From IMG/VR virus record IMGVR_UViG_3300046167_000222, positions 1 to 58,582 of that record: 58,582 bases of DNA; one strand, 5' to 3'. A program made the position numbers and the translations under genes. Below are positions 1-58,582 of this stretch, in pieces. The DNA comes from a virus. Taxonomy: Duplodnaviria; Caudoviricetes. Numbering within the stretch: the stretch's first letter is position 1; every line of letters begins with the position of its first letter. A model generated the notes under the pieces. It was not told the DNA's origin. It did no database searches and worked only from the letters and a program-made list of their open reading frames with translations.

Positions 1-329
1 TTATCATCGATGTGAGGATCACCCATCCATAGCAAACCAATGGGTTCATCCGATTTCATCTGAATCGGTATCCATTTCTTTGCATCTTTATTAGCTTTGC
101 GTTTCTTGAACCGGCTATGAAGATGGTCAATCACTTCATCAATAGGGATGTCATCTTCTGGCAATGGCGGGATAGTGTATCGGCTGTCAGCAAAGTTTTC
201 TTTTGCTTTTTGAATACGGTTTTGAAGCGTTGCCAATGGTATACCGCTGGCTTCAGATGCTAACTTTAATGTGCCATGTGTGTCATATAACTTCTGGGCT
301 TCATCAAGTTGCTCTTTACTAAGTGTCAT
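1..329 (-). CDS. Metallophosphoesterase, N-terminal part (copy A, runs off window)
   Basis: Homologous to the 5' part of 33534..34550; ATG at 329. Confidence 0.85.
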   Translation of the reverse strand, partial: MTLSKEQLDEAQKLYDTHGTLKLASEASGIPLATLQNRIQKAKENFADSRYTIPPLPEDDIPIDEVIDHLHSRFKKRKANKDAKKWIPIQMKSDEPIGLLWMGDPHIDD

Positions 330-738
330 TACAATCCAACATAAGTTGTTTAAGGGCTGGACCACGCGTCTTTATTTGCTGATACCAGAGAGAATCTTCC
401 ATTTGGGCAGCAGCCTCGTTGAAGTCTCTATCCTCTAGCGCAGCAATTAACTTTTTGAAGCGCGAGAATCGAGGCCACCCAAGGTTGAACACCATCGATG
501 CAAGCACTAGCTGCGCTGGATCAGGCAGATCACGCCACCAATCCATGCGGTCATCAAGCTCATCGATAGCGACCTTAACGTCATCTGCAAGAATGACTTT
601 GGCTGCATGCTCTGAGATAGGTGTCTGAAGGTTATGCCCATAGCCGATTGTTGGAACGCCAACAGTGTCGGTATACATAGAAAGGCTCTTGCCCTCATGC
701 TTTGCAATGAGGTCAGTTAGCTCTGATACTATAATCAT
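319..738 (-). CDS. Endolysin, T4-type/GH24 lysozyme
   Basis: HEG..YTDTVGVPTIGYGHNL catalytic E-x8-D-x5-T pattern, plus FNLG and DSLW motifs. Confidence 0.9.
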   Translation of the reverse strand: MIIVSELTDLIAKHEGKSLSMYTDTVGVPTIGYGHNLQTPISEHAAKVILADDVKVAIDELDDRMDWWRDLPDPAQLVLASMVFNLGWPRFSRFKKLIAALEDRDFNEAAAQMEDSLWYQQIKTRGPALKQLMLDCNDT

Positions 739-1076
739 TTCTTAAACATCTTTGTTAGCTGCTGAACACCGAAGCTGGCGGCAAACACAACACCAACGGC
801 TGTTTTGTAGAAGTCAGGCATTGACTGCAACGCATCGAAACCACGCTGCACGATGTCTTCATGCCCTGTGAATGCTAATATAAGGGGGATGCTTACAAGA
901 ATCGTAAGCCATTCGTCTTTCAAACTGGCGTTAGAATTTTTTGCCTGCTCTATATTCCAGTCTTGTTCGCCAGCAGCTACACGCTTGGCTACCTCAACCT
1001 TGGCCTTCTGTGTCTCAACCTTGCCTTGCATCCATGTGCCAGCAAGGGAGGCAACAGCATTAACAATAGCAATCAT
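735..1076 (-). CDS. Holin-like membrane protein
   Basis: Two hydrophobic segments, KDEW motif, basic C-terminus; directly upstream of the lysozyme. Confidence 0.6.
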   Translation of the reverse strand: MIAIVNAVASLAGTWMQGKVETQKAKVEVAKRVAAGEQDWNIEQAKNSNASLKDEWLTILVSIPLILAFTGHEDIVQRGFDALQSMPDFYKTAVGVVFAASFGVQQLTKMFKK

Positions 1077-1228
1077 TTTTTAAGCCACCGCTGCACTGTC
1101 TCCATCTCGTAGATGCGAAGCGCAGTCCATACAATAGTAAAGACAGCGGCTACTGGTGGAAGCATGTCTGTCACTGAACCCACCGTTGCGAATATTGCTG
1201 CACTGTCTAATAAATCTTTCTGATCCAT
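1073..1228 (-). CDS. 51-aa membrane peptide in lysis cassette (not in ORF track)
   Basis: MDQKDLLDSAAIFATVGSVTDMLPPVAAVFTIVWTALRIYEMETVQRWLKK. ATGA overlap with the next gene; conserved at 35295..35450. Confidence 0.75.
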   Translation of the reverse strand: MDQKDLLDSAAIFATVGSVTDMLPPVAAVFTIVWTALRIYEMETVQRWLKK

Positions 1229-1236
1229 GAGTTAAC

Positions 1237-1683
1237 CTACTGCATTAATGCATAATAGAAAACGCACATTATTACGCCACCGACTAAGAACACAGATACG
1301 CCAATAAGAATGTACTCAACGATTTCTTCTTGCCGTCTCTCTGCTTCAATCTGCTCTTGCTTTTTCTTTTTTCTTAATTCGCCTTGAATCTTTATTATCT
1401 GTTGCCAAGCATTCATGCCGTACTGACCAGTGATAAAATTACGAAGCTCGTTCTCCATCTGCTCTGCCTTTTTCATGGCTGCAAATGTTTCTAATGCTTC
1501 TTCTTCTACCGATCCAATGCGTCTGCCTTTTGCCTTAGAGTGGCCTTCCTTGACAGCGTTGATGCCTTGCATCCACCTACCCAAATCGCCAGCCATTTGC
1601 TCGATGTCACGCCCATGTTGAAAGGCAGAGCAAATAGCTTTGTATGCTGTGCTAGCAAGCGCAATTCCGGTGACTGGATCCAT
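1237..1683 (-). CDS. Hypothetical protein with coiled coil and C-terminal TM helix
   Basis: 148-aa ORF conserved in copy B. Confidence 0.75.
   Translation of the reverse strand: MDPVTGIALASTAYKAICSAFQHGRDIEQMAGDLGRWMQGINAVKEGHSKAKGRRIGSVEEEALETFAAMKKAEQMENELRNFITGQYGMNAWQQIIKIQGELRKKKKQEQIEAERRQEEIVEYILIGVSVFLVGGVIMCVFYYALMQ
1241..1252. promoter_or_regulatory. TGCATTAATGCA palindrome (putative operator)
   Basis: Perfect palindrome 13 nt upstream of the lysis cassette start; recurs genome-wide. Confidence 0.55.
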
Positions 1684-1688
1684 TCATG

Positions 1689-2054
1689 TTACGTCTTTGG
1701 ATTGTCGGCTTTGATTTGAGCAACATGGGTTTGCCATGCTTCAAGACCGTTTTCTGTAATATACTCAAGCTGGCTCTCTAATGTGCCGTAAGCTGCTTGC
1801 CTTGCAATAAGCCAAGCTGGTCTTTCATCGACTGGTTCTTCAGCAATAGGCTCAGGTTTAGCCGAGGCTGTGGAAGTGAAACCAACTGTTGCGAAACTAG
1901 GTGCAACGCCAGTCTTTGGTGCGTACTGTAGTGCCAGATCATCAAGATCAGCCTCCGTCATGCCTGAAGACAGAACTAACTCTGCCCAGCTATTATCTGC
2001 ATAGCGAACCTTTGCAATGCCGTCGTTAATTTCTTCAATGTTGTAAGCGGTCAT
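1689..2054 (-). CDS. Tail-associated hypothetical protein (possible fibre assembly chaperone)
   Basis: Follows the adhesin gene. The C-terminal R..AY...QL...W...IK..NPK pattern is typical of marine phage tail-region proteins. Confidence 0.6.
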   Translation of the reverse strand: MTAYNIEEINDGIAKVRYADNSWAELVLSSGMTEADLDDLALQYAPKTGVAPSFATVGFTSTASAKPEPIAEEPVDERPAWLIARQAAYGTLESQLEYITENGLEAWQTHVAQIKADNPKT

Positions 2055-3190
2055 GCCACTGCTCCTGCTAATGTGCCTGTGTTATTCATTGTGACGCTTG
2101 TGCCTAATACGGCCGATCCGGCTGCTCCACCCGATGAACCAGCAGAACCGTTTGTGCTATTTCCATTTGCGCCACTTGATCCACTTGATCCAGCTACGCC
2201 GTAGGCTGAGCCAGATGAGCCTGATCCACCGGCTCCAGCGTTATTGCTGGCAGATGCGCCACCCGATCCGCTTGCAAGTGTTTGGTTATAGCCCTGACCA
2301 CGCCCACCAGCCCCACCAGACCCACCAGTTGATGTTTGTGTTGAGTTGTATGTGATGTAAACAGGGTAATGGTAATAATACCCACTATCATTGTCACCAC
2401 TTCTATATGTCCAGTTAGATGCACGATACCAGTTATAAGGAGAATTATATGTTCCATAACCCTTTGGGGCGAACATTACTGCGCCACGCGCATAACTGCC
2501 TGTCTGAACGTAGTTGTTCCGAACATCATAAGAGTAACCATTATTCCATCGTACTTTCTTTCGGTTCAAATAATCGATTCGAAAATATGTGGATGTGTTA
2601 CCGCCAGTGAATCCAGATGAAGGATTGTAAGTGAGAGCGGTATAGCTTCCGTTGCCACCTGTGCCGCCGTTGCCGCCGCCGCCGCCACCAGCAAGCAAGC
2701 TACCAGCGTTGTTAATAGTTACGTTTGAAGCTGCGTTATTAATAGCGTGACCACCAGCCCCGCCGTTAGCTGCGCCACCCTTGCCAATGATCGAACCGTT
2801 GTTATTGATAACGAGAGTGCCAGCAAGAGTGCTTGGAATGTCTAGCGCATCGTCAGACACACCACCAATAGTAACGCCGCTGTTAATAACAATTTCTTTT
2901 GGATAATTTACAGCATAATCAGAGCCGAACAATGTGTCAGCATTTTGATCGGTTGATCCTGTAGTGTATGTAAACCGAAAGCCTTTGGCTTGGCTGCGAA
3001 AGTTTGTAAAGTTTATTGTGCCACTATCTGGCACAGTAGCCGCAAGATTTACACCAGTATTATCTGCGGCTTTAGAAAGAATGTTAGAGCCGCCACGGTA
3101 CAAATCAGAATAGCTTACAGCCGCAGAGCCTCCAACAAACTCTGAGCGCAAGTCGCTAAAAGATACTGAGCCTGATGCAGCAATAGCCAT
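2051..3190 (-). CDS. Glycine-rich receptor-binding protein, T-even gp38-adhesin-like (variant A)
   Basis: INNNGSIIGKGG, GGHAINN..INNAGSLLAGGGGGG and C-terminal GGAAGSAVLG..GTLAGAV resemble gp38 polyglycine motifs. Confidence 0.65.
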   Translation of the reverse strand: MAIAASGSVSFSDLRSEFVGGSAAVSYSDLYRGGSNILSKAADNTGVNLAATVPDSGTINFTNFRSQAKGFRFTYTTGSTDQNADTLFGSDYAVNYPKEIVINSGVTIGGVSDDALDIPSTLAGTLVINNNGSIIGKGGAANGGAGGHAINNAASNVTINNAGSLLAGGGGGGNGGTGGNGSYTALTYNPSSGFTGGNTSTYFRIDYLNRKKVRWNNGYSYDVRNNYVQTGSYARGAVMFAPKGYGTYNSPYNWYRASNWTYRSGDNDSGYYYHYPVYITYNSTQTSTGGSGGAGGRGQGYNQTLASGSGGASASNNAGAGGSGSSGSAYGVAGSSGSSGANGNSTNGSAGSSGGAAGSAVLGTSVTMNNTGTLAGAVA

Positions 3191-3405
3191 TACACAGATC
3201 CAAAACCAGTGATGTCATCAACCACAATTAATGCACCAGCAGTTGTTAGCTTAAATTTAGATGTGCCATTGTATTGAAACACCATGTCTGATCCAGACAG
3301 AGTTGCGCTCCATCCGCTTGGAAAGGCTGCTACATTATCTAATGCTCCGGCAACAACGTCACCATTGCTGTCAATAAGGTCAGCCATCAATCGTGCTTTG
3401 GTCAT
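3190..3405 (-). CDS. Small tail-associated protein
   Basis: 71 aa, translationally coupled to the adhesin; homolog at 37511..37726. Confidence 0.7.
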   Translation of the reverse strand: MTKARLMADLIDSNGDVVAGALDNVAAFPSGWSATLSGSDMVFQYNGTSKFKLTTAGALIVVDDITGFGSV

Positions 3406-3414
3406 TTACCTATC

Positions 3415-5916
3415 CTATCCAAAAACCACAAATTCAAGAACATCACCGGCAGCGGCTCCAGATGCCAGTGTTACGCTTGTTCCATTTGTTGCTGTGAAAT
3501 CAGAGCCGTTAATTAATTTTATGCCGTTCATAAACACTTGAATTAAACCCGCTGTGTACGAAACGGTAAAAGCAGTTTGTGCCGCTGTCGCTGTAGCATT
3601 GCTTTCCGTTAGAGAGAACGGATTAACAGACAGTGTTAATGTTTCGTTGCCACCAGCATTGTTAGTTGTGGCTGTAATGCCAGTGCCAGCAACAAGCTTG
3701 TTTCCAAGAACATCAGCGGTTGTGTCACTGGATGTAACTTTAAGTGTGCCACCACCAGCCGAAGCAGCGGCTTGACTTGCGCTTGCAGCCGCGTTTGTTT
3801 CTGATGTAGATGCGGCAGATGCCGAAGCAGCAGATGAGACAACATCAGCGTTTGTTGACACAACATCAGCATTTGTTGACACAACATCAGCCGCAGTTGA
3901 TGTAGCGTCTGATGATGCAGATGAAGCAGATGCAGCCGCATTTGTTTCAGAAGTGCTTGCCGCAGTAGCAGATGCCGCTGCGTTTGTCTCCGCAGTTTGA
4001 GCATCAGTGACTAACTGGTTAAGAGATGCCTCTTGAGTTGTGCTTACCTTTGTAAACACCTCCACATAAATCACATCACCAGCAGCGGCTCCAGAGTTTA
4101 ACTCTACACTGTTACCGTTAATATAATAATCGTTAGTGCTGCTTGTGCCTTCAACAAGCCGGATGCCATTGAGAAACACAAGTGTGTTTCCATTAGCAAA
4201 AATCGACATTGTGTTGCTGGCATCATCAGTGGTGAATGTTGTTTGCGCTGCCGTTGCAGTAAATATATGAGTGCTAGTCAAGCCTTGAAGGTAAGCACCA
4301 GCAACTTGGAATGACGATCCAACATAAACTTTTAATGCTGAATTTGCTGTGTCATACCAAAGATCACCCTCATCTGGAGATGATGGTGCAGATGCACTAG
4401 CAACAAACAAATCGTTAAATGAATTAACAGCAGTAAGTGATCCAGCAACAGTATCTACATTTGCAATCGAAGCTGCAACTGAAGTTACATTGCTATTAGA
4501 ACCAGCTACCGTGTTAATGTTACCAATGTTTGATGCAACTACAGCAAAATTACTTGTGACTGTAGTTATGCTATTGCCCATGCTGTTACCATGCACTGTG
4601 CAATAATAAAGAAGACCGCTAGACGGAGCCGCTGAATCAACAACAATTGTTACTTTTGCTCCTGCTTGCCCGGCAGTTCCAGTAACAGTAACACCTGTCG
4701 TGTAAGAGGTTGATCCATTCTTAAATGCCAATGGATGCCCAGCATTAGATGAATCTGACTGATCAAATATGTAAGTGTTGCCACGATCAAGCGTCAGTGA
4801 AGGGTTTGCTGATCCATCAAGAACAAACACACCGTTCGCAACGGTAACGGTGTAAGTCGTTACTGAAGATAATGCATTAGCTAGTGTTGTAACATCTGAG
4901 CTGATACCCGCTACTGTCGTTACATCAGAAGAAACACCAGCAACGCTTGTGACATTGCTATCAATTCCAGCTACCGTTGTAACATTAGCAGATATATTTT
5001 CTACAGCAGAAACATCTGCACTAATTCCTGCAACAGTTGTTACATCTGCACTAATTCCTGCAACAGTTGTGATGTCAGCATCGATACCAGCTACAGTATT
5101 TATGTTTGTTTCATTGCTTACAGCATTGTTAATGTTAGAAGCATTGCTAACAGCAGAATTAATATTAGTAGCATTGCTAACAGCAGCGTTGATATTAGAA
5201 GCGTTGCTTACGGCTGCGTTAATATTAGAAGCATTATTTACAGCAGAATTAATATTAGAAATATTTCCTGCAACAGTTGTTACATTAGCTGATATGCCAG
5301 CAACGGTTGTTACATCAGTTTTGATAGCAGCAGTGTCGCTAATAGCGTCAGTTGCTACTGTGCCATCTTCAATGTCAGCTAGCGTGGCAATGTCAGCAGC
5401 AGCCGCAGCAACAGTCGTCACACCAGCAGTAGATGGGCCGTTGACAAGATCGCCAGTAACCGCATCAAACGCAAGAACCTTACCAGCACGACTAGCAACT
5501 GTAGGCAATGTCAAATTTGCAGCCGCATCAGCATCAGTCAAACGAAGTGAGCGACCAACCTCATCATTAAGGTCAGCATTAATTGCTGTAATCCGATCTA
5601 ACTCCTCATTCAGAGAAGTAACATCGAATGGGCCAGACGTTGGAAAGTCTGTAGTACGCTCAAGAGGAATGCTTCTTGTTATAACAACAGTGCTGCCACC
5701 AGACGCACCAACAACCGTCATCGCAATCGAGCCTGTTGCCCCAGAACCACCAGTTACAGTGTAATCAGTCGTGATGGTTTTAAGTGTGCCGTCAACATAT
5801 GCGTTCAGATCGCCTTCTTCAAAGAACTCAAACGGCACAGTAAAGCTAGACTGTGTAACACCAGATGCCACAGTGTAGGATATTCGTGGTGAATTATCGC
5901 TCAAGTTAATTGTCAT
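3415..5916 (-). CDS. Tail fibre protein (variant A, 833 aa)
   Basis: T7-gp17-like N-terminal attachment region (FTVPFEFF..ITRSIPLERTTDF..SLNEELD), 10-aa Ala/Val/Thr repeats, GDLWYDT motif. Confidence 0.85.
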   Translation of the reverse strand: MTINLSDNSPRISYTVASGVTQSSFTVPFEFFEEGDLNAYVDGTLKTITTDYTVTGGSGATGSIAMTVVGASGGSTVVITRSIPLERTTDFPTSGPFDVTSLNEELDRITAINADLNDEVGRSLRLTDADAAANLTLPTVASRAGKVLAFDAVTGDLVNGPSTAGVTTVAAAAADIATLADIEDGTVATDAISDTAAIKTDVTTVAGISANVTTVAGNISNINSAVNNASNINAAVSNASNINAAVSNATNINSAVSNASNINNAVSNETNINTVAGIDADITTVAGISADVTTVAGISADVSAVENISANVTTVAGIDSNVTSVAGVSSDVTTVAGISSDVTTLANALSSVTTYTVTVANGVFVLDGSANPSLTLDRGNTYIFDQSDSSNAGHPLAFKNGSTSYTTGVTVTGTAGQAGAKVTIVVDSAAPSSGLLYYCTVHGNSMGNSITTVTSNFAVVASNIGNINTVAGSNSNVTSVAASIANVDTVAGSLTAVNSFNDLFVASASAPSSPDEGDLWYDTANSALKVYVGSSFQVAGAYLQGLTSTHIFTATAAQTTFTTDDASNTMSIFANGNTLVFLNGIRLVEGTSSTNDYYINGNSVELNSGAAAGDVIYVEVFTKVSTTQEASLNQLVTDAQTAETNAAASATAASTSETNAAASASSASSDATSTAADVVSTNADVVSTNADVVSSAASASAASTSETNAAASASQAAASAGGGTLKVTSSDTTADVLGNKLVAGTGITATTNNAGGNETLTLSVNPFSLTESNATATAAQTAFTVSYTAGLIQVFMNGIKLINGSDFTATNGTSVTLASGAAAGDVLEFVVFG
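3839..3891. repeat. 21-bp tandem repeat (about 2.5 copies, STNADVV)
   Basis: acaacatcagcRtttgttgac repeated. Confidence 0.85.
4880..5340. repeat. 30-bp/10-aa tandem repeats in tail fibre shaft
   Basis: INAAVSNASN-type and TVAGISADVT-type units repeated in the translation. Confidence 0.85.
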
Positions 5917-5931
5917 AGTAATCCTCTATCA

Positions 5932-5958
5932 TGCAGTAATGCAGTTTGCCACGCACAA
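5932..5958 (-). promoter_or_regulatory. TTGTGCGT motif plus TGCA-N4-TGCA palindrome upstream of tail fibre
   Basis: acgcacaa at 5951-5958 and tgcagtaatgca at 5932-5943; identical in copy B. Confidence 0.55.
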
Positions 5959-8900
5959 TTAACGGCGACCTGCGTTAAAGAAATCTCTTGCATCATCTCG
6001 CCACAACGGCAAACCAACAAACGGTAATGAGTAGCCTAAATCTTTAGTGGCTCCCACTCTGTCGCCTTTAAGATAACGATCCCAAAGACGATAATATTCC
6101 AAACCCAATCCAGCCGGTGCGCCTAACACTTCAGCAACCGCATCGCCCTGTCTTTCGCTAGGCGTTCCACTAATCCATTTAGGCGGGATAGGAGATGTAT
6201 TCTCGCGCATCATGCCAGTGTTAACTGCCATAGCCAGACCACGATAACCAATGTCAGAATACACACCTAAGATGCCTGAGTGATCTACAACTCTTGCCAT
6301 TGTCTCAATGCTATCTGCGTCTTTCCACCATGACTGATCTTTGAGTGACAAAGATAGGTAAGACATACCAAGCAATGCTGACACGCCCTGCAATCTGTAA
6401 GCCCTGCTTGGATCAGCAACCGCACCGATAATCTTGTTGTTTGCACCGAAGGCGAAGTTCATAAAAGTAAATGGCAGCGTCATAAGCTGGCTGTCCATAC
6501 GGACAAGAGCAGTCGAGCCAGTAGATGCTCGCTTGTCTATTGCGTACATCTTAGGAAAGACTTTGCGCATCTGTTGAAAGTATGCGTTGTCTTTCATATA
6601 CATCACACCATCCATAATACGCGGCTTGTCGAACGTAGTAGCCATGATGATGGTGTTGTTAGAGTGCGATGCGATAGCTGCCTGATACTGACGCACCGCT
6701 GCACGTTGTTGCGGCGTGTCTCTAGCCCAAGCGTCTGTGTTAGAATACACAAAGTCTTCTGACTGATGCTTGGTAACAGGAGCGTCAGCAATGATCTTAG
6801 CCATCTCCTCATCAATACCATAGCGAGCCAGATACTCACGATCAGTGGCGTTGATTGTGCCTTTTGACCATTTCTGAGACAGCTTGAAGAATTTATCCTG
6901 CACAACAATCTGATCCAGCAGCTTGCCGCTGACAGTCACAGGCATCAAACCATTCATTGTGTAATAGACTTTGTTACCAACAGCAGTAGCTTTTTCTAGC
7001 ATGTTAGGCTGAATGCGCTTGATGTTGTCAGACAAGATCTCTCTTGCAGCCACGTTGCGAGAGATGTCAAGCAACTCACCAGCAAGGTTAGCCTGCCGGA
7101 ATACACCAGCAACAAAGCCTGTGTCAGCTAGCGCAGCCGCACCAGCTTTGCCCACATCCTTGTACCCATGAGCAAGAACAATACTGCCAACATCAGTAAT
7201 AGCAGACACACCAGCACCACCAAGGTAAGTCCAACCTGTCCATGACTTGACTGCTTTAGCTAGCTGGTTATCCCAGCGATCAGGACGCTTAACAAAGTTA
7301 CCCATCACCCTGTCGTAGTCACCAACCATAGCAGCTTTGGCGTTGAGGATTTGATCCTCTGACAGCTTGCCTTTGCGCAACTCAGTCTCGAACGCATCCA
7401 TGACTTCATCGATTGTTTTGCCACCGTATGTTTCAGCGAATGCAATCTTCTTACCCATGCGTTCAAAGTAGCTGTAAAGAGCATCCTCATCTTTGATGAT
7501 GAACTCCTCAACCATCCACTCAGGTATATTGGTCTTGCGATCTTTAAGGTGCTTAGTGCTGCCACCACCAAATGACAGGTTCTCAAACTCATCAGCATCT
7601 TCTTCTAAAATCTTTGCAACAGTACGCTCTGCGTCTGCTCTGGTTGTGCCAGTGTATTTAGGATCAGGATTATTGTTGCGCTCGATAGTGTACCAATCAT
7701 CAAACTTTGCAGTCAGACGCTCTCTTGCTCCCTCATCTGAAAGCAACAGCTTCTTGTCGTAATAGATAGGAAATGCAAAATCTCTACGAGGTGGTGTATT
7801 GATTAATCCTTCAAATCCATCGATGTCATCTCTGAGCTTGTTGATTTCTCTGTCGAGGTCTGTAAGCAATTTGAATTGTTTTTTGGTTGCGCCTGCGTTG
7901 GGCTGTGCTTTAATTTTGGCTTCAAGCTCGGCCAGCTTTGTTGTCTTCTCATCCAGCTTTTTATTTGCAGCATCGATGCGTTCCTTTAGCTTTGCGTTCT
8001 TTGGGAACACACCAAAGAATGTGGCATCCTCACCAATCTCTTTGAATGATTTATCTAGCAACACGGCTGCATTCTTTTGGCTGTCAGTCATTGTTGCAGC
8101 AGCTTCTCTAGCAATACGAGGATTGCCAGAGTTTACTTTGACATGCTTGGTAATAGTGTCAGCAAGCCATGCATTATACTCTTTGTTATTACGGTAGAAC
8201 ACACCAGCAAAAGAGCTTGCCTTCTCACCTATGCCTATGTCTTGCGCATGCAAGTCACGCAATCCACGCTGCACAGAGTTAAACGCACCATAGTAAGGCA
8301 GGATGCGCTGCGCTAAAGACTGCGTTGCTTTGCCTTCCATGTTGCCTTTGGTTGCAATCGATGCATTGCTAGACATACGGATAGCAAGAGACTTTGCTCC
8401 CTCTGGCATAGCAGGATCAGCAAGAAACTTTTGCAAGTCATTGCTTAAAGGGTTGGAATATTTAAGGGTGCTATCACTGCCTTCTACAGCAGAGACATTG
8501 ACACTACCATCACTGCCCCATATGTGGCGTGACTGTTCACCATCCACAGAACGAATAACTTTATTCACTGTAGATTTAATCAATGGCTTAGCGTAGGTCA
8601 GACCCATGCCAAGCACAGGCGACAATGCAGTAGATGCTGCAATGTTAAGCGTAGATTCAAAGTCAGCATCAGCAACTTGAAACGGCTCTCTAATAATCTC
8701 TGATGTAGCACCACCAACAAAACCAGCAGCAGCAAACTTCATAGCTGTATTAAGCTTTGATGCGCCGCCAACCACGTTCAGGCCTGGAATGAAGCCGATC
8801 AGGAAGCTGGGTATGTCGCCAGCTATGTTGGCTGTCAGTGCGCCTTCTTCCATGATCTGGTCACGCTCTAGCGCAAGGTCAACTTCACCAATAAGAAAGT

Positions 8901-9156
8901 CCATATGCTCTTGGTTCTTGGCACGAACCAGATCATCATAGTACGGAAGATGGCTCTCAGGAATATTGGCAACAGCGTCATAGCTTTCATCTCGCACAAC
9001 ATTACTGAACCGCCTCATTTCCTCAAAGTGACCAGCAACAGGCAGGCGATCCGTAAAAGATGCTTTGAATGTTTCAGTCCATGATGGAGCAACGGCTCTG
9101 CCATCAGCAAAGCCGCTGTCCAATGTTATGAAGAAATCAGAAACACCATGATCCAT
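5959..9156 (-). CDS. Large internal virion (ejection) protein
   Basis: 1065 aa, helical; occupies the T7 gp16-like position just before the tail fibre. Confidence 0.65.
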   Translation of the reverse strand: MDHGVSDFFITLDSGFADGRAVAPSWTETFKASFTDRLPVAGHFEEMRRFSNVVRDESYDAVANIPESHLPYYDDLVRAKNQEHMDFLIGEVDLALERDQIMEEGALTANIAGDIPSFLIGFIPGLNVVGGASKLNTAMKFAAAGFVGGATSEIIREPFQVADADFESTLNIAASTALSPVLGMGLTYAKPLIKSTVNKVIRSVDGEQSRHIWGSDGSVNVSAVEGSDSTLKYSNPLSNDLQKFLADPAMPEGAKSLAIRMSSNASIATKGNMEGKATQSLAQRILPYYGAFNSVQRGLRDLHAQDIGIGEKASSFAGVFYRNNKEYNAWLADTITKHVKVNSGNPRIAREAAATMTDSQKNAAVLLDKSFKEIGEDATFFGVFPKNAKLKERIDAANKKLDEKTTKLAELEAKIKAQPNAGATKKQFKLLTDLDREINKLRDDIDGFEGLINTPPRRDFAFPIYYDKKLLLSDEGARERLTAKFDDWYTIERNNNPDPKYTGTTRADAERTVAKILEEDADEFENLSFGGGSTKHLKDRKTNIPEWMVEEFIIKDEDALYSYFERMGKKIAFAETYGGKTIDEVMDAFETELRKGKLSEDQILNAKAAMVGDYDRVMGNFVKRPDRWDNQLAKAVKSWTGWTYLGGAGVSAITDVGSIVLAHGYKDVGKAGAAALADTGFVAGVFRQANLAGELLDISRNVAAREILSDNIKRIQPNMLEKATAVGNKVYYTMNGLMPVTVSGKLLDQIVVQDKFFKLSQKWSKGTINATDREYLARYGIDEEMAKIIADAPVTKHQSEDFVYSNTDAWARDTPQQRAAVRQYQAAIASHSNNTIIMATTFDKPRIMDGVMYMKDNAYFQQMRKVFPKMYAIDKRASTGSTALVRMDSQLMTLPFTFMNFAFGANNKIIGAVADPSRAYRLQGVSALLGMSYLSLSLKDQSWWKDADSIETMARVVDHSGILGVYSDIGYRGLAMAVNTGMMRENTSPIPPKWISGTPSERQGDAVAEVLGAPAGLGLEYYRLWDRYLKGDRVGATKDLGYSLPFVGLPLWRDDARDFFNAGRR

Positions 9157-11428
9157 TACTTCTGCCCTGCTAACTGCCTTGCTTTCTCACGTTGAGTATC
9201 AAGTAGCTGTTGATTGATCTTTGTACGAAGCGCCCTATCACCTTTTTGACAGCAGTAGATCCTAACGGTTGTCTTTTTCTGACCAAGCTGGTTAGTGCCG
9301 GTTAAGTAGGCTGCTCTTGCTGCGTTTGCTGCTTCTAACTCTGCTTGATTTGCTTTTGAGTAATTGCGCCACGCGCTTGCAAAACAACTTGAGGGGTAAC
9401 AACGATAGGCTTCATGTTGTTATCAAGGATTACTTTGTTATTTCTGTCTACGATGCGGTAGCTAGGAAGATTAGTAGGTACGCCCTTGATTGGCCTTGTG
9501 CCTGTCGTTGGCGCAAAGAAAGCAGTGCTACCCATCTTAAGAGTTTTGCCTGTGCTGTTTTGTTTAGTGCTGTCTGCGCAGCACCTAAGATAATGTCCAT
9601 CTCACCATCACGGTTGTAATGCTGCTCTGGTGCAAAACGTGTGTAGGTTCGCTGACCACCTTCTAATGCCATGTATTCAGACTTTTGGAATACTTTATCA
9701 ACAGAGTTTGCAATTATTTCTGCTGCTCTTGGTGCATCAAATGTATAGATCAAATCCGCAGCGTATCTAGCAAAGTGTATGTTTACAGCGGCATCAGTGC
9801 TGCCTGTTGCGTCACGAACAAAATCAAGCACAGTTGGCTTTTTGCCATCTACTCTCATATGCTGTGCCATTCTGTTTTCAACTGTTTGTTGCGCTAATGG
9901 ATCACGCTCACGCTCTGCTCTCCTAGCTAAAATGTCTTTAGGTGTGAAGTCTTCAAACAAGGTTGTGTTAGCAATTGAATCCAATGTTTCAAAGAACATG
10001 ATAGTGTCATCAGGAATACCGCGACTGTTGTAGACTAAACGCCCACCACGCATACGCTGCGTTGCCTTCTTTACAAAGTTGCGCAGCATAACACTAGCCA
10101 TTGGGTTGTCACTGTTCTGCGCAAGCCAGCCTTCGATCATGTCAGGTGCTAGCGCATCAGTAACAGACTTAGGTAACTGTCCATTGCCCATCAACACTGC
10201 ATACTCAGGAGCGTTACTATCACCTGTTAGAATTGCACCAAGGTTGTTAAGCAAATCCTGCGGTGTACCAATTGCGTATTTGCCTGTCTTCAAGATGTGA
10301 TCGCCAGCATTAGCAGACAACGGCGCACCACTAGCAGCCAAGCGGCTATAAGCACCGAGCAGCAAGCTATCTTTATTAGCCTTTGTTTGTGCAACGATGT
10401 TGTTTTCTACGCTGTCAAATGAAGATGCAAGCTTGTCCTGCACCTCACTAAAGCCATCTGATGCAATTACTTTATCAAGACCAACAGCCTCTAAAATATC
10501 ACGATGCTCTGGGTTAGTAATGTTATCCATATTGCCGGTACGAATAGCGGTCTGCGCAGACTTGCATAATGTTGCCAATAGGAACGTCTTGCATATATGG
10601 ATTGTAATTATCACCAATGTTCTGAATCAAAGCAGATGCAACATTATCTAGCTTGCCAAGAAAATGATTTTGTTTCACATCATCCTTTAGCTTCTGCATC
10701 ATCTCGCGTTCAGCAAGCGTAGGAAAGTCCTTAACTAAACCATCAATGATCTCAAGAATATTATCTTTATTGTAGTCAGCATCATCGCCAACTACATCGC
10801 CGCTTTCATAACTCTTAGACTGCAAGCCAACCATTGCTCTTTGGTTAGAGATAGCTGATTCCAAGATCTGCACACGGTTTACAAACGCCGCCTTATGCTC
10901 AAGACCAAGCCTGTCAGCATATAGTTTGCTGCCATGCGTAAAGCCTTCTGCATCCATTGCCTGCGCTAAAACAGATTGATACTTAGCTGTGTCTGGGTCA
11001 GACGCTAGACGCTTTATAGTTTCTTCAGAGTAAGCCTTCCATTGCACAACAAATTCGCTATGGTTATAACCAGCCTTTTCGCCATAGGTTGCATGTAAAA
11101 CATTGGCTCTTGATTGCGCATCTACAGTTAGCCTTTCCAAGAAACGCTTCTCAGCTTCCGGCACAGCATTCTGTCGAGCAACCTTAGAGAAGTCTTCTGG
11201 TATTTCTATCGGCGTTACGTTGCCTGCCTCATCTTGTCCAAAGCTAGCATATTGAGCAAACGACTTACCTTTTTGTTCTTCAACTGCATACTTCTTAGCG
11301 TAGTCATACTCAAATAGTTTCTTGCCAATGTTAGACAGCGTTTCACCAGAGGTGTCACGCATAGGGGTAACAACGCCGATAGGCTGGTTGTAAACAGGAT
11401 TGCCAGTAAACTTAGGTATCTCAGCCAT
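9156..11428 (-). CDS. Internal virion protein, split by 1-bp indels
   Basis: Fragments 10523..11428, 9448..10617 and 9335..9535 together match the intact 752-aa ORF 44639..46897. Confidence 0.75.
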
Positions 11429-11862
11429 TATGTAATATCCGTTAACTTGTTCATACCAATCGCAAAGTCAGTCATGCCAGCCATCATCGTTGCGTTAGCA
11501 TTGATTGCGCCCTGCCGTCTGGTGTTCTCTGCCTGATAACGCATACGGTTTTCAGCAAACATGCTTTGCGTTCTAGCGGTGTTAATTTGATCTATGCTTT
11601 TATCTTTGCCTGCTTTTACTCGCGCTTTGAAAGAACGATCATTAACGTCACGATTGTTCACACCACGAATAGAGTTAGCTGTTGAGCGATAGGTTTCAAA
11701 AGCATCAAGGCGATCATTATGCTCTTGCTGACCGCGTATACGCTCAAGCTTTGCGTTAAACTCCTGCTGCTCAGCAACGCGAGCCGACTGTCTGCGCTGC
11801 GCTGATGCCTGCTGCATTGATCCAAACAGGCCTAACACCTGACCAAACATTGCAAAACTCAT
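11428..11862 (-). CDS. Small internal virion protein (T7 gp14-like position)
   Basis: 144 aa, Ala/Gln-rich with hydrophobic N-terminus, after tail tube B. Confidence 0.6.
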   Translation of the reverse strand: MSFAMFGQVLGLFGSMQQASAQRRQSARVAEQQEFNAKLERIRGQQEHNDRLDAFETYRSTANSIRGVNNRDVNDRSFKARVKAGKDKSIDQINTARTQSMFAENRMRYQAENTRRQGAINANATMMAGMTDFAIGMNKLTDIT

Positions 11863-14085
11863 TAGAATGCCACCTCTGTTACAAGACCATTGACTTGAAT
11901 AGGCAGTGGTGCAGATTGAGAAATGGTAACGCGAGGATCCCTATCGTATCCAAGCACTCTAAATTCTTCCTTGCCACTAACGGCATTAACACCACTTGCC
12001 TGATTTTGTTGTACAGTACGGATTACCAGTTCTGTGCCATTGACTGAAACGCTCAATGTTTCTTCAAGGTCAAGAGTAACCATTGTTATCTTGCGGGGTC
12101 TGCCAGTCAAAGGACCGCCCGGAACCGCGCCATCAACAGGAAGCGTTTTGATCTCAGGAATAAAGCGATAGCCTATCTGCACACTGGTAGATAACTTAAC
12201 AGCACTAACATCTGCGTTGCCGCCAGCTACAGTAAACGTACCTAAATACTCTGTGCCATCAACTGCATGCACTACAGCCCCGTCTGCAAAGTGAGCAGAC
12301 ACATCAAACACACCAGCCACGCCAGTAAAGTCAGCGCAGAAATCCATCTTCATAGATGTGTTAAACTGTTCTAAAACCAGCTTCTCTGTTCCATCTCCAG
12401 CGTCTCTGACAGAGACAGAGAACAAATCTTCATCAACAGCACAGATAGAATGAAACTTGCCTTCAGTATTCCAACGCATCCAGCCAGCACGTTTCTCGTC
12501 TCGCAAGCTATGGAATACAGCTAACTCACCATTATCCATGATGAACAAGCCATACGCTCCCGGTCGAGCAAGCGAGCCTTTGAGCGTAGTCATCTGCACA
12601 GGGTTGCTGACCAAGTGGCTAGACAGCAAAGACACCATAGTAGATGTATAAGCAGCCTCGCTATCAGAGAAGATATACTCTCTAACCGCTGTACCTGTTG
12701 CCTGCACAAACAAAGGTTGCACCATCAAGAGACTGCGGCCTTACATAACCAGAGCCAACTGGTGTCTGCAAAGACACCTTTGCTTTCGATGGCGTAACAG
12801 GAGCGTCTTGGAAAGCAGGCACATAAAACTCTGACTGCGATGCAAACACTTGCAAGTCACGGTTAGACACAAGATGACGTATCTGGTTAGTAACACCAAC
12901 GCTTGCATCTATATCGATAGCGTCATCATCTTCAGCTTCACCAATGTCAAAGTTGTAATAATGACCAGTCTTAGATGCCCATAATCCATCAGGCTGACTT
13001 GGTGTGCCACCAAACCACAACCTATCCTCATGGAATGTAATAGCCTGTGGAAAGCCTCTGAGGCTGCTGTAGGACTGTTCGTACCATTCAGTGGTAGGGG
13101 AGGCGCTCTCAATGGTTGGAGAGCCTCCACCGTCAGCCTCGGACGTTGCAGAGGCACCCGCTGTTATTTCGTATCTATTATCATCGATGATACGGCTAAT
13201 AGTTCTGCTGCCGTTAATATCGCTAGCACCAATACCGCCAAGTCCACCAGCTTCAGCAACGACCAATGCTGCACCATTAGCCAAGCCATGCAATGCATGC
13301 GTGACTTCTATCTTGTTAGAATCTTTTTTCGTTTTGAGAGCATCAATTTCAAGCTGGGTTTTTAGTGTGCCTTGAAGAACGGCTGTCACTTGAGTAGCGG
13401 AAATATAAGCACTAATGATTGCTTCAGTCTCATGGATTAACAATCTTGTTCCAGCGTGTGCTGTATCAAAATAATTCTGTGAACAAGTAAGCGTAACAGT
13501 TCCGCTAGACGCACTAGACGCTATAGTTGTGCCTGCACCTTGAAAATTATAATAAGGCTGATACTTCTTATTGCCATCAATAGATTCGTCAAACTCAAAC
13601 AGACGCATCTCAAAGCTTGTTAAACCAGTACGCACTAACTCACGGCACAAGAATGTGCGATGAGCAATAAACATGAAGTCACCTTTTTGTGTGTAGGTGA
13701 TCTGGTTTAGATTAGCATTAGTAACAGGAACAGGATCACCGTTGACATCAACAGTGAGGGTTTGAACAAAGGACACGGCTCCTGCGAGATCGATCCGAAA
13801 GATGTCGATGCGAGTATCTGAGAATGCAATGATATACTTTTCGTCATCAGAGAAAACAAACGGCTCAAGACGTATTTGTTGAGCCAGTGAAGAATCATAT
13901 GTGTGCGTAAACTCATGTATGCGCTTAGTGCCGGGTCGGTTGATAACCCCACCTTCAGCGCGAATAAAAAAGTTCTTTACAGATTCCGCAGCCGCAACAT
14001 AGACAGGACTATCTGTCCTAGATCTTAGTGACGGACTAACTTCACCAAAAGAAAAGTTGTTTAGCGGTACGCGTATTCTCGCCAT
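11862..14085 (-). CDS. Tail tubular protein B / nozzle, frameshifted near 12714
   Basis: NNFSFGEVSP start and GFPQAITFHEDRLWFGG motif; two fragments equal the intact 740-aa ORF 47330..49552. Confidence 0.85.
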
Positions 14086-14669
14086 TAACTTCGCCTTTCA
14101 GCAATGAACCTCGATGTTACAAGTTTGCGTGTTGTTTGCTGCTGGCTATCCAATGTCTTAGCTTGCTGCATTAACTGTGCAGCTTTCTTTTCAAACATTG
14201 TCGCAAGCTGCTCGTCTCTTGCAATTGCAAGCGCAAACGCTGCCGCAAGAGCGTACTCAACAGCTAGTGTAAAGTAGCTGGGGAAATCTTGCTCACCAGC
14301 ACGATATGTGTAATCAGCAACAACCACTTCATTAGCTGTGGCATTAGAGTAGATCTTGTCTCCATACACATTGTATTCAAGATTAAGATCATTCACCGTC
14401 ACTGCATGCAGCATTAACAAATCATTAGGCAGTTGATGCGCAGTATCAAATCTTCCAGTAGGCGCAGCCGTCAGAGCATTTAGTATCGCTTGGTTTGTGG
14501 CAAACCTCCAGCGACTAGCGCACATAGCAGTACGCACAACATCCTCATACACATTTGAGGCAACAAGTGCCTCAGTGGATGAAGATGAGAAAGACGTAAT
14601 TGGCTGCGCACCAATAAGAACTAAGGCGCGTGCCGCAATGTCGATATCTGAATTAGCTGCTGATGGCAT
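14085..14669 (-). CDS. Tail tubular protein A / adaptor
   Basis: DIAARALVLIGAQPITSF and WRFA motifs; directly after the capsid gene. Confidence 0.8.
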   Translation of the reverse strand: MPSAANSDIDIAARALVLIGAQPITSFSSSSTEALVASNVYEDVVRTAMCASRWRFATNQAILNALTAAPTGRFDTAHQLPNDLLMLHAVTVNDLNLEYNVYGDKIYSNATANEVVVADYTYRAGEQDFPSYFTLAVEYALAAAFALAIARDEQLATMFEKKAAQLMQQAKTLDSQQQTTRKLVTSRFIAERRS

Positions 14670-14677
14670 ATGGGTTA

Positions 14678-14699
14678 GGGGGGAAGTTGCCTTCCCCCC
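14678..14699 (-). other. Strong hairpin after capsid stop (GGGGGGAAG-GCAA-CTTCCCCCC)
   Basis: 9-bp stem with GNRA loop and no U-tract; compensatory changes in copy B. Confidence 0.7.
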
Positions 14700-14705
14700 A
14701 TTCCT

Positions 14706-15518
14706 TTAGTTGTTGTCTAAGACTTCGTACACACCGTTGTCGTTGATTACGACTGCGCCCATGCTCATCATTGATGTAGCAAGGTGTGACGCTTTTTCCG
14801 GTACATAGTTCAGTTCTGTAGAAACATCAGCATTCACGCCAAGGCCAACAGCCGAGGTGTGGTAAGCCAAGTTTTTGCCAGCAGTGACAGCAGATGTTGA
14901 GAAGATCTTGAATCCCAAGAAATCCTTCATTGTCATGCCACCAGCAAATGGTAGGTTCTGATCGCCAACAAAGTCTGACGATGCAAACTCTGTGATGTTG
15001 AACAGATCAGCGTAACCAGCAGGCGACATTGCAAGATAGCGGTTGCCATCTTCTGGGATGTCGGCTGAACCGAATGTCTCAAACAAGCTAAGAAGATCAG
15101 CTTTAGAAACAGCAGAACCAACAGCACCGATTTGTGTGGCGTTAGCACCTGTGTCCATTGCAGTGTAGATGATCTCATCTGTCTTACGACCAAGAGCAGC
15201 AGCAGCAGATTGTGCTACAGCTTGACGCTCATCAATGTTGGTCTTCAGCTCATCTAACTTGTCGATGTATTCTGCGGCATAGAAGTCAGCCATGGTTGCC
15301 TCGACATTTGTATGTACGAGTTCCATTGCGGTTACTGCGCCGTTGCGAGCCTTTGTTGAAGCTGAGCCTGTTCCGATCTTCTGAAAGCGTACAACGCTAC
15401 CACGGACGTTACCAGATGTGCGTACTGTATTGCGGAGCTTTGACCCCATACGCTGATAAGCCATGTGAACTTCGGATTCAAACTGCTTAATAAAGGCAAT
15501 ATCAATTGTATTAGCCAT
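14706..15518 (-). CDS. Major capsid protein (BPP-1-like type)
   Basis: AFIKQFESEVHMAYQRMGSKLRNTV and AALGRKTDEII motifs; position after scaffold. Confidence 0.88.
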   Translation of the reverse strand: MANTIDIAFIKQFESEVHMAYQRMGSKLRNTVRTSGNVRGSVVRFQKIGTGSASTKARNGAVTAMELVHTNVEATMADFYAAEYIDKLDELKTNIDERQAVAQSAAAALGRKTDEIIYTAMDTGANATQIGAVGSAVSKADLLSLFETFGSADIPEDGNRYLAMSPAGYADLFNITEFASSDFVGDQNLPFAGGMTMKDFLGFKIFSTSAVTAGKNLAYHTSAVGLGVNADVSTELNYVPEKASHLATSMMSMGAVVINDNGVYEVLDNN

Positions 15519-15628
15519 AGTATTAAAGTCCTTACCAAAAAAAAGAAGTTACATTTTCACGCGGTTGTCCGTCTCTTGCATCATCCAGTTATCCCTATCG
15601 GGGCTGTCAGTTTGAAACAGGCCGTATA

Positions 15629-16174
15629 CTATTCAAATGACACTTCCACATGAGGAGCGCAACGCACAAAACGGATGCATGAGAAACCATTAACTAAGGT
15701 TTCCTCATCGGAGAAAAGGAACCCTAGCCAAGCTAGCCACTCAATCGTGTTCTTGTGATCCATTGGCACTACATTCTCAACCACATCCCAACGCTGCATA
15801 AAGTAATCAAGCATAGGTTTAGAAGCTCGTAAGAACTTGCGTGGGTACTTATCTATCTCATCTGTGCCAAGCAGCCAGATACTACCAGTTGTAATATCAG
15901 GATCGTCATAGATAGGCACAACACCAAACATACAAGCTGGTACTCCCTTATGAAGGGCTGTGTAAGTTACAGCGTCTTTCTTCATAATAGGATAGCGCAA
16001 CGCCCTCCAAGGCGTTGCACCATGTATCATGCACTCGCGTACATCAGGTGATCTTAAATGATCTTGTAGATATTCAGCATGCTCATAGGTTGCTTCTACA
16101 ATTCTTACATCACCATCAACGTGAAATGCATTAACGGTAGAGTTTGGAAAAACCCTCTTGGACTTGCTTGACAT
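15629..16174 (-). CDS. GNAT-like protein (T7 gp13/DUF2833-like)
   Basis: LRSPDVREC, IWLLGTD, ENVV..N..IEWLAWLGF motifs. Confidence 0.65.
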   Translation of the reverse strand: MSSKSKRVFPNSTVNAFHVDGDVRIVEATYEHAEYLQDHLRSPDVRECMIHGATPWRALRYPIMKKDAVTYTALHKGVPACMFGVVPIYDDPDITTGSIWLLGTDEIDKYPRKFLRASKPMLDYFMQRWDVVENVVPMDHKNTIEWLAWLGFLFSDEETLVNGFSCIRFVRCAPHVEVSFE

Positions 16175-16841
16175 AGTTTGGATCTCTCTGTGATGGATTC
16201 CAATAGCGAGGGTCTTGCATCATTGTCTTTAGCTGATCTTCATTGGTAGCTTGCGGAGCCACAAACTGACCTTGAGGAGATGCCTGTTGTGACTGAGACA
16301 TAAAATGCTCAAGCATTTTAATACCCTGCGCACTCTGACCAAGCATCTCTACCTGATCTGCAAACTCCTCTGGCAAGTTCTTGCTTGCCCAAAGATCGAC
16401 AGCTTCAATACGAGCGTCAGCATTCTCACCTAACGCCTGACGTTCTGCGTCAAGGTCTGGCCCTTGGCCTTCCATATAAGCAGCATACTTAGCTATACCA
16501 TCTGCAAATTCTTCTTGCGAATAGCCATTCTCAAAAGAATGTTCAGCCCACCAAGCAAGCATTTCATTATCAACAGCTTCAGCTTCGTTGATCTGTTCTG
16601 GCAATTCGTAATCACCAGCAGTCTCAGGCCTGCCTTCAAGAGCAGAGATTTCTAACTCTTGCTCTATCTGCGCTCTGATTTCATCTTGCCCTTGACCAAG
16701 CTTTGATTCCAAAGAGGAGTATGAAGCTGCCATATCCTCTGGTGTATTGAATTTCTCTGGTAGCCACTCAGGGCGTTCAGAGACAGGTGCTTCCTCAACC
16801 GCTACTGCTTCGGCTAACTCTGCATTATCTGCATCATTCAT
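16131..16841 (-). CDS. Capsid scaffolding protein
   Basis: Acidic; ERPEWLPEKF..SYSSLESKLG and DPRYW motifs; between portal and capsid. Confidence 0.8.
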   Translation of the reverse strand: MNDADNAELAEAVAVEEAPVSERPEWLPEKFNTPEDMAASYSSLESKLGQGQDEIRAQIEQELEISALEGRPETAGDYELPEQINEAEAVDNEMLAWWAEHSFENGYSQEEFADGIAKYAAYMEGQGPDLDAERQALGENADARIEAVDLWASKNLPEEFADQVEMLGQSAQGIKMLEHFMSQSQQASPQGQFVAPQATNEDQLKTMMQDPRYWNPSQRDPNYVKQVQEGFSKLYR

Positions 16842-17101
16842 TGTTGCTCTACCTTTTGTCCGTGGTTAATACGCCTCTCAATGAGGCCGACAAGATACCG
16901 CTGCCCCTCAAGATGGCGCAGTTCGGCATCACTTGCATTCGGCCCTTGAACGGATTCAATGGTAATCGAACGCAAATACTTCAGAACGGCTTTGCCGTTC
17001 GGTGTTTTGAAAACTGAATTTAGATTCCGAGAGATGGTGTCATCATCTTCTTTGGTGCGGGGAAAGTTATCCACCCCCAAGTGAAGGGATTGCTTGCGCA
17101 T
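16838..17101 (-). CDS. Bbp19-like small protein
   Basis: VFKTPNGKAVLKYL..EGQRYLV pattern after portal. Confidence 0.6.
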   Translation of the reverse strand: MRKQSLHLGVDNFPRTKEDDDTISRNLNSVFKTPNGKAVLKYLRSITIESVQGPNASDAELRHLEGQRYLVGLIERRINHGQKVEQQ

Positions 17102-18620
17102 CTTGACCTTGCTGTTGCTGTTGCTGTTGATACTCTTGCGCAGCCTTCAGAAGTTCTTCACGTTCTACTTTGTCCCTAACCAGATTGTCTGGTACGCCAA
17201 ACTTTTTAGCGAGATACAGCGCAACATCCTCAGAGTTAATGAGAACATTTAATACTTCGGGGCCGAACGTGCCGCCAACCATTGATAGATAACGTGAGAC
17301 TGCGCTGATGTCTTGGTTGGATTGTGCTTGTGCCAATGGTGACACTGACCGCACTTTGACTTCCCGCCCATTAATGGATGGTAACTCAATGCGGCCTTGC
17401 TTTCTTAGAATGTAAACGACACGTTGCAATACTGGCTGAACCATCTCAGCCTGCAATCTGCCGAAAGCTGATCCAATACGTCTGGACAGATCAGCCATGC
17501 GTTCTGCAATCTCGGTTGCAGACGCGGGTGTTTTGTTAGGATCGCCTAACATATCATTGTAAAGCGCACGTTTGATATTGGTGCGCATGTCATTCAGTAC
17601 CAGATTAGCTACGTCAAAATTGCCTGCGTTCTGGATAGGCTGCAAGCCAGCAGAACCCATAGCCTTTGGAATGATGGTTCCGGGAACGAGGTTGATTGTA
17701 TCAGTGTTGATGATGCCATCATCATCCATCTGATACACACCAGAGATAGCCATCTGTGCATTCTCTAACACTAACTCAATCGTTAGGTTAGTAGTCTTGA
17801 TTGCACTAAGGGCATTGATGAGAGGGCCACGCCCATAGACTTCACCAGAAGCTTTAGACCAACGGAAGCAAACAAAAGGATTGGAGCCAAGCCCTTTGTA
17901 GTTCTCCTGATAGATGATCTCTTTGTCAGCTACATTGACAACATAGTAATCAAACTGGTCTTCGTTAGGCGTGTCATAGTTCCGGCAGATGACTTCTAAG
18001 ATTTTCTTTTGAGTGTCAGGCTGGCTTAAAACACCAGCCGCAGTCTTCTCGCCTAAGATTGCCTTTGGATACGCGATAGGTATCTCTGAGTTTTTAAGAG
18101 TGCGCTCTCTATAAACGTGGTCAATTTTATCATCAGGGCCAGTATCCAGATGGACGGAAGGCAAAGGGATTGCGTTAAACCGTACTGGATTAATTGCATC
18201 GCCTTCTTCAACCAAGAGAACACCAGTTCCCACTGCCAAGTCCATGAAAGATTCATGTATCTCTTGACCAAAGTTAGAGTTCTGGATGACTTCAAAGACG
18301 TACTCAGTGACTTCATCAAGAGTGTTATTGACTTCATCTTGTTGATCCTTTGGGATTTCAGAGCCAGCAATAAAGTCAGCCCAACGTGCAAAGTTAGGTA
18401 CTAGACCTGACTGCAACCTAGATGCAAATTCTTGCACACCAACAACTGCCGTCTCATCAAAGATCTTATCATCGCGCCGTTGACCCGGAGTTTCCGAAAA
18501 GAAACTCTGGCGCATAGGCAGCGCGTACTCATAACAATCTTCAAATAGAGGCTCAAAGTTTACACGCGCTTGTTTAGCGCGTTCGTACTTTTGCAGCATA
18601 CGGTCTGCAATTTGATCCAT
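17067..18620 (-). CDS. Portal / head-tail connector
   Basis: 517 aa; IFDETA, RWSKASGEVYGRGP, SATEIAER and SPLAQAQ motifs. Confidence 0.9.
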   Translation of the reverse strand: MDQIADRMLQKYERAKQARVNFEPLFEDCYEYALPMRQSFFSETPGQRRDDKIFDETAVVGVQEFASRLQSGLVPNFARWADFIAGSEIPKDQQDEVNNTLDEVTEYVFEVIQNSNFGQEIHESFMDLAVGTGVLLVEEGDAINPVRFNAIPLPSVHLDTGPDDKIDHVYRERTLKNSEIPIAYPKAILGEKTAAGVLSQPDTQKKILEVICRNYDTPNEDQFDYYVVNVADKEIIYQENYKGLGSNPFVCFRWSKASGEVYGRGPLINALSAIKTTNLTIELVLENAQMAISGVYQMDDDGIINTDTINLVPGTIIPKAMGSAGLQPIQNAGNFDVANLVLNDMRTNIKRALYNDMLGDPNKTPASATEIAERMADLSRRIGSAFGRLQAEMVQPVLQRVVYILRKQGRIELPSINGREVKVRSVSPLAQAQSNQDISAVSRYLSMVGGTFGPEVLNVLINSEDVALYLAKKFGVPDNLVRDKVEREELLKAAQEYQQQQQQQGQDAQAIPSLGGG

Positions 18621-18841
18621 TAAACAGTCTCGTCATAGTAACCCAGAGCCGCTTTGTTGCTTGTGAGCAACGAACGTCTGCCAGCACCACCACCAACTTT
18701 TTTGCGAGCAACTTGCTTTTCAAGAGACTTAGCTTTCGCGTCCTCTTTCTTTTGCTGCTCTGCTGCTGCTTTGTTGTCAGCTTCAATCTTGTCGTTTGGA
18801 TCTACTGCTGGCTCTTTTGAACCGCCACCACCTACGCACAT
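18620..18841 (-). CDS. Small protein upstream of portal
   Basis: MC..GGG start, GRRSLL motif, RBS gagagg; conserved in copy B. Confidence 0.75.
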   Translation of the reverse strand: MCVGGGGSKEPAVDPNDKIEADNKAAAEQQKKEDAKAKSLEKQVARKKVGGGAGRRSLLTSNKAALGYYDETV

Positions 18842-18880
18842 AATAAATTCCTCTCATAGCTATATGATCTGTTTAACTCA

Positions 18881-18906
18881 CTGCATTAATGCAGATCAAC
18901 GCACAA
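18881..18906 (-). promoter_or_regulatory. TTGTGCGTT motif plus CTGCATTAATGCAG palindrome upstream of portal operon
   Basis: Seen directly; conserved at 54348..54373. Confidence 0.6.
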
Positions 18907-18908
18907 AA

Positions 18909-20429
18909 CTACATACGCGACCAAAGACCTTCTCTGCGCACCTTTGGCTTGCGCGTAAATACATCAAACTCTCTGGTTGCTTGAAACGGTTTAGTCGCTG
19001 TGCTGTTGTTGCGAAGTATCTGCCTGCCCTCACCAGAGCCAAGCATTAGATACTGCAATGCATCATGGATGTGAGAGAAGTGGTTCTTGTCTGGCTTATC
19101 AGCATAACGCTCACCAGATACTTGCATGCGCTTGTACTGATACCCACCCTCAAAACCTTTAATGATTGTGCGGCAGCGTTGATCGATCAACAAACCAGAC
19201 TGCCCTTCAATCATTCTGTTGAGTGGTGCAGACACAGATTCCAGACGTAGTGCCACATCATTAGATGGCGCAGGGCGAGCAGACAAGCCAGCCCCTCGCA
19301 TTATCTGGAACGGTGTTGTCTCATCAGTCTGTGCGCGGAAGTCACCAGCCGGATCACCAAAGATAATAATCTCACAGCCGCCGTAACGTGTAGCTATCTC
19401 TTGCCGTAACACTTCAGCAAAACGTACAATGCCCATGTCGAATGCAACAATCTCTTGCAGCAGCATCCACCTGCCACGAACCTTCTGCCCAAAGACAGCA
19501 GCAGGCGTTAGTCCAAAGTCAATACCAATGTAGACAGGCATGCCGTTAGCCACTGGTATTTCTTCTTTAGCTACATGAATGTCAGGCGCAAACATAGGAT
19601 AGACAGGCTTACCGTCCTTTATGCTTCCGAGCCTGTTCATAACGTAGACATCGATCCAGCTTTTGGTCTTGCCCTGTACGATGTTCGGATAATAATCCTT
19701 GCGCATATTCTCTCTGTTCTCTGCGCTCTCGTTTGGAACGTATTCGGATATGTCGCCTTCTTCTGTTTTGCGCTCTAACATCCCTGCGGGTTGTGTGAAG
19801 AACAGCCAGTTGTCTGGCTTTATTAGCATCTTTGCTTCTTCTTTTGAGATGTGATCTGGAACCGGAACCTCGCCCGACATGATAGGCCACCAATGATCTT
19901 CCTCCGGCGCGTTAGTATCACAGATCACACCTGTCCATGTTGCGCCGCCATCCTTCATAGAAGGGTAACGACCAACACGCATGGTGCATGCATCAATGAT
20001 TGACTTAGGTATCTCCCTCGCCTCGTTCACCCAGATGCCAGTGAGTTCAAGGGAGAGCAACTTTTTCACATCTTCTGGACGGTCGAGTGCGAGGAAGATT
20101 ACTTCAAGGTCTATATCGTTCTTCTGAATGTGATGCGTGAACGGAACAGACCAAGTAAACTTGCCCCACTGTTCTTCTGGGAACCAGTCGAGCCAAGTCT
20201 TAATGGTTGTGGTTTTAAGCTGCGGGTTGGTGTTACGGATAACAGCCCAGCGACTACGGCGTTTGCCATCAGGTGAATGCTCTTGCTGTAATGCGCGGCG
20301 AAAGATTTCTACGCAACAACCAACGGACTTGCCCGAACCAACAGGACCGCGCAAGCCACGAAAGAATACATCAGACTTCATAAAGGATTTTAGTACATCA
20401 CCATCAGGCTTGTACTTAAAGTTGGTCAA
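18909..20429 (-). CDS. terL: Terminase large subunit
   Basis: Walker A GPVGSGKS, Walker B-like IWVNE, nuclease GIDFG and HIHDALQY. Confidence 0.92.
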   Translation of the reverse strand: MTNFKYKPDGDVLKSFMKSDVFFRGLRGPVGSGKSVGCCVEIFRRALQQEHSPDGKRRSRWAVIRNTNPQLKTTTIKTWLDWFPEEQWGKFTWSVPFTHHIQKNDIDLEVIFLALDRPEDVKKLLSLELTGIWVNEAREIPKSIIDACTMRVGRYPSMKDGGATWTGVICDTNAPEEDHWWPIMSGEVPVPDHISKEEAKMLIKPDNWLFFTQPAGMLERKTEEGDISEYVPNESAENRENMRKDYYPNIVQGKTKSWIDVYVMNRLGSIKDGKPVYPMFAPDIHVAKEEIPVANGMPVYIGIDFGLTPAAVFGQKVRGRWMLLQEIVAFDMGIVRFAEVLRQEIATRYGGCEIIIFGDPAGDFRAQTDETTPFQIMRGAGLSARPAPSNDVALRLESVSAPLNRMIEGQSGLLIDQRCRTIIKGFEGGYQYKRMQVSGERYADKPDKNHFSHIHDALQYLMLGSGEGRQILRNNSTATKPFQATREFDVFTRKPKVRREGLWSRM

Positions 20430-20610
20430 CCTTGTGATCCTTACCGAACTTAATCATCTTAGCAACAACCTCTGGCCCGATAACTGAGATAACTTTATCA
20501 GCCTCGTAGTCATTACAGAACTCTTTGGGATGGTGAACAAGGTGTACCTTCTTCACTATAGTGCGTAGTAACTCACGCTCCTCTACCTTCAGCGTGTGCA
20601 TAAAACTCAT
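20416..20610 (-). CDS. Hypothetical protein
   Basis: 64 aa, overlaps the terL start; conserved in copy B. Confidence 0.75.
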   Translation of the reverse strand: MSFMHTLKVEERELLRTIVKKVHLVHHPKEFCNDYEADKVISVIGPEVVAKMIKFGKDHKVDQL

Positions 20611-20855
20611 GTTCTATACTTCCTTACTTTATCTCGTACCTTTTTAGGCTGGCTGACAAACTGCTTACCAGCCTTAGATCCTTTTCTTTTAGCAGCACTG
20701 GTCTTTGCGTATTCTTCCGATGATAACGCTTTGATGGCTTTCTCAGGAAGATAGCGTTCTCCGGTGGCGTTTGATCCTTGGGTGGATGGCTTACCACTCT
20801 TGGTTCTCCACTTCTGCTTGCCCCAATTCAGCAAAGATTTCTGCGGCGACTTCAA
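20607..20855 (-). CDS. Small basic protein (copy A only)
   Basis: QKSLLNW..KWRTKSGK..ERYLPEKA; Lys-rich. Confidence 0.7.
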   Translation of the reverse strand: MKSPQKSLLNWGKQKWRTKSGKPSTQGSNATGERYLPEKAIKALSSEEYAKTSAAKRKGSKAGKQFVSQPKKVRDKVRKYRT

Positions 20856-21043
20856 GAGGTGTACCCCCCACCCTTGGCTTTATAAGCTTTAGCAAGCATC
20901 TGAGCCTTACGCGCTGACCACTGACCAGAGCCACCACCTTTGTTGCCAGCCTTTATTCTATTGAATAAAGACTTGCGCATAGATGGCTTGGTGTAGTTAC
21001 CAGCCTCGTTGACTTTAGATTTTTTAGCTTCCTTGAGCTTCAT
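20852..21043 (-). CDS. Small basic protein (copy A only)
   Basis: NYTKPSMRK..GQWSARKAQMLAKAYK motif. Confidence 0.7.
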   Translation of the reverse strand: MKLKEAKKSKVNEAGNYTKPSMRKSLFNRIKAGNKGGGSGQWSARKAQMLAKAYKAKGGGYTS

Positions 21044-21111
21044 TACTTTTTCACAGGCTTCTTAGGTGGCCTGCCTTTTTTAGATCCATATGTTCCAATA
21101 CCTTTAGGCAT
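21043..21111 (-). CDS. 22-aa basic peptide MPKGIGTYGSKKGRPPKKPVKK (not in ORF track)
   Basis: RBS aaggaaaag upstream; TAATG coupling to the next gene. Confidence 0.6.
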   Translation of the reverse strand: MPKGIGTYGSKKGRPPKKPVKK

Positions 21112-21403
21112 TTGCTTTTCCTTTTTTCGCTGCGTTACGCTTGCTGATTGCTTTGCCTTTCTTCACGGCATCTGCTTTAGAAGAAGCACCCCAGACTTGT
21201 AATGATTTAAGCAGGCGTGTTGGCCTGCCCTTCTCATCACGCTCGGGTCCTTTGGCCGCGCCCATACGCTGCAAGAAACTAGCGCGGCGTGGGTTATCAC
21301 CAGACTTAACTGGTGCTTTCATGCCTGTGCCTTCACGGCCTTTAGCGTTCAAGCCGCCTTTGGGATTCTTACCAGCGGCGCGTGTCCATGCAGGGGTAGC
21401 CAT
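21104..21403 (-). CDS. Small basic protein
   Basis: GKNPKGGLNAKGR..RRASF..RM motif; conserved in copy B. Confidence 0.75.
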   Translation of the reverse strand: MATPAWTRAAGKNPKGGLNAKGREGTGMKAPVKSGDNPRRASFLQRMGAAKGPERDEKGRPTRLLKSLQVWGASSKADAVKKGKAISKRNAAKKGKANA

Positions 21404-21639
21404 TATTTCTTCTTCTTAGCTGTCCACGCCTCATTCTTTAGAGGTGTAGATTTATCATCTGCCTTCAGTTTGCCATCAGGCTTTCTAGCGCGAACGATCT
21501 CGTCACCAGCCTCAATAGGAAAGCAACGCACACTTTCACCAGTTAGCGTTTCACCTGTTTTGATTCTGCCATCAGGCATAGTGACAACAGCACCTTCATA
21601 AATGCTGCCATCAGCGAGTTTGTATTTAAGCATCAGCAC
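21403..21639 (-). CDS. Hypothetical protein
   Basis: 78 aa, ADDKSTP.NEAW motif; conserved in copy B. Confidence 0.7.
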   Translation of the reverse strand: MLMLKYKLADGSIYEGAVVTMPDGRIKTGETLTGESVRCFPIEAGDEIVRARKPDGKLKADDKSTPLKNEAWTAKKKK

Positions 21640-22135
21640 GACCTTTGCGTTTCTTTGTTACAGCCTTACGCTTCAAACGCTGTGTTGCGCTCTCGCGTTT
21701 GGCATTGCCAGATGTGATCTCTTTAGAAGACTGACCCTGATATGGGTTATTAGTTCTGCCAGCAGATGAGCCAGTGATAACTTCTTTGGGAAGCTTCAAG
21801 ACTTGTCCTACACGGATCTTGTCGGCGTTCTTAATCCCTGGATTTGCTGCCATCATTTGACGAACAGATGTGTTGTACTTCTTTGCAATCTGCGAGAGTG
21901 TGTCGCCGGAACGTACAGTTACATCTTTCTTAATTGTTTTAGGGGCAGGAGCCGCCTTCTTCTTTGCTGCCTTACGCGCTTTAGCTTTCTCAATAGCTGT
22001 CTTGCTCAGAGATGAGCCAGTAGCGGTAGCCTTGGTAGCAGCAGGCTTTGGCTTTGCTGCATTGTCCTTGGCGCGTTGACGAACAGCATCAAGCCGTTTG
22101 TTCTCTGATTTGGTCATTGAAAGAAGGGATGCCAT
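21626..22135 (-). CDS. Lys/Ala-rich LysM-domain protein
   Basis: [44 protein letters not shown] is a canonical LysM domain. Confidence 0.88.
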   Translation of the reverse strand: MASLLSMTKSENKRLDAVRQRAKDNAAKPKPAATKATATGSSLSKTAIEKAKARKAAKKKAAPAPKTIKKDVTVRSGDTLSQIAKKYNTSVRQMMAANPGIKNADKIRVGQVLKLPKEVITGSSAGRTNNPYQGQSSKEITSGNAKRESATQRLKRKAVTKKRKGRADA

Positions 22136-22917
22136 TACATTTGTCCTTGTATCTCGTTTAGCGTGGGAAGATCGTTTGTGGGTTGAGATGCATAAGAATC
22201 ATATGACTGCATCATTGATGGCACGTTCGTACCGGCTTCTGCTGAAGAAGAAAGCAAGTCGGTAAACTTTCCCCATATAACTTTGCGCTTATTTGTCATC
22301 GGGCCACGAAAGACAAACTCCTCTACGCCCTCGTCAGGCTCGTCATCAAAGTCTACATCGATGACGCTAGGTGTCTCTGGGATGTTAATGCGAACACGCA
22401 TGGCTTCTTCTTTAGAAGAACCGTCAGGGTTCTCAGGCATGAGGATGCCACCAAGGGTTCGTGCGGCAGGATACAGTCCTTTGCCTATGTCTTCTACGAA
22501 TTGGTCAAACCCACCAACAACCCCAAAGTCGTAGGTGTCGAAGATCTGTATGCCACCATCTTGCTTGGTAACACCAAAGTCTCCGAGAGTTGTGCGGATC
22601 TGCTCGCCAATAGTTTCGATGGCATACTTATCTTCCTTGTCGAAGATACTACCCTCGTTAAAAAAATCTTGAACCATTTTATAGTTAAGACCTACAACGT
22701 CACCCTCTTTTAGATCGGGATTTGTAGCGTTCACGATGAGGCGAAGTGCTTCTAAAAACTCTCCACTGACATGATCCTCTGTCATGGTGCTTGCTTCTGC
22801 ATCAGGGAACAAAGCCATGTTCGCAGAGTTCATTACGCCACGAAGATAGAAGTTCATGTGCTGCGGTAGGTTCGTCAGCAATTGATCAAATTGTACAGCG
22901 TTTGGAATAAGAGACAT
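22135..22917 (-). CDS. Acidic hypothetical protein
   Basis: 260-aa ORF conserved in copy B. Confidence 0.75.
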   Translation of the reverse strand: MSLIPNAVQFDQLLTNLPQHMNFYLRGVMNSANMALFPDAEASTMTEDHVSGEFLEALRLIVNATNPDLKEGDVVGLNYKMVQDFFNEGSIFDKEDKYAIETIGEQIRTTLGDFGVTKQDGGIQIFDTYDFGVVGGFDQFVEDIGKGLYPAARTLGGILMPENPDGSSKEEAMRVRINIPETPSVIDVDFDDEPDEGVEEFVFRGPMTNKRKVIWGKFTDLLSSSAEAGTNVPSMMQSYDSYASQPTNDLPTLNEIQGQM

Positions 22918-22948
22918 GCTGCAATATGGCAGCTACATATCTAAATGC

Positions 22949-23113
22949 TCAACGCACAATTCTTTCGCGCATCCACAGGAAAAAAAATAAAACGATTAAT
23001 GCAGGCTGAAGGAACACGAATAGGATCAAGTTCCATGCTTCATAAGATATGCCGCTGATGCTTTCCAGCCAGTAAATGGCATTAACACACCACATGAACA
23101 ACCAATCAATCAT
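22949..23113 (-). CDS. 54-aa membrane protein
   Basis: Start MIDWLF with RBS aggag; GISYEAWNLILFV; conserved in copy B. Confidence 0.7.
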   Translation of the reverse strand: MIDWLFMWCVNAIYWLESISGISYEAWNLILFVFLQPALIVLFFFLWMRERIVR

Positions 23114-23323
23114 GCGCTTCTCCTTTGCTGCATTAATGCTACCGAACCTTTGTGGCAATAATGTGAGAAGGGGGCGGGTTCGAGGGGGGTAGGCACCGGT
23201 TTTTAACCCCCCCCCACCTCTCGTTGATTAATACCGCTGTTCGATCTGCGGAGAAGCCATGCGATCTAGGATCGGGGCTTCGACCACTAGGTAAGTGCGA
23301 GGCAACGTCTCGCTCAATGTCCG

Positions 23324-23701
23324 CTAGGACAAGTCGATGGTAACAGAGACTTCACCAGCGTGCAGGTGCATGTGTCGATCGGGAGCCTTAAAGCCAGACC
23401 GATCTAGTATATCCTTGCTCGCCTCTAGCTGCACATACTCGCTCTTGGCTCCCCGAGCGAGCTGCACCAACTTGGCGGCGGCAACTGTAGCATTAAGCCC
23501 CAATGCCTCACCCACACACCGCATCATATACTCCTGCACATGCGGTAGCCGCAAAGTCTTGCTGGCTGTCACTCTCCCGCTATCACCAGCAGCGTAGCCC
23601 GCCTTAACAGCGGCCTCTGTTATGCTACAGCCTGTTGCTACAAGGTTATCAACCAAGGCCGTCTGTTTGGCGGTCAAGCCGGTCTTAACTGCATTACTCA
23701 T
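23324..23701 (-). CDS. terS: Terminase small subunit
   Basis: LTAKQ..ITEAAVKAGY N-terminal HTH and ASKDILDRSG motifs; first gene of the late strand. Confidence 0.75.
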   Translation of the reverse strand: MSNAVKTGLTAKQTALVDNLVATGCSITEAAVKAGYAAGDSGRVTASKTLRLPHVQEYMMRCVGEALGLNATVAAAKLVQLARGAKSEYVQLEASKDILDRSGFKAPDRHMHLHAGEVSVTIDLS

Positions 23702-23825
23702 ATGTATACCTCAAGAAGAACCCCCCCTTGTGTTCCCCCCCATGTTTCCCCCTTTTGGCACTACCTCGTCAACGCACAATACCGATCTAAGGATCCACTG
23801 CATCCCCACTTAGAACGCCTCGCAC

Positions 23826-24140
23826 ATAGCAGGCACCGCAGCCCGAAGGGGGGCTGCTATATCTGCGAGGGTAGGCCCGCCCTTGCGCGTATTCCCTTGC
23901 CAAGCATAGCTTGGGGGAATCCGGCAAGCCGACCAACGCCTACCCTACCCTCGCAGATATTGCCTGCTCTGGCGTGGAATATGAACCACAAGAATACACA
24001 ACCACCGTGGGAGGGGGTGGCATCCCCCTCTCGTCAAGCAGAAACGCGCAGCCCTTGGCTGGGCGGTTTCCGCTGGACGATTCACCCCCCGCTCTCGCCG
24101 AGAGGCAAGAGAAGAAACACGGGGTGTTTTTCTCATGCCC
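23826..24140. ncRNA. Densely base-paired non-coding element (candidate ncRNA, leader or ssDNA structure)
   Basis: Perfect 17-bp inverted repeat 23859-23875/23944-23960 nested in an 8-bp stem, plus at least six further hairpins. Confidence 0.5.
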
Positions 24141-24173
24141 TATTATGTAACCAACTTTATGGAGTATATCACT

Positions 24174-24692
24174 ATGACTAAGATTTTTGACGCTAACAAA
24201 ACTATCATTTCAAACTGGAATATCGAAGCCCTTGACGATGAAAGCCGCCGCATCAATCCAGCCAGCGGAGAGGAAAACCAGTATTTCAATATTGGTACAT
24301 TCTACCAGCTTGGCAGCCGGTGCGACCAATCAGCATTCAATCTTGAGAGCAGCAAAGAACGCTTTGACACTGCGCAAGCCGCAGCCGACCAAGAACTAGA
24401 AATCAATGGCAACACCAGCGCAAAGTTTTTGCAACTGGCGCAGCGACTAGCACAGTCAGAGGCACACTATGAGAACGCAAAAATGCTCTATGATCTGGAC
24501 GTTGACTTGTTCAATTCAATATCCGGCTTCACATGGCAGCTTGGAGCCAAGATCAAAGGCGACTACTACGGTCGCAAATGGTACCAGCAGCAGAAGGAAG
24601 CACGCCAAGCACGCCGCATCCTTGCACCGAAGGCACCGACCGAAGCCGAGGTCGCAGCGAGACGCGCCGAGATGTTAAAGCGCAGCGCATAA
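24174..24692 (+). CDS. Orphan 172-aa protein
   Basis: RBS ggag at 24161, ATG at 24174, followed by its own terminator. Confidence 0.8.
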   Translation: MTKIFDANKTIISNWNIEALDDESRRINPASGEENQYFNIGTFYQLGSRCDQSAFNLESSKERFDTAQAAADQELEINGNTSAKFLQLAQRLAQSEAHYENAKMLYDLDVDLFNSISGFTWQLGAKIKGDYYGRKWYQQQKEARQARRILAPKAPTEAEVAARRAEMLKRSA

Positions 24693-24711
24693 CATCACCA
24701 GCAACGAGCAA

Positions 24712-24737
24712 GCCCCGCCATTTGGCGGGGTTTTTTT
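24712..24737 (+). terminator. Intrinsic terminator
   Basis: ccccgcc-attt-ggcgggg followed by T7. Confidence 0.85.
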
Positions 24738-24936
24738 GTGCCTCAAAAAAAAAATCGGCTCGCTCCGCTCGCATCTTCCTCCCTTAGTAGCTAGCGAAAC
24801 GCCAGCCATCCGCCCAGCCGCAAGGCCGGGCGGACTCCCCCACCCCCCACTGTGTTCCGGCACGAAGCGCAGAAAACTACCGTGATTTTTCCCTAAACAT
24901 TTATGCATTTATTCCCCGCTTTCCCCATATTATTCT

Positions 24937-24967
24937 TTGCATTGCTGCATTAATGCAGTAACATAAT
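24937..24967 (+). promoter_or_regulatory. Putative early promoter overlapped by TGCATTAATGCA (24946-24957)
   Basis: TTGCAT and TAACAT/CATAAT hexamers around the palindrome, then RBS aaggagg. Confidence 0.5.
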
Positions 24968-24985
24968 CAGATCAAGGAGGCATTG

Positions 24986-25096
24986 ATGATTGAATTTTTA
25001 ATAGCAGCATCATTCGTAGTCGGCACGTTCGGCTTCACTCTTTTCTTAATCCAAATGATTGAGGAGGTCATTAAGCATGTCAAAAAATATCTGTAA
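24986..25096 (+). CDS. 36-aa hydrophobic peptide (not in ORF track)
   Basis: RBS aaggagg; MIEFLIAASFVVGTFGFTLFLIQMIEEVIKHVKKYL. Confidence 0.6.
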   Translation: MIEFLIAASFVVGTFGFTLFLIQMIEEVIKHVKKYL

Positions 25097-25271
25097 ATAT
25101 TGCCATGACAAAGACGATGGCTGGGTCAGAGAGGATGACGGCTATGGCGGTCTTCAATGGACGCACTGCGTGTGCATGCCAACGCTTCCTGTCAGTGATG
25201 GTCAACCAACTTGGGAACAAGAATGGTCTGACTTTGGTGAGGTCTATGACGATGAGCCTCAATATATTTAA
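25077..25271 (+). CDS. Small Cys-containing early protein
   Basis: RBS gaggagg; CKYC..CVC and PTWEQEWSDFGEVY. Confidence 0.65.
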   Translation: MSKNICKYCHDKDDGWVREDDGYGGLQWTHCVCMPTLPVSDGQPTWEQEWSDFGEVYDDEPQYI

Positions 25272-25285
25272 GGAGACAAACAACC

Positions 25286-25525
25286 ATGACTAATCTGTTT
25301 GAACAAACACATCTCGATTTCATATCAGATGTGCTGGCACCGATGTCAGAATACCCCACTCATATCGTGGCAATGGTTAATAAAATCTGTGATGCCAACC
25401 CTGATATGGATCGTGAAAAATTCTTGGCTCGCGCTGTCTCTGCATGGGAGGGAGCGCAGCTTGATCGCATGCAGTCAGAGCATGATGACTATGAAATGTC
25501 CACCAAAATTTGGAGCGCAATGTAA
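25286..25525 (+). CDS. Hypothetical early protein
   Basis: RBS aaggag; NPDMDREKFL motif. Confidence 0.7.
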   Translation: MTNLFEQTHLDFISDVLAPMSEYPTHIVAMVNKICDANPDMDREKFLARAVSAWEGAQLDRMQSEHDDYEMSTKIWSAM

Positions 25526-26364
25526 TGTCTAAATATGATGAAGTCACCAAGCAGATCACTGCTCAACTCAAGTCAGGCACCAAGCCTTGGATCAAACCAT
25601 TCAATGGCAGCGGCAGCTTCATGCCAACCCGCACCACTGGTCAATATTATCGTGGCATCAACGTGCTGCTGCTGTGGTTACAACAGCGCAGCGCACCGAT
25701 GTGGATGACATATCGGCAGGCTGCTGCTTTGGGTGGACAGGTACGCAAGGGTGAGAAAGGCACCACTATTTGTTACAGCGCACCGCAACAAAAGAAAGAC
25801 AGTGACGAAACCTATCAGGTTATGAAGTGGTACTCTGTATTCAACTGCGATCAGATCGATGGCTTGCCTGACCAATACTATCCAACGGTCACTGGCTTTG
25901 CCAACCCTGACAAGCAGATACCATCAGTCAATGCATTCTTCTCTAACACCAGCGCAGAACTCAAGCATGGCAGCAAGACAGGTGCATTCTATATGCCTAG
26001 TCAAGACCGCATTGAAATGCCTGACTTCGATCAGTTCCGATCCGGGCTAGATTATTATTCAACGCTGGCACATGAGCATGTCCATTGGACAGGCCACAAG
26101 TCACGCCTTGATCGCAGCATGTCACCAAAGAAACGAGAGTATGCCTTTGAGGAATTGATAGCGGAGATGGGAGCCGCATTCCTCATGGCTCACCTCGGAC
26201 TAGAGCCATCAGTCAGGCCAGATCATACTGACTATCTAGCCAACTGGCTTGAGGCTCTTGGCAGTGACAGCAAATTTATATTCCAAGCTGCAAGCGCAGC
26301 ATCAAAGGCTGTTGATTACATGATCGACAAGCAGCCATCAATTCAGACATGGGAGGCAGCATAA
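25525..26364 (+). CDS. ardC: ArdC-family antirestriction protein (ssDNA-binding domain + zincin-like domain)
   Basis: PWIKP, YRGIN, WMTYRQA..LGGQVRKGEKG, VFNCDQ, AHEHVHWTGH..RLDR and YAFEELIAE motifs. Confidence 0.88.
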   Translation: MSKYDEVTKQITAQLKSGTKPWIKPFNGSGSFMPTRTTGQYYRGINVLLLWLQQRSAPMWMTYRQAAALGGQVRKGEKGTTICYSAPQQKKDSDETYQVMKWYSVFNCDQIDGLPDQYYPTVTGFANPDKQIPSVNAFFSNTSAELKHGSKTGAFYMPSQDRIEMPDFDQFRSGLDYYSTLAHEHVHWTGHKSRLDRSMSPKKREYAFEELIAEMGAAFLMAHLGLEPSVRPDHTDYLANWLEALGSDSKFIFQAASAASKAVDYMIDKQPSIQTWEAA

Positions 26365-26561
26365 TGATGAATAAGAATGAATGGACACCATTCGATGCTG
26401 TGTATAATACCACCGAGCAGCGCCAGCCCACATATAGCTGGGCGCAATCGGTGGATATCATTAACAAGGTTGTTCACGCATCGCTTGATGAATGCATGTT
26501 GTCAGATAACGACAGGCAAATGATTATCTCTGCTTGGTCTACAATACTGCGAGGTGTGTAA
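26364..26561 (+). CDS. Hypothetical protein
   Basis: TAATG coupling to neighbours; RBS ggagg. Confidence 0.65.
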   Translation: MMNKNEWTPFDAVYNTTEQRQPTYSWAQSVDIINKVVHASLDECMLSDNDRQMIISAWSTILRGV

Positions 26562-26863
26562 TGTTAACTGATCCTTTAGATAATATTATCTCTAATGTGT
26601 CAGATATAACTGGCGTTAGATTGCATGAACTTATGTCAAGCAGAAAAGAACAAGGCATAGTGGATGCTAAACAAATCTATGTATATCTAGCAGTGGAAAC
26701 CACAAGCAAAAGCTATGTCCAAATAGCAAAAGCTATATCAAAAGATCATACAACGGTTATGCATGCATATAAAAAAGCTAAGTATAAAGTTGATGTTGAT
26801 ATGAGGTGGCTCACAAAATTGCGCAGAACTGTAAAGCAAATGGGCTTACAATTAATCGTCTAG
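26561..26863 (+). CDS. DnaA C-terminal-like HTH protein
   Basis: SYVQIAKAISKDHTTVMHA matches the DnaA domain IV signature. Confidence 0.75.
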   Translation: MLTDPLDNIISNVSDITGVRLHELMSSRKEQGIVDAKQIYVYLAVETTSKSYVQIAKAISKDHTTVMHAYKKAKYKVDVDMRWLTKLRRTVKQMGLQLIV

Positions 26864-27409
26864 GTTCTTAACAATCTGAACCACCCTACCAATGATCCGC
26901 ACATCAGCAAGCCTGACTGTGCGGTTCATTCTTGATTGATACACAGAGTTAATGCCTTCAATCTTTTTACCCATTTGTAATCGGTCTTCATAAAAAAACA
27001 GAACTACATTGCTGCTTTCAAATTTCTTTTGCTTTCGTGCGACTACAATATCATTTAGATGTACGCCATAGGTTGGTGAATCTCTATTATATTTATACGC
27101 AACAATTTCGCCGGTTAAATTATACACAGTCACCTGCCCTATATCTTTTTCAAGGTGATCCTTCAGCGTGATCGTTCTTGAAGCCGCATCCAATGTTGCG
27201 TTCTGTGATAGTTGAGGTGCTGATCCCGCCACATGGCTAAGCTTACCTATTGTCTTGGACGATGGCACAAACTTACCACCGTTCAGGAATCTTGTTATGT
27301 TGGTCGGGCTTGTACCCGCCATGGTTGCCCACTTATTAGCTGACCATTCGCGTGTCTGCATAATGGATCTCATCCACACACGGATTGCTTTAGCTTCGTA
27401 GTCTTCCAT
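26852..27409 (-). CDS. CI-like repressor (HTH + S24-like C-terminal domain)
   Basis: WSANKWATMAGTSPTNITRFLNG HTH and C-terminal IIGRVV; divergent from a Cro-like gene; RBS gaggag before ATG 27409. Confidence 0.7.
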   Translation of the reverse strand: MEDYEAKAIRVWMRSIMQTREWSANKWATMAGTSPTNITRFLNGGKFVPSSKTIGKLSHVAGSAPQLSQNATLDAASRTITLKDHLEKDIGQVTVYNLTGEIVAYKYNRDSPTYGVHLNDIVVARKQKKFESSNVVLFFYEDRLQMGKKIEGINSVYQSRMNRTVRLADVRIIGRVVQIVKNLDD

Positions 27410-27426
27410 CTCCTCGATACCTCCTA

Positions 27427-27517
27427 CTGTATTAATACAGCATGAAACATCAACCGTCATTAGAGCTTAATGCAGTATTGCATTACTTACCCTATTGCGC
27501 AAGCCTGCATAAATGCA
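27427..27517. promoter_or_regulatory. Immunity region with three operator-like palindromes
   Basis: CTGTATTAATACAG 27427-27440, TGCAGTATTGCA 27471-27482, TGCATAAATGCA 27506-27517. Confidence 0.7.
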
Positions 27518-27531
27518 GTAGATTAATTACC

Positions 27532-27732
27532 ATGTTGAGTTATATATCACAGTTAGAAGCAGCGGCAAGCGCAGCAAATGTAACAGTATTACAGGCGTTT
27601 AGGATGTCTGGTGTACCTACCAGCACATACTATCGAACTATCGCTGGGAAAGATTTGCGTTTATCGACTGCCGAAAAGGTACTGAATGCGATCAGAGTTC
27701 ACGCATTACAGCAAACCCAAGGCAATCAGTAA
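27532..27732 (+). CDS. Cro-like HTH protein
   Basis: AFRMSGVPTSTYYRTIAG.DLRLSTA; divergent from the repressor. Confidence 0.7.
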   Translation: MLSYISQLEAAASAANVTVLQAFRMSGVPTSTYYRTIAGKDLRLSTAEKVLNAIRVHALQQTQGNQ

Positions 27733-27931
27733 CAATTGGGAGCAATTAGTTACTGGCTTGGTGTCACTGCGCCATGACCGAGGCTGGTCACAAGAAGAAT
27801 TAGCTGATCGTATTGGCTGCGCGTCTTCACTTGTTCACAAGTGGGAGCAATACAAGAGAGTGCCATCTAATTTTCTTTTAATCTGTTGGATGGATGCACT
27901 TGAAGCGCAAGTCGAAATCAAAACCAGATAA
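27686..27931 (+). CDS. XRE-family HTH protein
   Basis: LRHDRGWSQEELADRIGCASSLVHKWEQYKRVP. Confidence 0.85.
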   Translation: MRSEFTHYSKPKAISNNWEQLVTGLVSLRHDRGWSQEELADRIGCASSLVHKWEQYKRVPSNFLLICWMDALEAQVEIKTR

Positions 27932-28196
27932 GACAGGCCACTCGCAAAAGTGCCAAGGCTGCGGTGACATCACACCTTGGTATGTAATCTATGGGCATGG
28001 GGTGTTGGTCTGCGTCTCATGCCATGAGGAAAAACGATGGCAACATCTCAGCGCAATAAAGGAAACTACCACGAAAAATGGTGGGTCGAATGGCTATCAT
28101 CGTTCGGTGCCAAAGCGAAAAGGCAACCTCTCTCAGGACAGTTGGGTGGAGAGTTTAGCGGAGACATCCGCATCGAAACCAAAGCCGGAGTTCTGA
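27894..28196 (+). CDS. Possible Zn-finger protein
   Basis: CQGC..CVSC; extensively overlaps the next gene. Confidence 0.4.
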   Translation: MHLKRKSKSKPDKTGHSQKCQGCGDITPWYVIYGHGVLVCVSCHEEKRWQHLSAIKETTTKNGGSNGYHRSVPKRKGNLSQDSWVESLAETSASKPKPEF

Positions 28197-28378
28197 TAGC
28201 CGAGAGCAAGTACCAAGCCACAGGTCGTGGCTTCAGCTTCCTATCCAAGACACACAAAGAACAAGAGGCTGACATCTATTTGCTCAAGCAAAAGAGTGGG
28301 CCGAACTTTATATGCATTGAAGCCAGCAACCCTATTGCTGGAAAGATTATCGGCTGGCTATCAAGGAGGGACAAATAG
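28037..28378 (+). CDS. Holliday-junction-resolvase-like PD-(D/E)XK nuclease
   Basis: KGNYHE, RQPLSG, GDI, AESK motifs. Confidence 0.7.
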   Translation: MATSQRNKGNYHEKWWVEWLSSFGAKAKRQPLSGQLGGEFSGDIRIETKAGVLIAESKYQATGRGFSFLSKTHKEQEADIYLLKQKSGPNFICIEASNPIAGKIIGWLSRRDK

Positions 28379-28481
28379 CCAGCCGACTTCACTATTAGCG
28401 GCGATGGGAGACTAGCAAGCCGCAATTCATAGTGCATTAAAGCTTTGCTTCATGTCAAATATATATTAGACTGGTGCATAT

Positions 28482-28676
28482 ATGCAGCATTATAAGAACA
28501 CAGCAGATTATATTGAACGTGCGCTGCTCGGAAAGCCAGAAGGTTATCCAGTGTGGCTGCGCTTCAAGGATTGCCAGCTAATCAATCGATTGCTGGCTGA
28601 AGCTGCGGCAAGCAGCGATGACCCAGACGTTCGTAAATTATACGAACGATTCAATAGCCAATACAAGGAGGGCTAA
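28482..28676 (+). CDS. Hypothetical protein
   Basis: 64 aa; start codon lies inside TGCATATATGCA. Confidence 0.55.
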   Translation: MQHYKNTADYIERALLGKPEGYPVWLRFKDCQLINRLLAEAAASSDDPDVRKLYERFNSQYKEG

Positions 28677-29006
28677 ATGGATACCCAGACTGAACATCTC
28701 TATCGTGCAAACGCACCTATCACTAGCATCGAAGCTGCCGAAAGCATTGATGTTACTCACCTTGAAAAGATCGTGCTTGATGCCGTCAAGTATTACACAA
28801 GAGAGGCTGCGTCTGCCACTTACAATGGCTGCATCTCTGATGATGTGCGCCTGCGTTGTAGAAGTATGCATGGCATTGAGAGTTATTCATCTGTCACTGC
28901 TAGGTTTGCATCGTTAGAACGCAAGGGTTTGATCCAGTACACTGGCGAGAAACAACCCGGTCGCAGTGGTCGCAAGCAAAGAGTAATGATCGCAACAAAT
29001 GTTTAG
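28677..29006 (+). CDS. Winged-HTH-like phage protein
   Basis: R..APITSIEAA and ARFASLERKGLI..GRSGRKQ motifs; RBS aggagg. Confidence 0.65.
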   Translation: MDTQTEHLYRANAPITSIEAAESIDVTHLEKIVLDAVKYYTREAASATYNGCISDDVRLRCRSMHGIESYSSVTARFASLERKGLIQYTGEKQPGRSGRKQRVMIATNV

Positions 29007-29622
29007 TATGATGGCAGACGCTATGCGTCTCGACATAAAGGATCCGCTTGCCAAGTGGTTGCTTGTCACATTGTGTGACTATGCCAATGAGCAAGGCGAG
29101 TGCTGGCCTAGTACCTTTACCCTTGCTAAACGCACTGGCATGGGGCGGTCAACTGTGGCTAAGAAACTAAATGTTCTGATCGATGGAGGTTACATCGAAC
29201 GCATGCCTACCGCATTCAACTCAAGCACATACCGTGTCTATGTGGGAGACACCGGTGTCTCTGTGGTAGACACCACTGTCTCTGAGGTGGGCAGTAACCT
29301 ATCAGTAACCAATCATAAACCAAAGAAGATAGCGATCCCTGATGATTGGATTGCTTCAACTGAATTGCGCGCGGAGATAGATGCGTTGCCAAACATAAAG
29401 GAGATAGACCATGACGCTGAACAAATTGAGTTCCGTGAATATTGGCAAGCCGAGGGAAGAAAGTACGTTAGCTGGGATCGTAAGTACAAATGGTTCATGC
29501 GTGAATACCGCACCAACAAGCGAGGTTTCATTAACAGCGGGGGCGCAGCGTCAGCTAGAGGTGGGCGATCCCAACAAGGTCTCAGCCAGAGTGAGAGAAT
29601 GCGCGAGTACCTTGCTTCCTAG
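28999..29622 (+). CDS. Replication initiator-like protein (N-terminal HTH, DnaT-like C-terminus)
   Basis: LCDYANEQGECWPSTFTLAKRTGM and IPDDW..FREYW..W motifs. Confidence 0.75.
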   Translation: MFSMMADAMRLDIKDPLAKWLLVTLCDYANEQGECWPSTFTLAKRTGMGRSTVAKKLNVLIDGGYIERMPTAFNSSTYRVYVGDTGVSVVDTTVSEVGSNLSVTNHKPKKIAIPDDWIASTELRAEIDALPNIKEIDHDAEQIEFREYWQAEGRKYVSWDRKYKWFMREYRTNKRGFINSGGAASARGGRSQQGLSQSERMREYLAS

Positions 29623-30016
29623 CCTACAAGAAAATCACAGCCAAGACTTTACACTCATGGGCTATTCAATTGGGCGTGAAGATATAGACAAGCTTGAGTA
29701 TGCTTTGACTGTAGTTAAACAAAGTATGGAGCCGCTGCCTCACAAGATGATTGTCCAGCAGATCAAGACGATTGCACCATTAGTTACGCTCGGTGCATCG
29801 TTCGATGTTGATATGCTCAACGGCAAGACTGAGGCTCTGGCTAGAGAATTGTCGCAGTATCCTGCCGACATTGTTATCTATGCTGTCGATAAGGTTAAGA
29901 AGAAAGCAAAGTTCTTTCCATCTTTTGCAGAGTTTGCAGAGATCTGTGAACCTATGGCTGCACCTCGTATTCTTTTGCACAATAAACTGCATAAATGCAT
30001 TGATATGCACAGGTAG
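29501..30016 (+). CDS. Replication accessory protein (helicase-loader-like position)
   Basis: LSQYPADIV..KFFPSFAEF motif, after the initiator; start uncertain (GTG 29501). Confidence 0.55.
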   Translation: MNTAPTSEVSLTAGAQRQLEVGDPNKVSARVRECASTLLPSLQENHSQDFTLMGYSIGREDIDKLEYALTVVKQSMEPLPHKMIVQQIKTIAPLVTLGASFDVDMLNGKTEALARELSQYPADIVIYAVDKVKKKAKFFPSFAEFAEICEPMAAPRILLHNKLHKCIDMHR

Positions 30017-30031
30017 GTATGCAATAATGCA
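29988..30031 (+). promoter_or_regulatory. Two operator palindromes over a putative promoter of the recombination/integration operon
   Basis: TGCATAAATGCA 29988-29999, TGCAATAATGCA 30020-30031, TTGATA-17nt-AATAAT. Confidence 0.6.
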
Positions 30032-30051
30032 GTATAAATAAAGGAGTGGAC

Positions 30052-30852
30052 ATGGAACGCAAAGGTTTCATCGGAGGTTCTGACCTCTACAACATATTGC
30101 GCGGTGACTGGCATGACCTATGGCTAGTCAAGACAGGTCGCAAGCAGCCTGACAATCTCGACCACATCTTCAAGGTCAACCTTGGCAATGTGACTGAGCC
30201 ATACAATCTGGAATGGCTGTCGAAAGATACTGGTCTTGCAATAGCAGACGAACAGTCGGCTGCGATGTCTACGCTGCTTGGCGTACCATTCAAAGGACAA
30301 GCTGATGGCATTGGCACTGACGAGCAGGGCGTTAGATACCTGATCGAGTGCAAGCATACATCGAGCAACAGGTCTATGAACCAGATGCTCGACAGCTACA
30401 TGCCACAGATACAGTTATATATGTGTCTGTTTCAACTGAAGCAGGCATATCTATCAGTCATCTTTGGCAATGAGCATGACTATTGCACAGTAGATTACAG
30501 CCAAGATTATCTGCATGCGGTTGTCACTAAGGTGGCAGAGTTCTGGCAGTTAGTTACCTCTGACACTGAGCCTAGTTATGACCTAAGTACGTTCAAGATT
30601 GATTGGTCTGCTATCAACATTAACGGCCTCAAGCTGCGCGATGCCAGCAAGGACAATCACTTCACATCATTAGCCTCTGACTTTGTATCGACCGTTGATA
30701 CAGCCAAAGAACATGAGGCCATCAAGAAAGAACTGCGCTCGCTCGTTGCTAACGATGAGCGTGAGGTTTTCTGTGACTTACTCACAATCAAACGCGACAA
30801 GCGAGGGGCTTGCCGCATCACTGTAAAAGAAGGAGACGCCAATCATGGCTGA
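30052..30852 (+). CDS. YqaJ/lambda-exonuclease-like recombination nuclease
   Basis: RKGFIGGSD, LWLVKTG, DG..IECK, PQIQLYM motifs; RBS aaggag. Confidence 0.88.
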   Translation: MERKGFIGGSDLYNILRGDWHDLWLVKTGRKQPDNLDHIFKVNLGNVTEPYNLEWLSKDTGLAIADEQSAAMSTLLGVPFKGQADGIGTDEQGVRYLIECKHTSSNRSMNQMLDSYMPQIQLYMCLFQLKQAYLSVIFGNEHDYCTVDYSQDYLHAVVTKVAEFWQLVTSDTEPSYDLSTFKIDWSAININGLKLRDASKDNHFTSLASDFVSTVDTAKEHEAIKKELRSLVANDEREVFCDLLTIKRDKRGACRITVKEGDANHG

Positions 30853-31312
30853 AAAAACACAGGCCGCTGCGCCAACAAACTTTGACGAAGCAATGCTTGC
30901 ATTCCAAAAGCTGCAAGTATCTGCCGTCAAGTCGGGCAAGAACCCACACTTCAAATCTAATTACGCAACGCTTGAGGAAGTAATCAAGGCTGCGTCACAA
31001 GCCAATGAGTTCGGGCTGTACTTTACACAGCCACTAGACATGATCGTGCTTGAAGGTCAGATCATTCAAGTGGTGCAGACCACTATCGTTCATGCGCCAA
31101 CAGGAGAGAAGCGGGTTAGCCCCTGCCCTGTGCGCAGCAAAGATCCATCCGATGCTCAGAAAATGGGCAGCGGTATCACCTATGCAAAACGCTATGGCTT
31201 ACAAGCTGCGTTCGCATTGCCGTCAGCAGATGACGACGGTAACGAAGCGTCTAAAGGCGCACCAACCAAACCTACCATTGTGGTAACACCAACAGCGGGA
31301 GCTTCATTCTAA
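30845..31312 (+). CDS. ERF-family single-strand annealing protein
   Basis: NPHFKSNYATL and GSGITYAKRYGLQAAF..DDDG motifs. Confidence 0.9.
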   Translation: MAEKTQAAAPTNFDEAMLAFQKLQVSAVKSGKNPHFKSNYATLEEVIKAASQANEFGLYFTQPLDMIVLEGQIIQVVQTTIVHAPTGEKRVSPCPVRSKDPSDAQKMGSGITYAKRYGLQAAFALPSADDDGNEASKGAPTKPTIVVTPTAGASF

Positions 31313-31692
31313 TGGAATACGACAACACTAATCAGGGTGCAGCGCACCCACCGTTCGAGACACAGCAGCTTATCTTAACTGGCAAGCTGGATGTGGAAGG
31401 TGACAACAAGCAAGTCGCTATCGTCAAAGACACTGACAAGAATGGCGAAGCTATCCTTGTCGTGTATCAGCGCATCGGTTGCATGTATTCTAATGCTGAT
31501 GCAACAGCAGAGAACAAGCAGCCTGCCTACTCTGGACCACAAGATGGCAACCGTAGGCTAGCTGCATGGCGTTCAACATCAAAAGATGGGGTCAACTTCC
31601 TCTCTCTTAAAACACAAGAGAAGTATGCTAACGGTGCATCACCCCAGCCAGCAGCACAACCAGCGATTGCTGCCAATGACGTACCATTTTGA
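31312..31692 (+). CDS. Putative ssDNA-binding protein
   Basis: PAYSG..AAW..FLSL motif and C-terminal DVPF tail; follows ERF. Confidence 0.6.
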   Translation: MEYDNTNQGAAHPPFETQQLILTGKLDVEGDNKQVAIVKDTDKNGEAILVVYQRIGCMYSNADATAENKQPAYSGPQDGNRRLAAWRSTSKDGVNFLSLKTQEKYANGASPQPAAQPAIAANDVPF

Positions 31693-31984
31693 TGACTTGT
31701 GTGAGCGTTACAAAGTCTCAATGCTCACATTCAAAAGGTTTGTCCGGGCGAATGGGTTGCAATATTTAAGGATTGGCAACTCATTCGCAATGAATCAAGA
31801 TCAGTTTGAACTGTTAGAAGAATCGATGACGCGATGTTATCTATCCACAAAAGAGGCGAAGTTTGGCACATCCGTGGCACCGTCAGCTATGCGGGTGAGA
31901 CACGCAACATCAGAAGATCAACAGGACAAAAGATCAGGCGGCAGGCCGAGGAAGTTTGCCGAGCCTATGAGCAGCGTATCTTAA
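31676..31984 (+). CDS. Excisionase-like HTH protein
   Basis: Short HTH-like N-terminus (LCERYKVS..LRIGNS) directly before and overlapping the integrase. Confidence 0.5.
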   Translation: MTYHFDDLCERYKVSMLTFKRFVRANGLQYLRIGNSFAMNQDQFELLEESMTRCYLSTKEAKFGTSVAPSAMRVRHATSEDQQDKRSGGRPRKFAEPMSSVS

Positions 31985-32790
31985 ATGAAATGCGGGGTGG
32001 GGATAACCTCACCCCCTTCTTTGAATTGGCAGAGGATTGGGTATCTCTTGGTCGCGGAGATACCGACAATCGGAACGCCTTGCTCTTGTCTAATTTCTTT
32101 AAGAGCAAAGCAGCATCCGAAATAAACACAGAAGCGTGGAACCTTTTGGTTCGCCGCAAGCTGAAAGGTTGTAGTAATTCACACATCAACCGTATTAGAG
32201 CGACACTTGTAGCGATATTAAACCACGCTTCTGTGACTATAATTATACCACGGCGAAAAGAATTAAACGATAGAGTAAGGTTTTTATCTTACGAAGATCA
32301 GGAAAAATTATTGTCGTGCTACCCTGATTTCATCAGGCATTATTTTATTACGCTATGCTATCAAGGATTCCGCAGACAAGAAGCGTTGAACCTACAGCGG
32401 CAAGGCGTAAACTTTGAGAGCAACACCATTCAACTCAAGGTCAAGGGTGGCAAGCTTCTTACTGTACCTATGCATCCAAGAGTACGCGAAGCGTTGCTGC
32501 CCCACATAAGGCAGAGCAACGCGCAGCTAGTGTTCCTTAACAAAGCAGGCAAGCCTTATTCATTTGGAGATAGCCTCAAAGGATTGCATAATAGAGCCTG
32601 CAAAAATGCAGGCATCAATGACTTTACTATCCATGATTGGAGACACCATTTTGCCAGCCGATTGATGATGGCTGGTGCTGACTTAAACTCTCTAATGAAA
32701 TTAGGTGGTTGGGAATCTGAGAAGATGGTGTTTCGATACGCATCAGTTTCTAATGAACACACCAGAGACACACTGGAGAAACTTAAATGA
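31834..32790 (+). CDS. int: Tyrosine integrase
   Basis: GFRRQEAL, HDWRHHFAS, LGGW and RY catalytic motifs. Confidence 0.93.
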   Translation: MLSIHKRGEVWHIRGTVSYAGETRNIRRSTGQKIRRQAEEVCRAYEQRILNEMRGGDNLTPFFELAEDWVSLGRGDTDNRNALLLSNFFKSKAASEINTEAWNLLVRRKLKGCSNSHINRIRATLVAILNHASVTIIIPRRKELNDRVRFLSYEDQEKLLSCYPDFIRHYFITLCYQGFRRQEALNLQRQGVNFESNTIQLKVKGGKLLTVPMHPRVREALLPHIRQSNAQLVFLNKAGKPYSFGDSLKGLHNRACKNAGINDFTIHDWRHHFASRLMMAGADLNSLMKLGGWESEKMVFRYASVSNEHTRDTLEKLK

Positions 32791-33001
32791 GAAAACGTCA
32801 ACGAAATCCGGTAGTTATAAACAATGTACTTACCCTTGGTAAGGGTGAGGTCGCGTGTTCGAATCACGCTGGCAGCACCATTCTTTCCTTAATAAACAAA
32901 GCCTTACGCAGCCATTTGTTCTGGCTAATGACCTGCATTTATGCATTGTTCTACACCTTTATACACCTTTATAACCCCTATTAAGCACACCAGACGCACA
33001 G
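32758..33001 (+). other. attP-type region with arm-like repeats
   Basis: CACACCAGAnnCACA at 32758 and 32986 flank the core; TACACCTTTA x2 at 32952-32971; IHF-like AAACAAAGCCTTA just after the core. Confidence 0.6.
32831..32880 (+). tRNA. 3' fragment of tRNA-Thr(GGT), att core
   Basis: Anticodon arm TACCC-TTGGTAA-GGGTG, T arm GCGTG-TTCGAAT-CACGC, acceptor TGGCAGC-A-CCA; no 5' half upstream. Confidence 0.9.
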
Positions 33002-33014
33002 AGGAAATGCATTA

Positions 33015-33305
33015 ATGAAGCGCGGAAAACAAATCAGGCCATCACAAAGATACAGCAGAGAGATGCCGCAGTATCATTACTCTCCATCGTTGGAAGTAAA
33101 CGCTCGCAAAGAAGCAGAAGCTAACAAGAAGGCATGGCAACAGAATGCAGCATCGCTGTCCGATGATGCTTTTGCAGATGATGCTGTTACGGATGATGAG
33201 GTTGGCACAATCTATCACCGGCAAACAGAGATAGCCACAGGCTGGTCGCAGCTTGGTGGTCATTCAGAAAGCAACAATGAAATAGGAAGGAACACAAAGA
33301 CATGA
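33015..33305 (+). CDS. Hypothetical protein
   Basis: RBS gagg; ATGA overlap with the next gene. Confidence 0.65.
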   Translation: MKRGKQIRPSQRYSREMPQYHYSPSLEVNARKEAEANKKAWQQNAASLSDDAFADDAVTDDEVGTIYHRQTEIATGWSQLGGHSESNNEIGRNTKT

Positions 33306-33619
33306 ACAGAAGCGATTGTTTAGAGCTTGCATTCAATGCAATCCAAGACAGAGGTGCAAGCTATGGCACACCAGAAGCAAACTTCAAAAGAATAGCCAAG
33401 CTATGGTCTGTCTATAAAGATGTGCAGTTCACTGTCAAAGATGTCGGCATGATGATGACACTGCTAAAGATAGCGCGTCTTCAACACACCGACCATGACG
33501 ATTCATTTGTTGACATAGCTGGCTATGCAGCGGTTACTGCCGAAGCGATCTCCGGTATTGCAGATACTCAGCACCCTCAAGAGGATCCGCAAAACATTGT
33601 ACCCATGAAACAGGATTAG
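33302..33619 (+). CDS. DUF6378-like phage protein
   Basis: DRGASYG..NFKRIAKLWS..LKIAR..DSFVDIAGYAA. Confidence 0.7.
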   Translation: MNRSDCLELAFNAIQDRGASYGTPEANFKRIAKLWSVYKDVQFTVKDVGMMMTLLKIARLQHTDHDDSFVDIAGYAAVTAEAISGIADTQHPQEDPQNIVPMKQD

Positions 33620-34550
33620 GATTATGCGGATCAATGATCTGAAAAATTGCCTGACCAAAACGCTGCTGTTCAAATCCTTTGACGAAGGCGTAAGTGTCAT
33701 GGAATTTGTAGCCTCTCGCTCTGGCAAGCCACGCTGTTGTTTCCTGCTCCACCAATTCGATCTGACCCAAAGCCCAGTTGTGCTTGTGTCCACTGATGTA
33801 CAGAGAAGCGTTCGACTTAAACTTAGCCATCTTGTTCTGGGCATGAAGGCTGTTCCATTGGGAATGACCCGGCATATCATGGGCGGCGTGGATGCGGCAG
33901 GATCTGCCGTTCGGGAACTTCAACTCAACTCGCGCCTCCCAATCCTCAAGAATACTATGAGGAGAGCGCATCCATTTAAGCGGATCACCGGCACCAGACC
34001 ACATGTCGTGGTTGCCGCCAATCAGAATGAGAGGGTTCATCTCGTTAATTAACCACTCGACTAGCTTCCATGCTGTCTTGTGAGAGGTGTCTTGCTCGCC
34101 GTATAAGCGTCCTAGACGGCCTACCCAATTGTTCTGGTAGTCACCTAGGTTGCAGCCATACACACCCTCATACTCGTTGATTATACGCAGATGCTCACGC
34201 AGATTATCCCAATCGCAATAGTTGTCATCGATGTGTGGATCACCCATCCATAGCAAACCAATGGGTTCATCCGATTTCATCTCAATCGGTATCCATTTCT
34301 TTGCGTCACGATTAGCTTTGCGTTTCTTGAAACGGCTATGAAGATGATCGATCACCTCATCAATAGGAATGTCATCTTCTGGCAGTGGTGGGATGTTGTA
34401 TCTGCTATCAGCAAAGCTTTCCTTTGCTTTTTGAATACGGTTTTGAAGCGTTGCCAATGGTATACCGCTGGCTTCAGATGCTAACTTTAATGTGCCATGT
34501 GTGTCGTATAGTTTCTGGGCTTCATCAAGTTGCTCTTTACTGAGTGTCAT
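33534..34550 (-). CDS. Calcineurin-like metallophosphoesterase with N-terminal HTH
   Basis: GDPH, GD, GNHD, H and GHKH metal-binding motifs. Confidence 0.85.
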   Translation of the reverse strand: MTLSKEQLDEAQKLYDTHGTLKLASEASGIPLATLQNRIQKAKESFADSRYNIPPLPEDDIPIDEVIDHLHSRFKKRKANRDAKKWIPIEMKSDEPIGLLWMGDPHIDDNYCDWDNLREHLRIINEYEGVYGCNLGDYQNNWVGRLGRLYGEQDTSHKTAWKLVEWLINEMNPLILIGGNHDMWSGAGDPLKWMRSPHSILEDWEARVELKFPNGRSCRIHAAHDMPGHSQWNSLHAQNKMAKFKSNASLYISGHKHNWALGQIELVEQETTAWLARARGYKFHDTYAFVKGFEQQRFGQAIFQIIDPHNPNPVSWVQCFADPLEGAEYLQYRRSLRQ

Positions 34551-34960
34551 TACAATCCAACATAAGTTGTTTAAGGGCTGGTCCTCGCGTTTTTATTTGC
34601 TGATACCAGAGAGAATCTTCCATTTGAGCAGCAGCCTCGTTGAAGTCTCTATCCTCTAGCGCAGCAATTAACTTTTTGAAGCGCGAGAATCGAGGCCACC
34701 CAAGGTTGAACACCATCGATGCAAGCACTAGCTGCGCCTGGATCAGGCAGATCACGCCACCAATCCATGCGGTCATCAAGCTCATCAATAGCAACCTTAA
34801 CGTCATCGGCAAGAATGACTTTGGCTGCATGCTCTGAGATAGGTGTCTGAAGGTTATGCCCATATCCGATTGTCGGTACGCCAACAGTATCGGTATACAT
34901 ACTAAGGCTCTTGCCCTCATGCTCTGCAATGAGGTCAGTCAACTCTGATACTACAATCAT
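34537..34960 (-). CDS. Endolysin (copy B), 1-bp frameshift near 34737
   Basis: Two partial ORFs reconstruct the homolog of 319..738. Confidence 0.85.
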
Positions 34961-35298
34961 TTCTTAAACATCTTTGTTAGCTGTTGAACGCCGAAGCTGG
35001 CGGCAAACACAACACCAACGGCTGTTTTGTAGAAGTCAGGCATTGACTGCAACGCATCGAAGCCACGCTGCACGATGTCTTCATGCCCTGTGAATGCTAA
35101 TATAAGGGGGATGCTTACCAGAATTGTAAGCCATTCATCTTTCCAAGATGATGCAGAAGCAGATGCCATTGTCTGGTTCCACTCCTGTTCGCCAGCAGCT
35201 ACACGCTTGGCTACCTCAACCTTGGCTTTCTGTGTCTCGACCTTGCCTTCCATCCATGTGCCAGCAAGAGAGGCAACAGCATTGATAATAGCAATCAT
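34957..35298 (-). CDS. Holin-like protein (copy B)
   Basis: Homolog of 735..1076. Confidence 0.6.
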   Translation of the reverse strand: MIAIINAVASLAGTWMEGKVETQKAKVEVAKRVAAGEQEWNQTMASASASSWKDEWLTILVSIPLILAFTGHEDIVQRGFDALQSMPDFYKTAVGVVFAASFGVQQLTKMFKK

Positions 35299-35450
35299 TT
35301 CTTAAGCCACCGCTGCACTGTCTCCATCTCGTAGATGCGAAGCGCAGTCCATACAATAGTAAAGACAGCGGCTACTGGTGGAAGCATGTCTGTCACTGAA
35401 CCCACCGTTGCGAATATTGCTGCACTATCTAATATATCTTTCTGATCCAT
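35295..35450 (-). CDS. 51-aa membrane peptide (copy B)
   Basis: Homolog of 1073..1228. Confidence 0.75.
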   Translation of the reverse strand: MDQKDILDSAAIFATVGSVTDMLPPVAAVFTIVWTALRIYEMETVQRWLKK

Positions 35451-35458
35451 GAGTTAAC

Positions 35459-35906
35459 CTACTGCATTAATGCATAATACAAAACGCACATTATCACGCC
35501 ACCAACTAAGAACACAGATACGCCAATAAGAATGTACTCAACGATTTCTTCTTGCCGTCTCTCTGCTTCAATCTGCTCTTGCTTTTTCTTTTTTCTTATT
35601 TCGCCTTGGATCTTTATTATCTGTTGCCAAGCATTCATGCCGTACTGACCAGTGATAAAATTACGAAGCTCGTTCTCCATCTGCTCTGCCTTTCTTCATA
35701 GCTGCAAATGTTTCTAATGCTTCTTCTTCTACCGATCCAATGCGTCTGCCTTTTGCCTTAGAGTGGCCTTCCTTGACAGCGTTGATGCCTTGCATCCACC
35801 TACCCAAATCGCCAGCCATTTGCTCGATGTCTCTCCCATGCTGAAAGGCAGAGCAAATAGCTTTGTATGCTGTGCTAGCAAGCGCAATTCCGGTGACTGG
35901 ATCCAT
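35459..35906 (-). CDS. Hypothetical protein (copy B), frameshift near 35691
   Basis: Homolog of 1237..1683; 448 vs 447 nt. Confidence 0.75.
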
Positions 35907-35911
35907 TCATG

Positions 35912-36301
35912 TTACGTCTTTGGATTGTCGGCTTTGATCTGAGCAACATGCGTTTGCCAAGCCTCAAGACCGTTTTCTGTAATGTACTCAAGCTGGCTTT
36001 CTAGTGTGCCGTAAGCTGTTTGTCTTGCGATGAGCCATGCTGGTCTGTTATCGACATATTCTTCTGGTTCTTCTTCTTCTTCAACGATAGGCTCAGGTTT
36101 AGCTGAAGCTGTGGAAGTGAAACCAACTGTTGCGAAGCTTGGTGCAACGCCAGTTTTTGGCGCAAACTGTAATGCCAAATCATCAAGGTCAGCCTCCGTC
36201 ATGTCAGCAGACAGAACAAGCTCTGCCCAACTATTGTCGGCATAGCGAAGTGTTGCGATGCCGCCTTCAATCTTTTCAATGTTATAATTTGTCATGTCCA
36301 T
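35912..36301 (-). CDS. Tail-associated protein (copy B)
   Basis: Homolog of 1689..2054. Confidence 0.65.
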   Translation of the reverse strand: MDMTNYNIEKIEGGIATLRYADNSWAELVLSADMTEADLDDLALQFAPKTGVAPSFATVGFTSTASAKPEPIVEEEEEPEEYVDNRPAWLIARQTAYGTLESQLEYITENGLEAWQTHVAQIKADNPKT

Positions 36302-36435
36302 TTCCTCAGTGGGCAGGTAGCCGAAGCTAGTTCAACTTTTAGCGGCATAAAACAACCACACTTTTTGCATTGCCTAATGACTGATCGAAACCAATCACAC
36401 GCCTTACAAATCTCATAGCGTTCATCAGCCGTCAT
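36292..36435 (-). CDS. 47-aa Cys-rich protein (DUF6171-like), copy B only, not in ORF track
   Basis: MTADERYEICKACDWFRSVIRQCKKCGCFMPLKVELASATCPLRKWT; ATGA overlaps with both neighbours. Confidence 0.8.
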   Translation of the reverse strand: MTADERYEICKACDWFRSVIRQCKKCGCFMPLKVELASATCPLRKWT

Positions 36436-37511
36436 GCCACTGAACCCGCTAGTGTGCCTGTGTTATTCATAGTAACTGATGTGCCTAATACGGCTGCGCC
36501 AGCAGCCCCGCCGCCAGCACCACCAGAACCGTTAGTACGATTGCCGTTAGCGCCTGTGTTACCGTTAGAGGCAGATTGACCGTAGGCTGCGCCAGATTGA
36601 CCTGACCCACCGTTGCCAGCATTTTGCCCGCCAGATGCGCCGCCCGATCCACTTGCAAGTGTCTGGTTGTAGCCTTGACCACGCCCGCCGTTACCGCCTG
36701 TGCCACCGCTGGTGTTTGTGTTACTCGTTACACTTCTGTAGCACTTAGCCGAATAGTAAGCGTCATCGTTGTACTGACAAGTGTGAGTTCCACTGCGAAA
36801 AGATGAATTTCCAAATTTACACCGGCAAACTTGGGTTCCTTTTTGCCCTACCTGATAAGATTGAGTGAACGAGCCACAGCGAGATAGGTTCATACAACCA
36901 CCGTCTGAGAAATCCCAGCCTTTTCCAGCAGATGTTCCTTGGTACTGGTTGCTAGTCGTGGAATACCGACCACCACCACCGTTGCCGCCCTTACCGCCGC
37001 CGCCGCCGCCAGCCAGCAAGCTGCCAGCGTTGTTGATTGTCACGTTTGAAGCTGCGTTATTGATAGCGTGACCGCCAGCACCACCGTTAGCTGTACCACC
37101 CTTGCCAATGATCGAACCGTTGTTGTTGATAACAAGAGTGCCAGCAAGAGTGCTTGGAATATCCAGCGCATCATCAGACACGCCGCCAATGGTAACGCCG
37201 CTGTTGATAAGGATTTCTTTTGGATAGTCTACAGCATAGTCAGAACCAAATAATGTGTCAGCGTCTTGATCGGTTGATTCTGTAGTGTATGTAAACCGAA
37301 AGCCTTTGGCTTGGCCGCGAAAGTTGGTAAAATTTATTATGCCACTTGTAGGCACAGACGCAGCTAAATTTACGCCAGTATTGTTAGCAGCCTTGGCACG
37401 AATGTTACTGCCGCCCCGATACAAATCAGAATAACTGATTGCACCGGAGCCACCCACAAACTCTGTGCGTAGATCACCAAAGGATACTGCGCCTGATGCT
37501 GCTATTGCCAT
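36432..37511 (-). CDS. gp38-like glycine-rich adhesin (variant B)
   Basis: Flanks homologous to 2051..3190; unrelated central insert with 6 Cys. Confidence 0.65.
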   Translation of the reverse strand: MAIAASGAVSFGDLRTEFVGGSGAISYSDLYRGGSNIRAKAANNTGVNLAASVPTSGIINFTNFRGQAKGFRFTYTTESTDQDADTLFGSDYAVDYPKEILINSGVTIGGVSDDALDIPSTLAGTLVINNNGSIIGKGGTANGGAGGHAINNAASNVTINNAGSLLAGGGGGGKGGNGGGGRYSTTSNQYQGTSAGKGWDFSDGGCMNLSRCGSFTQSYQVGQKGTQVCRCKFGNSSFRSGTHTCQYNDDAYYSAKCYRSVTSNTNTSGGTGGNGGRGQGYNQTLASGSGGASGGQNAGNGGSGQSGAAYGQSASNGNTGANGNRTNGSGGAGGGAAGAAVLGTSVTMNNTGTLAGSVA

Positions 37512-37726
37512 TATGGAGTTCCAAAAGCTGTAATATCATCTGTAGCTATTACCGCACCCGCAGTCGTAAGCTTGAAAACCTCAACGCTGTTATAAATAAA
37601 CACCATATCAGAACCGTCTAAAGCAGAAGACCAGCCAGTGGGGAAAGCTGCAACATTATCTAATGCACCTGCAACGACATCTCCATTGGCATCAAGAAGA
37701 TCTGCTATATCTCTTGCTTTACTCAT
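37511..37726 (-). CDS. Small tail-associated protein (copy B)
   Basis: Diverged homolog of 3190..3405. Confidence 0.7.
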   Translation of the reverse strand: MSKARDIADLLDANGDVVAGALDNVAAFPTGWSSALDGSDMVFIYNSVEVFKLTTAGAVIATDDITAFGTP

Positions 37727-37735
37727 TTAATGCTC

Positions 37736-38116
37736 CTACGGTTTAGAAGGCCAGACAACATCTGCTAATGAAGAATACGTCTCGGTAATGTCACGCAATG
37801 CCTGACGATAAGTAGTCTGCGCCGCTGTCATCGAAAGATCGCTAGATGCCCACCAGTCTGTCGCTGCAATCAAGCGGTCACGTTCTTCACGGAGTAGCTT
37901 CATAGGCTCTGCTGCGCGAAGTTCTGCTGCCTTTGCGTTGACCTCAGACCAAGTTGTACCCCATTCAGCCACGTTGCTGCTTTCGATGGCAGAGCCATTA
38001 GCGTCTGCGCCTGTGACTTTGCGAAACATCTCGTTAAATTCGGCCTCTGTTGTAGGCTCACCACGCAAGACCCATTCGGTGATGCCTAACTCAGTTAGGG
38101 CTTGTGATATGCTCAT
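37736..38116 (-). CDS. Tail fibre assembly chaperone-like protein (copy B only)
   Basis: LREERDRLIAATDW..YRQALRDI..WPSKP motif. Confidence 0.75.
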   Translation of the reverse strand: MSISQALTELGITEWVLRGEPTTEAEFNEMFRKVTGADANGSAIESSNVAEWGTTWSEVNAKAAELRAAEPMKLLREERDRLIAATDWWASSDLSMTAAQTTYRQALRDITETYSSLADVVWPSKP

Positions 38117-38130
38117 TTTGTTTACTCCTA

Positions 38131-38652
38131 TTATGCTACTAAATATCCAAAGAATCGTGCGCCATCCCGAAGTGTGACGCTACTATCATCAATTATTCTA
38201 ATATATGGTGTAACAGTTTGATTTGCTGTAAGTTGAATTAACCCTGAACTGTTTCCAGTTTGATAGCTCCCACCTTGGTTGTCTTCAAGATACCTATATG
38301 CAAGGTCATTCGCACTATTAACAGGAGCATCGTCAATAAACATTTTCAAAGATAAATAGCTTGAGCCATCAATCGCATCAATCATAACACTACAGCCAAA
38401 ATGGTATATGCCATCAACCGGCGCAGCAAAAACAGCAGAACTGTTTAGAGTTACGTTGTTACCAATATCAAACTCTTTAGTGTCAAAAGAAACTTTTGTG
38501 TCGCTACCATAGTTTTGTCCAGTAAGGTTTGTACTTTGATAAACAGAAAACGCTGGTTTAGATGGTTGAAGAATACGACCACTGGTATCAACAGTCAGCG
38601 CAGTAGTACCCGCCGTGTTCTGGATTTGATTGACCTTTAGAATACTTGTCAT
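38131..38652 (-). CDS. C1q-like tail protein (copy B only)
   Basis: PAFSVY..VSFDTKEFDIG..FAAPVDGIYHF..FFGYLV. Confidence 0.7.
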   Translation of the reverse strand: MTSILKVNQIQNTAGTTALTVDTSGRILQPSKPAFSVYQSTNLTGQNYGSDTKVSFDTKEFDIGNNVTLNSSAVFAAPVDGIYHFGCSVMIDAIDGSSYLSLKMFIDDAPVNSANDLAYRYLEDNQGGSYQTGNSSGLIQLTANQTVTPYIRIIDDSSVTLRDGARFFGYLVA

Positions 38653-39149
38653 TGGGCAATCTCCATTAGGGTCATTGTCCCGCCATTACCATAGCTAGGA
38701 TGGTTAAACATAACCTCACCTACTGCCGCACCTTGTAACTTGTAGGTTGTTGCTGATGTTGTTGCGGGGCTGTCATAGTAAAATACTGTTTGGAAATCCA
38801 TGAACCTATGGGTGGTGCTGTCTGGAACGTGTCCTGTGTGATATTGGTTTGTTGGTTCTTCACGAATTAGAGTGCTGTCTCTATACAAATTAGTACAAGC
38901 TACCTGCCAATTGCTAATGTTTGAAGCACCATTAATATAGATATGATTAACATAACAAATTAGTATCTTATTGCTTGAGTTTTGAGGCGTTATCGTAGCA
39001 GTCATACCCGGAATATCTGCAAAGGATGTGCTTGTTGTGCTTAAAAGTGAATTTGCAGAAACACTAACAACCTGCACAACGTGACCCGCAATCTGAACAC
39101 CGGAGCCGCTGGTCTTTTCGGTGATTGTATCAACGTATAGCGTACTCAT
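38649..39149 (-). CDS. Tail-tip/fibre protein (copy B only)
   Basis: GHVVQVV..ATITP..SNKIL..DSPATTSATTYKLQ..MTLMEIAQ, typical of marine phage fibre modules. Confidence 0.6.
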   Translation of the reverse strand: MSTLYVDTITEKTSGSGVQIAGHVVQVVSVSANSLLSTTSTSFADIPGMTATITPQNSSNKILICYVNHIYINGASNISNWQVACTNLYRDSTLIREEPTNQYHTGHVPDSTTHRFMDFQTVFYYDSPATTSATTYKLQGAAVGEVMFNHPSYGNGGTMTLMEIAQ

Positions 39150-39691
39150 TGTGCAATCTCCGTAAACCTTATAGTTGCTCTGCCCTCATCAGTAGAAGAA
39201 GGATAAACAGTACTGGTACTCGCACCGGATGTAGCGGTATCAACAGACACCGATACTGAATTACCTGTCGTGTTGTTTATTTGGATAGCCGCGTGGCTAT
39301 TTACTTTTAACCAAGCGCCACTGCCACCGTAGTCATATGCACCATGTGCCACTAATGCAAACTCCTCTGAACCATCGACCAAAACTCTGAATTTCATCCT
39401 ACCGTCCGCGCCGTTTGCCCTGTAACTGCGCTGATAAAAAGATATGTCTGCAATAATAGTGCTTGTTGATAATTGAGGGGTGAAACTGCCAGCAAACGCC
39501 TGTGAGTAGGTAGAGGACGTAGTAACAAAAGGGCTAGATGGAGTAACGTCAACTAAGGTTTCTTTGACCACACTTCCCGCTGGCAGTGTCGCACCATTCG
39601 GGAACGATGGCTTGCCTGTGCTTGCGTCAATCGTGACAGCAGACGTACCCGCCGCATTGTTTATTTGATCTACATTTAATATCGAAGCCAT
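39146..39691 (-). CDS. Tail-tip/fibre protein (copy B only)
   Basis: SILNVDQI N-terminus shared with neighbours; ends in EIAQ like the next gene. Confidence 0.6.
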   Translation of the reverse strand: MASILNVDQINNAAGTSAVTIDASTGKPSFPNGATLPAGSVVKETLVDVTPSSPFVTTSSTYSQAFAGSFTPQLSTSTIIADISFYQRSYRANGADGRMKFRVLVDGSEEFALVAHGAYDYGGSGAWLKVNSHAAIQINNTTGNSVSVSVDTATSGASTSTVYPSSTDEGRATIRFTEIAQ

Positions 39692-41338
39692 CTATGCCAC
39701 CGTCAGATTTCCGTTGACGGTAAGTGTTACGTTACTGCCAAGCGTTAAAGGGCCAACAGCCAAAGCGTTGTCTGTCGAGCCTATGGTTACATTTGAACTG
39801 AGTGTCTGCGAGTGAACACGAAAGATGTCACCCTTGCCATTCGTGGTATCACCAGTAGCACCATTGTTACCATCGAAGTACCCTGCGCCAGCTTGTGGGG
39901 CGCTTACTGTACCGCCCACCCAATTTGTGCCGTTATACTGAAGGAATTGCCCATTAGTTGCACCAGATGCAGCCACATCATTGGCATCGTTGATGCTGAA
40001 ATTACTTACAGAGAATGTGCCGTAAGCCACGATGTCTACTGTGTCATTGACCGCTGCGCCAGAAGCCAAAACAATGCTTGTGCCGTTGGTGGCAGTAAAG
40101 TCAGTGCCAGAAATCAGCTTAATACCGTTCAAATACAAATCAACAAAGCCAGCGTCATATGTTGCGGCAAAGCTAGTTTGACCAGCCGTTGCTGTATAAG
40201 ACACACGCTGAGATGTTCCGTTGACTGATGATCCAGCGTTTTGGAAACCTGATGAGCCGTACACCTTCATAGTCTGCGCCGAGGTATCGAACCACAAATC
40301 CCCAGATGTCGGAGATGATGGGGCTGTTCCACCAACAAAGTATGTGTCACCAAAGTTGTTGATGTCAGCAAGATTAGAAGCAACAGTGTTGACATTGGCA
40401 ATGTCTGTGCCAACAAGGTTGACGTTAGCAATGTTATTAGAAACTACATCAATCTCTGAGGTAGCCTCATTGAGATCGTTAGCTACTGTGACTACTTTAG
40501 CTACTTCAGCAGCAATAGCTGAAATGTCAGTTGCATTTGTTGCAGCAGCAGTAACATCAGCAGCAATTCCAGCAACAGTCGTGATGTTGGCAGAGATACC
40601 AGCCGCAGTGTTTACGTTGGCAATGTTCGTTGCCACGGTTCCAATGTCAGTTGCGTCAGCAGCGACAGCGTTGATGTTGGATGTGTTGCCAGCAACGGTA
40701 GTTACGTTAGCCGCAATGCCTGAGACTGTAGTTACGTCAGTTTTAATTGCAGCAGTGTCAGTAATGGCATCAGTAGCTACTGTACCATCTTGGATGTCAG
40801 CAAGTGTAGCAATGTCAGCCGCAGCCGCAGCTACGGTGGTTACACCAGCAGTAGATGGGCCGTTAATAAGATCGCCAGTAACAGAATCAAACGCCAGCAC
40901 CTTGCCAGCCCGGCTAGCAAGAGCAGGCAAAATCAAATTAGCAGCAGCATCAGCATCAGTCAGGCGAAGTGAACGACTAACCTCATCATTAAGATCAGCA
41001 TTGATTGCTGTGATCCGATCTAACTCCTCATTCAGAGAAGTAACATCGAATGGGCCAGACGTTGGAAAGTCTGTAGTACGCTCAAGCGGAATGCTTCTTG
41101 TTATAACAACAGTGCTGCCACCAGACGCACCAACAACCGTCATTGCAATTGAGCCTGTTGCCCCGGAACCGCCAGTTACAGTGTAATCAGTTGTGATGGT
41201 TTTAAGCGTGCCGTCAACATATGCATTGAGATCGCCTTCTTCAAAGAACTCAAACGGCACAGTAAAGCTAGACTGTGTAACACCAGATGCCACAGTGTAG
41301 GATATTCGTGGTGAATTATCGCTCAAGTTAATTGTCAT
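39692..41338 (-). CDS. Tail fibre protein (variant B, 548 aa)
   Basis: First ~220 aa nearly identical to variant A; different distal part. Confidence 0.85.
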   Translation of the reverse strand: MTINLSDNSPRISYTVASGVTQSSFTVPFEFFEEGDLNAYVDGTLKTITTDYTVTGGSGATGSIAMTVVGASGGSTVVITRSIPLERTTDFPTSGPFDVTSLNEELDRITAINADLNDEVSRSLRLTDADAAANLILPALASRAGKVLAFDSVTGDLINGPSTAGVTTVAAAAADIATLADIQDGTVATDAITDTAAIKTDVTTVSGIAANVTTVAGNTSNINAVAADATDIGTVATNIANVNTAAGISANITTVAGIAADVTAAATNATDISAIAAEVAKVVTVANDLNEATSEIDVVSNNIANVNLVGTDIANVNTVASNLADINNFGDTYFVGGTAPSSPTSGDLWFDTSAQTMKVYGSSGFQNAGSSVNGTSQRVSYTATAGQTSFAATYDAGFVDLYLNGIKLISGTDFTATNGTSIVLASGAAVNDTVDIVAYGTFSVSNFSINDANDVAASGATNGQFLQYNGTNWVGGTVSAPQAGAGYFDGNNGATGDTTNGKGDIFRVHSQTLSSNVTIGSTDNALAVGPLTLGSNVTLTVNGNLTVA

Positions 41339-41380
41339 AGTAATCCTCTATCATGCAGTAATGCAGTTTGCCACGCACAA

Positions 41381-44300
41381 TTAACGGCGACCTGCGTTAA
41401 AGAAATCTCTTGCATCATCGCGCCACAAAGGTAGACCAACAAACGGCATTGCGTAGCCTAAATCTTTAGTGGCTCCCACTCTGTCACCTTTAAGGTAGCG
41501 ATCCCAAAGACGATAATATTCCAAACCCAATCCAGCCGGTGCGCCTAACACTTCAGCAACAGCATCGCCCTGTCTTTCGCTAGGTGTTCCGCTAATCCAT
41601 TTAGGCGGGATAGGAGATGTATTCTCGCGCATCATGCCAGTGTTAACTGCCATAGCCAGACCGCGATACCCAATGTCAGAATACACACCTAAGATGCCTG
41701 AGTGATCTACAACTCTTGCCATTGTCTCAATGCTATCTGCATCTTTCCACCATGACTGATCTTTGAGTGACAAAGATAGGTAAGACATACCAAGCAATGC
41801 TGACACGCCTTGCAATCTATAAGCCCTGCTTGGGTCAGCAATCGCACCAATGATCTTGTTGTTCGCACCAAAGGCAAAGTTCATAAAAGTAAACGGCAGC
41901 GTCATAAGCTGGCTGTCCATACGAACAAGAGCAGTCGATCCAGTAGATGCTCGCTTGTCTATTGCGTACATCTTAGGAAATACTTTGCGCATCTGTTGAA
42001 AGTATGCGTTGTCTTTCATGTACATCACGCCATCCATGATGCGTGGCTTATCGAACGTAGTAGCCATGATGATGGTGTTATTAGAGTGAGATGCAATAGC
42101 TGCCTGATACTGACGCACCGCTGCACGTTGTTGCGGCGTGTCTCGTTTCCAAGCGTCTGTGTTAGAATACACAAAGTCTTCTGACTGATGCTTAGTAACA
42201 GGAGCATCAGCAATGATCTTAGCCATCTCCTCATCGATACCATAGCGAGCCAGATACTCACGATCAGTAGGCGTTGATTGTGCCCTTTGACCATTTCTGA
42301 GACAGCTTAAAGAATTTATCCTGCACAACAATCTGATCTAACAGCTTGCCGCTGACAGTCACAGGCATCAAACCATTCATTGTGTAATAGACTTTGTTAC
42401 CAACAGCAGTAGCTTTTTCTAGCATGTTAGGCTGAATGCGCTTGATGTTATCAGACAAGATCTCTCTTGCAGCTACGTTGCGAGAGATGTCAAGCAACTC
42501 ACCAGCAAGGTTAGCCTGCCGGAATACACCAGCAACAAAGCCTGTGTCAGCTAACGCAGCCGCACCAGCCTTGCCCACATCCTTGTACCCATGAGCAAGA
42601 ACAATACTACCAACATCAGTGATAGCAGACACACCAGCACCACCAAGATAAGTCCAACCTGTCCATGACTTGACTGCTTTAGCTAACTGGTTATCCCAGC
42701 GATCAGGACGCTTGACGAAGTTACCCATCACTCTGTCATAGTCACCAACCATAGCAGCTTTGGCGTTAAGGATTTGATCCTCTGACAGCTTGCCTTTGCG
42801 CAACTCAGTCTCGAACGCATCCATAACTTCATCGATTGTTCTGCCACCGTATGTTTCAGCAAATGCAATCTTCTTACCCATGCGTTCAAAGTAGCTGTAA
42901 AGAGCGTCCTCATCTTTGATAAGAAACTCCTCGACCATCCACTCGGGTATATTGGTCTTGCGATCTTTAAGGTGCTTAGTGCTGCCACCACCAAATGACA
43001 GGTTCTCAAACTCGTCAGCATCTTCTTCCATGATCTTTGCAACAGTACGTTCTGCGTCTGCTCGGGTTGTGCCAGTGTATTTAGGATCAGGATTGTTGTT
43101 GCGTTCGATAGTGTACCACTCATCAAACTTTGCAGTCAGACGCTCTCTTGCCCCCTCATCTGAAAGCAGCAGCTTCTTGTCGTAATAGATTGGGAACGCA
43201 AAGTCTCTGCGAGGTGGCGAATTGATTAATCCTTCAAATCCATCGATGTCATCTCTGATCTTGTTGATTTCTCTGTCGAGGTCTGTGAGCAATTTGAATT
43301 GTTTTTTGGTTGCGCCTGCGTTGGGCTGTGCTTTAATTTTGGCTTCAAGCTCGACCAGCTTTGTTGTCTTCTCATCCAGCTTTTTATTTGCAGCATCGAT
43401 GCGTTCCTTTAGCTTTGCGTTCTTTGGGAACACACCAAAGAATGTGGCATCCTCGCCAATCTCTTTGAATGATTTATCTAGCAACACGGCTGCATTCTTC
43501 TGACTGTCAGTCATTGTTGCAGCAGCTTCTCTAGCAATACGAGGATTGCCAGAGTTTACTTTGACATGCTTGGTGATAGTGTCAGCAAGCCATGCATTAT
43601 ACTCTTTGTTATTACGGTAAAACACACCAGCAAAAGAACTAGCCTTCTCACCTATGCCTATGTCTTGCGCATGCAAGTCACGCAAGCCACGCTGCACAGA
43701 GTTAAACGCACCATAGTAGGGCAGGATGCGCTGCGCTAACGACTGCGTTGCTTTGCCTTCTGCGTTTGCTTTAGTGGCGATAGATGCATTGCTAGACATA
43801 CGGATAGCTAAAGACTTTGCGCCCTGCGGCATAGCTGGATCAGCTAGAAACTTTTGCAAGTCATTACTTAGAGGGTTAGAAAACTTTAATGTGTTGTCAC
43901 CGTCATTTTCAATAGATCCAGCTTCTCTTTTAGCTGATTCTGTTGTCGTATTAATATTTAGCTCGTCTTCTTTTGTTAGATTTACAGATCCATCACTGCC
44001 CCATATGTGGCGTGATTGCTCACCATCTACAGAACGAATAACTTTATTGACTGTAGATTTAATCAATGGCTTAGCGTAGGTCAGACCCATGCCAAGCACA
44101 GGCGACAATGCAGTAGATGCTGCAATGTTAAGCGTAGATTCAAAGTCAGCGTCAGCAACTTGAAACGGCTCTCTGATAATCTCTGATGTAGCACCACCAA
44201 CAAAACCAGCAGCAGCAAACTTCATAGCTGTATTAAGCTTTGATGCGCCGCCAACCACGTTCAGGCCTGGAATGAAGCCGATCAGGAAGCTGGGTATGTC

Positions 44301-44639
44301 GCCAGCTATGTTGGCTGTCAGTGCGCCTTCTTCCATGATCTGGTCACGCTCTAGCGCAAGATCAACCTCACCAATAAGAAAGTCCATATGCTCTTGGTTC
44401 TTGGCACGAACCAAATCATCATAGTACGGAAGATGGCTCTCAGGAATATTGGCAACAGCGTCATAGCTTTCATCCCGCACAACATTACTAAACCGCCTCA
44501 TCTCCTCAAAGTGACCAGCAACAGGCAGGCGATCTGTAAAGGATGCTTTGAATGTTTCAGTCCATGATGGAGCAACGGTTCTGCCATCAGCAAAGCCGCT
44601 GTCCAATGTTATGAAGAAATCAGAAACACCATGATCCAT
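41381..44639 (-). CDS. Large internal virion protein (copy B), frameshift near 42269
   Basis: Two ORFs reconstruct the homolog of 5959..9156. Confidence 0.7.
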
Positions 44640-46897
44640 TACTTCTGCCCTGCTAACTGCCTTGCTTTCTCACGTTGAGTATCTAATAGCTTGTTGATTG
44701 ATCTGCTTGTGTTACCAAGCGATGAAGCTTTACCACCAGCTATGCGTGGCTTTACTTGCCCAAGCTGGTTAGTGCCGGTTAAGTAGGCTGCTCTTGCTGC
44801 GTTTGCTGCTTCTAACTCTGCTTGAATTTGCTTTTGAGTAATTGCGCCACGCGCTTGCAAAACAACTTGAGGGGTAACAACGATAGGCTTCATGTTGTTA
44901 TCAAGGATTACTTTGTTATTTCTGTCTACGATGCGGTAGCTAGGAAGATTAGTAGGTACGCCCTTGATTGGCCTTGTGCCTGTCGTTGGCGCAAAGAAAG
45001 CAGTGCTACCCATCTTAAGAGTTTTGCCTGTGCTGTTTTGTTTTAGTGCTGTCTGCGCAGCACCTAAGATAATGTCCATCTCACCATCACGATTGTAATG
45101 ATGCTCTGGTGCAAAGCGTGTGTAGGTTCGCTGACCACCTTCTAATGCCATGTAGTCAGACTTTTGAAATACTTTATCAACAGAGTTTGCAATTATCTCT
45201 GCTGCTCTTGCTGCACCAAATGTGTAAACAAGATCGTCAGAGTATCTAGCAAAGTGTAGATTTACAGCGGCATCAGTGCTGCCTGTTGCGTCACGAACAA
45301 AGTCGAGCGTTGTTGGGTTTTTGCCTGCGTCACCAAAATGCTCTGCCATTCTTTTCTTAACAGTTTCTTGTGCTAATGGATCACGCTCACGCTCTGCTCG
45401 TTTAGCCATAATATCAGCAGGGGTAAAATCTTTGAACAAGGTTGTGTTAGCAACAGCATCCAATGTTTCAAAGAACATGATAGTGTCATCAGGAATACCG
45501 CGACTGTTGTAGACTAAACGCCCACCACGCATACGCTGCGTTGATTGCTTTACAAAGTTGCGCAGCATAACACTAGCCATTGGGTTGTCACTGTTCTGCG
45601 CAAGCCAGCCTTCAATCATGTCAGGTGCTAGTGCATCAGTAACAGACTTAGGTAGCTGTCCATTGCCCATCAGCACTGCTTGCTCTGGCGAGCCGTCATC
45701 AGATAACATTGCGCCTAGATTGTTAAGAACATCCTGCGGTGTACCAACTGCATACTTACCTGTCTTCAAGATGTGATCGCCAGCATTAGCAGACAACGGC
45801 GCACCACTAGCAGCCAAGCGGCTATAAGCACCGCGCAGCAAGCTATCTCTATTAGCCTTTGTTTGTGCAACGATGTTGTTTTCTACGCTGTCAAATGAAG
45901 ATGCAAGCTTGTCTTGCACATCACCAAAGCCATCTGATGCAATTACTTTATCAAGGCCAACAGCCTCTAAAATATCACGATGCTCTGGGTTAGTAATGTT
46001 ATCCATATTGCCAGTACGAATAGCGGTCTGAGCAGACTGCATAATGTTACCAATAGGAATGTCTTGCGTATATTGATTGTAATTATCACCAATGTTCTGA
46101 ATCAAAGCAGATGCAACATTGTCTAGCTTGCCAAGAAAATGATTTTGTTTCACATCATTCTTTAGCTTCTGCATCATCTCGCGTTCAGCAAGCGTAGGAA
46201 AGTCCTCAACTAAACCATCAATAATCTCAAGAATATTATCTTTATTATAGTCAGCATTATCGCCAACTACATCGCCGCTTTCATAATCCTTAGACTGCAA
46301 ACCAACCATTGCTCTTTGGTTAGAGATAGCTGATTCCAAGATCTGCACACGGTTTACAAACGCTGCCTTATGCTCAACACCAAGCCTGTCAGCATATAGT
46401 TTGCTGCCATGCGTAAAGCCTTCTGCATCCATTGCCTGCGCTAAAACAGATTGATACTTAGCCAGCGATGGGTCTGATCCAAGTCTCTTTAATGTTTCTT
46501 CTGAGTATGCTTTCCACTTGTCACCAAAAGCTTTGTAGTCTTTGGTTTGATCGTGCTGCGCATGCAACACAGATGCATGCTTTTGAGCATCCAATGTAAG
46601 CCGTTCAATAAACCGTTTGTCTGCTTCCGGCACAGCATTCTGCCGAGCAACCTTAGAAAAGTTTTCCGGTATCTCCACTGGCATTACTTTGCCATCTTTA
46701 TCTTTACCAAATGCAGCAGTCTGCCCGAACTGAGTACCTTTTAATTCTTCTGCGGCATACTTCTTAGCGTAGTCATACTCAAATAGTTTCTTGCCAATGT
46801 TAGACAGCGTTTCACCAGAAGTGTCACGCATAGGAGTAACAACGCCGATAGGCTCGTTGTAAACAGGATTGCCGGTAAACTTTGGGATCTCAGCCAT
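44639..46897 (-). CDS. Internal virion protein (copy B, intact 752 aa)
   Basis: T7 gp15-like position. Confidence 0.7.
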   Translation of the reverse strand: MAEIPKFTGNPVYNEPIGVVTPMRDTSGETLSNIGKKLFEYDYAKKYAAEELKGTQFGQTAAFGKDKDGKVMPVEIPENFSKVARQNAVPEADKRFIERLTLDAQKHASVLHAQHDQTKDYKAFGDKWKAYSEETLKRLGSDPSLAKYQSVLAQAMDAEGFTHGSKLYADRLGVEHKAAFVNRVQILESAISNQRAMVGLQSKDYESGDVVGDNADYNKDNILEIIDGLVEDFPTLAEREMMQKLKNDVKQNHFLGKLDNVASALIQNIGDNYNQYTQDIPIGNIMQSAQTAIRTGNMDNITNPEHRDILEAVGLDKVIASDGFGDVQDKLASSFDSVENNIVAQTKANRDSLLRGAYSRLAASGAPLSANAGDHILKTGKYAVGTPQDVLNNLGAMLSDDGSPEQAVLMGNGQLPKSVTDALAPDMIEGWLAQNSDNPMASVMLRNFVKQSTQRMRGGRLVYNSRGIPDDTIMFFETLDAVANTTLFKDFTPADIMAKRAERERDPLAQETVKKRMAEHFGDAGKNPTTLDFVRDATGSTDAAVNLHFARYSDDLVYTFGAARAAEIIANSVDKVFQKSDYMALEGGQRTYTRFAPEHHYNRDGEMDIILGAAQTALKQNSTGKTLKMGSTAFFAPTTGTRPIKGVPTNLPSYRIVDRNNKVILDNNMKPIVVTPQVVLQARGAITQKQIQAELEAANAARAAYLTGTNQLGQVKPRIAGGKASSLGNTSRSINKLLDTQREKARQLAGQK

Positions 46898-47330
46898 TAT
46901 GTAATATCCGTCATCTTGTCCATGCCAATTGCAAAGTCAGCTATGCCAGCCATCATCGTTGCGTTGGCGTTAATAGTACCCTGCGTCTGGTGTTCTCTGC
47001 CTGATAGCGCATACGGTTTTCAGCAAACATGCTGTTCACTCTGGCGCGATCAATCTGCTCAATGCTTTTATCCTTTGCCTGCCTTAACCCTAGCCTTAAA
47101 CGATCGATCATTAACGTCACGGTTGGACTTGCCACGAATAGAGTTGGCTGTTGAGCGATAGGTTTCAAAAGCATCAAGGCGATCATTATGCTCTGCTGAC
47201 CGCGAATACGCTCAAGCTTTGCGTTAAACTCCTGCTGCTCGGCAACGCGAGCCGCTTGCCTGCGCTGCGCTGATGCCTGCTGCATTGATCCAAACAGGCT
47301 TAACACCTGACCAAACATCATCAAACTCAT
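46897..47330 (-). CDS. Small internal virion protein (copy B), several 1-bp indels
   Basis: Homolog of 11428..11862. Confidence 0.6.
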
Positions 47331-49552
47331 TAGAATGCCACCTCTGTTACAAGACCATTGACTTGAATAGGCAGTGGTGCAGATTGAGAAATGGTAACGC
47401 GAGGATCCCTATCGTATCCAAGCACTCTAAATTCTTCCTTGCCACTAACGGCATTAACACCACTTGCCTGATTTTGTTGCACAGTACGGATCACCAGTTC
47501 TGTGCCATTGACTGAAACGCTCAATGTTTCCTCAAGGTCAAGAGTAACCATTGTTATCTTGCGGGGTCTGCCGGTCAAAGGACCACCCGGAACCGCGCCA
47601 TCAACAGGAAGCGTTTTGATCTCAGGAATAAAACGATAGCCTATCTGCACACTGGTAGATAACTTCACAGCACTAACATCTGCGTTGCCGCCAGCCACAG
47701 TAAACGTACCTAAATACTCTGTGCCATCAACTGCATGCACTACAGCCCCATCTGCAAAGTGAGCAGACACATCAAACACACCATCCACGCCAGTAAAGTC
47801 AGCGCAGAAATCCATCTTCATAGATGTGTTAAACTGTTCTAAAACCAGCTTCTCTGTTCCATCACCAGCATCTCTAACAGAGACACAGAATAAATCTTCA
47901 TCAACAGCACAGATAGAATGAAACTTGCCTTCAGTATTCCAACGCATCCAGCCAGCACGTTTCTCGTCTCGTAAGCTATGGAATACAGCTAACTCACCAT
48001 TATCCATGATAAACAAGCCATACGCGCCCGGTCGAGCAAGAGAGCCTTTGAGCGTAGTCATCTGCACAGGATTGCTAACTAAGTGGCTAGACAGCAAAGA
48101 CACCATAGTAGATGTGTAAGCGGCCTCTGAATCAGAGAAGATATACTCTCTAACGGCTGAGCCTGTTGCTTGTACAAACAAGGTTGCGCCATCAAGAGAC
48201 TGTGGCCTTACATAACCAGAGCCAACTGGTGTCTGCAAAGATACTTTTGCTTTTGATGGCGTAACAGGAGCGTCTTGGAAAGCAGGCACATAAAACTCTG
48301 ACTGCGATGCAAACACTTGCAAGTCACGGTTAGACACAAGATGACGTATCTGGTTAGTAACACCAACGCTTGCATCGATGTCGATAGCATCATCATCTTC
48401 AGCTTCACCAATATCAAAGTTGAAGTAATGCCCTGTCTTAGATGCCCATAATCCATCAGGCTGACTTGGCGTACCACCAAACCACAACCTATCCTCATGG
48501 AATGTAATAGCCTGTGGGAAGCCTCTGAGACTGCTGTAGGACTGTTCGTACCATTCAGTGGTAGGGGAGGCGCTTCTAACAGTTGGAGAGCCTCCACCGT
48601 CAACCTCGGACGTTGCAGAGGCCCCCGCTGTAAATTCGTATCTATTATCGTCAATGATCCGGCTAATAGTTCTGCTGCCATTAATTTTGTTAGCAGCGAT
48701 GCCGCCAAGACCACCAGCTTCTTGAATGTTTATCGATGCGCCATTAGCCAAACCATGCAAGGCATGCGTGACCTCTACCTTGTTAGAATCTTTTTTCGTT
48801 TTGAGAGCATCAATATCAAGCTGTGTTTTTAGTGTGCCTTGAAGGACGGCTGTTACTTGTGTGGCTGATATAAACGCAGTGATAATTGCTTCAGTCTCAT
48901 GGATCAAAAGCCTTGTTCCAACATGCGCTGCATCAAAATAATTCTGCGAGCAAGTAAGCGTAACAGTGCCGCTAGTTGAACTAGAAGCAATTGTTGTTCC
49001 TGCACCTTGAAAATTATAGTAAGGCTGATACTTTTTATTGCCATCAATCGATTGATCAAACTCAAAGATCCGCATCTCAAAGCTAGTCAACCCAGTACGC
49101 ACTAACTCACGGCACAGGAACGTGCGGTGAGCGATAAACATAAAGTCACCTTTTTGTGTGTAGGTGATCTGGTTTAGGTTAGAATTAGTAACAGGAACAG
49201 GATCACCATTGACATCAACAGTGAGGGTTTGAACAAAGGACACGGCTCCTGCGAGATCGATCCGAAAGATGTCGATGCGAGTATCTGAGAATGCAATGAT
49301 ATACTTTTCATCATCAGAGAAAACAAACGGCTCAAGACGTATTTGTTGAGCCAGTGAAGAATCATATGTATGCGTAAACTCATGTATGCGCTCAGTGCCG
49401 GGTCGGTTAATAACCCCGCCTTCAGCGCGAATAAAAAAGTTCTTTACAGATTCCGCAGCCGCAACATAGACAGGACTATCCGTCCTAGATCTCAGTGACG
49501 GACTAACTTCACCAAAAGAAAAGTTGTTTAGCGGTACGCGTATTCTCGCCAT
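47330..49552 (-). CDS. Tail tubular protein B (copy B, intact)
   Basis: 740 aa; motifs as in copy A. Confidence 0.85.
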   Translation of the reverse strand: MARIRVPLNNFSFGEVSPSLRSRTDSPVYVAAAESVKNFFIRAEGGVINRPGTERIHEFTHTYDSSLAQQIRLEPFVFSDDEKYIIAFSDTRIDIFRIDLAGAVSFVQTLTVDVNGDPVPVTNSNLNQITYTQKGDFMFIAHRTFLCRELVRTGLTSFEMRIFEFDQSIDGNKKYQPYYNFQGAGTTIASSSTSGTVTLTCSQNYFDAAHVGTRLLIHETEAIITAFISATQVTAVLQGTLKTQLDIDALKTKKDSNKVEVTHALHGLANGASINIQEAGGLGGIAANKINGSRTISRIIDDNRYEFTAGASATSEVDGGGSPTVRSASPTTEWYEQSYSSLRGFPQAITFHEDRLWFGGTPSQPDGLWASKTGHYFNFDIGEAEDDDAIDIDASVGVTNQIRHLVSNRDLQVFASQSEFYVPAFQDAPVTPSKAKVSLQTPVGSGYVRPQSLDGATLFVQATGSAVREYIFSDSEAAYTSTMVSLLSSHLVSNPVQMTTLKGSLARPGAYGLFIMDNGELAVFHSLRDEKRAGWMRWNTEGKFHSICAVDEDLFCVSVRDAGDGTEKLVLEQFNTSMKMDFCADFTGVDGVFDVSAHFADGAVVHAVDGTEYLGTFTVAGGNADVSAVKLSTSVQIGYRFIPEIKTLPVDGAVPGGPLTGRPRKITMVTLDLEETLSVSVNGTELVIRTVQQNQASGVNAVSGKEEFRVLGYDRDPRVTISQSAPLPIQVNGLVTEVAF

Positions 49553-50136
49553 TAACTTCGCCTTTCAGCAATGAACCTCGATGTTACAAGTTTGCGTGTT
49601 GTTTGCTGCTGGCTATCCAATGTCTTAGCCTGCTGCATTAACTGTGCAGCTTTCTTTTCAAACATTGTTGCAAGCTGCTCGTCTCTTGCAATTGCAAGCG
49701 CAAACGCTGCCGCAAGAGCGTACTCAACAGCTAGTGTAAAGTAGCTGGGGAAGTCTTGCTCACCAGCACGATATGTGTAATCAGCAACAACCACTTCATT
49801 AGCTGTGGCATTAGAGTAGATCTTGTCTCCATACACATTGTATTCAAGATTAAGATCATTCACCGTCACTGCATGCAGCATTAACAAATCATTAGGCAGT
49901 TGATGCGCAGTATCAAATCTTCCAGTAGGCGCAGCCGTCAAAGCATTTAGTATCGCTTGGTTTGTAGCAAACCTCCAACGACTAGCGCACATAGCAGTAC
50001 GCACAACATCCTCATACACATTTGAGGCAACAAGTGCCTCAGTGGATGAAGATGAAAAAGACGTAATTGGCTGCGCACCAATAAGAACCAAGGCGCGTGC
50101 CGCAATGTCAATATCTGAATTAGCTGCTGATGGCAT
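49552..50136 (-). CDS. Tail tubular protein A (copy B)
   Basis: Protein identical to 14085..14669. Confidence 0.8.
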   Translation of the reverse strand: MPSAANSDIDIAARALVLIGAQPITSFSSSSTEALVASNVYEDVVRTAMCASRWRFATNQAILNALTAAPTGRFDTAHQLPNDLLMLHAVTVNDLNLEYNVYGDKIYSNATANEVVVADYTYRAGEQDFPSYFTLAVEYALAAAFALAIARDEQLATMFEKKAAQLMQQAKTLDSQQQTTRKLVTSRFIAERRS

Positions 50137-50144
50137 ATGGGTTA

Positions 50145-50166
50145 GGGGGAGAGTTGTCTCTCCCCC
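50145..50166 (-). other. Post-capsid hairpin (GGGGGAGAG-ACAA-CTCTCCCCC)
   Basis: Compensatory variant of 14678..14699. Confidence 0.7.
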
Positions 50167-50172
50167 ATTCCT

Positions 50173-50985
50173 TTAGTTGTTGTCTAAGAGTTCGTACACG
50201 CCGTTGTCGTTGATTACGACTGCGCCCATGCTCATCATTGATGTAGCAAGATGTGACGCTTTTTCTGGCACATAGTTTAGCTCTGTAGAAACATCAGCAT
50301 TCACGCCAAGACCAACAGCCGAGGTGTGGTAAGCCAAGTTTTTGCCAGCAGTAACAGCAGATGTTGAGAAGATCTTGAAACCCAAGAAATCCTTCATTGT
50401 CATGCCACCAGCAAATGGTAGGTTCTGATCGCCAACAAAGTCTGACGATGCAAACTCGTTGATGTTGAACAGATCTGCATAACCAGCAGGAGACATCGCA
50501 ATGTAACGATTGCCATCTTCTGGAATGTCAGCCGAACCAAATGTTTCAAACAATGCAAGCAAGTTTGCTTTGCTAACAGCAGTACCAGTTGTGCTGATCT
50601 GTGTTGCGTTAGCACCTGTGTCCATTGCAGTGTAGATGATCTCATCTGTCTTACGACCAAGAGCAGCAGCAGCAGATTGTGCTACAGCTTGACGCTCATC
50701 AATGTTGGTCTTCAACTCATCTAACTTGTCGATGTATTCTGCGGCATAGAAGTCAGCCATGGTTGCCTCGACATTTGTATGTACGAGTTCCATTGCGGTT
50801 ACTGCGCCGTTGCGAGCCTTTGTTGAAGCTGAGCCTGTTCCGATTTTCTGAAAGCGTACAACGCTACCACGGACGTTACCAGATGTGCGTACTGTATTGC
50901 GGAGCTTTGACCCCATACGCTGATAAGCCATGTGAACTTCGGATTCAAACTGCTTAATAAAGGCAATATCAATTGTATTAGCCAT
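50173..50985 (-). CDS. Major capsid protein (copy B)
   Basis: Homolog of 14706..15518. Confidence 0.88.
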   Translation of the reverse strand: MANTIDIAFIKQFESEVHMAYQRMGSKLRNTVRTSGNVRGSVVRFQKIGTGSASTKARNGAVTAMELVHTNVEATMADFYAAEYIDKLDELKTNIDERQAVAQSAAAALGRKTDEIIYTAMDTGANATQISTTGTAVSKANLLALFETFGSADIPEDGNRYIAMSPAGYADLFNINEFASSDFVGDQNLPFAGGMTMKDFLGFKIFSTSAVTAGKNLAYHTSAVGLGVNADVSTELNYVPEKASHLATSMMSMGAVVINDNGVYELLDNN

Positions 50986-51094
50986 AATATTAAAGTCCTT
51001 ACCAAAAAAAGAAGTTACATTTTCACGCGGTTGTCCGTCTCTTGCCTCATCCAGTTATCCCTAGCGGGGCTGTCAGTTTGAAACAGGCCGTATA

Positions 51095-51640
51095 CTATTC
51101 AAATGACACTTCCACATGAGGAGCGCAACGCACAAAACGGATGCATGAGAAACCATTAACTAAGGTTTCTTCATCAGAAAAAAGAAACCCTAGCCAAGCT
51201 AGCCACTCAATCGTGTTCTTGTGATCTATTGGCACTACATTCTCGACCACATCCCAACGCTGCATAAAGTAATCCAGCATAGGTTTAGAGGCTCGTAAGA
51301 ACTTGCGTGGGTACTTATCTATCTCGTCTGTACCAAGCAACCAGATACTACCAGTTGTAATATCAGGATCGTCATAGATAGGCACAACACCAAACATGCA
51401 AGCTGGAACTCCCTTATGAAGTGCTGTGTAAGTTACAGCGTCTTTCTTCATAATAGGATAGCGCAACGCCCTCCAAGGCGTTGCACCATGTATCATGCAC
51501 TCGCGTACATCAGGTGATCTTAAATGATCTTGTAGATATTCAGCATGCTCATAGGTTGCTTCTACAATTCTTACATCACCATCAACGTGAAATGCATTAA
51601 CGGTAGAGTTTGGAAAAACCCTCTTGGACTTGCTTGACAT
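51095..51640 (-). CDS. GNAT-like protein (copy B)
   Basis: Homolog of 15629..16174. Confidence 0.65.
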   Translation of the reverse strand: MSSKSKRVFPNSTVNAFHVDGDVRIVEATYEHAEYLQDHLRSPDVRECMIHGATPWRALRYPIMKKDAVTYTALHKGVPACMFGVVPIYDDPDITTGSIWLLGTDEIDKYPRKFLRASKPMLDYFMQRWDVVENVVPIDHKNTIEWLAWLGFLFSDEETLVNGFSCIRFVRCAPHVEVSFE

Positions 51641-52307
51641 AGTTTGGATCTCTCTGTGATGGATTCCAATAGCGAGGGTCTTGCATCATTGTCTTTAGCT
51701 GATCTTCATTGGTAGCTTGCGGAGCCACAAACTGACCTTGAGGAGATGCTTGTTGTGACTGAGACATAAAATGCTCTAGCATTTTAATACCCTGCGCACT
51801 CTGACCAAGCAGTTCTACCTGATCTGCAAACTCCTCTGGCACGTTTTTGCCAGCCCAAAGATCGACAGCTTCAATACGAGCGTCAGCATTCTCACCTAAC
51901 GCCTGACGTTCTGCGTCAAGGTCTGGCCCTTGGCCTTCCATGTAAGCAGCATACTTAGCTATACCATCTGCAAATTCTTCTTGCGAATAGCCATTCTCAA
52001 AAGAATGTTCAGCCCACCAAGCAAGCATTTCATTATCAACAGCTTCAGCTTCGTTGATCTGTTCTGGCAATTCGTAATCACCAGCAGTCTCAGGCCTGCC
52101 TTCAAGAGCAGAGATTTCTAACTCTTGCTCTATCTGCGCTCTGATTTCATCTTGCCCTTGACCAAGCTTTGATTCCAAAGAGGAGTATGAAGCTGCCATA
52201 TCCTCTGGTGTATTGAACTTCTCTGGTAGCCACTCAGGGCGTTCAGAGACAGGTGCTTCCTCAACCGCTACTGCTTCGGCTAACTCTGCATTATCTGCAT
52301 CATTCAT
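51597..52307 (-). CDS. Scaffolding protein (copy B)
   Basis: Homolog of 16131..16841. Confidence 0.8.
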   Translation of the reverse strand: MNDADNAELAEAVAVEEAPVSERPEWLPEKFNTPEDMAASYSSLESKLGQGQDEIRAQIEQELEISALEGRPETAGDYELPEQINEAEAVDNEMLAWWAEHSFENGYSQEEFADGIAKYAAYMEGQGPDLDAERQALGENADARIEAVDLWAGKNVPEEFADQVELLGQSAQGIKMLEHFMSQSQQASPQGQFVAPQATNEDQLKTMMQDPRYWNPSQRDPNYVKQVQEGFSKLYR

Positions 52308-52567
52308 TGTTGCTCTACCTTTTGTCCGTGGTTAATACGCCTCTCAATGAGGCCGACAAGATACCGCTGCCCTTCAAGATGGCGCAGTTCGGCATCACTT
52401 GCATTCGGCCCTTGAACAGATTCAATGGTGATCGAACGCAAATACTTTAGAACGGCTTTGCCGTTCGGTGTTTTGAAAACTGAATTTAGATTCCGAGAGA
52501 TGGTGTCATCATCTTCTTTGGTGCGGGGAAAGTTATCCACCCCCAAGTGAAGGGATTGCTTGCGCAT
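52304..52567 (-). CDS. Bbp19-like protein (copy B)
   Basis: Identical to 16838..17101. Confidence 0.6.
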   Translation of the reverse strand: MRKQSLHLGVDNFPRTKEDDDTISRNLNSVFKTPNGKAVLKYLRSITIESVQGPNASDAELRHLEGQRYLVGLIERRINHGQKVEQQ

Positions 52568-54087
52568 CTTGACCTTGCTGTTGCTGTTGCTGTTGATACT
52601 CTTGCGCAGCCTTCAGAAGTTCTTCACGTTCTACTTTGTCCCTAACCAGATTGTCTGGTACGCCAAACTTTTTAGCGAGATACAGCGCAACATCCTCAGA
52701 GTTAATGAGAACATTTAATACTTCGGGGCCGAACGTGCCGCCAACCATTGATAGATAACGTGAGACTGCGCTGATGTCTTGGTTGGATTGTGCTTGTGCC
52801 AATGGTGACACTGACCGCACTTTGACTTCCCGCCCATTAATGGATGGTAACTCAATGCGGCCTTGCTTTCTTAGAATGTAAACGACACGTTGCAATACTG
52901 GCTGAACCATCTCAGCCTGCAATCTGCCGAAAGCTGATCCAATACGTCTGGACAGATCAGCCATGCGTTCTGCGATCTCGGTTGCAGACGCGGGTGTTTT
53001 GTTAGGGATCGCCTAACATATCATTGTAGAGCGCACGTTTAATGTTGGTGCGCATGTCATTTAGCACCAGATTAGCTACATCAAAGTTGCCTGCGTTCTG
53101 GATAGGCTGCAAGCCAGCAGAACCCATAGCCTTTGGAATGATTGTTCCGGGAACGAGGTTGATTGTATCTGTGTTGATGATGCCATCATCATCCATCTGA
53201 TACACACCAGAGATAGCCATCTGTGCATTCTCCAACACTAACTCAATCGTTAGGTTGGTAGTCTTGATTGCGCTAAGAGCATTGATGAGAGGGCCACGCC
53301 CATAGACTTCACCAGATGCTTTAGACCAACGAAAGCAAACAAAAGGATTGGAGCCAAGCCCTTTGTAGTTCTCCTGATAAATGATTTCTTTGTCAGCTAC
53401 ATTAACAACATAGTAATCAAATTGATCTTCATTAGGCACATCATAGTTTCGGCAGATGACCTCTAAGATTTTCTTTTGAGTATCAGGCTGGCTTAAAACA
53501 CCAGCAGCAGTCTTCTCACCTAAGATTGCCTTTGGATACGCAATAGGTATCTCTGAGTTTTTAAGAGTGCGCTCTCTATAAACGTGGTCAATTTTATCAT
53601 CAGGGCCAGTATCCAAATGGACGGAAGGCAAAGGGATTGCGTTAAACCGTACTGGATTAATTGCATCGCCTTCTTCAACCAAGAGAACACCAGTTCCCAC
53701 TGCCAAGTCCATGAAAGATTCATGTATCTCTTGACCAAAGTTAGAGTTCTGGATGACTTCAAAGACGTACTCAGTGACTTCATCAAGAGTGTTATTGACT
53801 TCATCTTGTTGATCCTTTGGGATTTCAGAGCCAGCAATAAAGTCAGCCCAACGTGCAAAGTTAGGTACTAGACCTGACTGCAACCTAGATGCAAATTCTT
53901 GCACACCAACAACCGCTGTCTCATCAAAGATCTTATCATCGCGCCGCTGCCCCGGAGTTTCCGAAAAGAAACTCTGGCGCATAGGCAGCGCATACTCATA
54001 ACAATCTTCAAATAGAGGCTCAAAGTTTACACGCGCTTGTTTAGCGCGTTCGTACTTTTGCAGCATACGGTCTGCAATTTGATCCAT
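52533..54087 (-). CDS. Portal (copy B), frameshift near 53005
   Basis: 1555 vs 1554 nt; extra G in ttagggatc. Confidence 0.88.
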
Positions 54088-54308
54088 TAAACAGTCTCGT
54101 CATAGTAACCCAGAGCCGCTTTGTTGCTTGTAAGCAACGAACGTCTGCCAGCACCACCACCAACTTTTTTGCGAGCAACCTCTTTCTCAAGAGTTTTAGC
54201 TTTTGCATCTTCTTTTTTCTGCTGCTCTTCCGCTGCTTTGTTGTCAGCTTCAATCTTGTCGTTTGGATCTACCGCTGGTTTTTTTGGGCCACCACCACCT
54301 AAGCACAT
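54087..54308 (-). CDS. Small protein upstream of portal (copy B)
   Basis: Homolog of 18620..18841. Confidence 0.75.
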   Translation of the reverse strand: MCLGGGGPKKPAVDPNDKIEADNKAAEEQQKKEDAKAKTLEKEVARKKVGGGAGRRSLLTSNKAALGYYDETV

Positions 54309-54375
54309 AATAAATTCCTCTCATAGCTATAGGACTTGTTTAACTCACTGCATTAATGCAGATCAACGCACAAAA

Positions 54376-55898
54376 CTACATACGCGACCAAAGACCTTCT
54401 CTGCGTACCTTTGGCTTGCGCGTAAACACATCAAACTCTCTGGTTGCTTGGAAAGGTTTATTTGCTGTGCTGTTGTTGCGAAGTATCTGCCTGCCCTCAC
54501 CAGAGCCAAGCATTAGATACTGCAATGCATCATGGATGTGAGAGAAGTGGTTCTTGTCTGGCTTATCAGCATAACGCTCACCAGATACTTGCATGCGCTT
54601 GTACTGATACCCACCCTCAAAACCTTTAATGATTGTGCGGCAGCGTTGATCGATCAACAAACCAGACTGCCCTTCAATCATTCTGTTTAGTGGTGCAGAC
54701 ACAGATTCCAGACGTAGTGCCACATCATTAGATGGCGCAGGGCGAGCAGACAAGCCAGCCCCTCGCATTATCTGGAACGGTGTTGTCTCATCAGTCTGTG
54801 CGCGGAAGTCACCAGCCGGATCACCAAAGATAATAATCTCACATCCGCCGTAGCGTGTAGCTATCTCCTGCCTCAACACTTCAGCAAAACGTACAATGCC
54901 CATGTCAAACGCAACAATCTCTTGCAGCAGCATCCATCTGCCACGAACCTTCTGCCCAAAGACAGCAGCAGGCGTTAGTCCAAAGTCAATACCAATGTAG
55001 ACAGGCATGCCGTTAGCCACTGGTATTTCTTCTTTAGCTACATGAATGTCAGGCGCAAACATAGGATAGACAGGCTTACCGTCCTTTATGCTTCCGAGCC
55101 TGTTCATAACGTAGACATCGATCCAGCTTTTGGTCTTGCCCTGTACGATGTTCGGATAATAATCCTTGCGCATATTCTCTCTGTTCTCTGCGCTCTCGTT
55201 TGGAACGTATTCGGATATGTCGCCTTCTTCTGTTTTGCGCTCTAACATCCCTGCGGGTTGTGTGAAGAACAGCCAGTTGTCTGGCTTTACCAGCATCTTT
55301 GCTTCTTCTTTTGAGATGTGATCTGGAACCGGAACCTCGCCCTGACATTATAGGCCACCAATGATCTTCCTCCGGCGCGTTGGTATCACAGATCACACCT
55401 GTCCATGTTGCGCCGCCATCCTTCATAGAAGGGTAACGACCAACACGCATAGTGCATGCATCAATGATTGACTTAGGTATCTCCCTCGCCTCGTTCACCC
55501 AGATGCCAGTGAGTTCAAGGGAGAGCAACTTTTTCACATCTTCTGGACGATCGAGTGCGAGGAAGATTACTTCAAGGTCTATGTCATTCTTTTTAATGTG
55601 ATGCGTGAATGGAACAGACCAAGTAAACTTGCCCCACTGTTCCTCTGGAAACCAGTCAAGCCAAGTCTTAATCGTTGTGGTTTTAAGCTGTGGGTTGGTG
55701 TTACGAATAACAGCCCAGCGGCTACGGCGAGTGCCATCAGGTGAATGCTCTTGCTGTAGTGCGCGGCGAAAGATTCTCTACGCAACAACCAACGGACTTG
55801 CCCGAACCAACAGGGCCGCGCAAGCCACGAAAGAATACATCAGACTTCATAAAGGATTTTAGTACATCACCATCAGGCTTGTACTTAAAGTTGGTCAA
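54376..55898 (-). CDS. terL: Terminase large subunit (copy B), two 1-bp insertions
   Basis: 1523 vs 1521 nt; insertions near 55343 and 55776. Confidence 0.88.
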
Positions 55899-56079
55899 CC
55901 TTGTGATCCTTACCGAACTTAATCATTTGAGCAACAACCTCTGGCCCGATAACAGAGATAACCTTATCGGCCTCGTAGTCATTACAGAAATCTTTGGGGT
56001 GGTGAGCAAGGTGTACCTTCTTCACTATAGTCCGGAGCAACTCACGCTCCTCAAGTTTAAGCGTGTGCATAAAGCTCAT
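55885..56079 (-). CDS. Hypothetical protein (copy B)
   Basis: Homolog of 20416..20610. Confidence 0.75.
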   Translation of the reverse strand: MSFMHTLKLEERELLRTIVKKVHLAHHPKDFCNDYEADKVISVIGPEVVAQMIKFGKDHKVDQL

Positions 56080-56207
56080 TTCTTTTTGAAGCCCTTCTTC
56101 ATATTAGAATAAGCTTTGTCAGAGATGGTACTCTTTGCTTTAGTTCTAGAAGTGCCAGCTTTCTTGCGAGCATTGATGTTAGCGTATAAACCTTTTTTCA
56201 CAGTCAT
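56076..56207 (-). CDS. 43-aa basic peptide, copy B only (not in ORF track)
   Basis: MTVKKGLYANINARKKAGTSRTKAKSTISDKAYSNMKKGFKKK; ATGA overlaps on both sides. Confidence 0.75.
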   Translation of the reverse strand: MTVKKGLYANINARKKAGTSRTKAKSTISDKAYSNMKKGFKKK

Positions 56208-56488
56208 GCTTTTGCCTTATTACGTTTGCTGATTGCTTTGCCTTTTTTAATGGCATCTGCTTTAGAAGAAGCACCCCAGACTTGTAACGATTTAAGCAGG
56301 CGTGTTGGCCTGCCCTTCTCGTCACGCTCGGGTCCTTTGGCTGCACCCATACGCTGCAAGAAGCTAGCGCGGCGTGGGTTATCACCAGACTTAACTGGTG
56401 CTTTCATGCCTGTACCTTCACGGCCTTTAGCGTTCAAGCCGCCTTTAGGATTCTTGCCAGCGGCGCGTGTCCATGCAGGGGTAGCCAT
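56204..56488 (-). CDS. Small basic protein (copy B)
   Basis: Homolog of 21104..21403. Confidence 0.75.
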   Translation of the reverse strand: MATPAWTRAAGKNPKGGLNAKGREGTGMKAPVKSGDNPRRASFLQRMGAAKGPERDEKGRPTRLLKSLQVWGASSKADAIKKGKAISKRNKAKA

Positions 56489-56724
56489 TACTTCTTCTTC
56501 TTAGCTGTCCACGCCTCATTCTTTAGAGGAGTGGATTTATCATCTGCCTTTAGTTTGCCATCAGGCTTTCTAGCGCGAACGATCTCGTCACCAGCCTCAA
56601 GAGGAAAGCAACGCACACTGTCACCAGTTAGCGTTTCACCTGTTTTGATTCTGCCATCAGGCATAGTGACAACAGCACCTTCATAGATACTGCCATCAGC
56701 GAGTTTGTATTTAAGCATCAGCAC
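56488..56724 (-). CDS. Hypothetical protein (copy B)
   Basis: Homolog of 21403..21639. Confidence 0.7.
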
Positions 56725-57226
56725 GACCTTTGCGTTTCTTTGTTACAGCCTTACGCTTCAAACGCTGCGTTGCGCTCTCGCGTTTAGCATTGCCAGATGT
56801 GATCTCTTTAGAAGACTGACCCTGATAAGGGTTCTTTGTTTTTCCAACAGATGAGCCAGACATTACCTCTTTAGGAAGATTGATCTTCTGCCCCACACGA
56901 ATCTGGTTGGCGTTCTTGATCCCTGGATTTGCAGCCATTAGCTGACGAACAGATGTGCTGTACTTCTTTGCAATCTGTGAAAGAGTGTCACCACTCTTAA
57001 CAGTAATCGAACCAGAGGTTTTCTTAGGAGCAGCCTTTGCAGGAGCAGACTTCTTTGCTGCCTTACGCGCTTTAGCTTTCTCAATAGCTGTCTTGCTCAA
57101 AGATGAGCCAGTAGCGGTAGCCTTGGTAGCGGCAGGCTTTGGCTTTGCTGCACTAGCCTTGGCACGCTCACGAACAGCGTCAAGCCGTTTGTTCTCCGAT
57201 TTAGTCATTGAAAGAAGGGATGCCAT
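56711..57226 (-). CDS. LysM-domain protein (copy B)
   Basis: Homolog of 21626..22135. Confidence 0.88.
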
Positions 57227-58008
57227 TACATTTGTCCTTGTATCTCGTTTAGCGTGGGAAGATCGTTTGTGGATTGGGATGCATAAGAATCATATGACTG
57301 CATCATTGATGGCACGTTCGTACCGGCTTCTGCTGAAGAAGAAAGCAAGTCGGTAAACTTTCCCCATATAGCTTTGCGTTTGTTTGTCATCGGGCCACGA
57401 AAGACAAACTCATCTACGCCCTCATCAGGCTCGTCATCAAAGTCTACATCGATAACGCTAGGTTCTTGCGGGATGTTAATGCGAACACGCATAGCTTCTT
57501 CTTTAGAAGAACCGTCAGGGTTCTCAGGCATGAGAATGCCACCAAGAGTTCTGGCGGCAGGATACATCCCTGTGCCTATATCCTCTAAAAATTTATCAAA
57601 CCCACCAACAGGTTCAAAGTCGTAGGTGTCGAACACTTGAACCTTGCCGTCCTGCTTGGTAACGCCGAAGTTGCCAAGAGATGTACGGATCTGCTCACCA
57701 ATGGTTTCGATGGCGTACTTGTCATCTTTGGTAAAGATGTTCTCTCCACCAAGGATGTCGCGCACCTGTTTGTAATCAAATCCTACAATGTCACCCTCTT
57801 GTAGATCAGGGTGTGTAGTGTCCACGATGAGGCGCAGTGCTTCTAAGAACTCTCCACTAACATGATCCTCTGTCATGGTGCTTGCTTCTGCGTCAGGGAA
57901 CAAAGCCATGTTCGCAGAGTTCAGTACACCACGAAGATAGAAGTTCATGTGCTGCGGTAGGTTCGTCAGCAATTGATCAAATTGTACAGCGTTCGGAATA
58001 AGAGACAT
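57226..58008 (-). CDS. Acidic hypothetical protein (copy B)
   Basis: Homolog of 22135..22917. Confidence 0.75.
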
Positions 58009-58039
58009 GCTGCAATATGGCAGCTACATATCTAAATGC

Positions 58040-58204
58040 TCAACGCACAATTCTTTCGCGCATCCACAGGAAAAAAAATAAAACGATTAATGCAGGCTGA
58101 AAGAACACGAATAGGATCAAGTTCCATGCTTCATAAGATATACCGCTGATGCTTTCCAGCCAGTAAATGGCATCGCAACATAGTAAGAACAACCAATCAA
58201 TCAT
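58040..58204 (-). CDS. 54-aa membrane protein (copy B)
   Basis: Homolog of 22949..23113. Confidence 0.7.
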   Translation of the reverse strand: MIDWLFLLCCDAIYWLESISGISYEAWNLILFVFFQPALIVLFFFLWMRERIVR

Positions 58205-58414
58205 GCGCTTCTCCTTTGCTGCATTAATGCTACCGAACCTTTGTGGCAATAATGTGAGAAGGGGGCGGGTTCGAGGGGGGTAGGCACCGGTTTTTAACCC
58301 CCCCCCACCCCTTGTTGATTAATACCGCTGTTCGATCTGCGGAGAAGCCACACGATCTAGGATCGGGGATTCGACCACTAGGTAAGTGCGAGGCAACGTC
58401 TCGCTCAATGTCCG

Positions 58415-58582
58415 CTAGGACAAGTCGATGGTAACAGAGACTTCACCAGCGTGCAGGTGCATGTGTCGATCGGGAGCCTTGAAGCCAGACCGATCTAGTA
58501 TATCCTTGCTCGCCTCTAGCTGCACATACTCGCTCTTGGCTCCCCGAGCGAGCTGCACCAACTTGGCGGCGGCTACTGTAGC
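58415..58582 (-). CDS. terS: Terminase small subunit, 3' part (copy B)
   Basis: Homolog of 23324..23491. Confidence 0.75.
   Translation of the reverse strand, partial: ATVAAAKLVQLARGAKSEYVQLEASKDILDRSGFKAPDRHMHLHAGEVSVTIDLS

Follow-up and report, generated by a model that had tools for sequence, protein, structure and literature searches.

The window, by which we mean the whole 58,582-nt stretch of viral DNA analysed, comprises a ~35-kb phage genome about 1.65 times over (copy A, 1..23491; copy B, 34222..58582), and these copies are 91–94% identical to each other except in the fibre and adhesin genes. The source phages are abundant uncultured marine podoviruses, with a portal-like (head-tail adaptor) protein that shares 63% identity with its Pelagibacter phage counterpart. 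The adhesin gene closes the fibre cluster, directly ahead of the lysis genes, and is present in the window as two homologous alleles (Table 1). All six Cys of the allele B adhesin (residues 206, 212, 229, 231, 245, and 257) sit inside its variable insert, and the TGA of this 359-aa ORF shares the sequence ATGA with the ATG of a 47-aa micro-ORF. The micro-ORF stop in turn overlaps the start of the conserved downstream gene, which forms the far edge of what we term the accessory slot. Copy B is ~126 nt longer than copy A here, exactly between two CATGAC junctions. No copy of the micro-ORF is present in copy A of the window, where the adhesin stop overlaps the start of the following gene, meaning that the accessory slot is empty in allele A. 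The original prediction, made from the sequence of these two alleles, was therefore accurate in its description of the locus, i.e., a translationally coupled 47-aa ORF with CxxC, CxxCxC, and CP..KW motifs behind an adhesin insert with six Cys, and its clean absence where a Cys-free adhesin abuts the next gene. Since the fibre module specific to copy B already encodes a classical chaperone (the 126-aa PF16778 protein), the micro-ORF is something different. The 71-aa ORF that is coupled to the adhesin gene start had no family match and is conserved in both alleles.

Table 1 Features of the two adhesin alleles and their surroundings in the window.
Feature	Position	Strand	Match or remark
Micro-ORF, 47 aa	36292..36435	-	core of DUF6171 / phrog_13558
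Adhesin allele B, 359 aa, gp38-like	36432..37511	-	phrog_10745, E 1.9e-45
Cys-carrying part of hypervariable insert, allele B, residues 206-257	36741..36896	-	
Whole hypervariable insert, allele B	roughly 36699..36968	-	
Conserved downstream gene, 129 aa, phrog_9114	35912..36301	-	kept in both alleles
71-aa ORF coupled to adhesin gene start	37511..37726	-	counterpart in A: 3190..3405
Tail-fibre assembly chaperone, 126 aa, B-specific fibre module	37736..38116	-	PF16778, E 3.6e-12; phrog_4912, E 1.3e-16
Adhesin allele A, 379 aa, 0 Cys	2051..3190	-	homologue of allele B adhesin
Gene after adhesin in copy A	1689..2054		start overlapped by adhesin A stop

The micro-ORF is a genuine gene on which purifying selection acts, and it was found again in 20 of 80 related loci, with protein identities of 39–100% and a median dN/dS of 0.21 (69 usable pairs), and a chance ORF was rejected on the basis of this conservation and dN/dS value. 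A C-terminal extension of the adhesin was rejected as well, because the micro-ORF has its own start codon in the 21 loci examined and is detached from the adhesin in five of these, separated by a 45-nt gap (L030-L032) or by another gene (L046/L081). The encoded micro-protein reads C10-x2-C13, C23-x2-C26-x-C28, and C41-P-x2-K-W46, and contains the DUF6171 core C-x2-C-x9-C-x2-C-x-C-x12-C-P; an alignment of 65 sequences shows no variation at any of the six Cys (C10, C13, C23, C26, C28, and C41) or at R6, K33, P42, and W46. Its earlier designation as DUF6171-like is correct though marginal, with the PF19668 match (E 4.9e-6) scoring 27.3 bits against a gathering cut-off of 27 and covering model positions 40–80 of 80, such that the N-terminal half of the model is missing from the micro-protein. 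The assignment is backed by a match to phrog_13558 (E 1.5e-14), and the Atlas neighbours of the micro-protein also bear PF19668. The micro-ORF corresponds to the conserved C-terminal core of DUF6171/phrog_13558. A word-index protein search returned only two close relatives, while an exhaustive search retrieved 2297 representative homologues at E ≤ 1e-3. No paper was found in a literature search for DUF6171, PF19668, and phrog_13558, and the family is without described function.

The AlphaFold2 (AF2) model of the micro-protein is confident (pLDDT 93.9), and it had no Foldseek match in the PDB at E ≤ 10 and a best VIA-align Z of 2.5. Profile searching against PDB sequences yielded chance-level matches only (none below E 0.47), and no Pfam family besides DUF6171 reached an E below 0.06; the zn-ribbon_14 family matched at E 0.69, and such small domains are difficult to match. 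Pfam contained no thiol-disulfide oxidoreductase domain (thioredoxin fold, DsbA, Erv/ALR) matching at E ≤ 1, and neither Pfam nor PHROG searches matched the micro-ORF to a tail fibre assembly chaperone profile (Tfa, PF16778, and relatives). Ferredoxin-type 4Fe-4S sites are spaced C-x2-C-x2-C-x3-C-P, and the micro-protein (C-x2-C-x-C-x12-C-P) lacks this spacing, its likeness being limited to the terminal C-P. The protein is basic (9 K/R vs 5 D/E) and has no visible signal peptide, lipobox, or hydrophobic segment in its 47 residues.

The upstream adhesin B combines a conserved N-terminal region with glycine-rich motifs and a single long hypervariable insert, the glycine-rich blocks being invariant in an alignment of 45 sequences. 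Its predicted structure matched the gp38 adhesins of S16 (6f45_D, E 1e-6, TM 0.35/0.48) and PP01 (9v85_C, E 1.7e-6) in the PDB using Foldseek, and the next match beyond gp38 structures was at E 0.8. Adhesin B is thus modelled with the fold of the solved gp38 adhesins, with low confidence in the insert (pLDDT <50 at residues 195–225 and 245–248), and the Pfam GP38 family (PF05268) did not match it (E 0.56, 10.4 bits vs a cut-off of 25). We found no full-length version of the adhesin in cultured phages, where the match was confined to the N-terminal 65–76 residues in two Xanthomonas jumbo phages whose corresponding protein is short and Cys-free. The variable tips of gp38 adhesins are short loops, whereas those analysed here have one insert of 75–133 residues. 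The gp38 proteins of T2/T6/S16/PP01-type phages otherwise resemble adhesin B in having an attachment/beta-helix part, glycine-rich motifs, and variable tip segments, and the accessible text of the source describes no small Cys-rich gene after gp38 and does not contain the words "cysteine" or "disulfide" (PMC12032242).

Across 76 complete loci of the main adhesin family, both window alleles included, presence of the micro-ORF followed the Cys content of the adhesin. The 21 loci with the ORF encode adhesins with 3–10 Cys, whereas 52 of the 55 ORF-less adhesins have 0–2 Cys (0 Cys in 5, 1 in 38, 2 in 9, 3 in 2, and 4 in 1). When Cys were counted within the insert only, 17 distinct ORF-linked adhesins had 2 (n = 1), 4 (7), 5 (2), 6 (6), or 8 (1), with even counts in 15 of them, against 0 (n = 22), 1 (2), or 2 (1) in the 25 parsable distinct adhesins lacking the ORF. 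The Cys-bearing inserts sort into about six groups that share no detectable similarity with one another, and all of these groups have kept both the cysteines and the ORF. The micro-ORF tracks insert Cys content rather than any single insert type. The accessory slot, from the adhesin to the downstream gene, was either closed (an overlap of −9 or −12 nt in 24 ORF-less loci), or measured 130–179 nt, exactly the micro-ORF (19 loci), or 591 nt, holding another ORF plus the micro-ORF (2 loci). Of 21 loci, 16 have a micro-ORF start that overlaps or directly adjoins the adhesin stop, the remainder having the 45-nt gap (3) or the intervening gene (2). At the level of whole records, exactly one micro-ORF copy was present in 5/5 with Cys-rich adhesins and none in 5 with Cys-poor adhesins (3 of these ≥90% complete). 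On a tree of the conserved N-terminal 135 adhesin residues (74 rows), the ORF state changed eight times, at least three of which are forced by well-supported branches, and in 3/3 supported independent pairs the ORF changed in the same direction as possession of at least three Cys, a number of contrasts with which a sign test is unable to reach significance. The micro-ORF and the Cys-bearing adhesin variant move jointly as a cassette. Divergence is greater over the entire adhesin than in the flanking sequence, which places the ORF within the recombining block, and co-inheritance alone can therefore yield such an association.

The pattern recurred in other adhesins. In a distant branch whose identity to the window's adhesin is 41% (12 loci), five loci have the ORF, comprising four complete adhesins with eight Cys each and one fragment, and seven lack it (0, 0, 0, 0, 1, 3, and 3 Cys). 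A second glycine-rich adhesin family (30 loci) shows no similarity to the window's adhesin by BLASTP (E 1.4), and its 16 loci with the ORF all encode adhesins with five Cys, while the 13 complete loci without it have 0 (6 loci), 1 (5), 2 (1), or 6 Cys (1). The retention of five Cys in this family implies that a simple all-disulfide model does not fit everywhere. In total, 0/41 complete adhesins ahead of the ORF across the three families have fewer than three Cys, and within each of the replicate families the ORF-bearing loci may form a single clade. Further afield, a freshwater myovirus record encodes a different glycine-rich protein with six Cys and, 1 nt later, a DUF6171 homologue (only one related locus was found for this adhesin), and Synechococcus siphovirus S-LBS1 has a 740-aa tail protein (13 Cys counted on its translation) the end of which is overlapped by a homologue. 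The exceptions, all lacking the ORF, were L058/L059 (3 Cys), L073 (4), L217/L218 (3), and L239 (6 Cys in 593 aa). In Xanthomonas phage X1 the homologue is distant from an adhesin-like gene, which is itself Cys-free. Slot sizes, insert Cys counts, and the replicate families together substantiate the earlier suggestion of a two-part cassette, in which the micro-protein had been given a putative role in oxidising, metallating, or chaperoning the Cys-rich receptor-binding domains.

DUF6171 as a whole family is not adhesin-specific, and most members of DUF6171/phrog_13558 occupy other gene contexts. We sampled the family via 116 viral loci among at least 120 matches of a degenerate DNA pattern for C-x2-C-G-C-F-M-P, a pattern that captures those members with this motif. 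The upstream gene among the 116 listed loci was most often a UvsX-like recombinase with 0–1 Cys (15), a terminase (13), or phrog_26179 (7), followed by portal, epimerase, and others; additional contexts included small early genes, a C5-methyltransferase-like gene, nucleotide metabolism, and RusA. No Cys enrichment of the upstream gene was seen in these 116 loci (median 0.99% vs 0.82% background, p = 0.39; per cluster p = 0.086). The anticipated co-occurrence with upstream Cys count accordingly held within glycine-rich adhesins of three families and failed DUF6171-wide. Fusions of the domain involved GT60-type glycosyltransferases (7 clusters), a P-loop kinase (3), and DUF6065 (1), and in several fused proteins Cys are confined to the domain's six. 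None of the long forms examined was glycine-rich (max 9.7% Gly) and no adhesin-to-micro-domain fusion occurred among 120 longer proteins, so that the fusions lend contact no support and the domain could be generic in function. On the micro-domain tree, members cluster by context, and those linked to adhesins of separate families or of the myovirus do not group together, which gives no indication of recent cassette transfer.

The distribution described above suggests that the micro-protein is likely a helper or partner of the Cys-bearing kind of adhesin. That it acts specifically as a metal-binding partner or assembly factor of these adhesins is, in our estimation, an even call. Under this preferred explanation, the micro-ORF product would be a small, presumably metal-stabilised six-cysteine domain that, in the glycine-rich gp38-like cassettes, is made together with the adhesin through translational coupling. 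It would serve as the cognate partner, through putative physical contact, for adhesin variants with cysteines in the receptor-binding insert. The nascent Cys-bearing insert would be bound in the reducing cytoplasm and its thiols may be held, metallated, or paired, allowing the adhesin tip to attain its final disulfide- or metal-stabilised form, after which the micro-protein would either leave (as a chaperone) or remain on the virion (as a subunit). A complex prediction with adhesin residues 140–359 and the micro-protein, both supplied as alignments, scored 0.00 in two runs that were without controls, an outcome that speaks neither for nor against such contact. Viral handling of thiols in the cytoplasm has precedent in the poxvirus E10R-A2.5L-G4L disulfide pathway, while Hsp33 and the DnaJ zinc-finger domain are redox chaperones with zinc centres. 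The likeness is that of small Cys-motif proteins handling client thiols in a reducing cytoplasm, with CxxC and CxC in our case, whereas no sequence or fold match to the thioredoxin, Erv, or Hsp33 families was obtained (Pfam, PDB profile, Foldseek, VIA-align). Among fibre chaperones, those of T4 are gp38 and gp57A. Genes directly after fibre or adhesin genes commonly encode cognate assembly factors, and in the accessible account of cyanophage Pam3 the glycine-rich fibre tip gp24 is served by the adjacently encoded, dedicated protein gp25 (PMC9608196). This gp25 is a two-domain trimeric chaperone with a beta-sandwich and a helical domain, as far as that account goes, and differs in this from a 47-residue six-Cys domain. 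Disulfides occur in phage tail fibres and are functionally important in the Pam3 tail, where the accessible text places them between fibre and baseplate and not inside a receptor-binding insert (PMC9942802).

A more far-reaching version, which is possible but which we put forward only tentatively, is that the DUF6171 six-Cys mini-domain is a portable factor dedicated to maturing or partnering cysteine-bearing receptor-binding tips, travelling with the loops as a two-gene host-range cassette, and a new metal-binding fold reused on glycosyltransferases and kinases. Metal supply or thiol management by the mini-domain could then let adhesins use disulfide- or metal-stabilised loops despite folding in a reducing cytoplasm, and the same domain would be appended as a module to the phage glycosyltransferases and kinases. 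Receptor-binding tips determine the hosts open to a phage, and if Cys-bearing tips do need a cognate mini-protein, the host-range modules of these phages would be two-gene units, which would matter for specificity prediction and engineering. It would also offer a first functional handle on a large, almost purely viral family (2297 representative clusters), and a 47-residue protein would provide a means of testing how the thiols or metals of virion proteins are handled in the bacterial cytoplasm.

The association could alternatively reflect a hitch-hiker, i.e., a generic small zinc-ribbon-like phage protein residing in one old adhesin-cassette lineage without direct adhesin function (such as a module for nucleic-acid binding or regulation, or an adaptor serving modification enzymes), in which case the link to Cys would be common descent of the cassettes. 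The mainly DNA-related or early-gene contexts of DUF6171 (UvsX, terminase, C5-methyltransferase-like, nucleotide metabolism, RusA) point in this direction, as do fusion partners (glycosyltransferases, kinase) without Cys in their own domains, the absence of family-wide Cys enrichment, the basic charge of the protein, and the clustering of the micro-domain tree by context, which fits vertical inheritance. We nevertheless consider it rather unlikely, given that the association recurs in adhesin families without detectable similarity and in a myovirus, with the micro-domains of the recurring cases scattered on the tree; that none of the mutually unalignable Cys-bearing inserts has lost its cysteines or the ORF; and that none of the 41 ORF-preceding complete adhesins falls under three Cys in three families.

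The mini-protein might instead stay in the mature receptor-binding tip as a virion subunit, held by intermolecular disulfides or a metal site shared with the insert cysteines. Translational coupling suggests synthesis in step with the adhesin, the odd count of five Cys in the second adhesin family leaves at least one thiol unpaired, and Pam3 fibres are, in the accessible part of the report, held on the baseplate by intermolecular disulfides (PMC9942802). We regard this as improbable, since the contact it requires is putative, the mini-protein is much more conserved than the inserts it would occupy, and other DUF6171 members are fused to cytoplasmic enzymes. Lastly, the micro-protein could be a receptor-masking or superinfection-exclusion factor, and its co-variation with the adhesin would then stem from their shared host receptor. 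Such a factor is exemplified by T5 Llp, which adjoins the T5 receptor-binding gene. Position beside a specificity determinant and co-variation with adhesin type are what speak for this role, and nothing else does; we judge it highly improbable, as the micro-protein shows none of the secretion, lipidation, or membrane features listed above, its sequence is conserved across adhesins with very different inserts and thus presumably different receptors, and it tracks insert cysteine content, not one insert type.

The window, a virus contig from IMG/VR, is 58,582 nt long and contains ~1.65 copies of a ~35-kb genome. These copies, A and B, are diverged versions of it, 91–94% identical across most genes and different in the tail-fibre and adhesin region. 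The two variants are joined head to tail, which could mean a concatemer, genomes in tandem or a chimera of metagenome assembly. Genes split relative to the other copy occur in each: the portal-like protein (517 aa) and terminase (506 aa) of A are both in two pieces in B, while 752-aa and 740-aa proteins intact in B are fragmented in A. This makes indel errors or decay likely. Family matches, including a head-tail adaptor/portal-like protein (phrog_332, E 4.6e-95), a major head protein, a terminase, a tail protein (phrog_376) and an endolysin, point to a small tailed phage. The portal-like protein shares 63% identity, across 92% of its length, with that of Pelagibacter phage EXVC031P (34-kb genome), so that a host of SAR11 type is likely.

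Features of the window and accessory ORFs of two compared viral loci
Feature	Coordinates	Strand	Detail
Copy A	1..23491		
Copy B	34222..58582		
Micro-ORF (B)	36292..36435	-	47 codons; Cys 10, 13, 23, 26, 28, 41
Adhesin B	36432..37511	-	359 aa, 6 Cys
Adhesin A	2051..3190	-	379 aa, 0 Cys
Fibre module A	3415..5916		internal tandem repeats, 5012-5260
Fibre module B	37736..41338		
Accessory ORF, locus L081	2011..2481		156 aa
Accessory ORF, locus L058	4221..4937		238 aa

The micro-ORF overlaps the genes on both sides, the adhesin stop with its ATG and the following gene's start with its own stop, and B carries ~126 nt more than A between two CATGAC junctions; in A the adhesin gene overlaps the downstream gene directly. 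When the ORF, Cys counts and junctions were re-examined, all that the original prediction had stated about the sequence of the micro-ORF and both alleles was correct, and its label "DUF6171-like" is upheld by PF19668, where the match is barely over the cut-off and confined to the model's C-terminal half, and by phrog_13558 (E 1.5e-14). An exhaustive protein search returned 2297 representative homologues at E ≤ 1e-3, tblastn located homologues in 164 phage records (mainly of phages that infect Synechococcus, Stenotrophomonas, Rhizobium, Prevotella and Leptospira), and the protein's Atlas neighbours were 90–100% viral. The six Cys, R6, K33, P42 and W46 are invariant among 65 aligned sequences, and the adhesin-linked micro-ORFs (17 distinct DNA sequences, protein identity 39–100%) show a median dN/dS of 0.21. 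Judged by its sequence, the micro-ORF is a real, conserved gene for a mini-domain. Its AF2 model is confident (pLDDT 93.9) and matched no solved fold, nor did the protein match any PDB sequence; the mini-domain is probably metal-stabilised, in a fold class for which no solved counterpart was found. Literature searches found no publication on DUF6171, PF19668 or phrog_13558, and nothing relevant on Cys, zinc and glycine-rich adhesins.

All six Cys of adhesin B lie within residues 206–257. The protein matches phrog_10745 (function unknown) and not Pfam GP38; its AF2 model (mean pLDDT 78) is confident in the beta-helix and glycine-rich parts and poorly defined in the insert, and its significant fold matches in the PDB are limited to the gp38 adhesins of S16 and PP01 phages. 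As modelled, this is a gp38-type adhesin with a conserved scaffold of glycine-rich motifs and one long hypervariable insert, which should form the receptor-binding tip.

We compared 80 viral loci with adhesin relatives and added the two window alleles; 76 of all these have complete adhesin genes. Where the micro-ORF is present (21 loci, always downstream of the adhesin on the same strand) the adhesin has 3–10 Cys, whereas the 55 loci scored as lacking it, two of which extend just 129–160 nt downstream of the adhesin, have 0 (5 loci), 1 (38), 2 (9), 3 (2) or 4 (1). The lone Cys of most ORF-less adhesins belongs to the scaffold. Counting the insert only, 17 distinct adhesins with the micro-ORF have 2 (1), 4 (7), 5 (2), 6 (6) or 8 (1) Cys, against 0 (22), 1 (2) or 2 (1) in the 25 parsable distinct adhesins without it. 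There are close pairs of loci: the adhesins of L024 (micro-ORF present, 7 Cys) and L022 (absent, 1 Cys) are ~95% identical through residue 180 and diverge beyond. Among whole records, exactly one homologue was found in each of 5 with Cys-rich adhesins, and in 0/5 with Cys-poor ones was there any homologue (3 of these 5 being ≥90% complete).

The space separating the adhesin from the conserved gene downstream of it acts like a slot: it is empty in 24 loci (-9 or -12 nt overlap), holds the micro-ORF alone in 19 (130–179 nt), and in 2 (L081 and L046) contains both the micro-ORF and a 156-aa ORF. This 156-aa ORF, between adhesin and micro-ORF, has a weak methyltransferase signature below the cut-off (PF13489, E 0.0013). 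In two further loci (L058 and L059), whose adhesin has 2 insert Cys, the slot contains an unrelated 238-aa ORF with no family match, perhaps an adhesin-specific accessory gene of another kind.

The Cys-bearing inserts form about six groups with no detectable mutual similarity, while the Cys-free ones mostly form one loose group. On a tree of the conserved N-terminal adhesin domain 8 changes of ORF state are needed, at least 3 being forced by well-supported branches; the supported independent pairs are concordant with Cys ≥3 in 3/3 cases, a number too small for a significant sign test. In a distant adhesin branch (41% identity to the window's adhesin) the micro-ORF occurs in 5/12 loci, four of them with a complete adhesin of 8 Cys and the fifth with a fragment, and the 7 loci without it have 0–3 Cys. 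A second family of glycine-rich adhesins, which shows no similarity to the window's adhesin in BLASTP, has the micro-ORF in 16/30 loci, all with 5 Cys, and 0–2 Cys in the 13 complete loci without it, except for one 593-aa protein with 6. Because the ORF-bearing loci in each extra family may be a single clade, each adds about one contrast. In a freshwater myovirus another glycine-rich protein with 6 Cys is directly followed by a homologue, and in S-LBS1 a homologue overlaps the end of a Cys-containing tail protein gene.

The association holds inside the main family and two more, and in the loci sampled it does not extend to DUF6171 at large. A scan for C-x2-C-G-C-F-M-P, which samples this motif variant only, gave at least 120 loci, and 116 of the 120 listed were profile-confirmed; 86 of these 116 have an ORF on the same strand that ends no more than 150 nt upstream. 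The upstream ORFs fall into 37 groups, including a UvsX-like recombinase (15 loci, 0–1 Cys), terminase (13), phrog_26179 (7), a small basic domain (6), the adhesin family (4), portal, epimerase and others. Upstream Cys were not enriched among the 116 (median 0.99% vs 0.82% in 811 background genes, p 0.39; per group, p 0.086). The basic proteins of six loci (L140, L127 and relatives; 93–133 aa, very basic, 3–6 Cys) match the C-terminal ends of the large families phrog_727 and phrog_3477. In the genomes of Stenotrophomonas phages and T4-like cyanophages the homologue is surrounded by small early genes or genes of nucleotide metabolism, and in cyanophages it also adjoins 2OG-Fe(II) oxygenase genes. 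Longer proteins bear the micro-domain at one end or the other, joined to GT60-type glycosyltransferases (7 clusters), a P-loop kinase (3), DUF6065 (1) or many unassigned ~220-aa domains, and some are tandem repeats of it; core fusions include P0157, P0160, P0166, P0167, P0176, P0177, P0183, P0193, P0195, P0216, P0247 and P0252. A DxD-containing domain (phrog_4417) is also fused to the core, and P0006, P0045 and P0107 (241–383 aa) carry 3–6 tandem matches each. The fusions and oxygenase neighbours hint at a role beside modification enzymes. Several fused proteins have zero Cys beyond the domain's six and none of those examined is glycine-rich; given these varied contexts, the micro-domain is a general-purpose module whose Cys link is confined to the adhesin context.

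The proposal of a dedicated maturation factor for Cys-rich receptor-binding domains is supported in part: the association stands, and the family also occurs beside UvsX and terminase genes and in enzyme fusions, so it is not restricted to adhesins. That the micro-ORF is functionally tied to Cys-bearing adhesin tips we hold to be an evenly balanced proposition, favoured because the pairing is strict through insert turnover, translationally coupled, under purifying selection, repeated in unrelated adhesins, and missing from whole genomes with Cys-free adhesins. The main rival, a generic module hitch-hiking in an old adhesin-cassette lineage, draws on a linkage that is real here, since the micro-ORF lies within the recombining block; we consider it rather unlikely. 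Nor is the micro-ORF simply the usual chaperone, as B already encodes a conventional fibre assembly chaperone (PF16778) a few genes upstream. Under a functional tie, the six-Cys, probably metal-bound mini-domain could hold or metallate insert thiols during cytoplasmic folding, catalyse their pairing or stay attached to the adhesin. The mostly even insert counts (15/17) suggest disulfides, but the five Cys conserved in the second family are at odds with a model of disulfides alone. The pair adds a new variation to a known theme, in which a receptor-binding gene is followed by its cognate accessory gene.

The fibre modules of the two copies also differ: that of A encodes a single 833-aa fibre. 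In B a fibre of 548 aa shares the N-terminus of the A fibre and is accompanied by a Tfa-type chaperone and three small fibre-like proteins (of 181 and 166 aa, and a C1q-like one of 173 aa).
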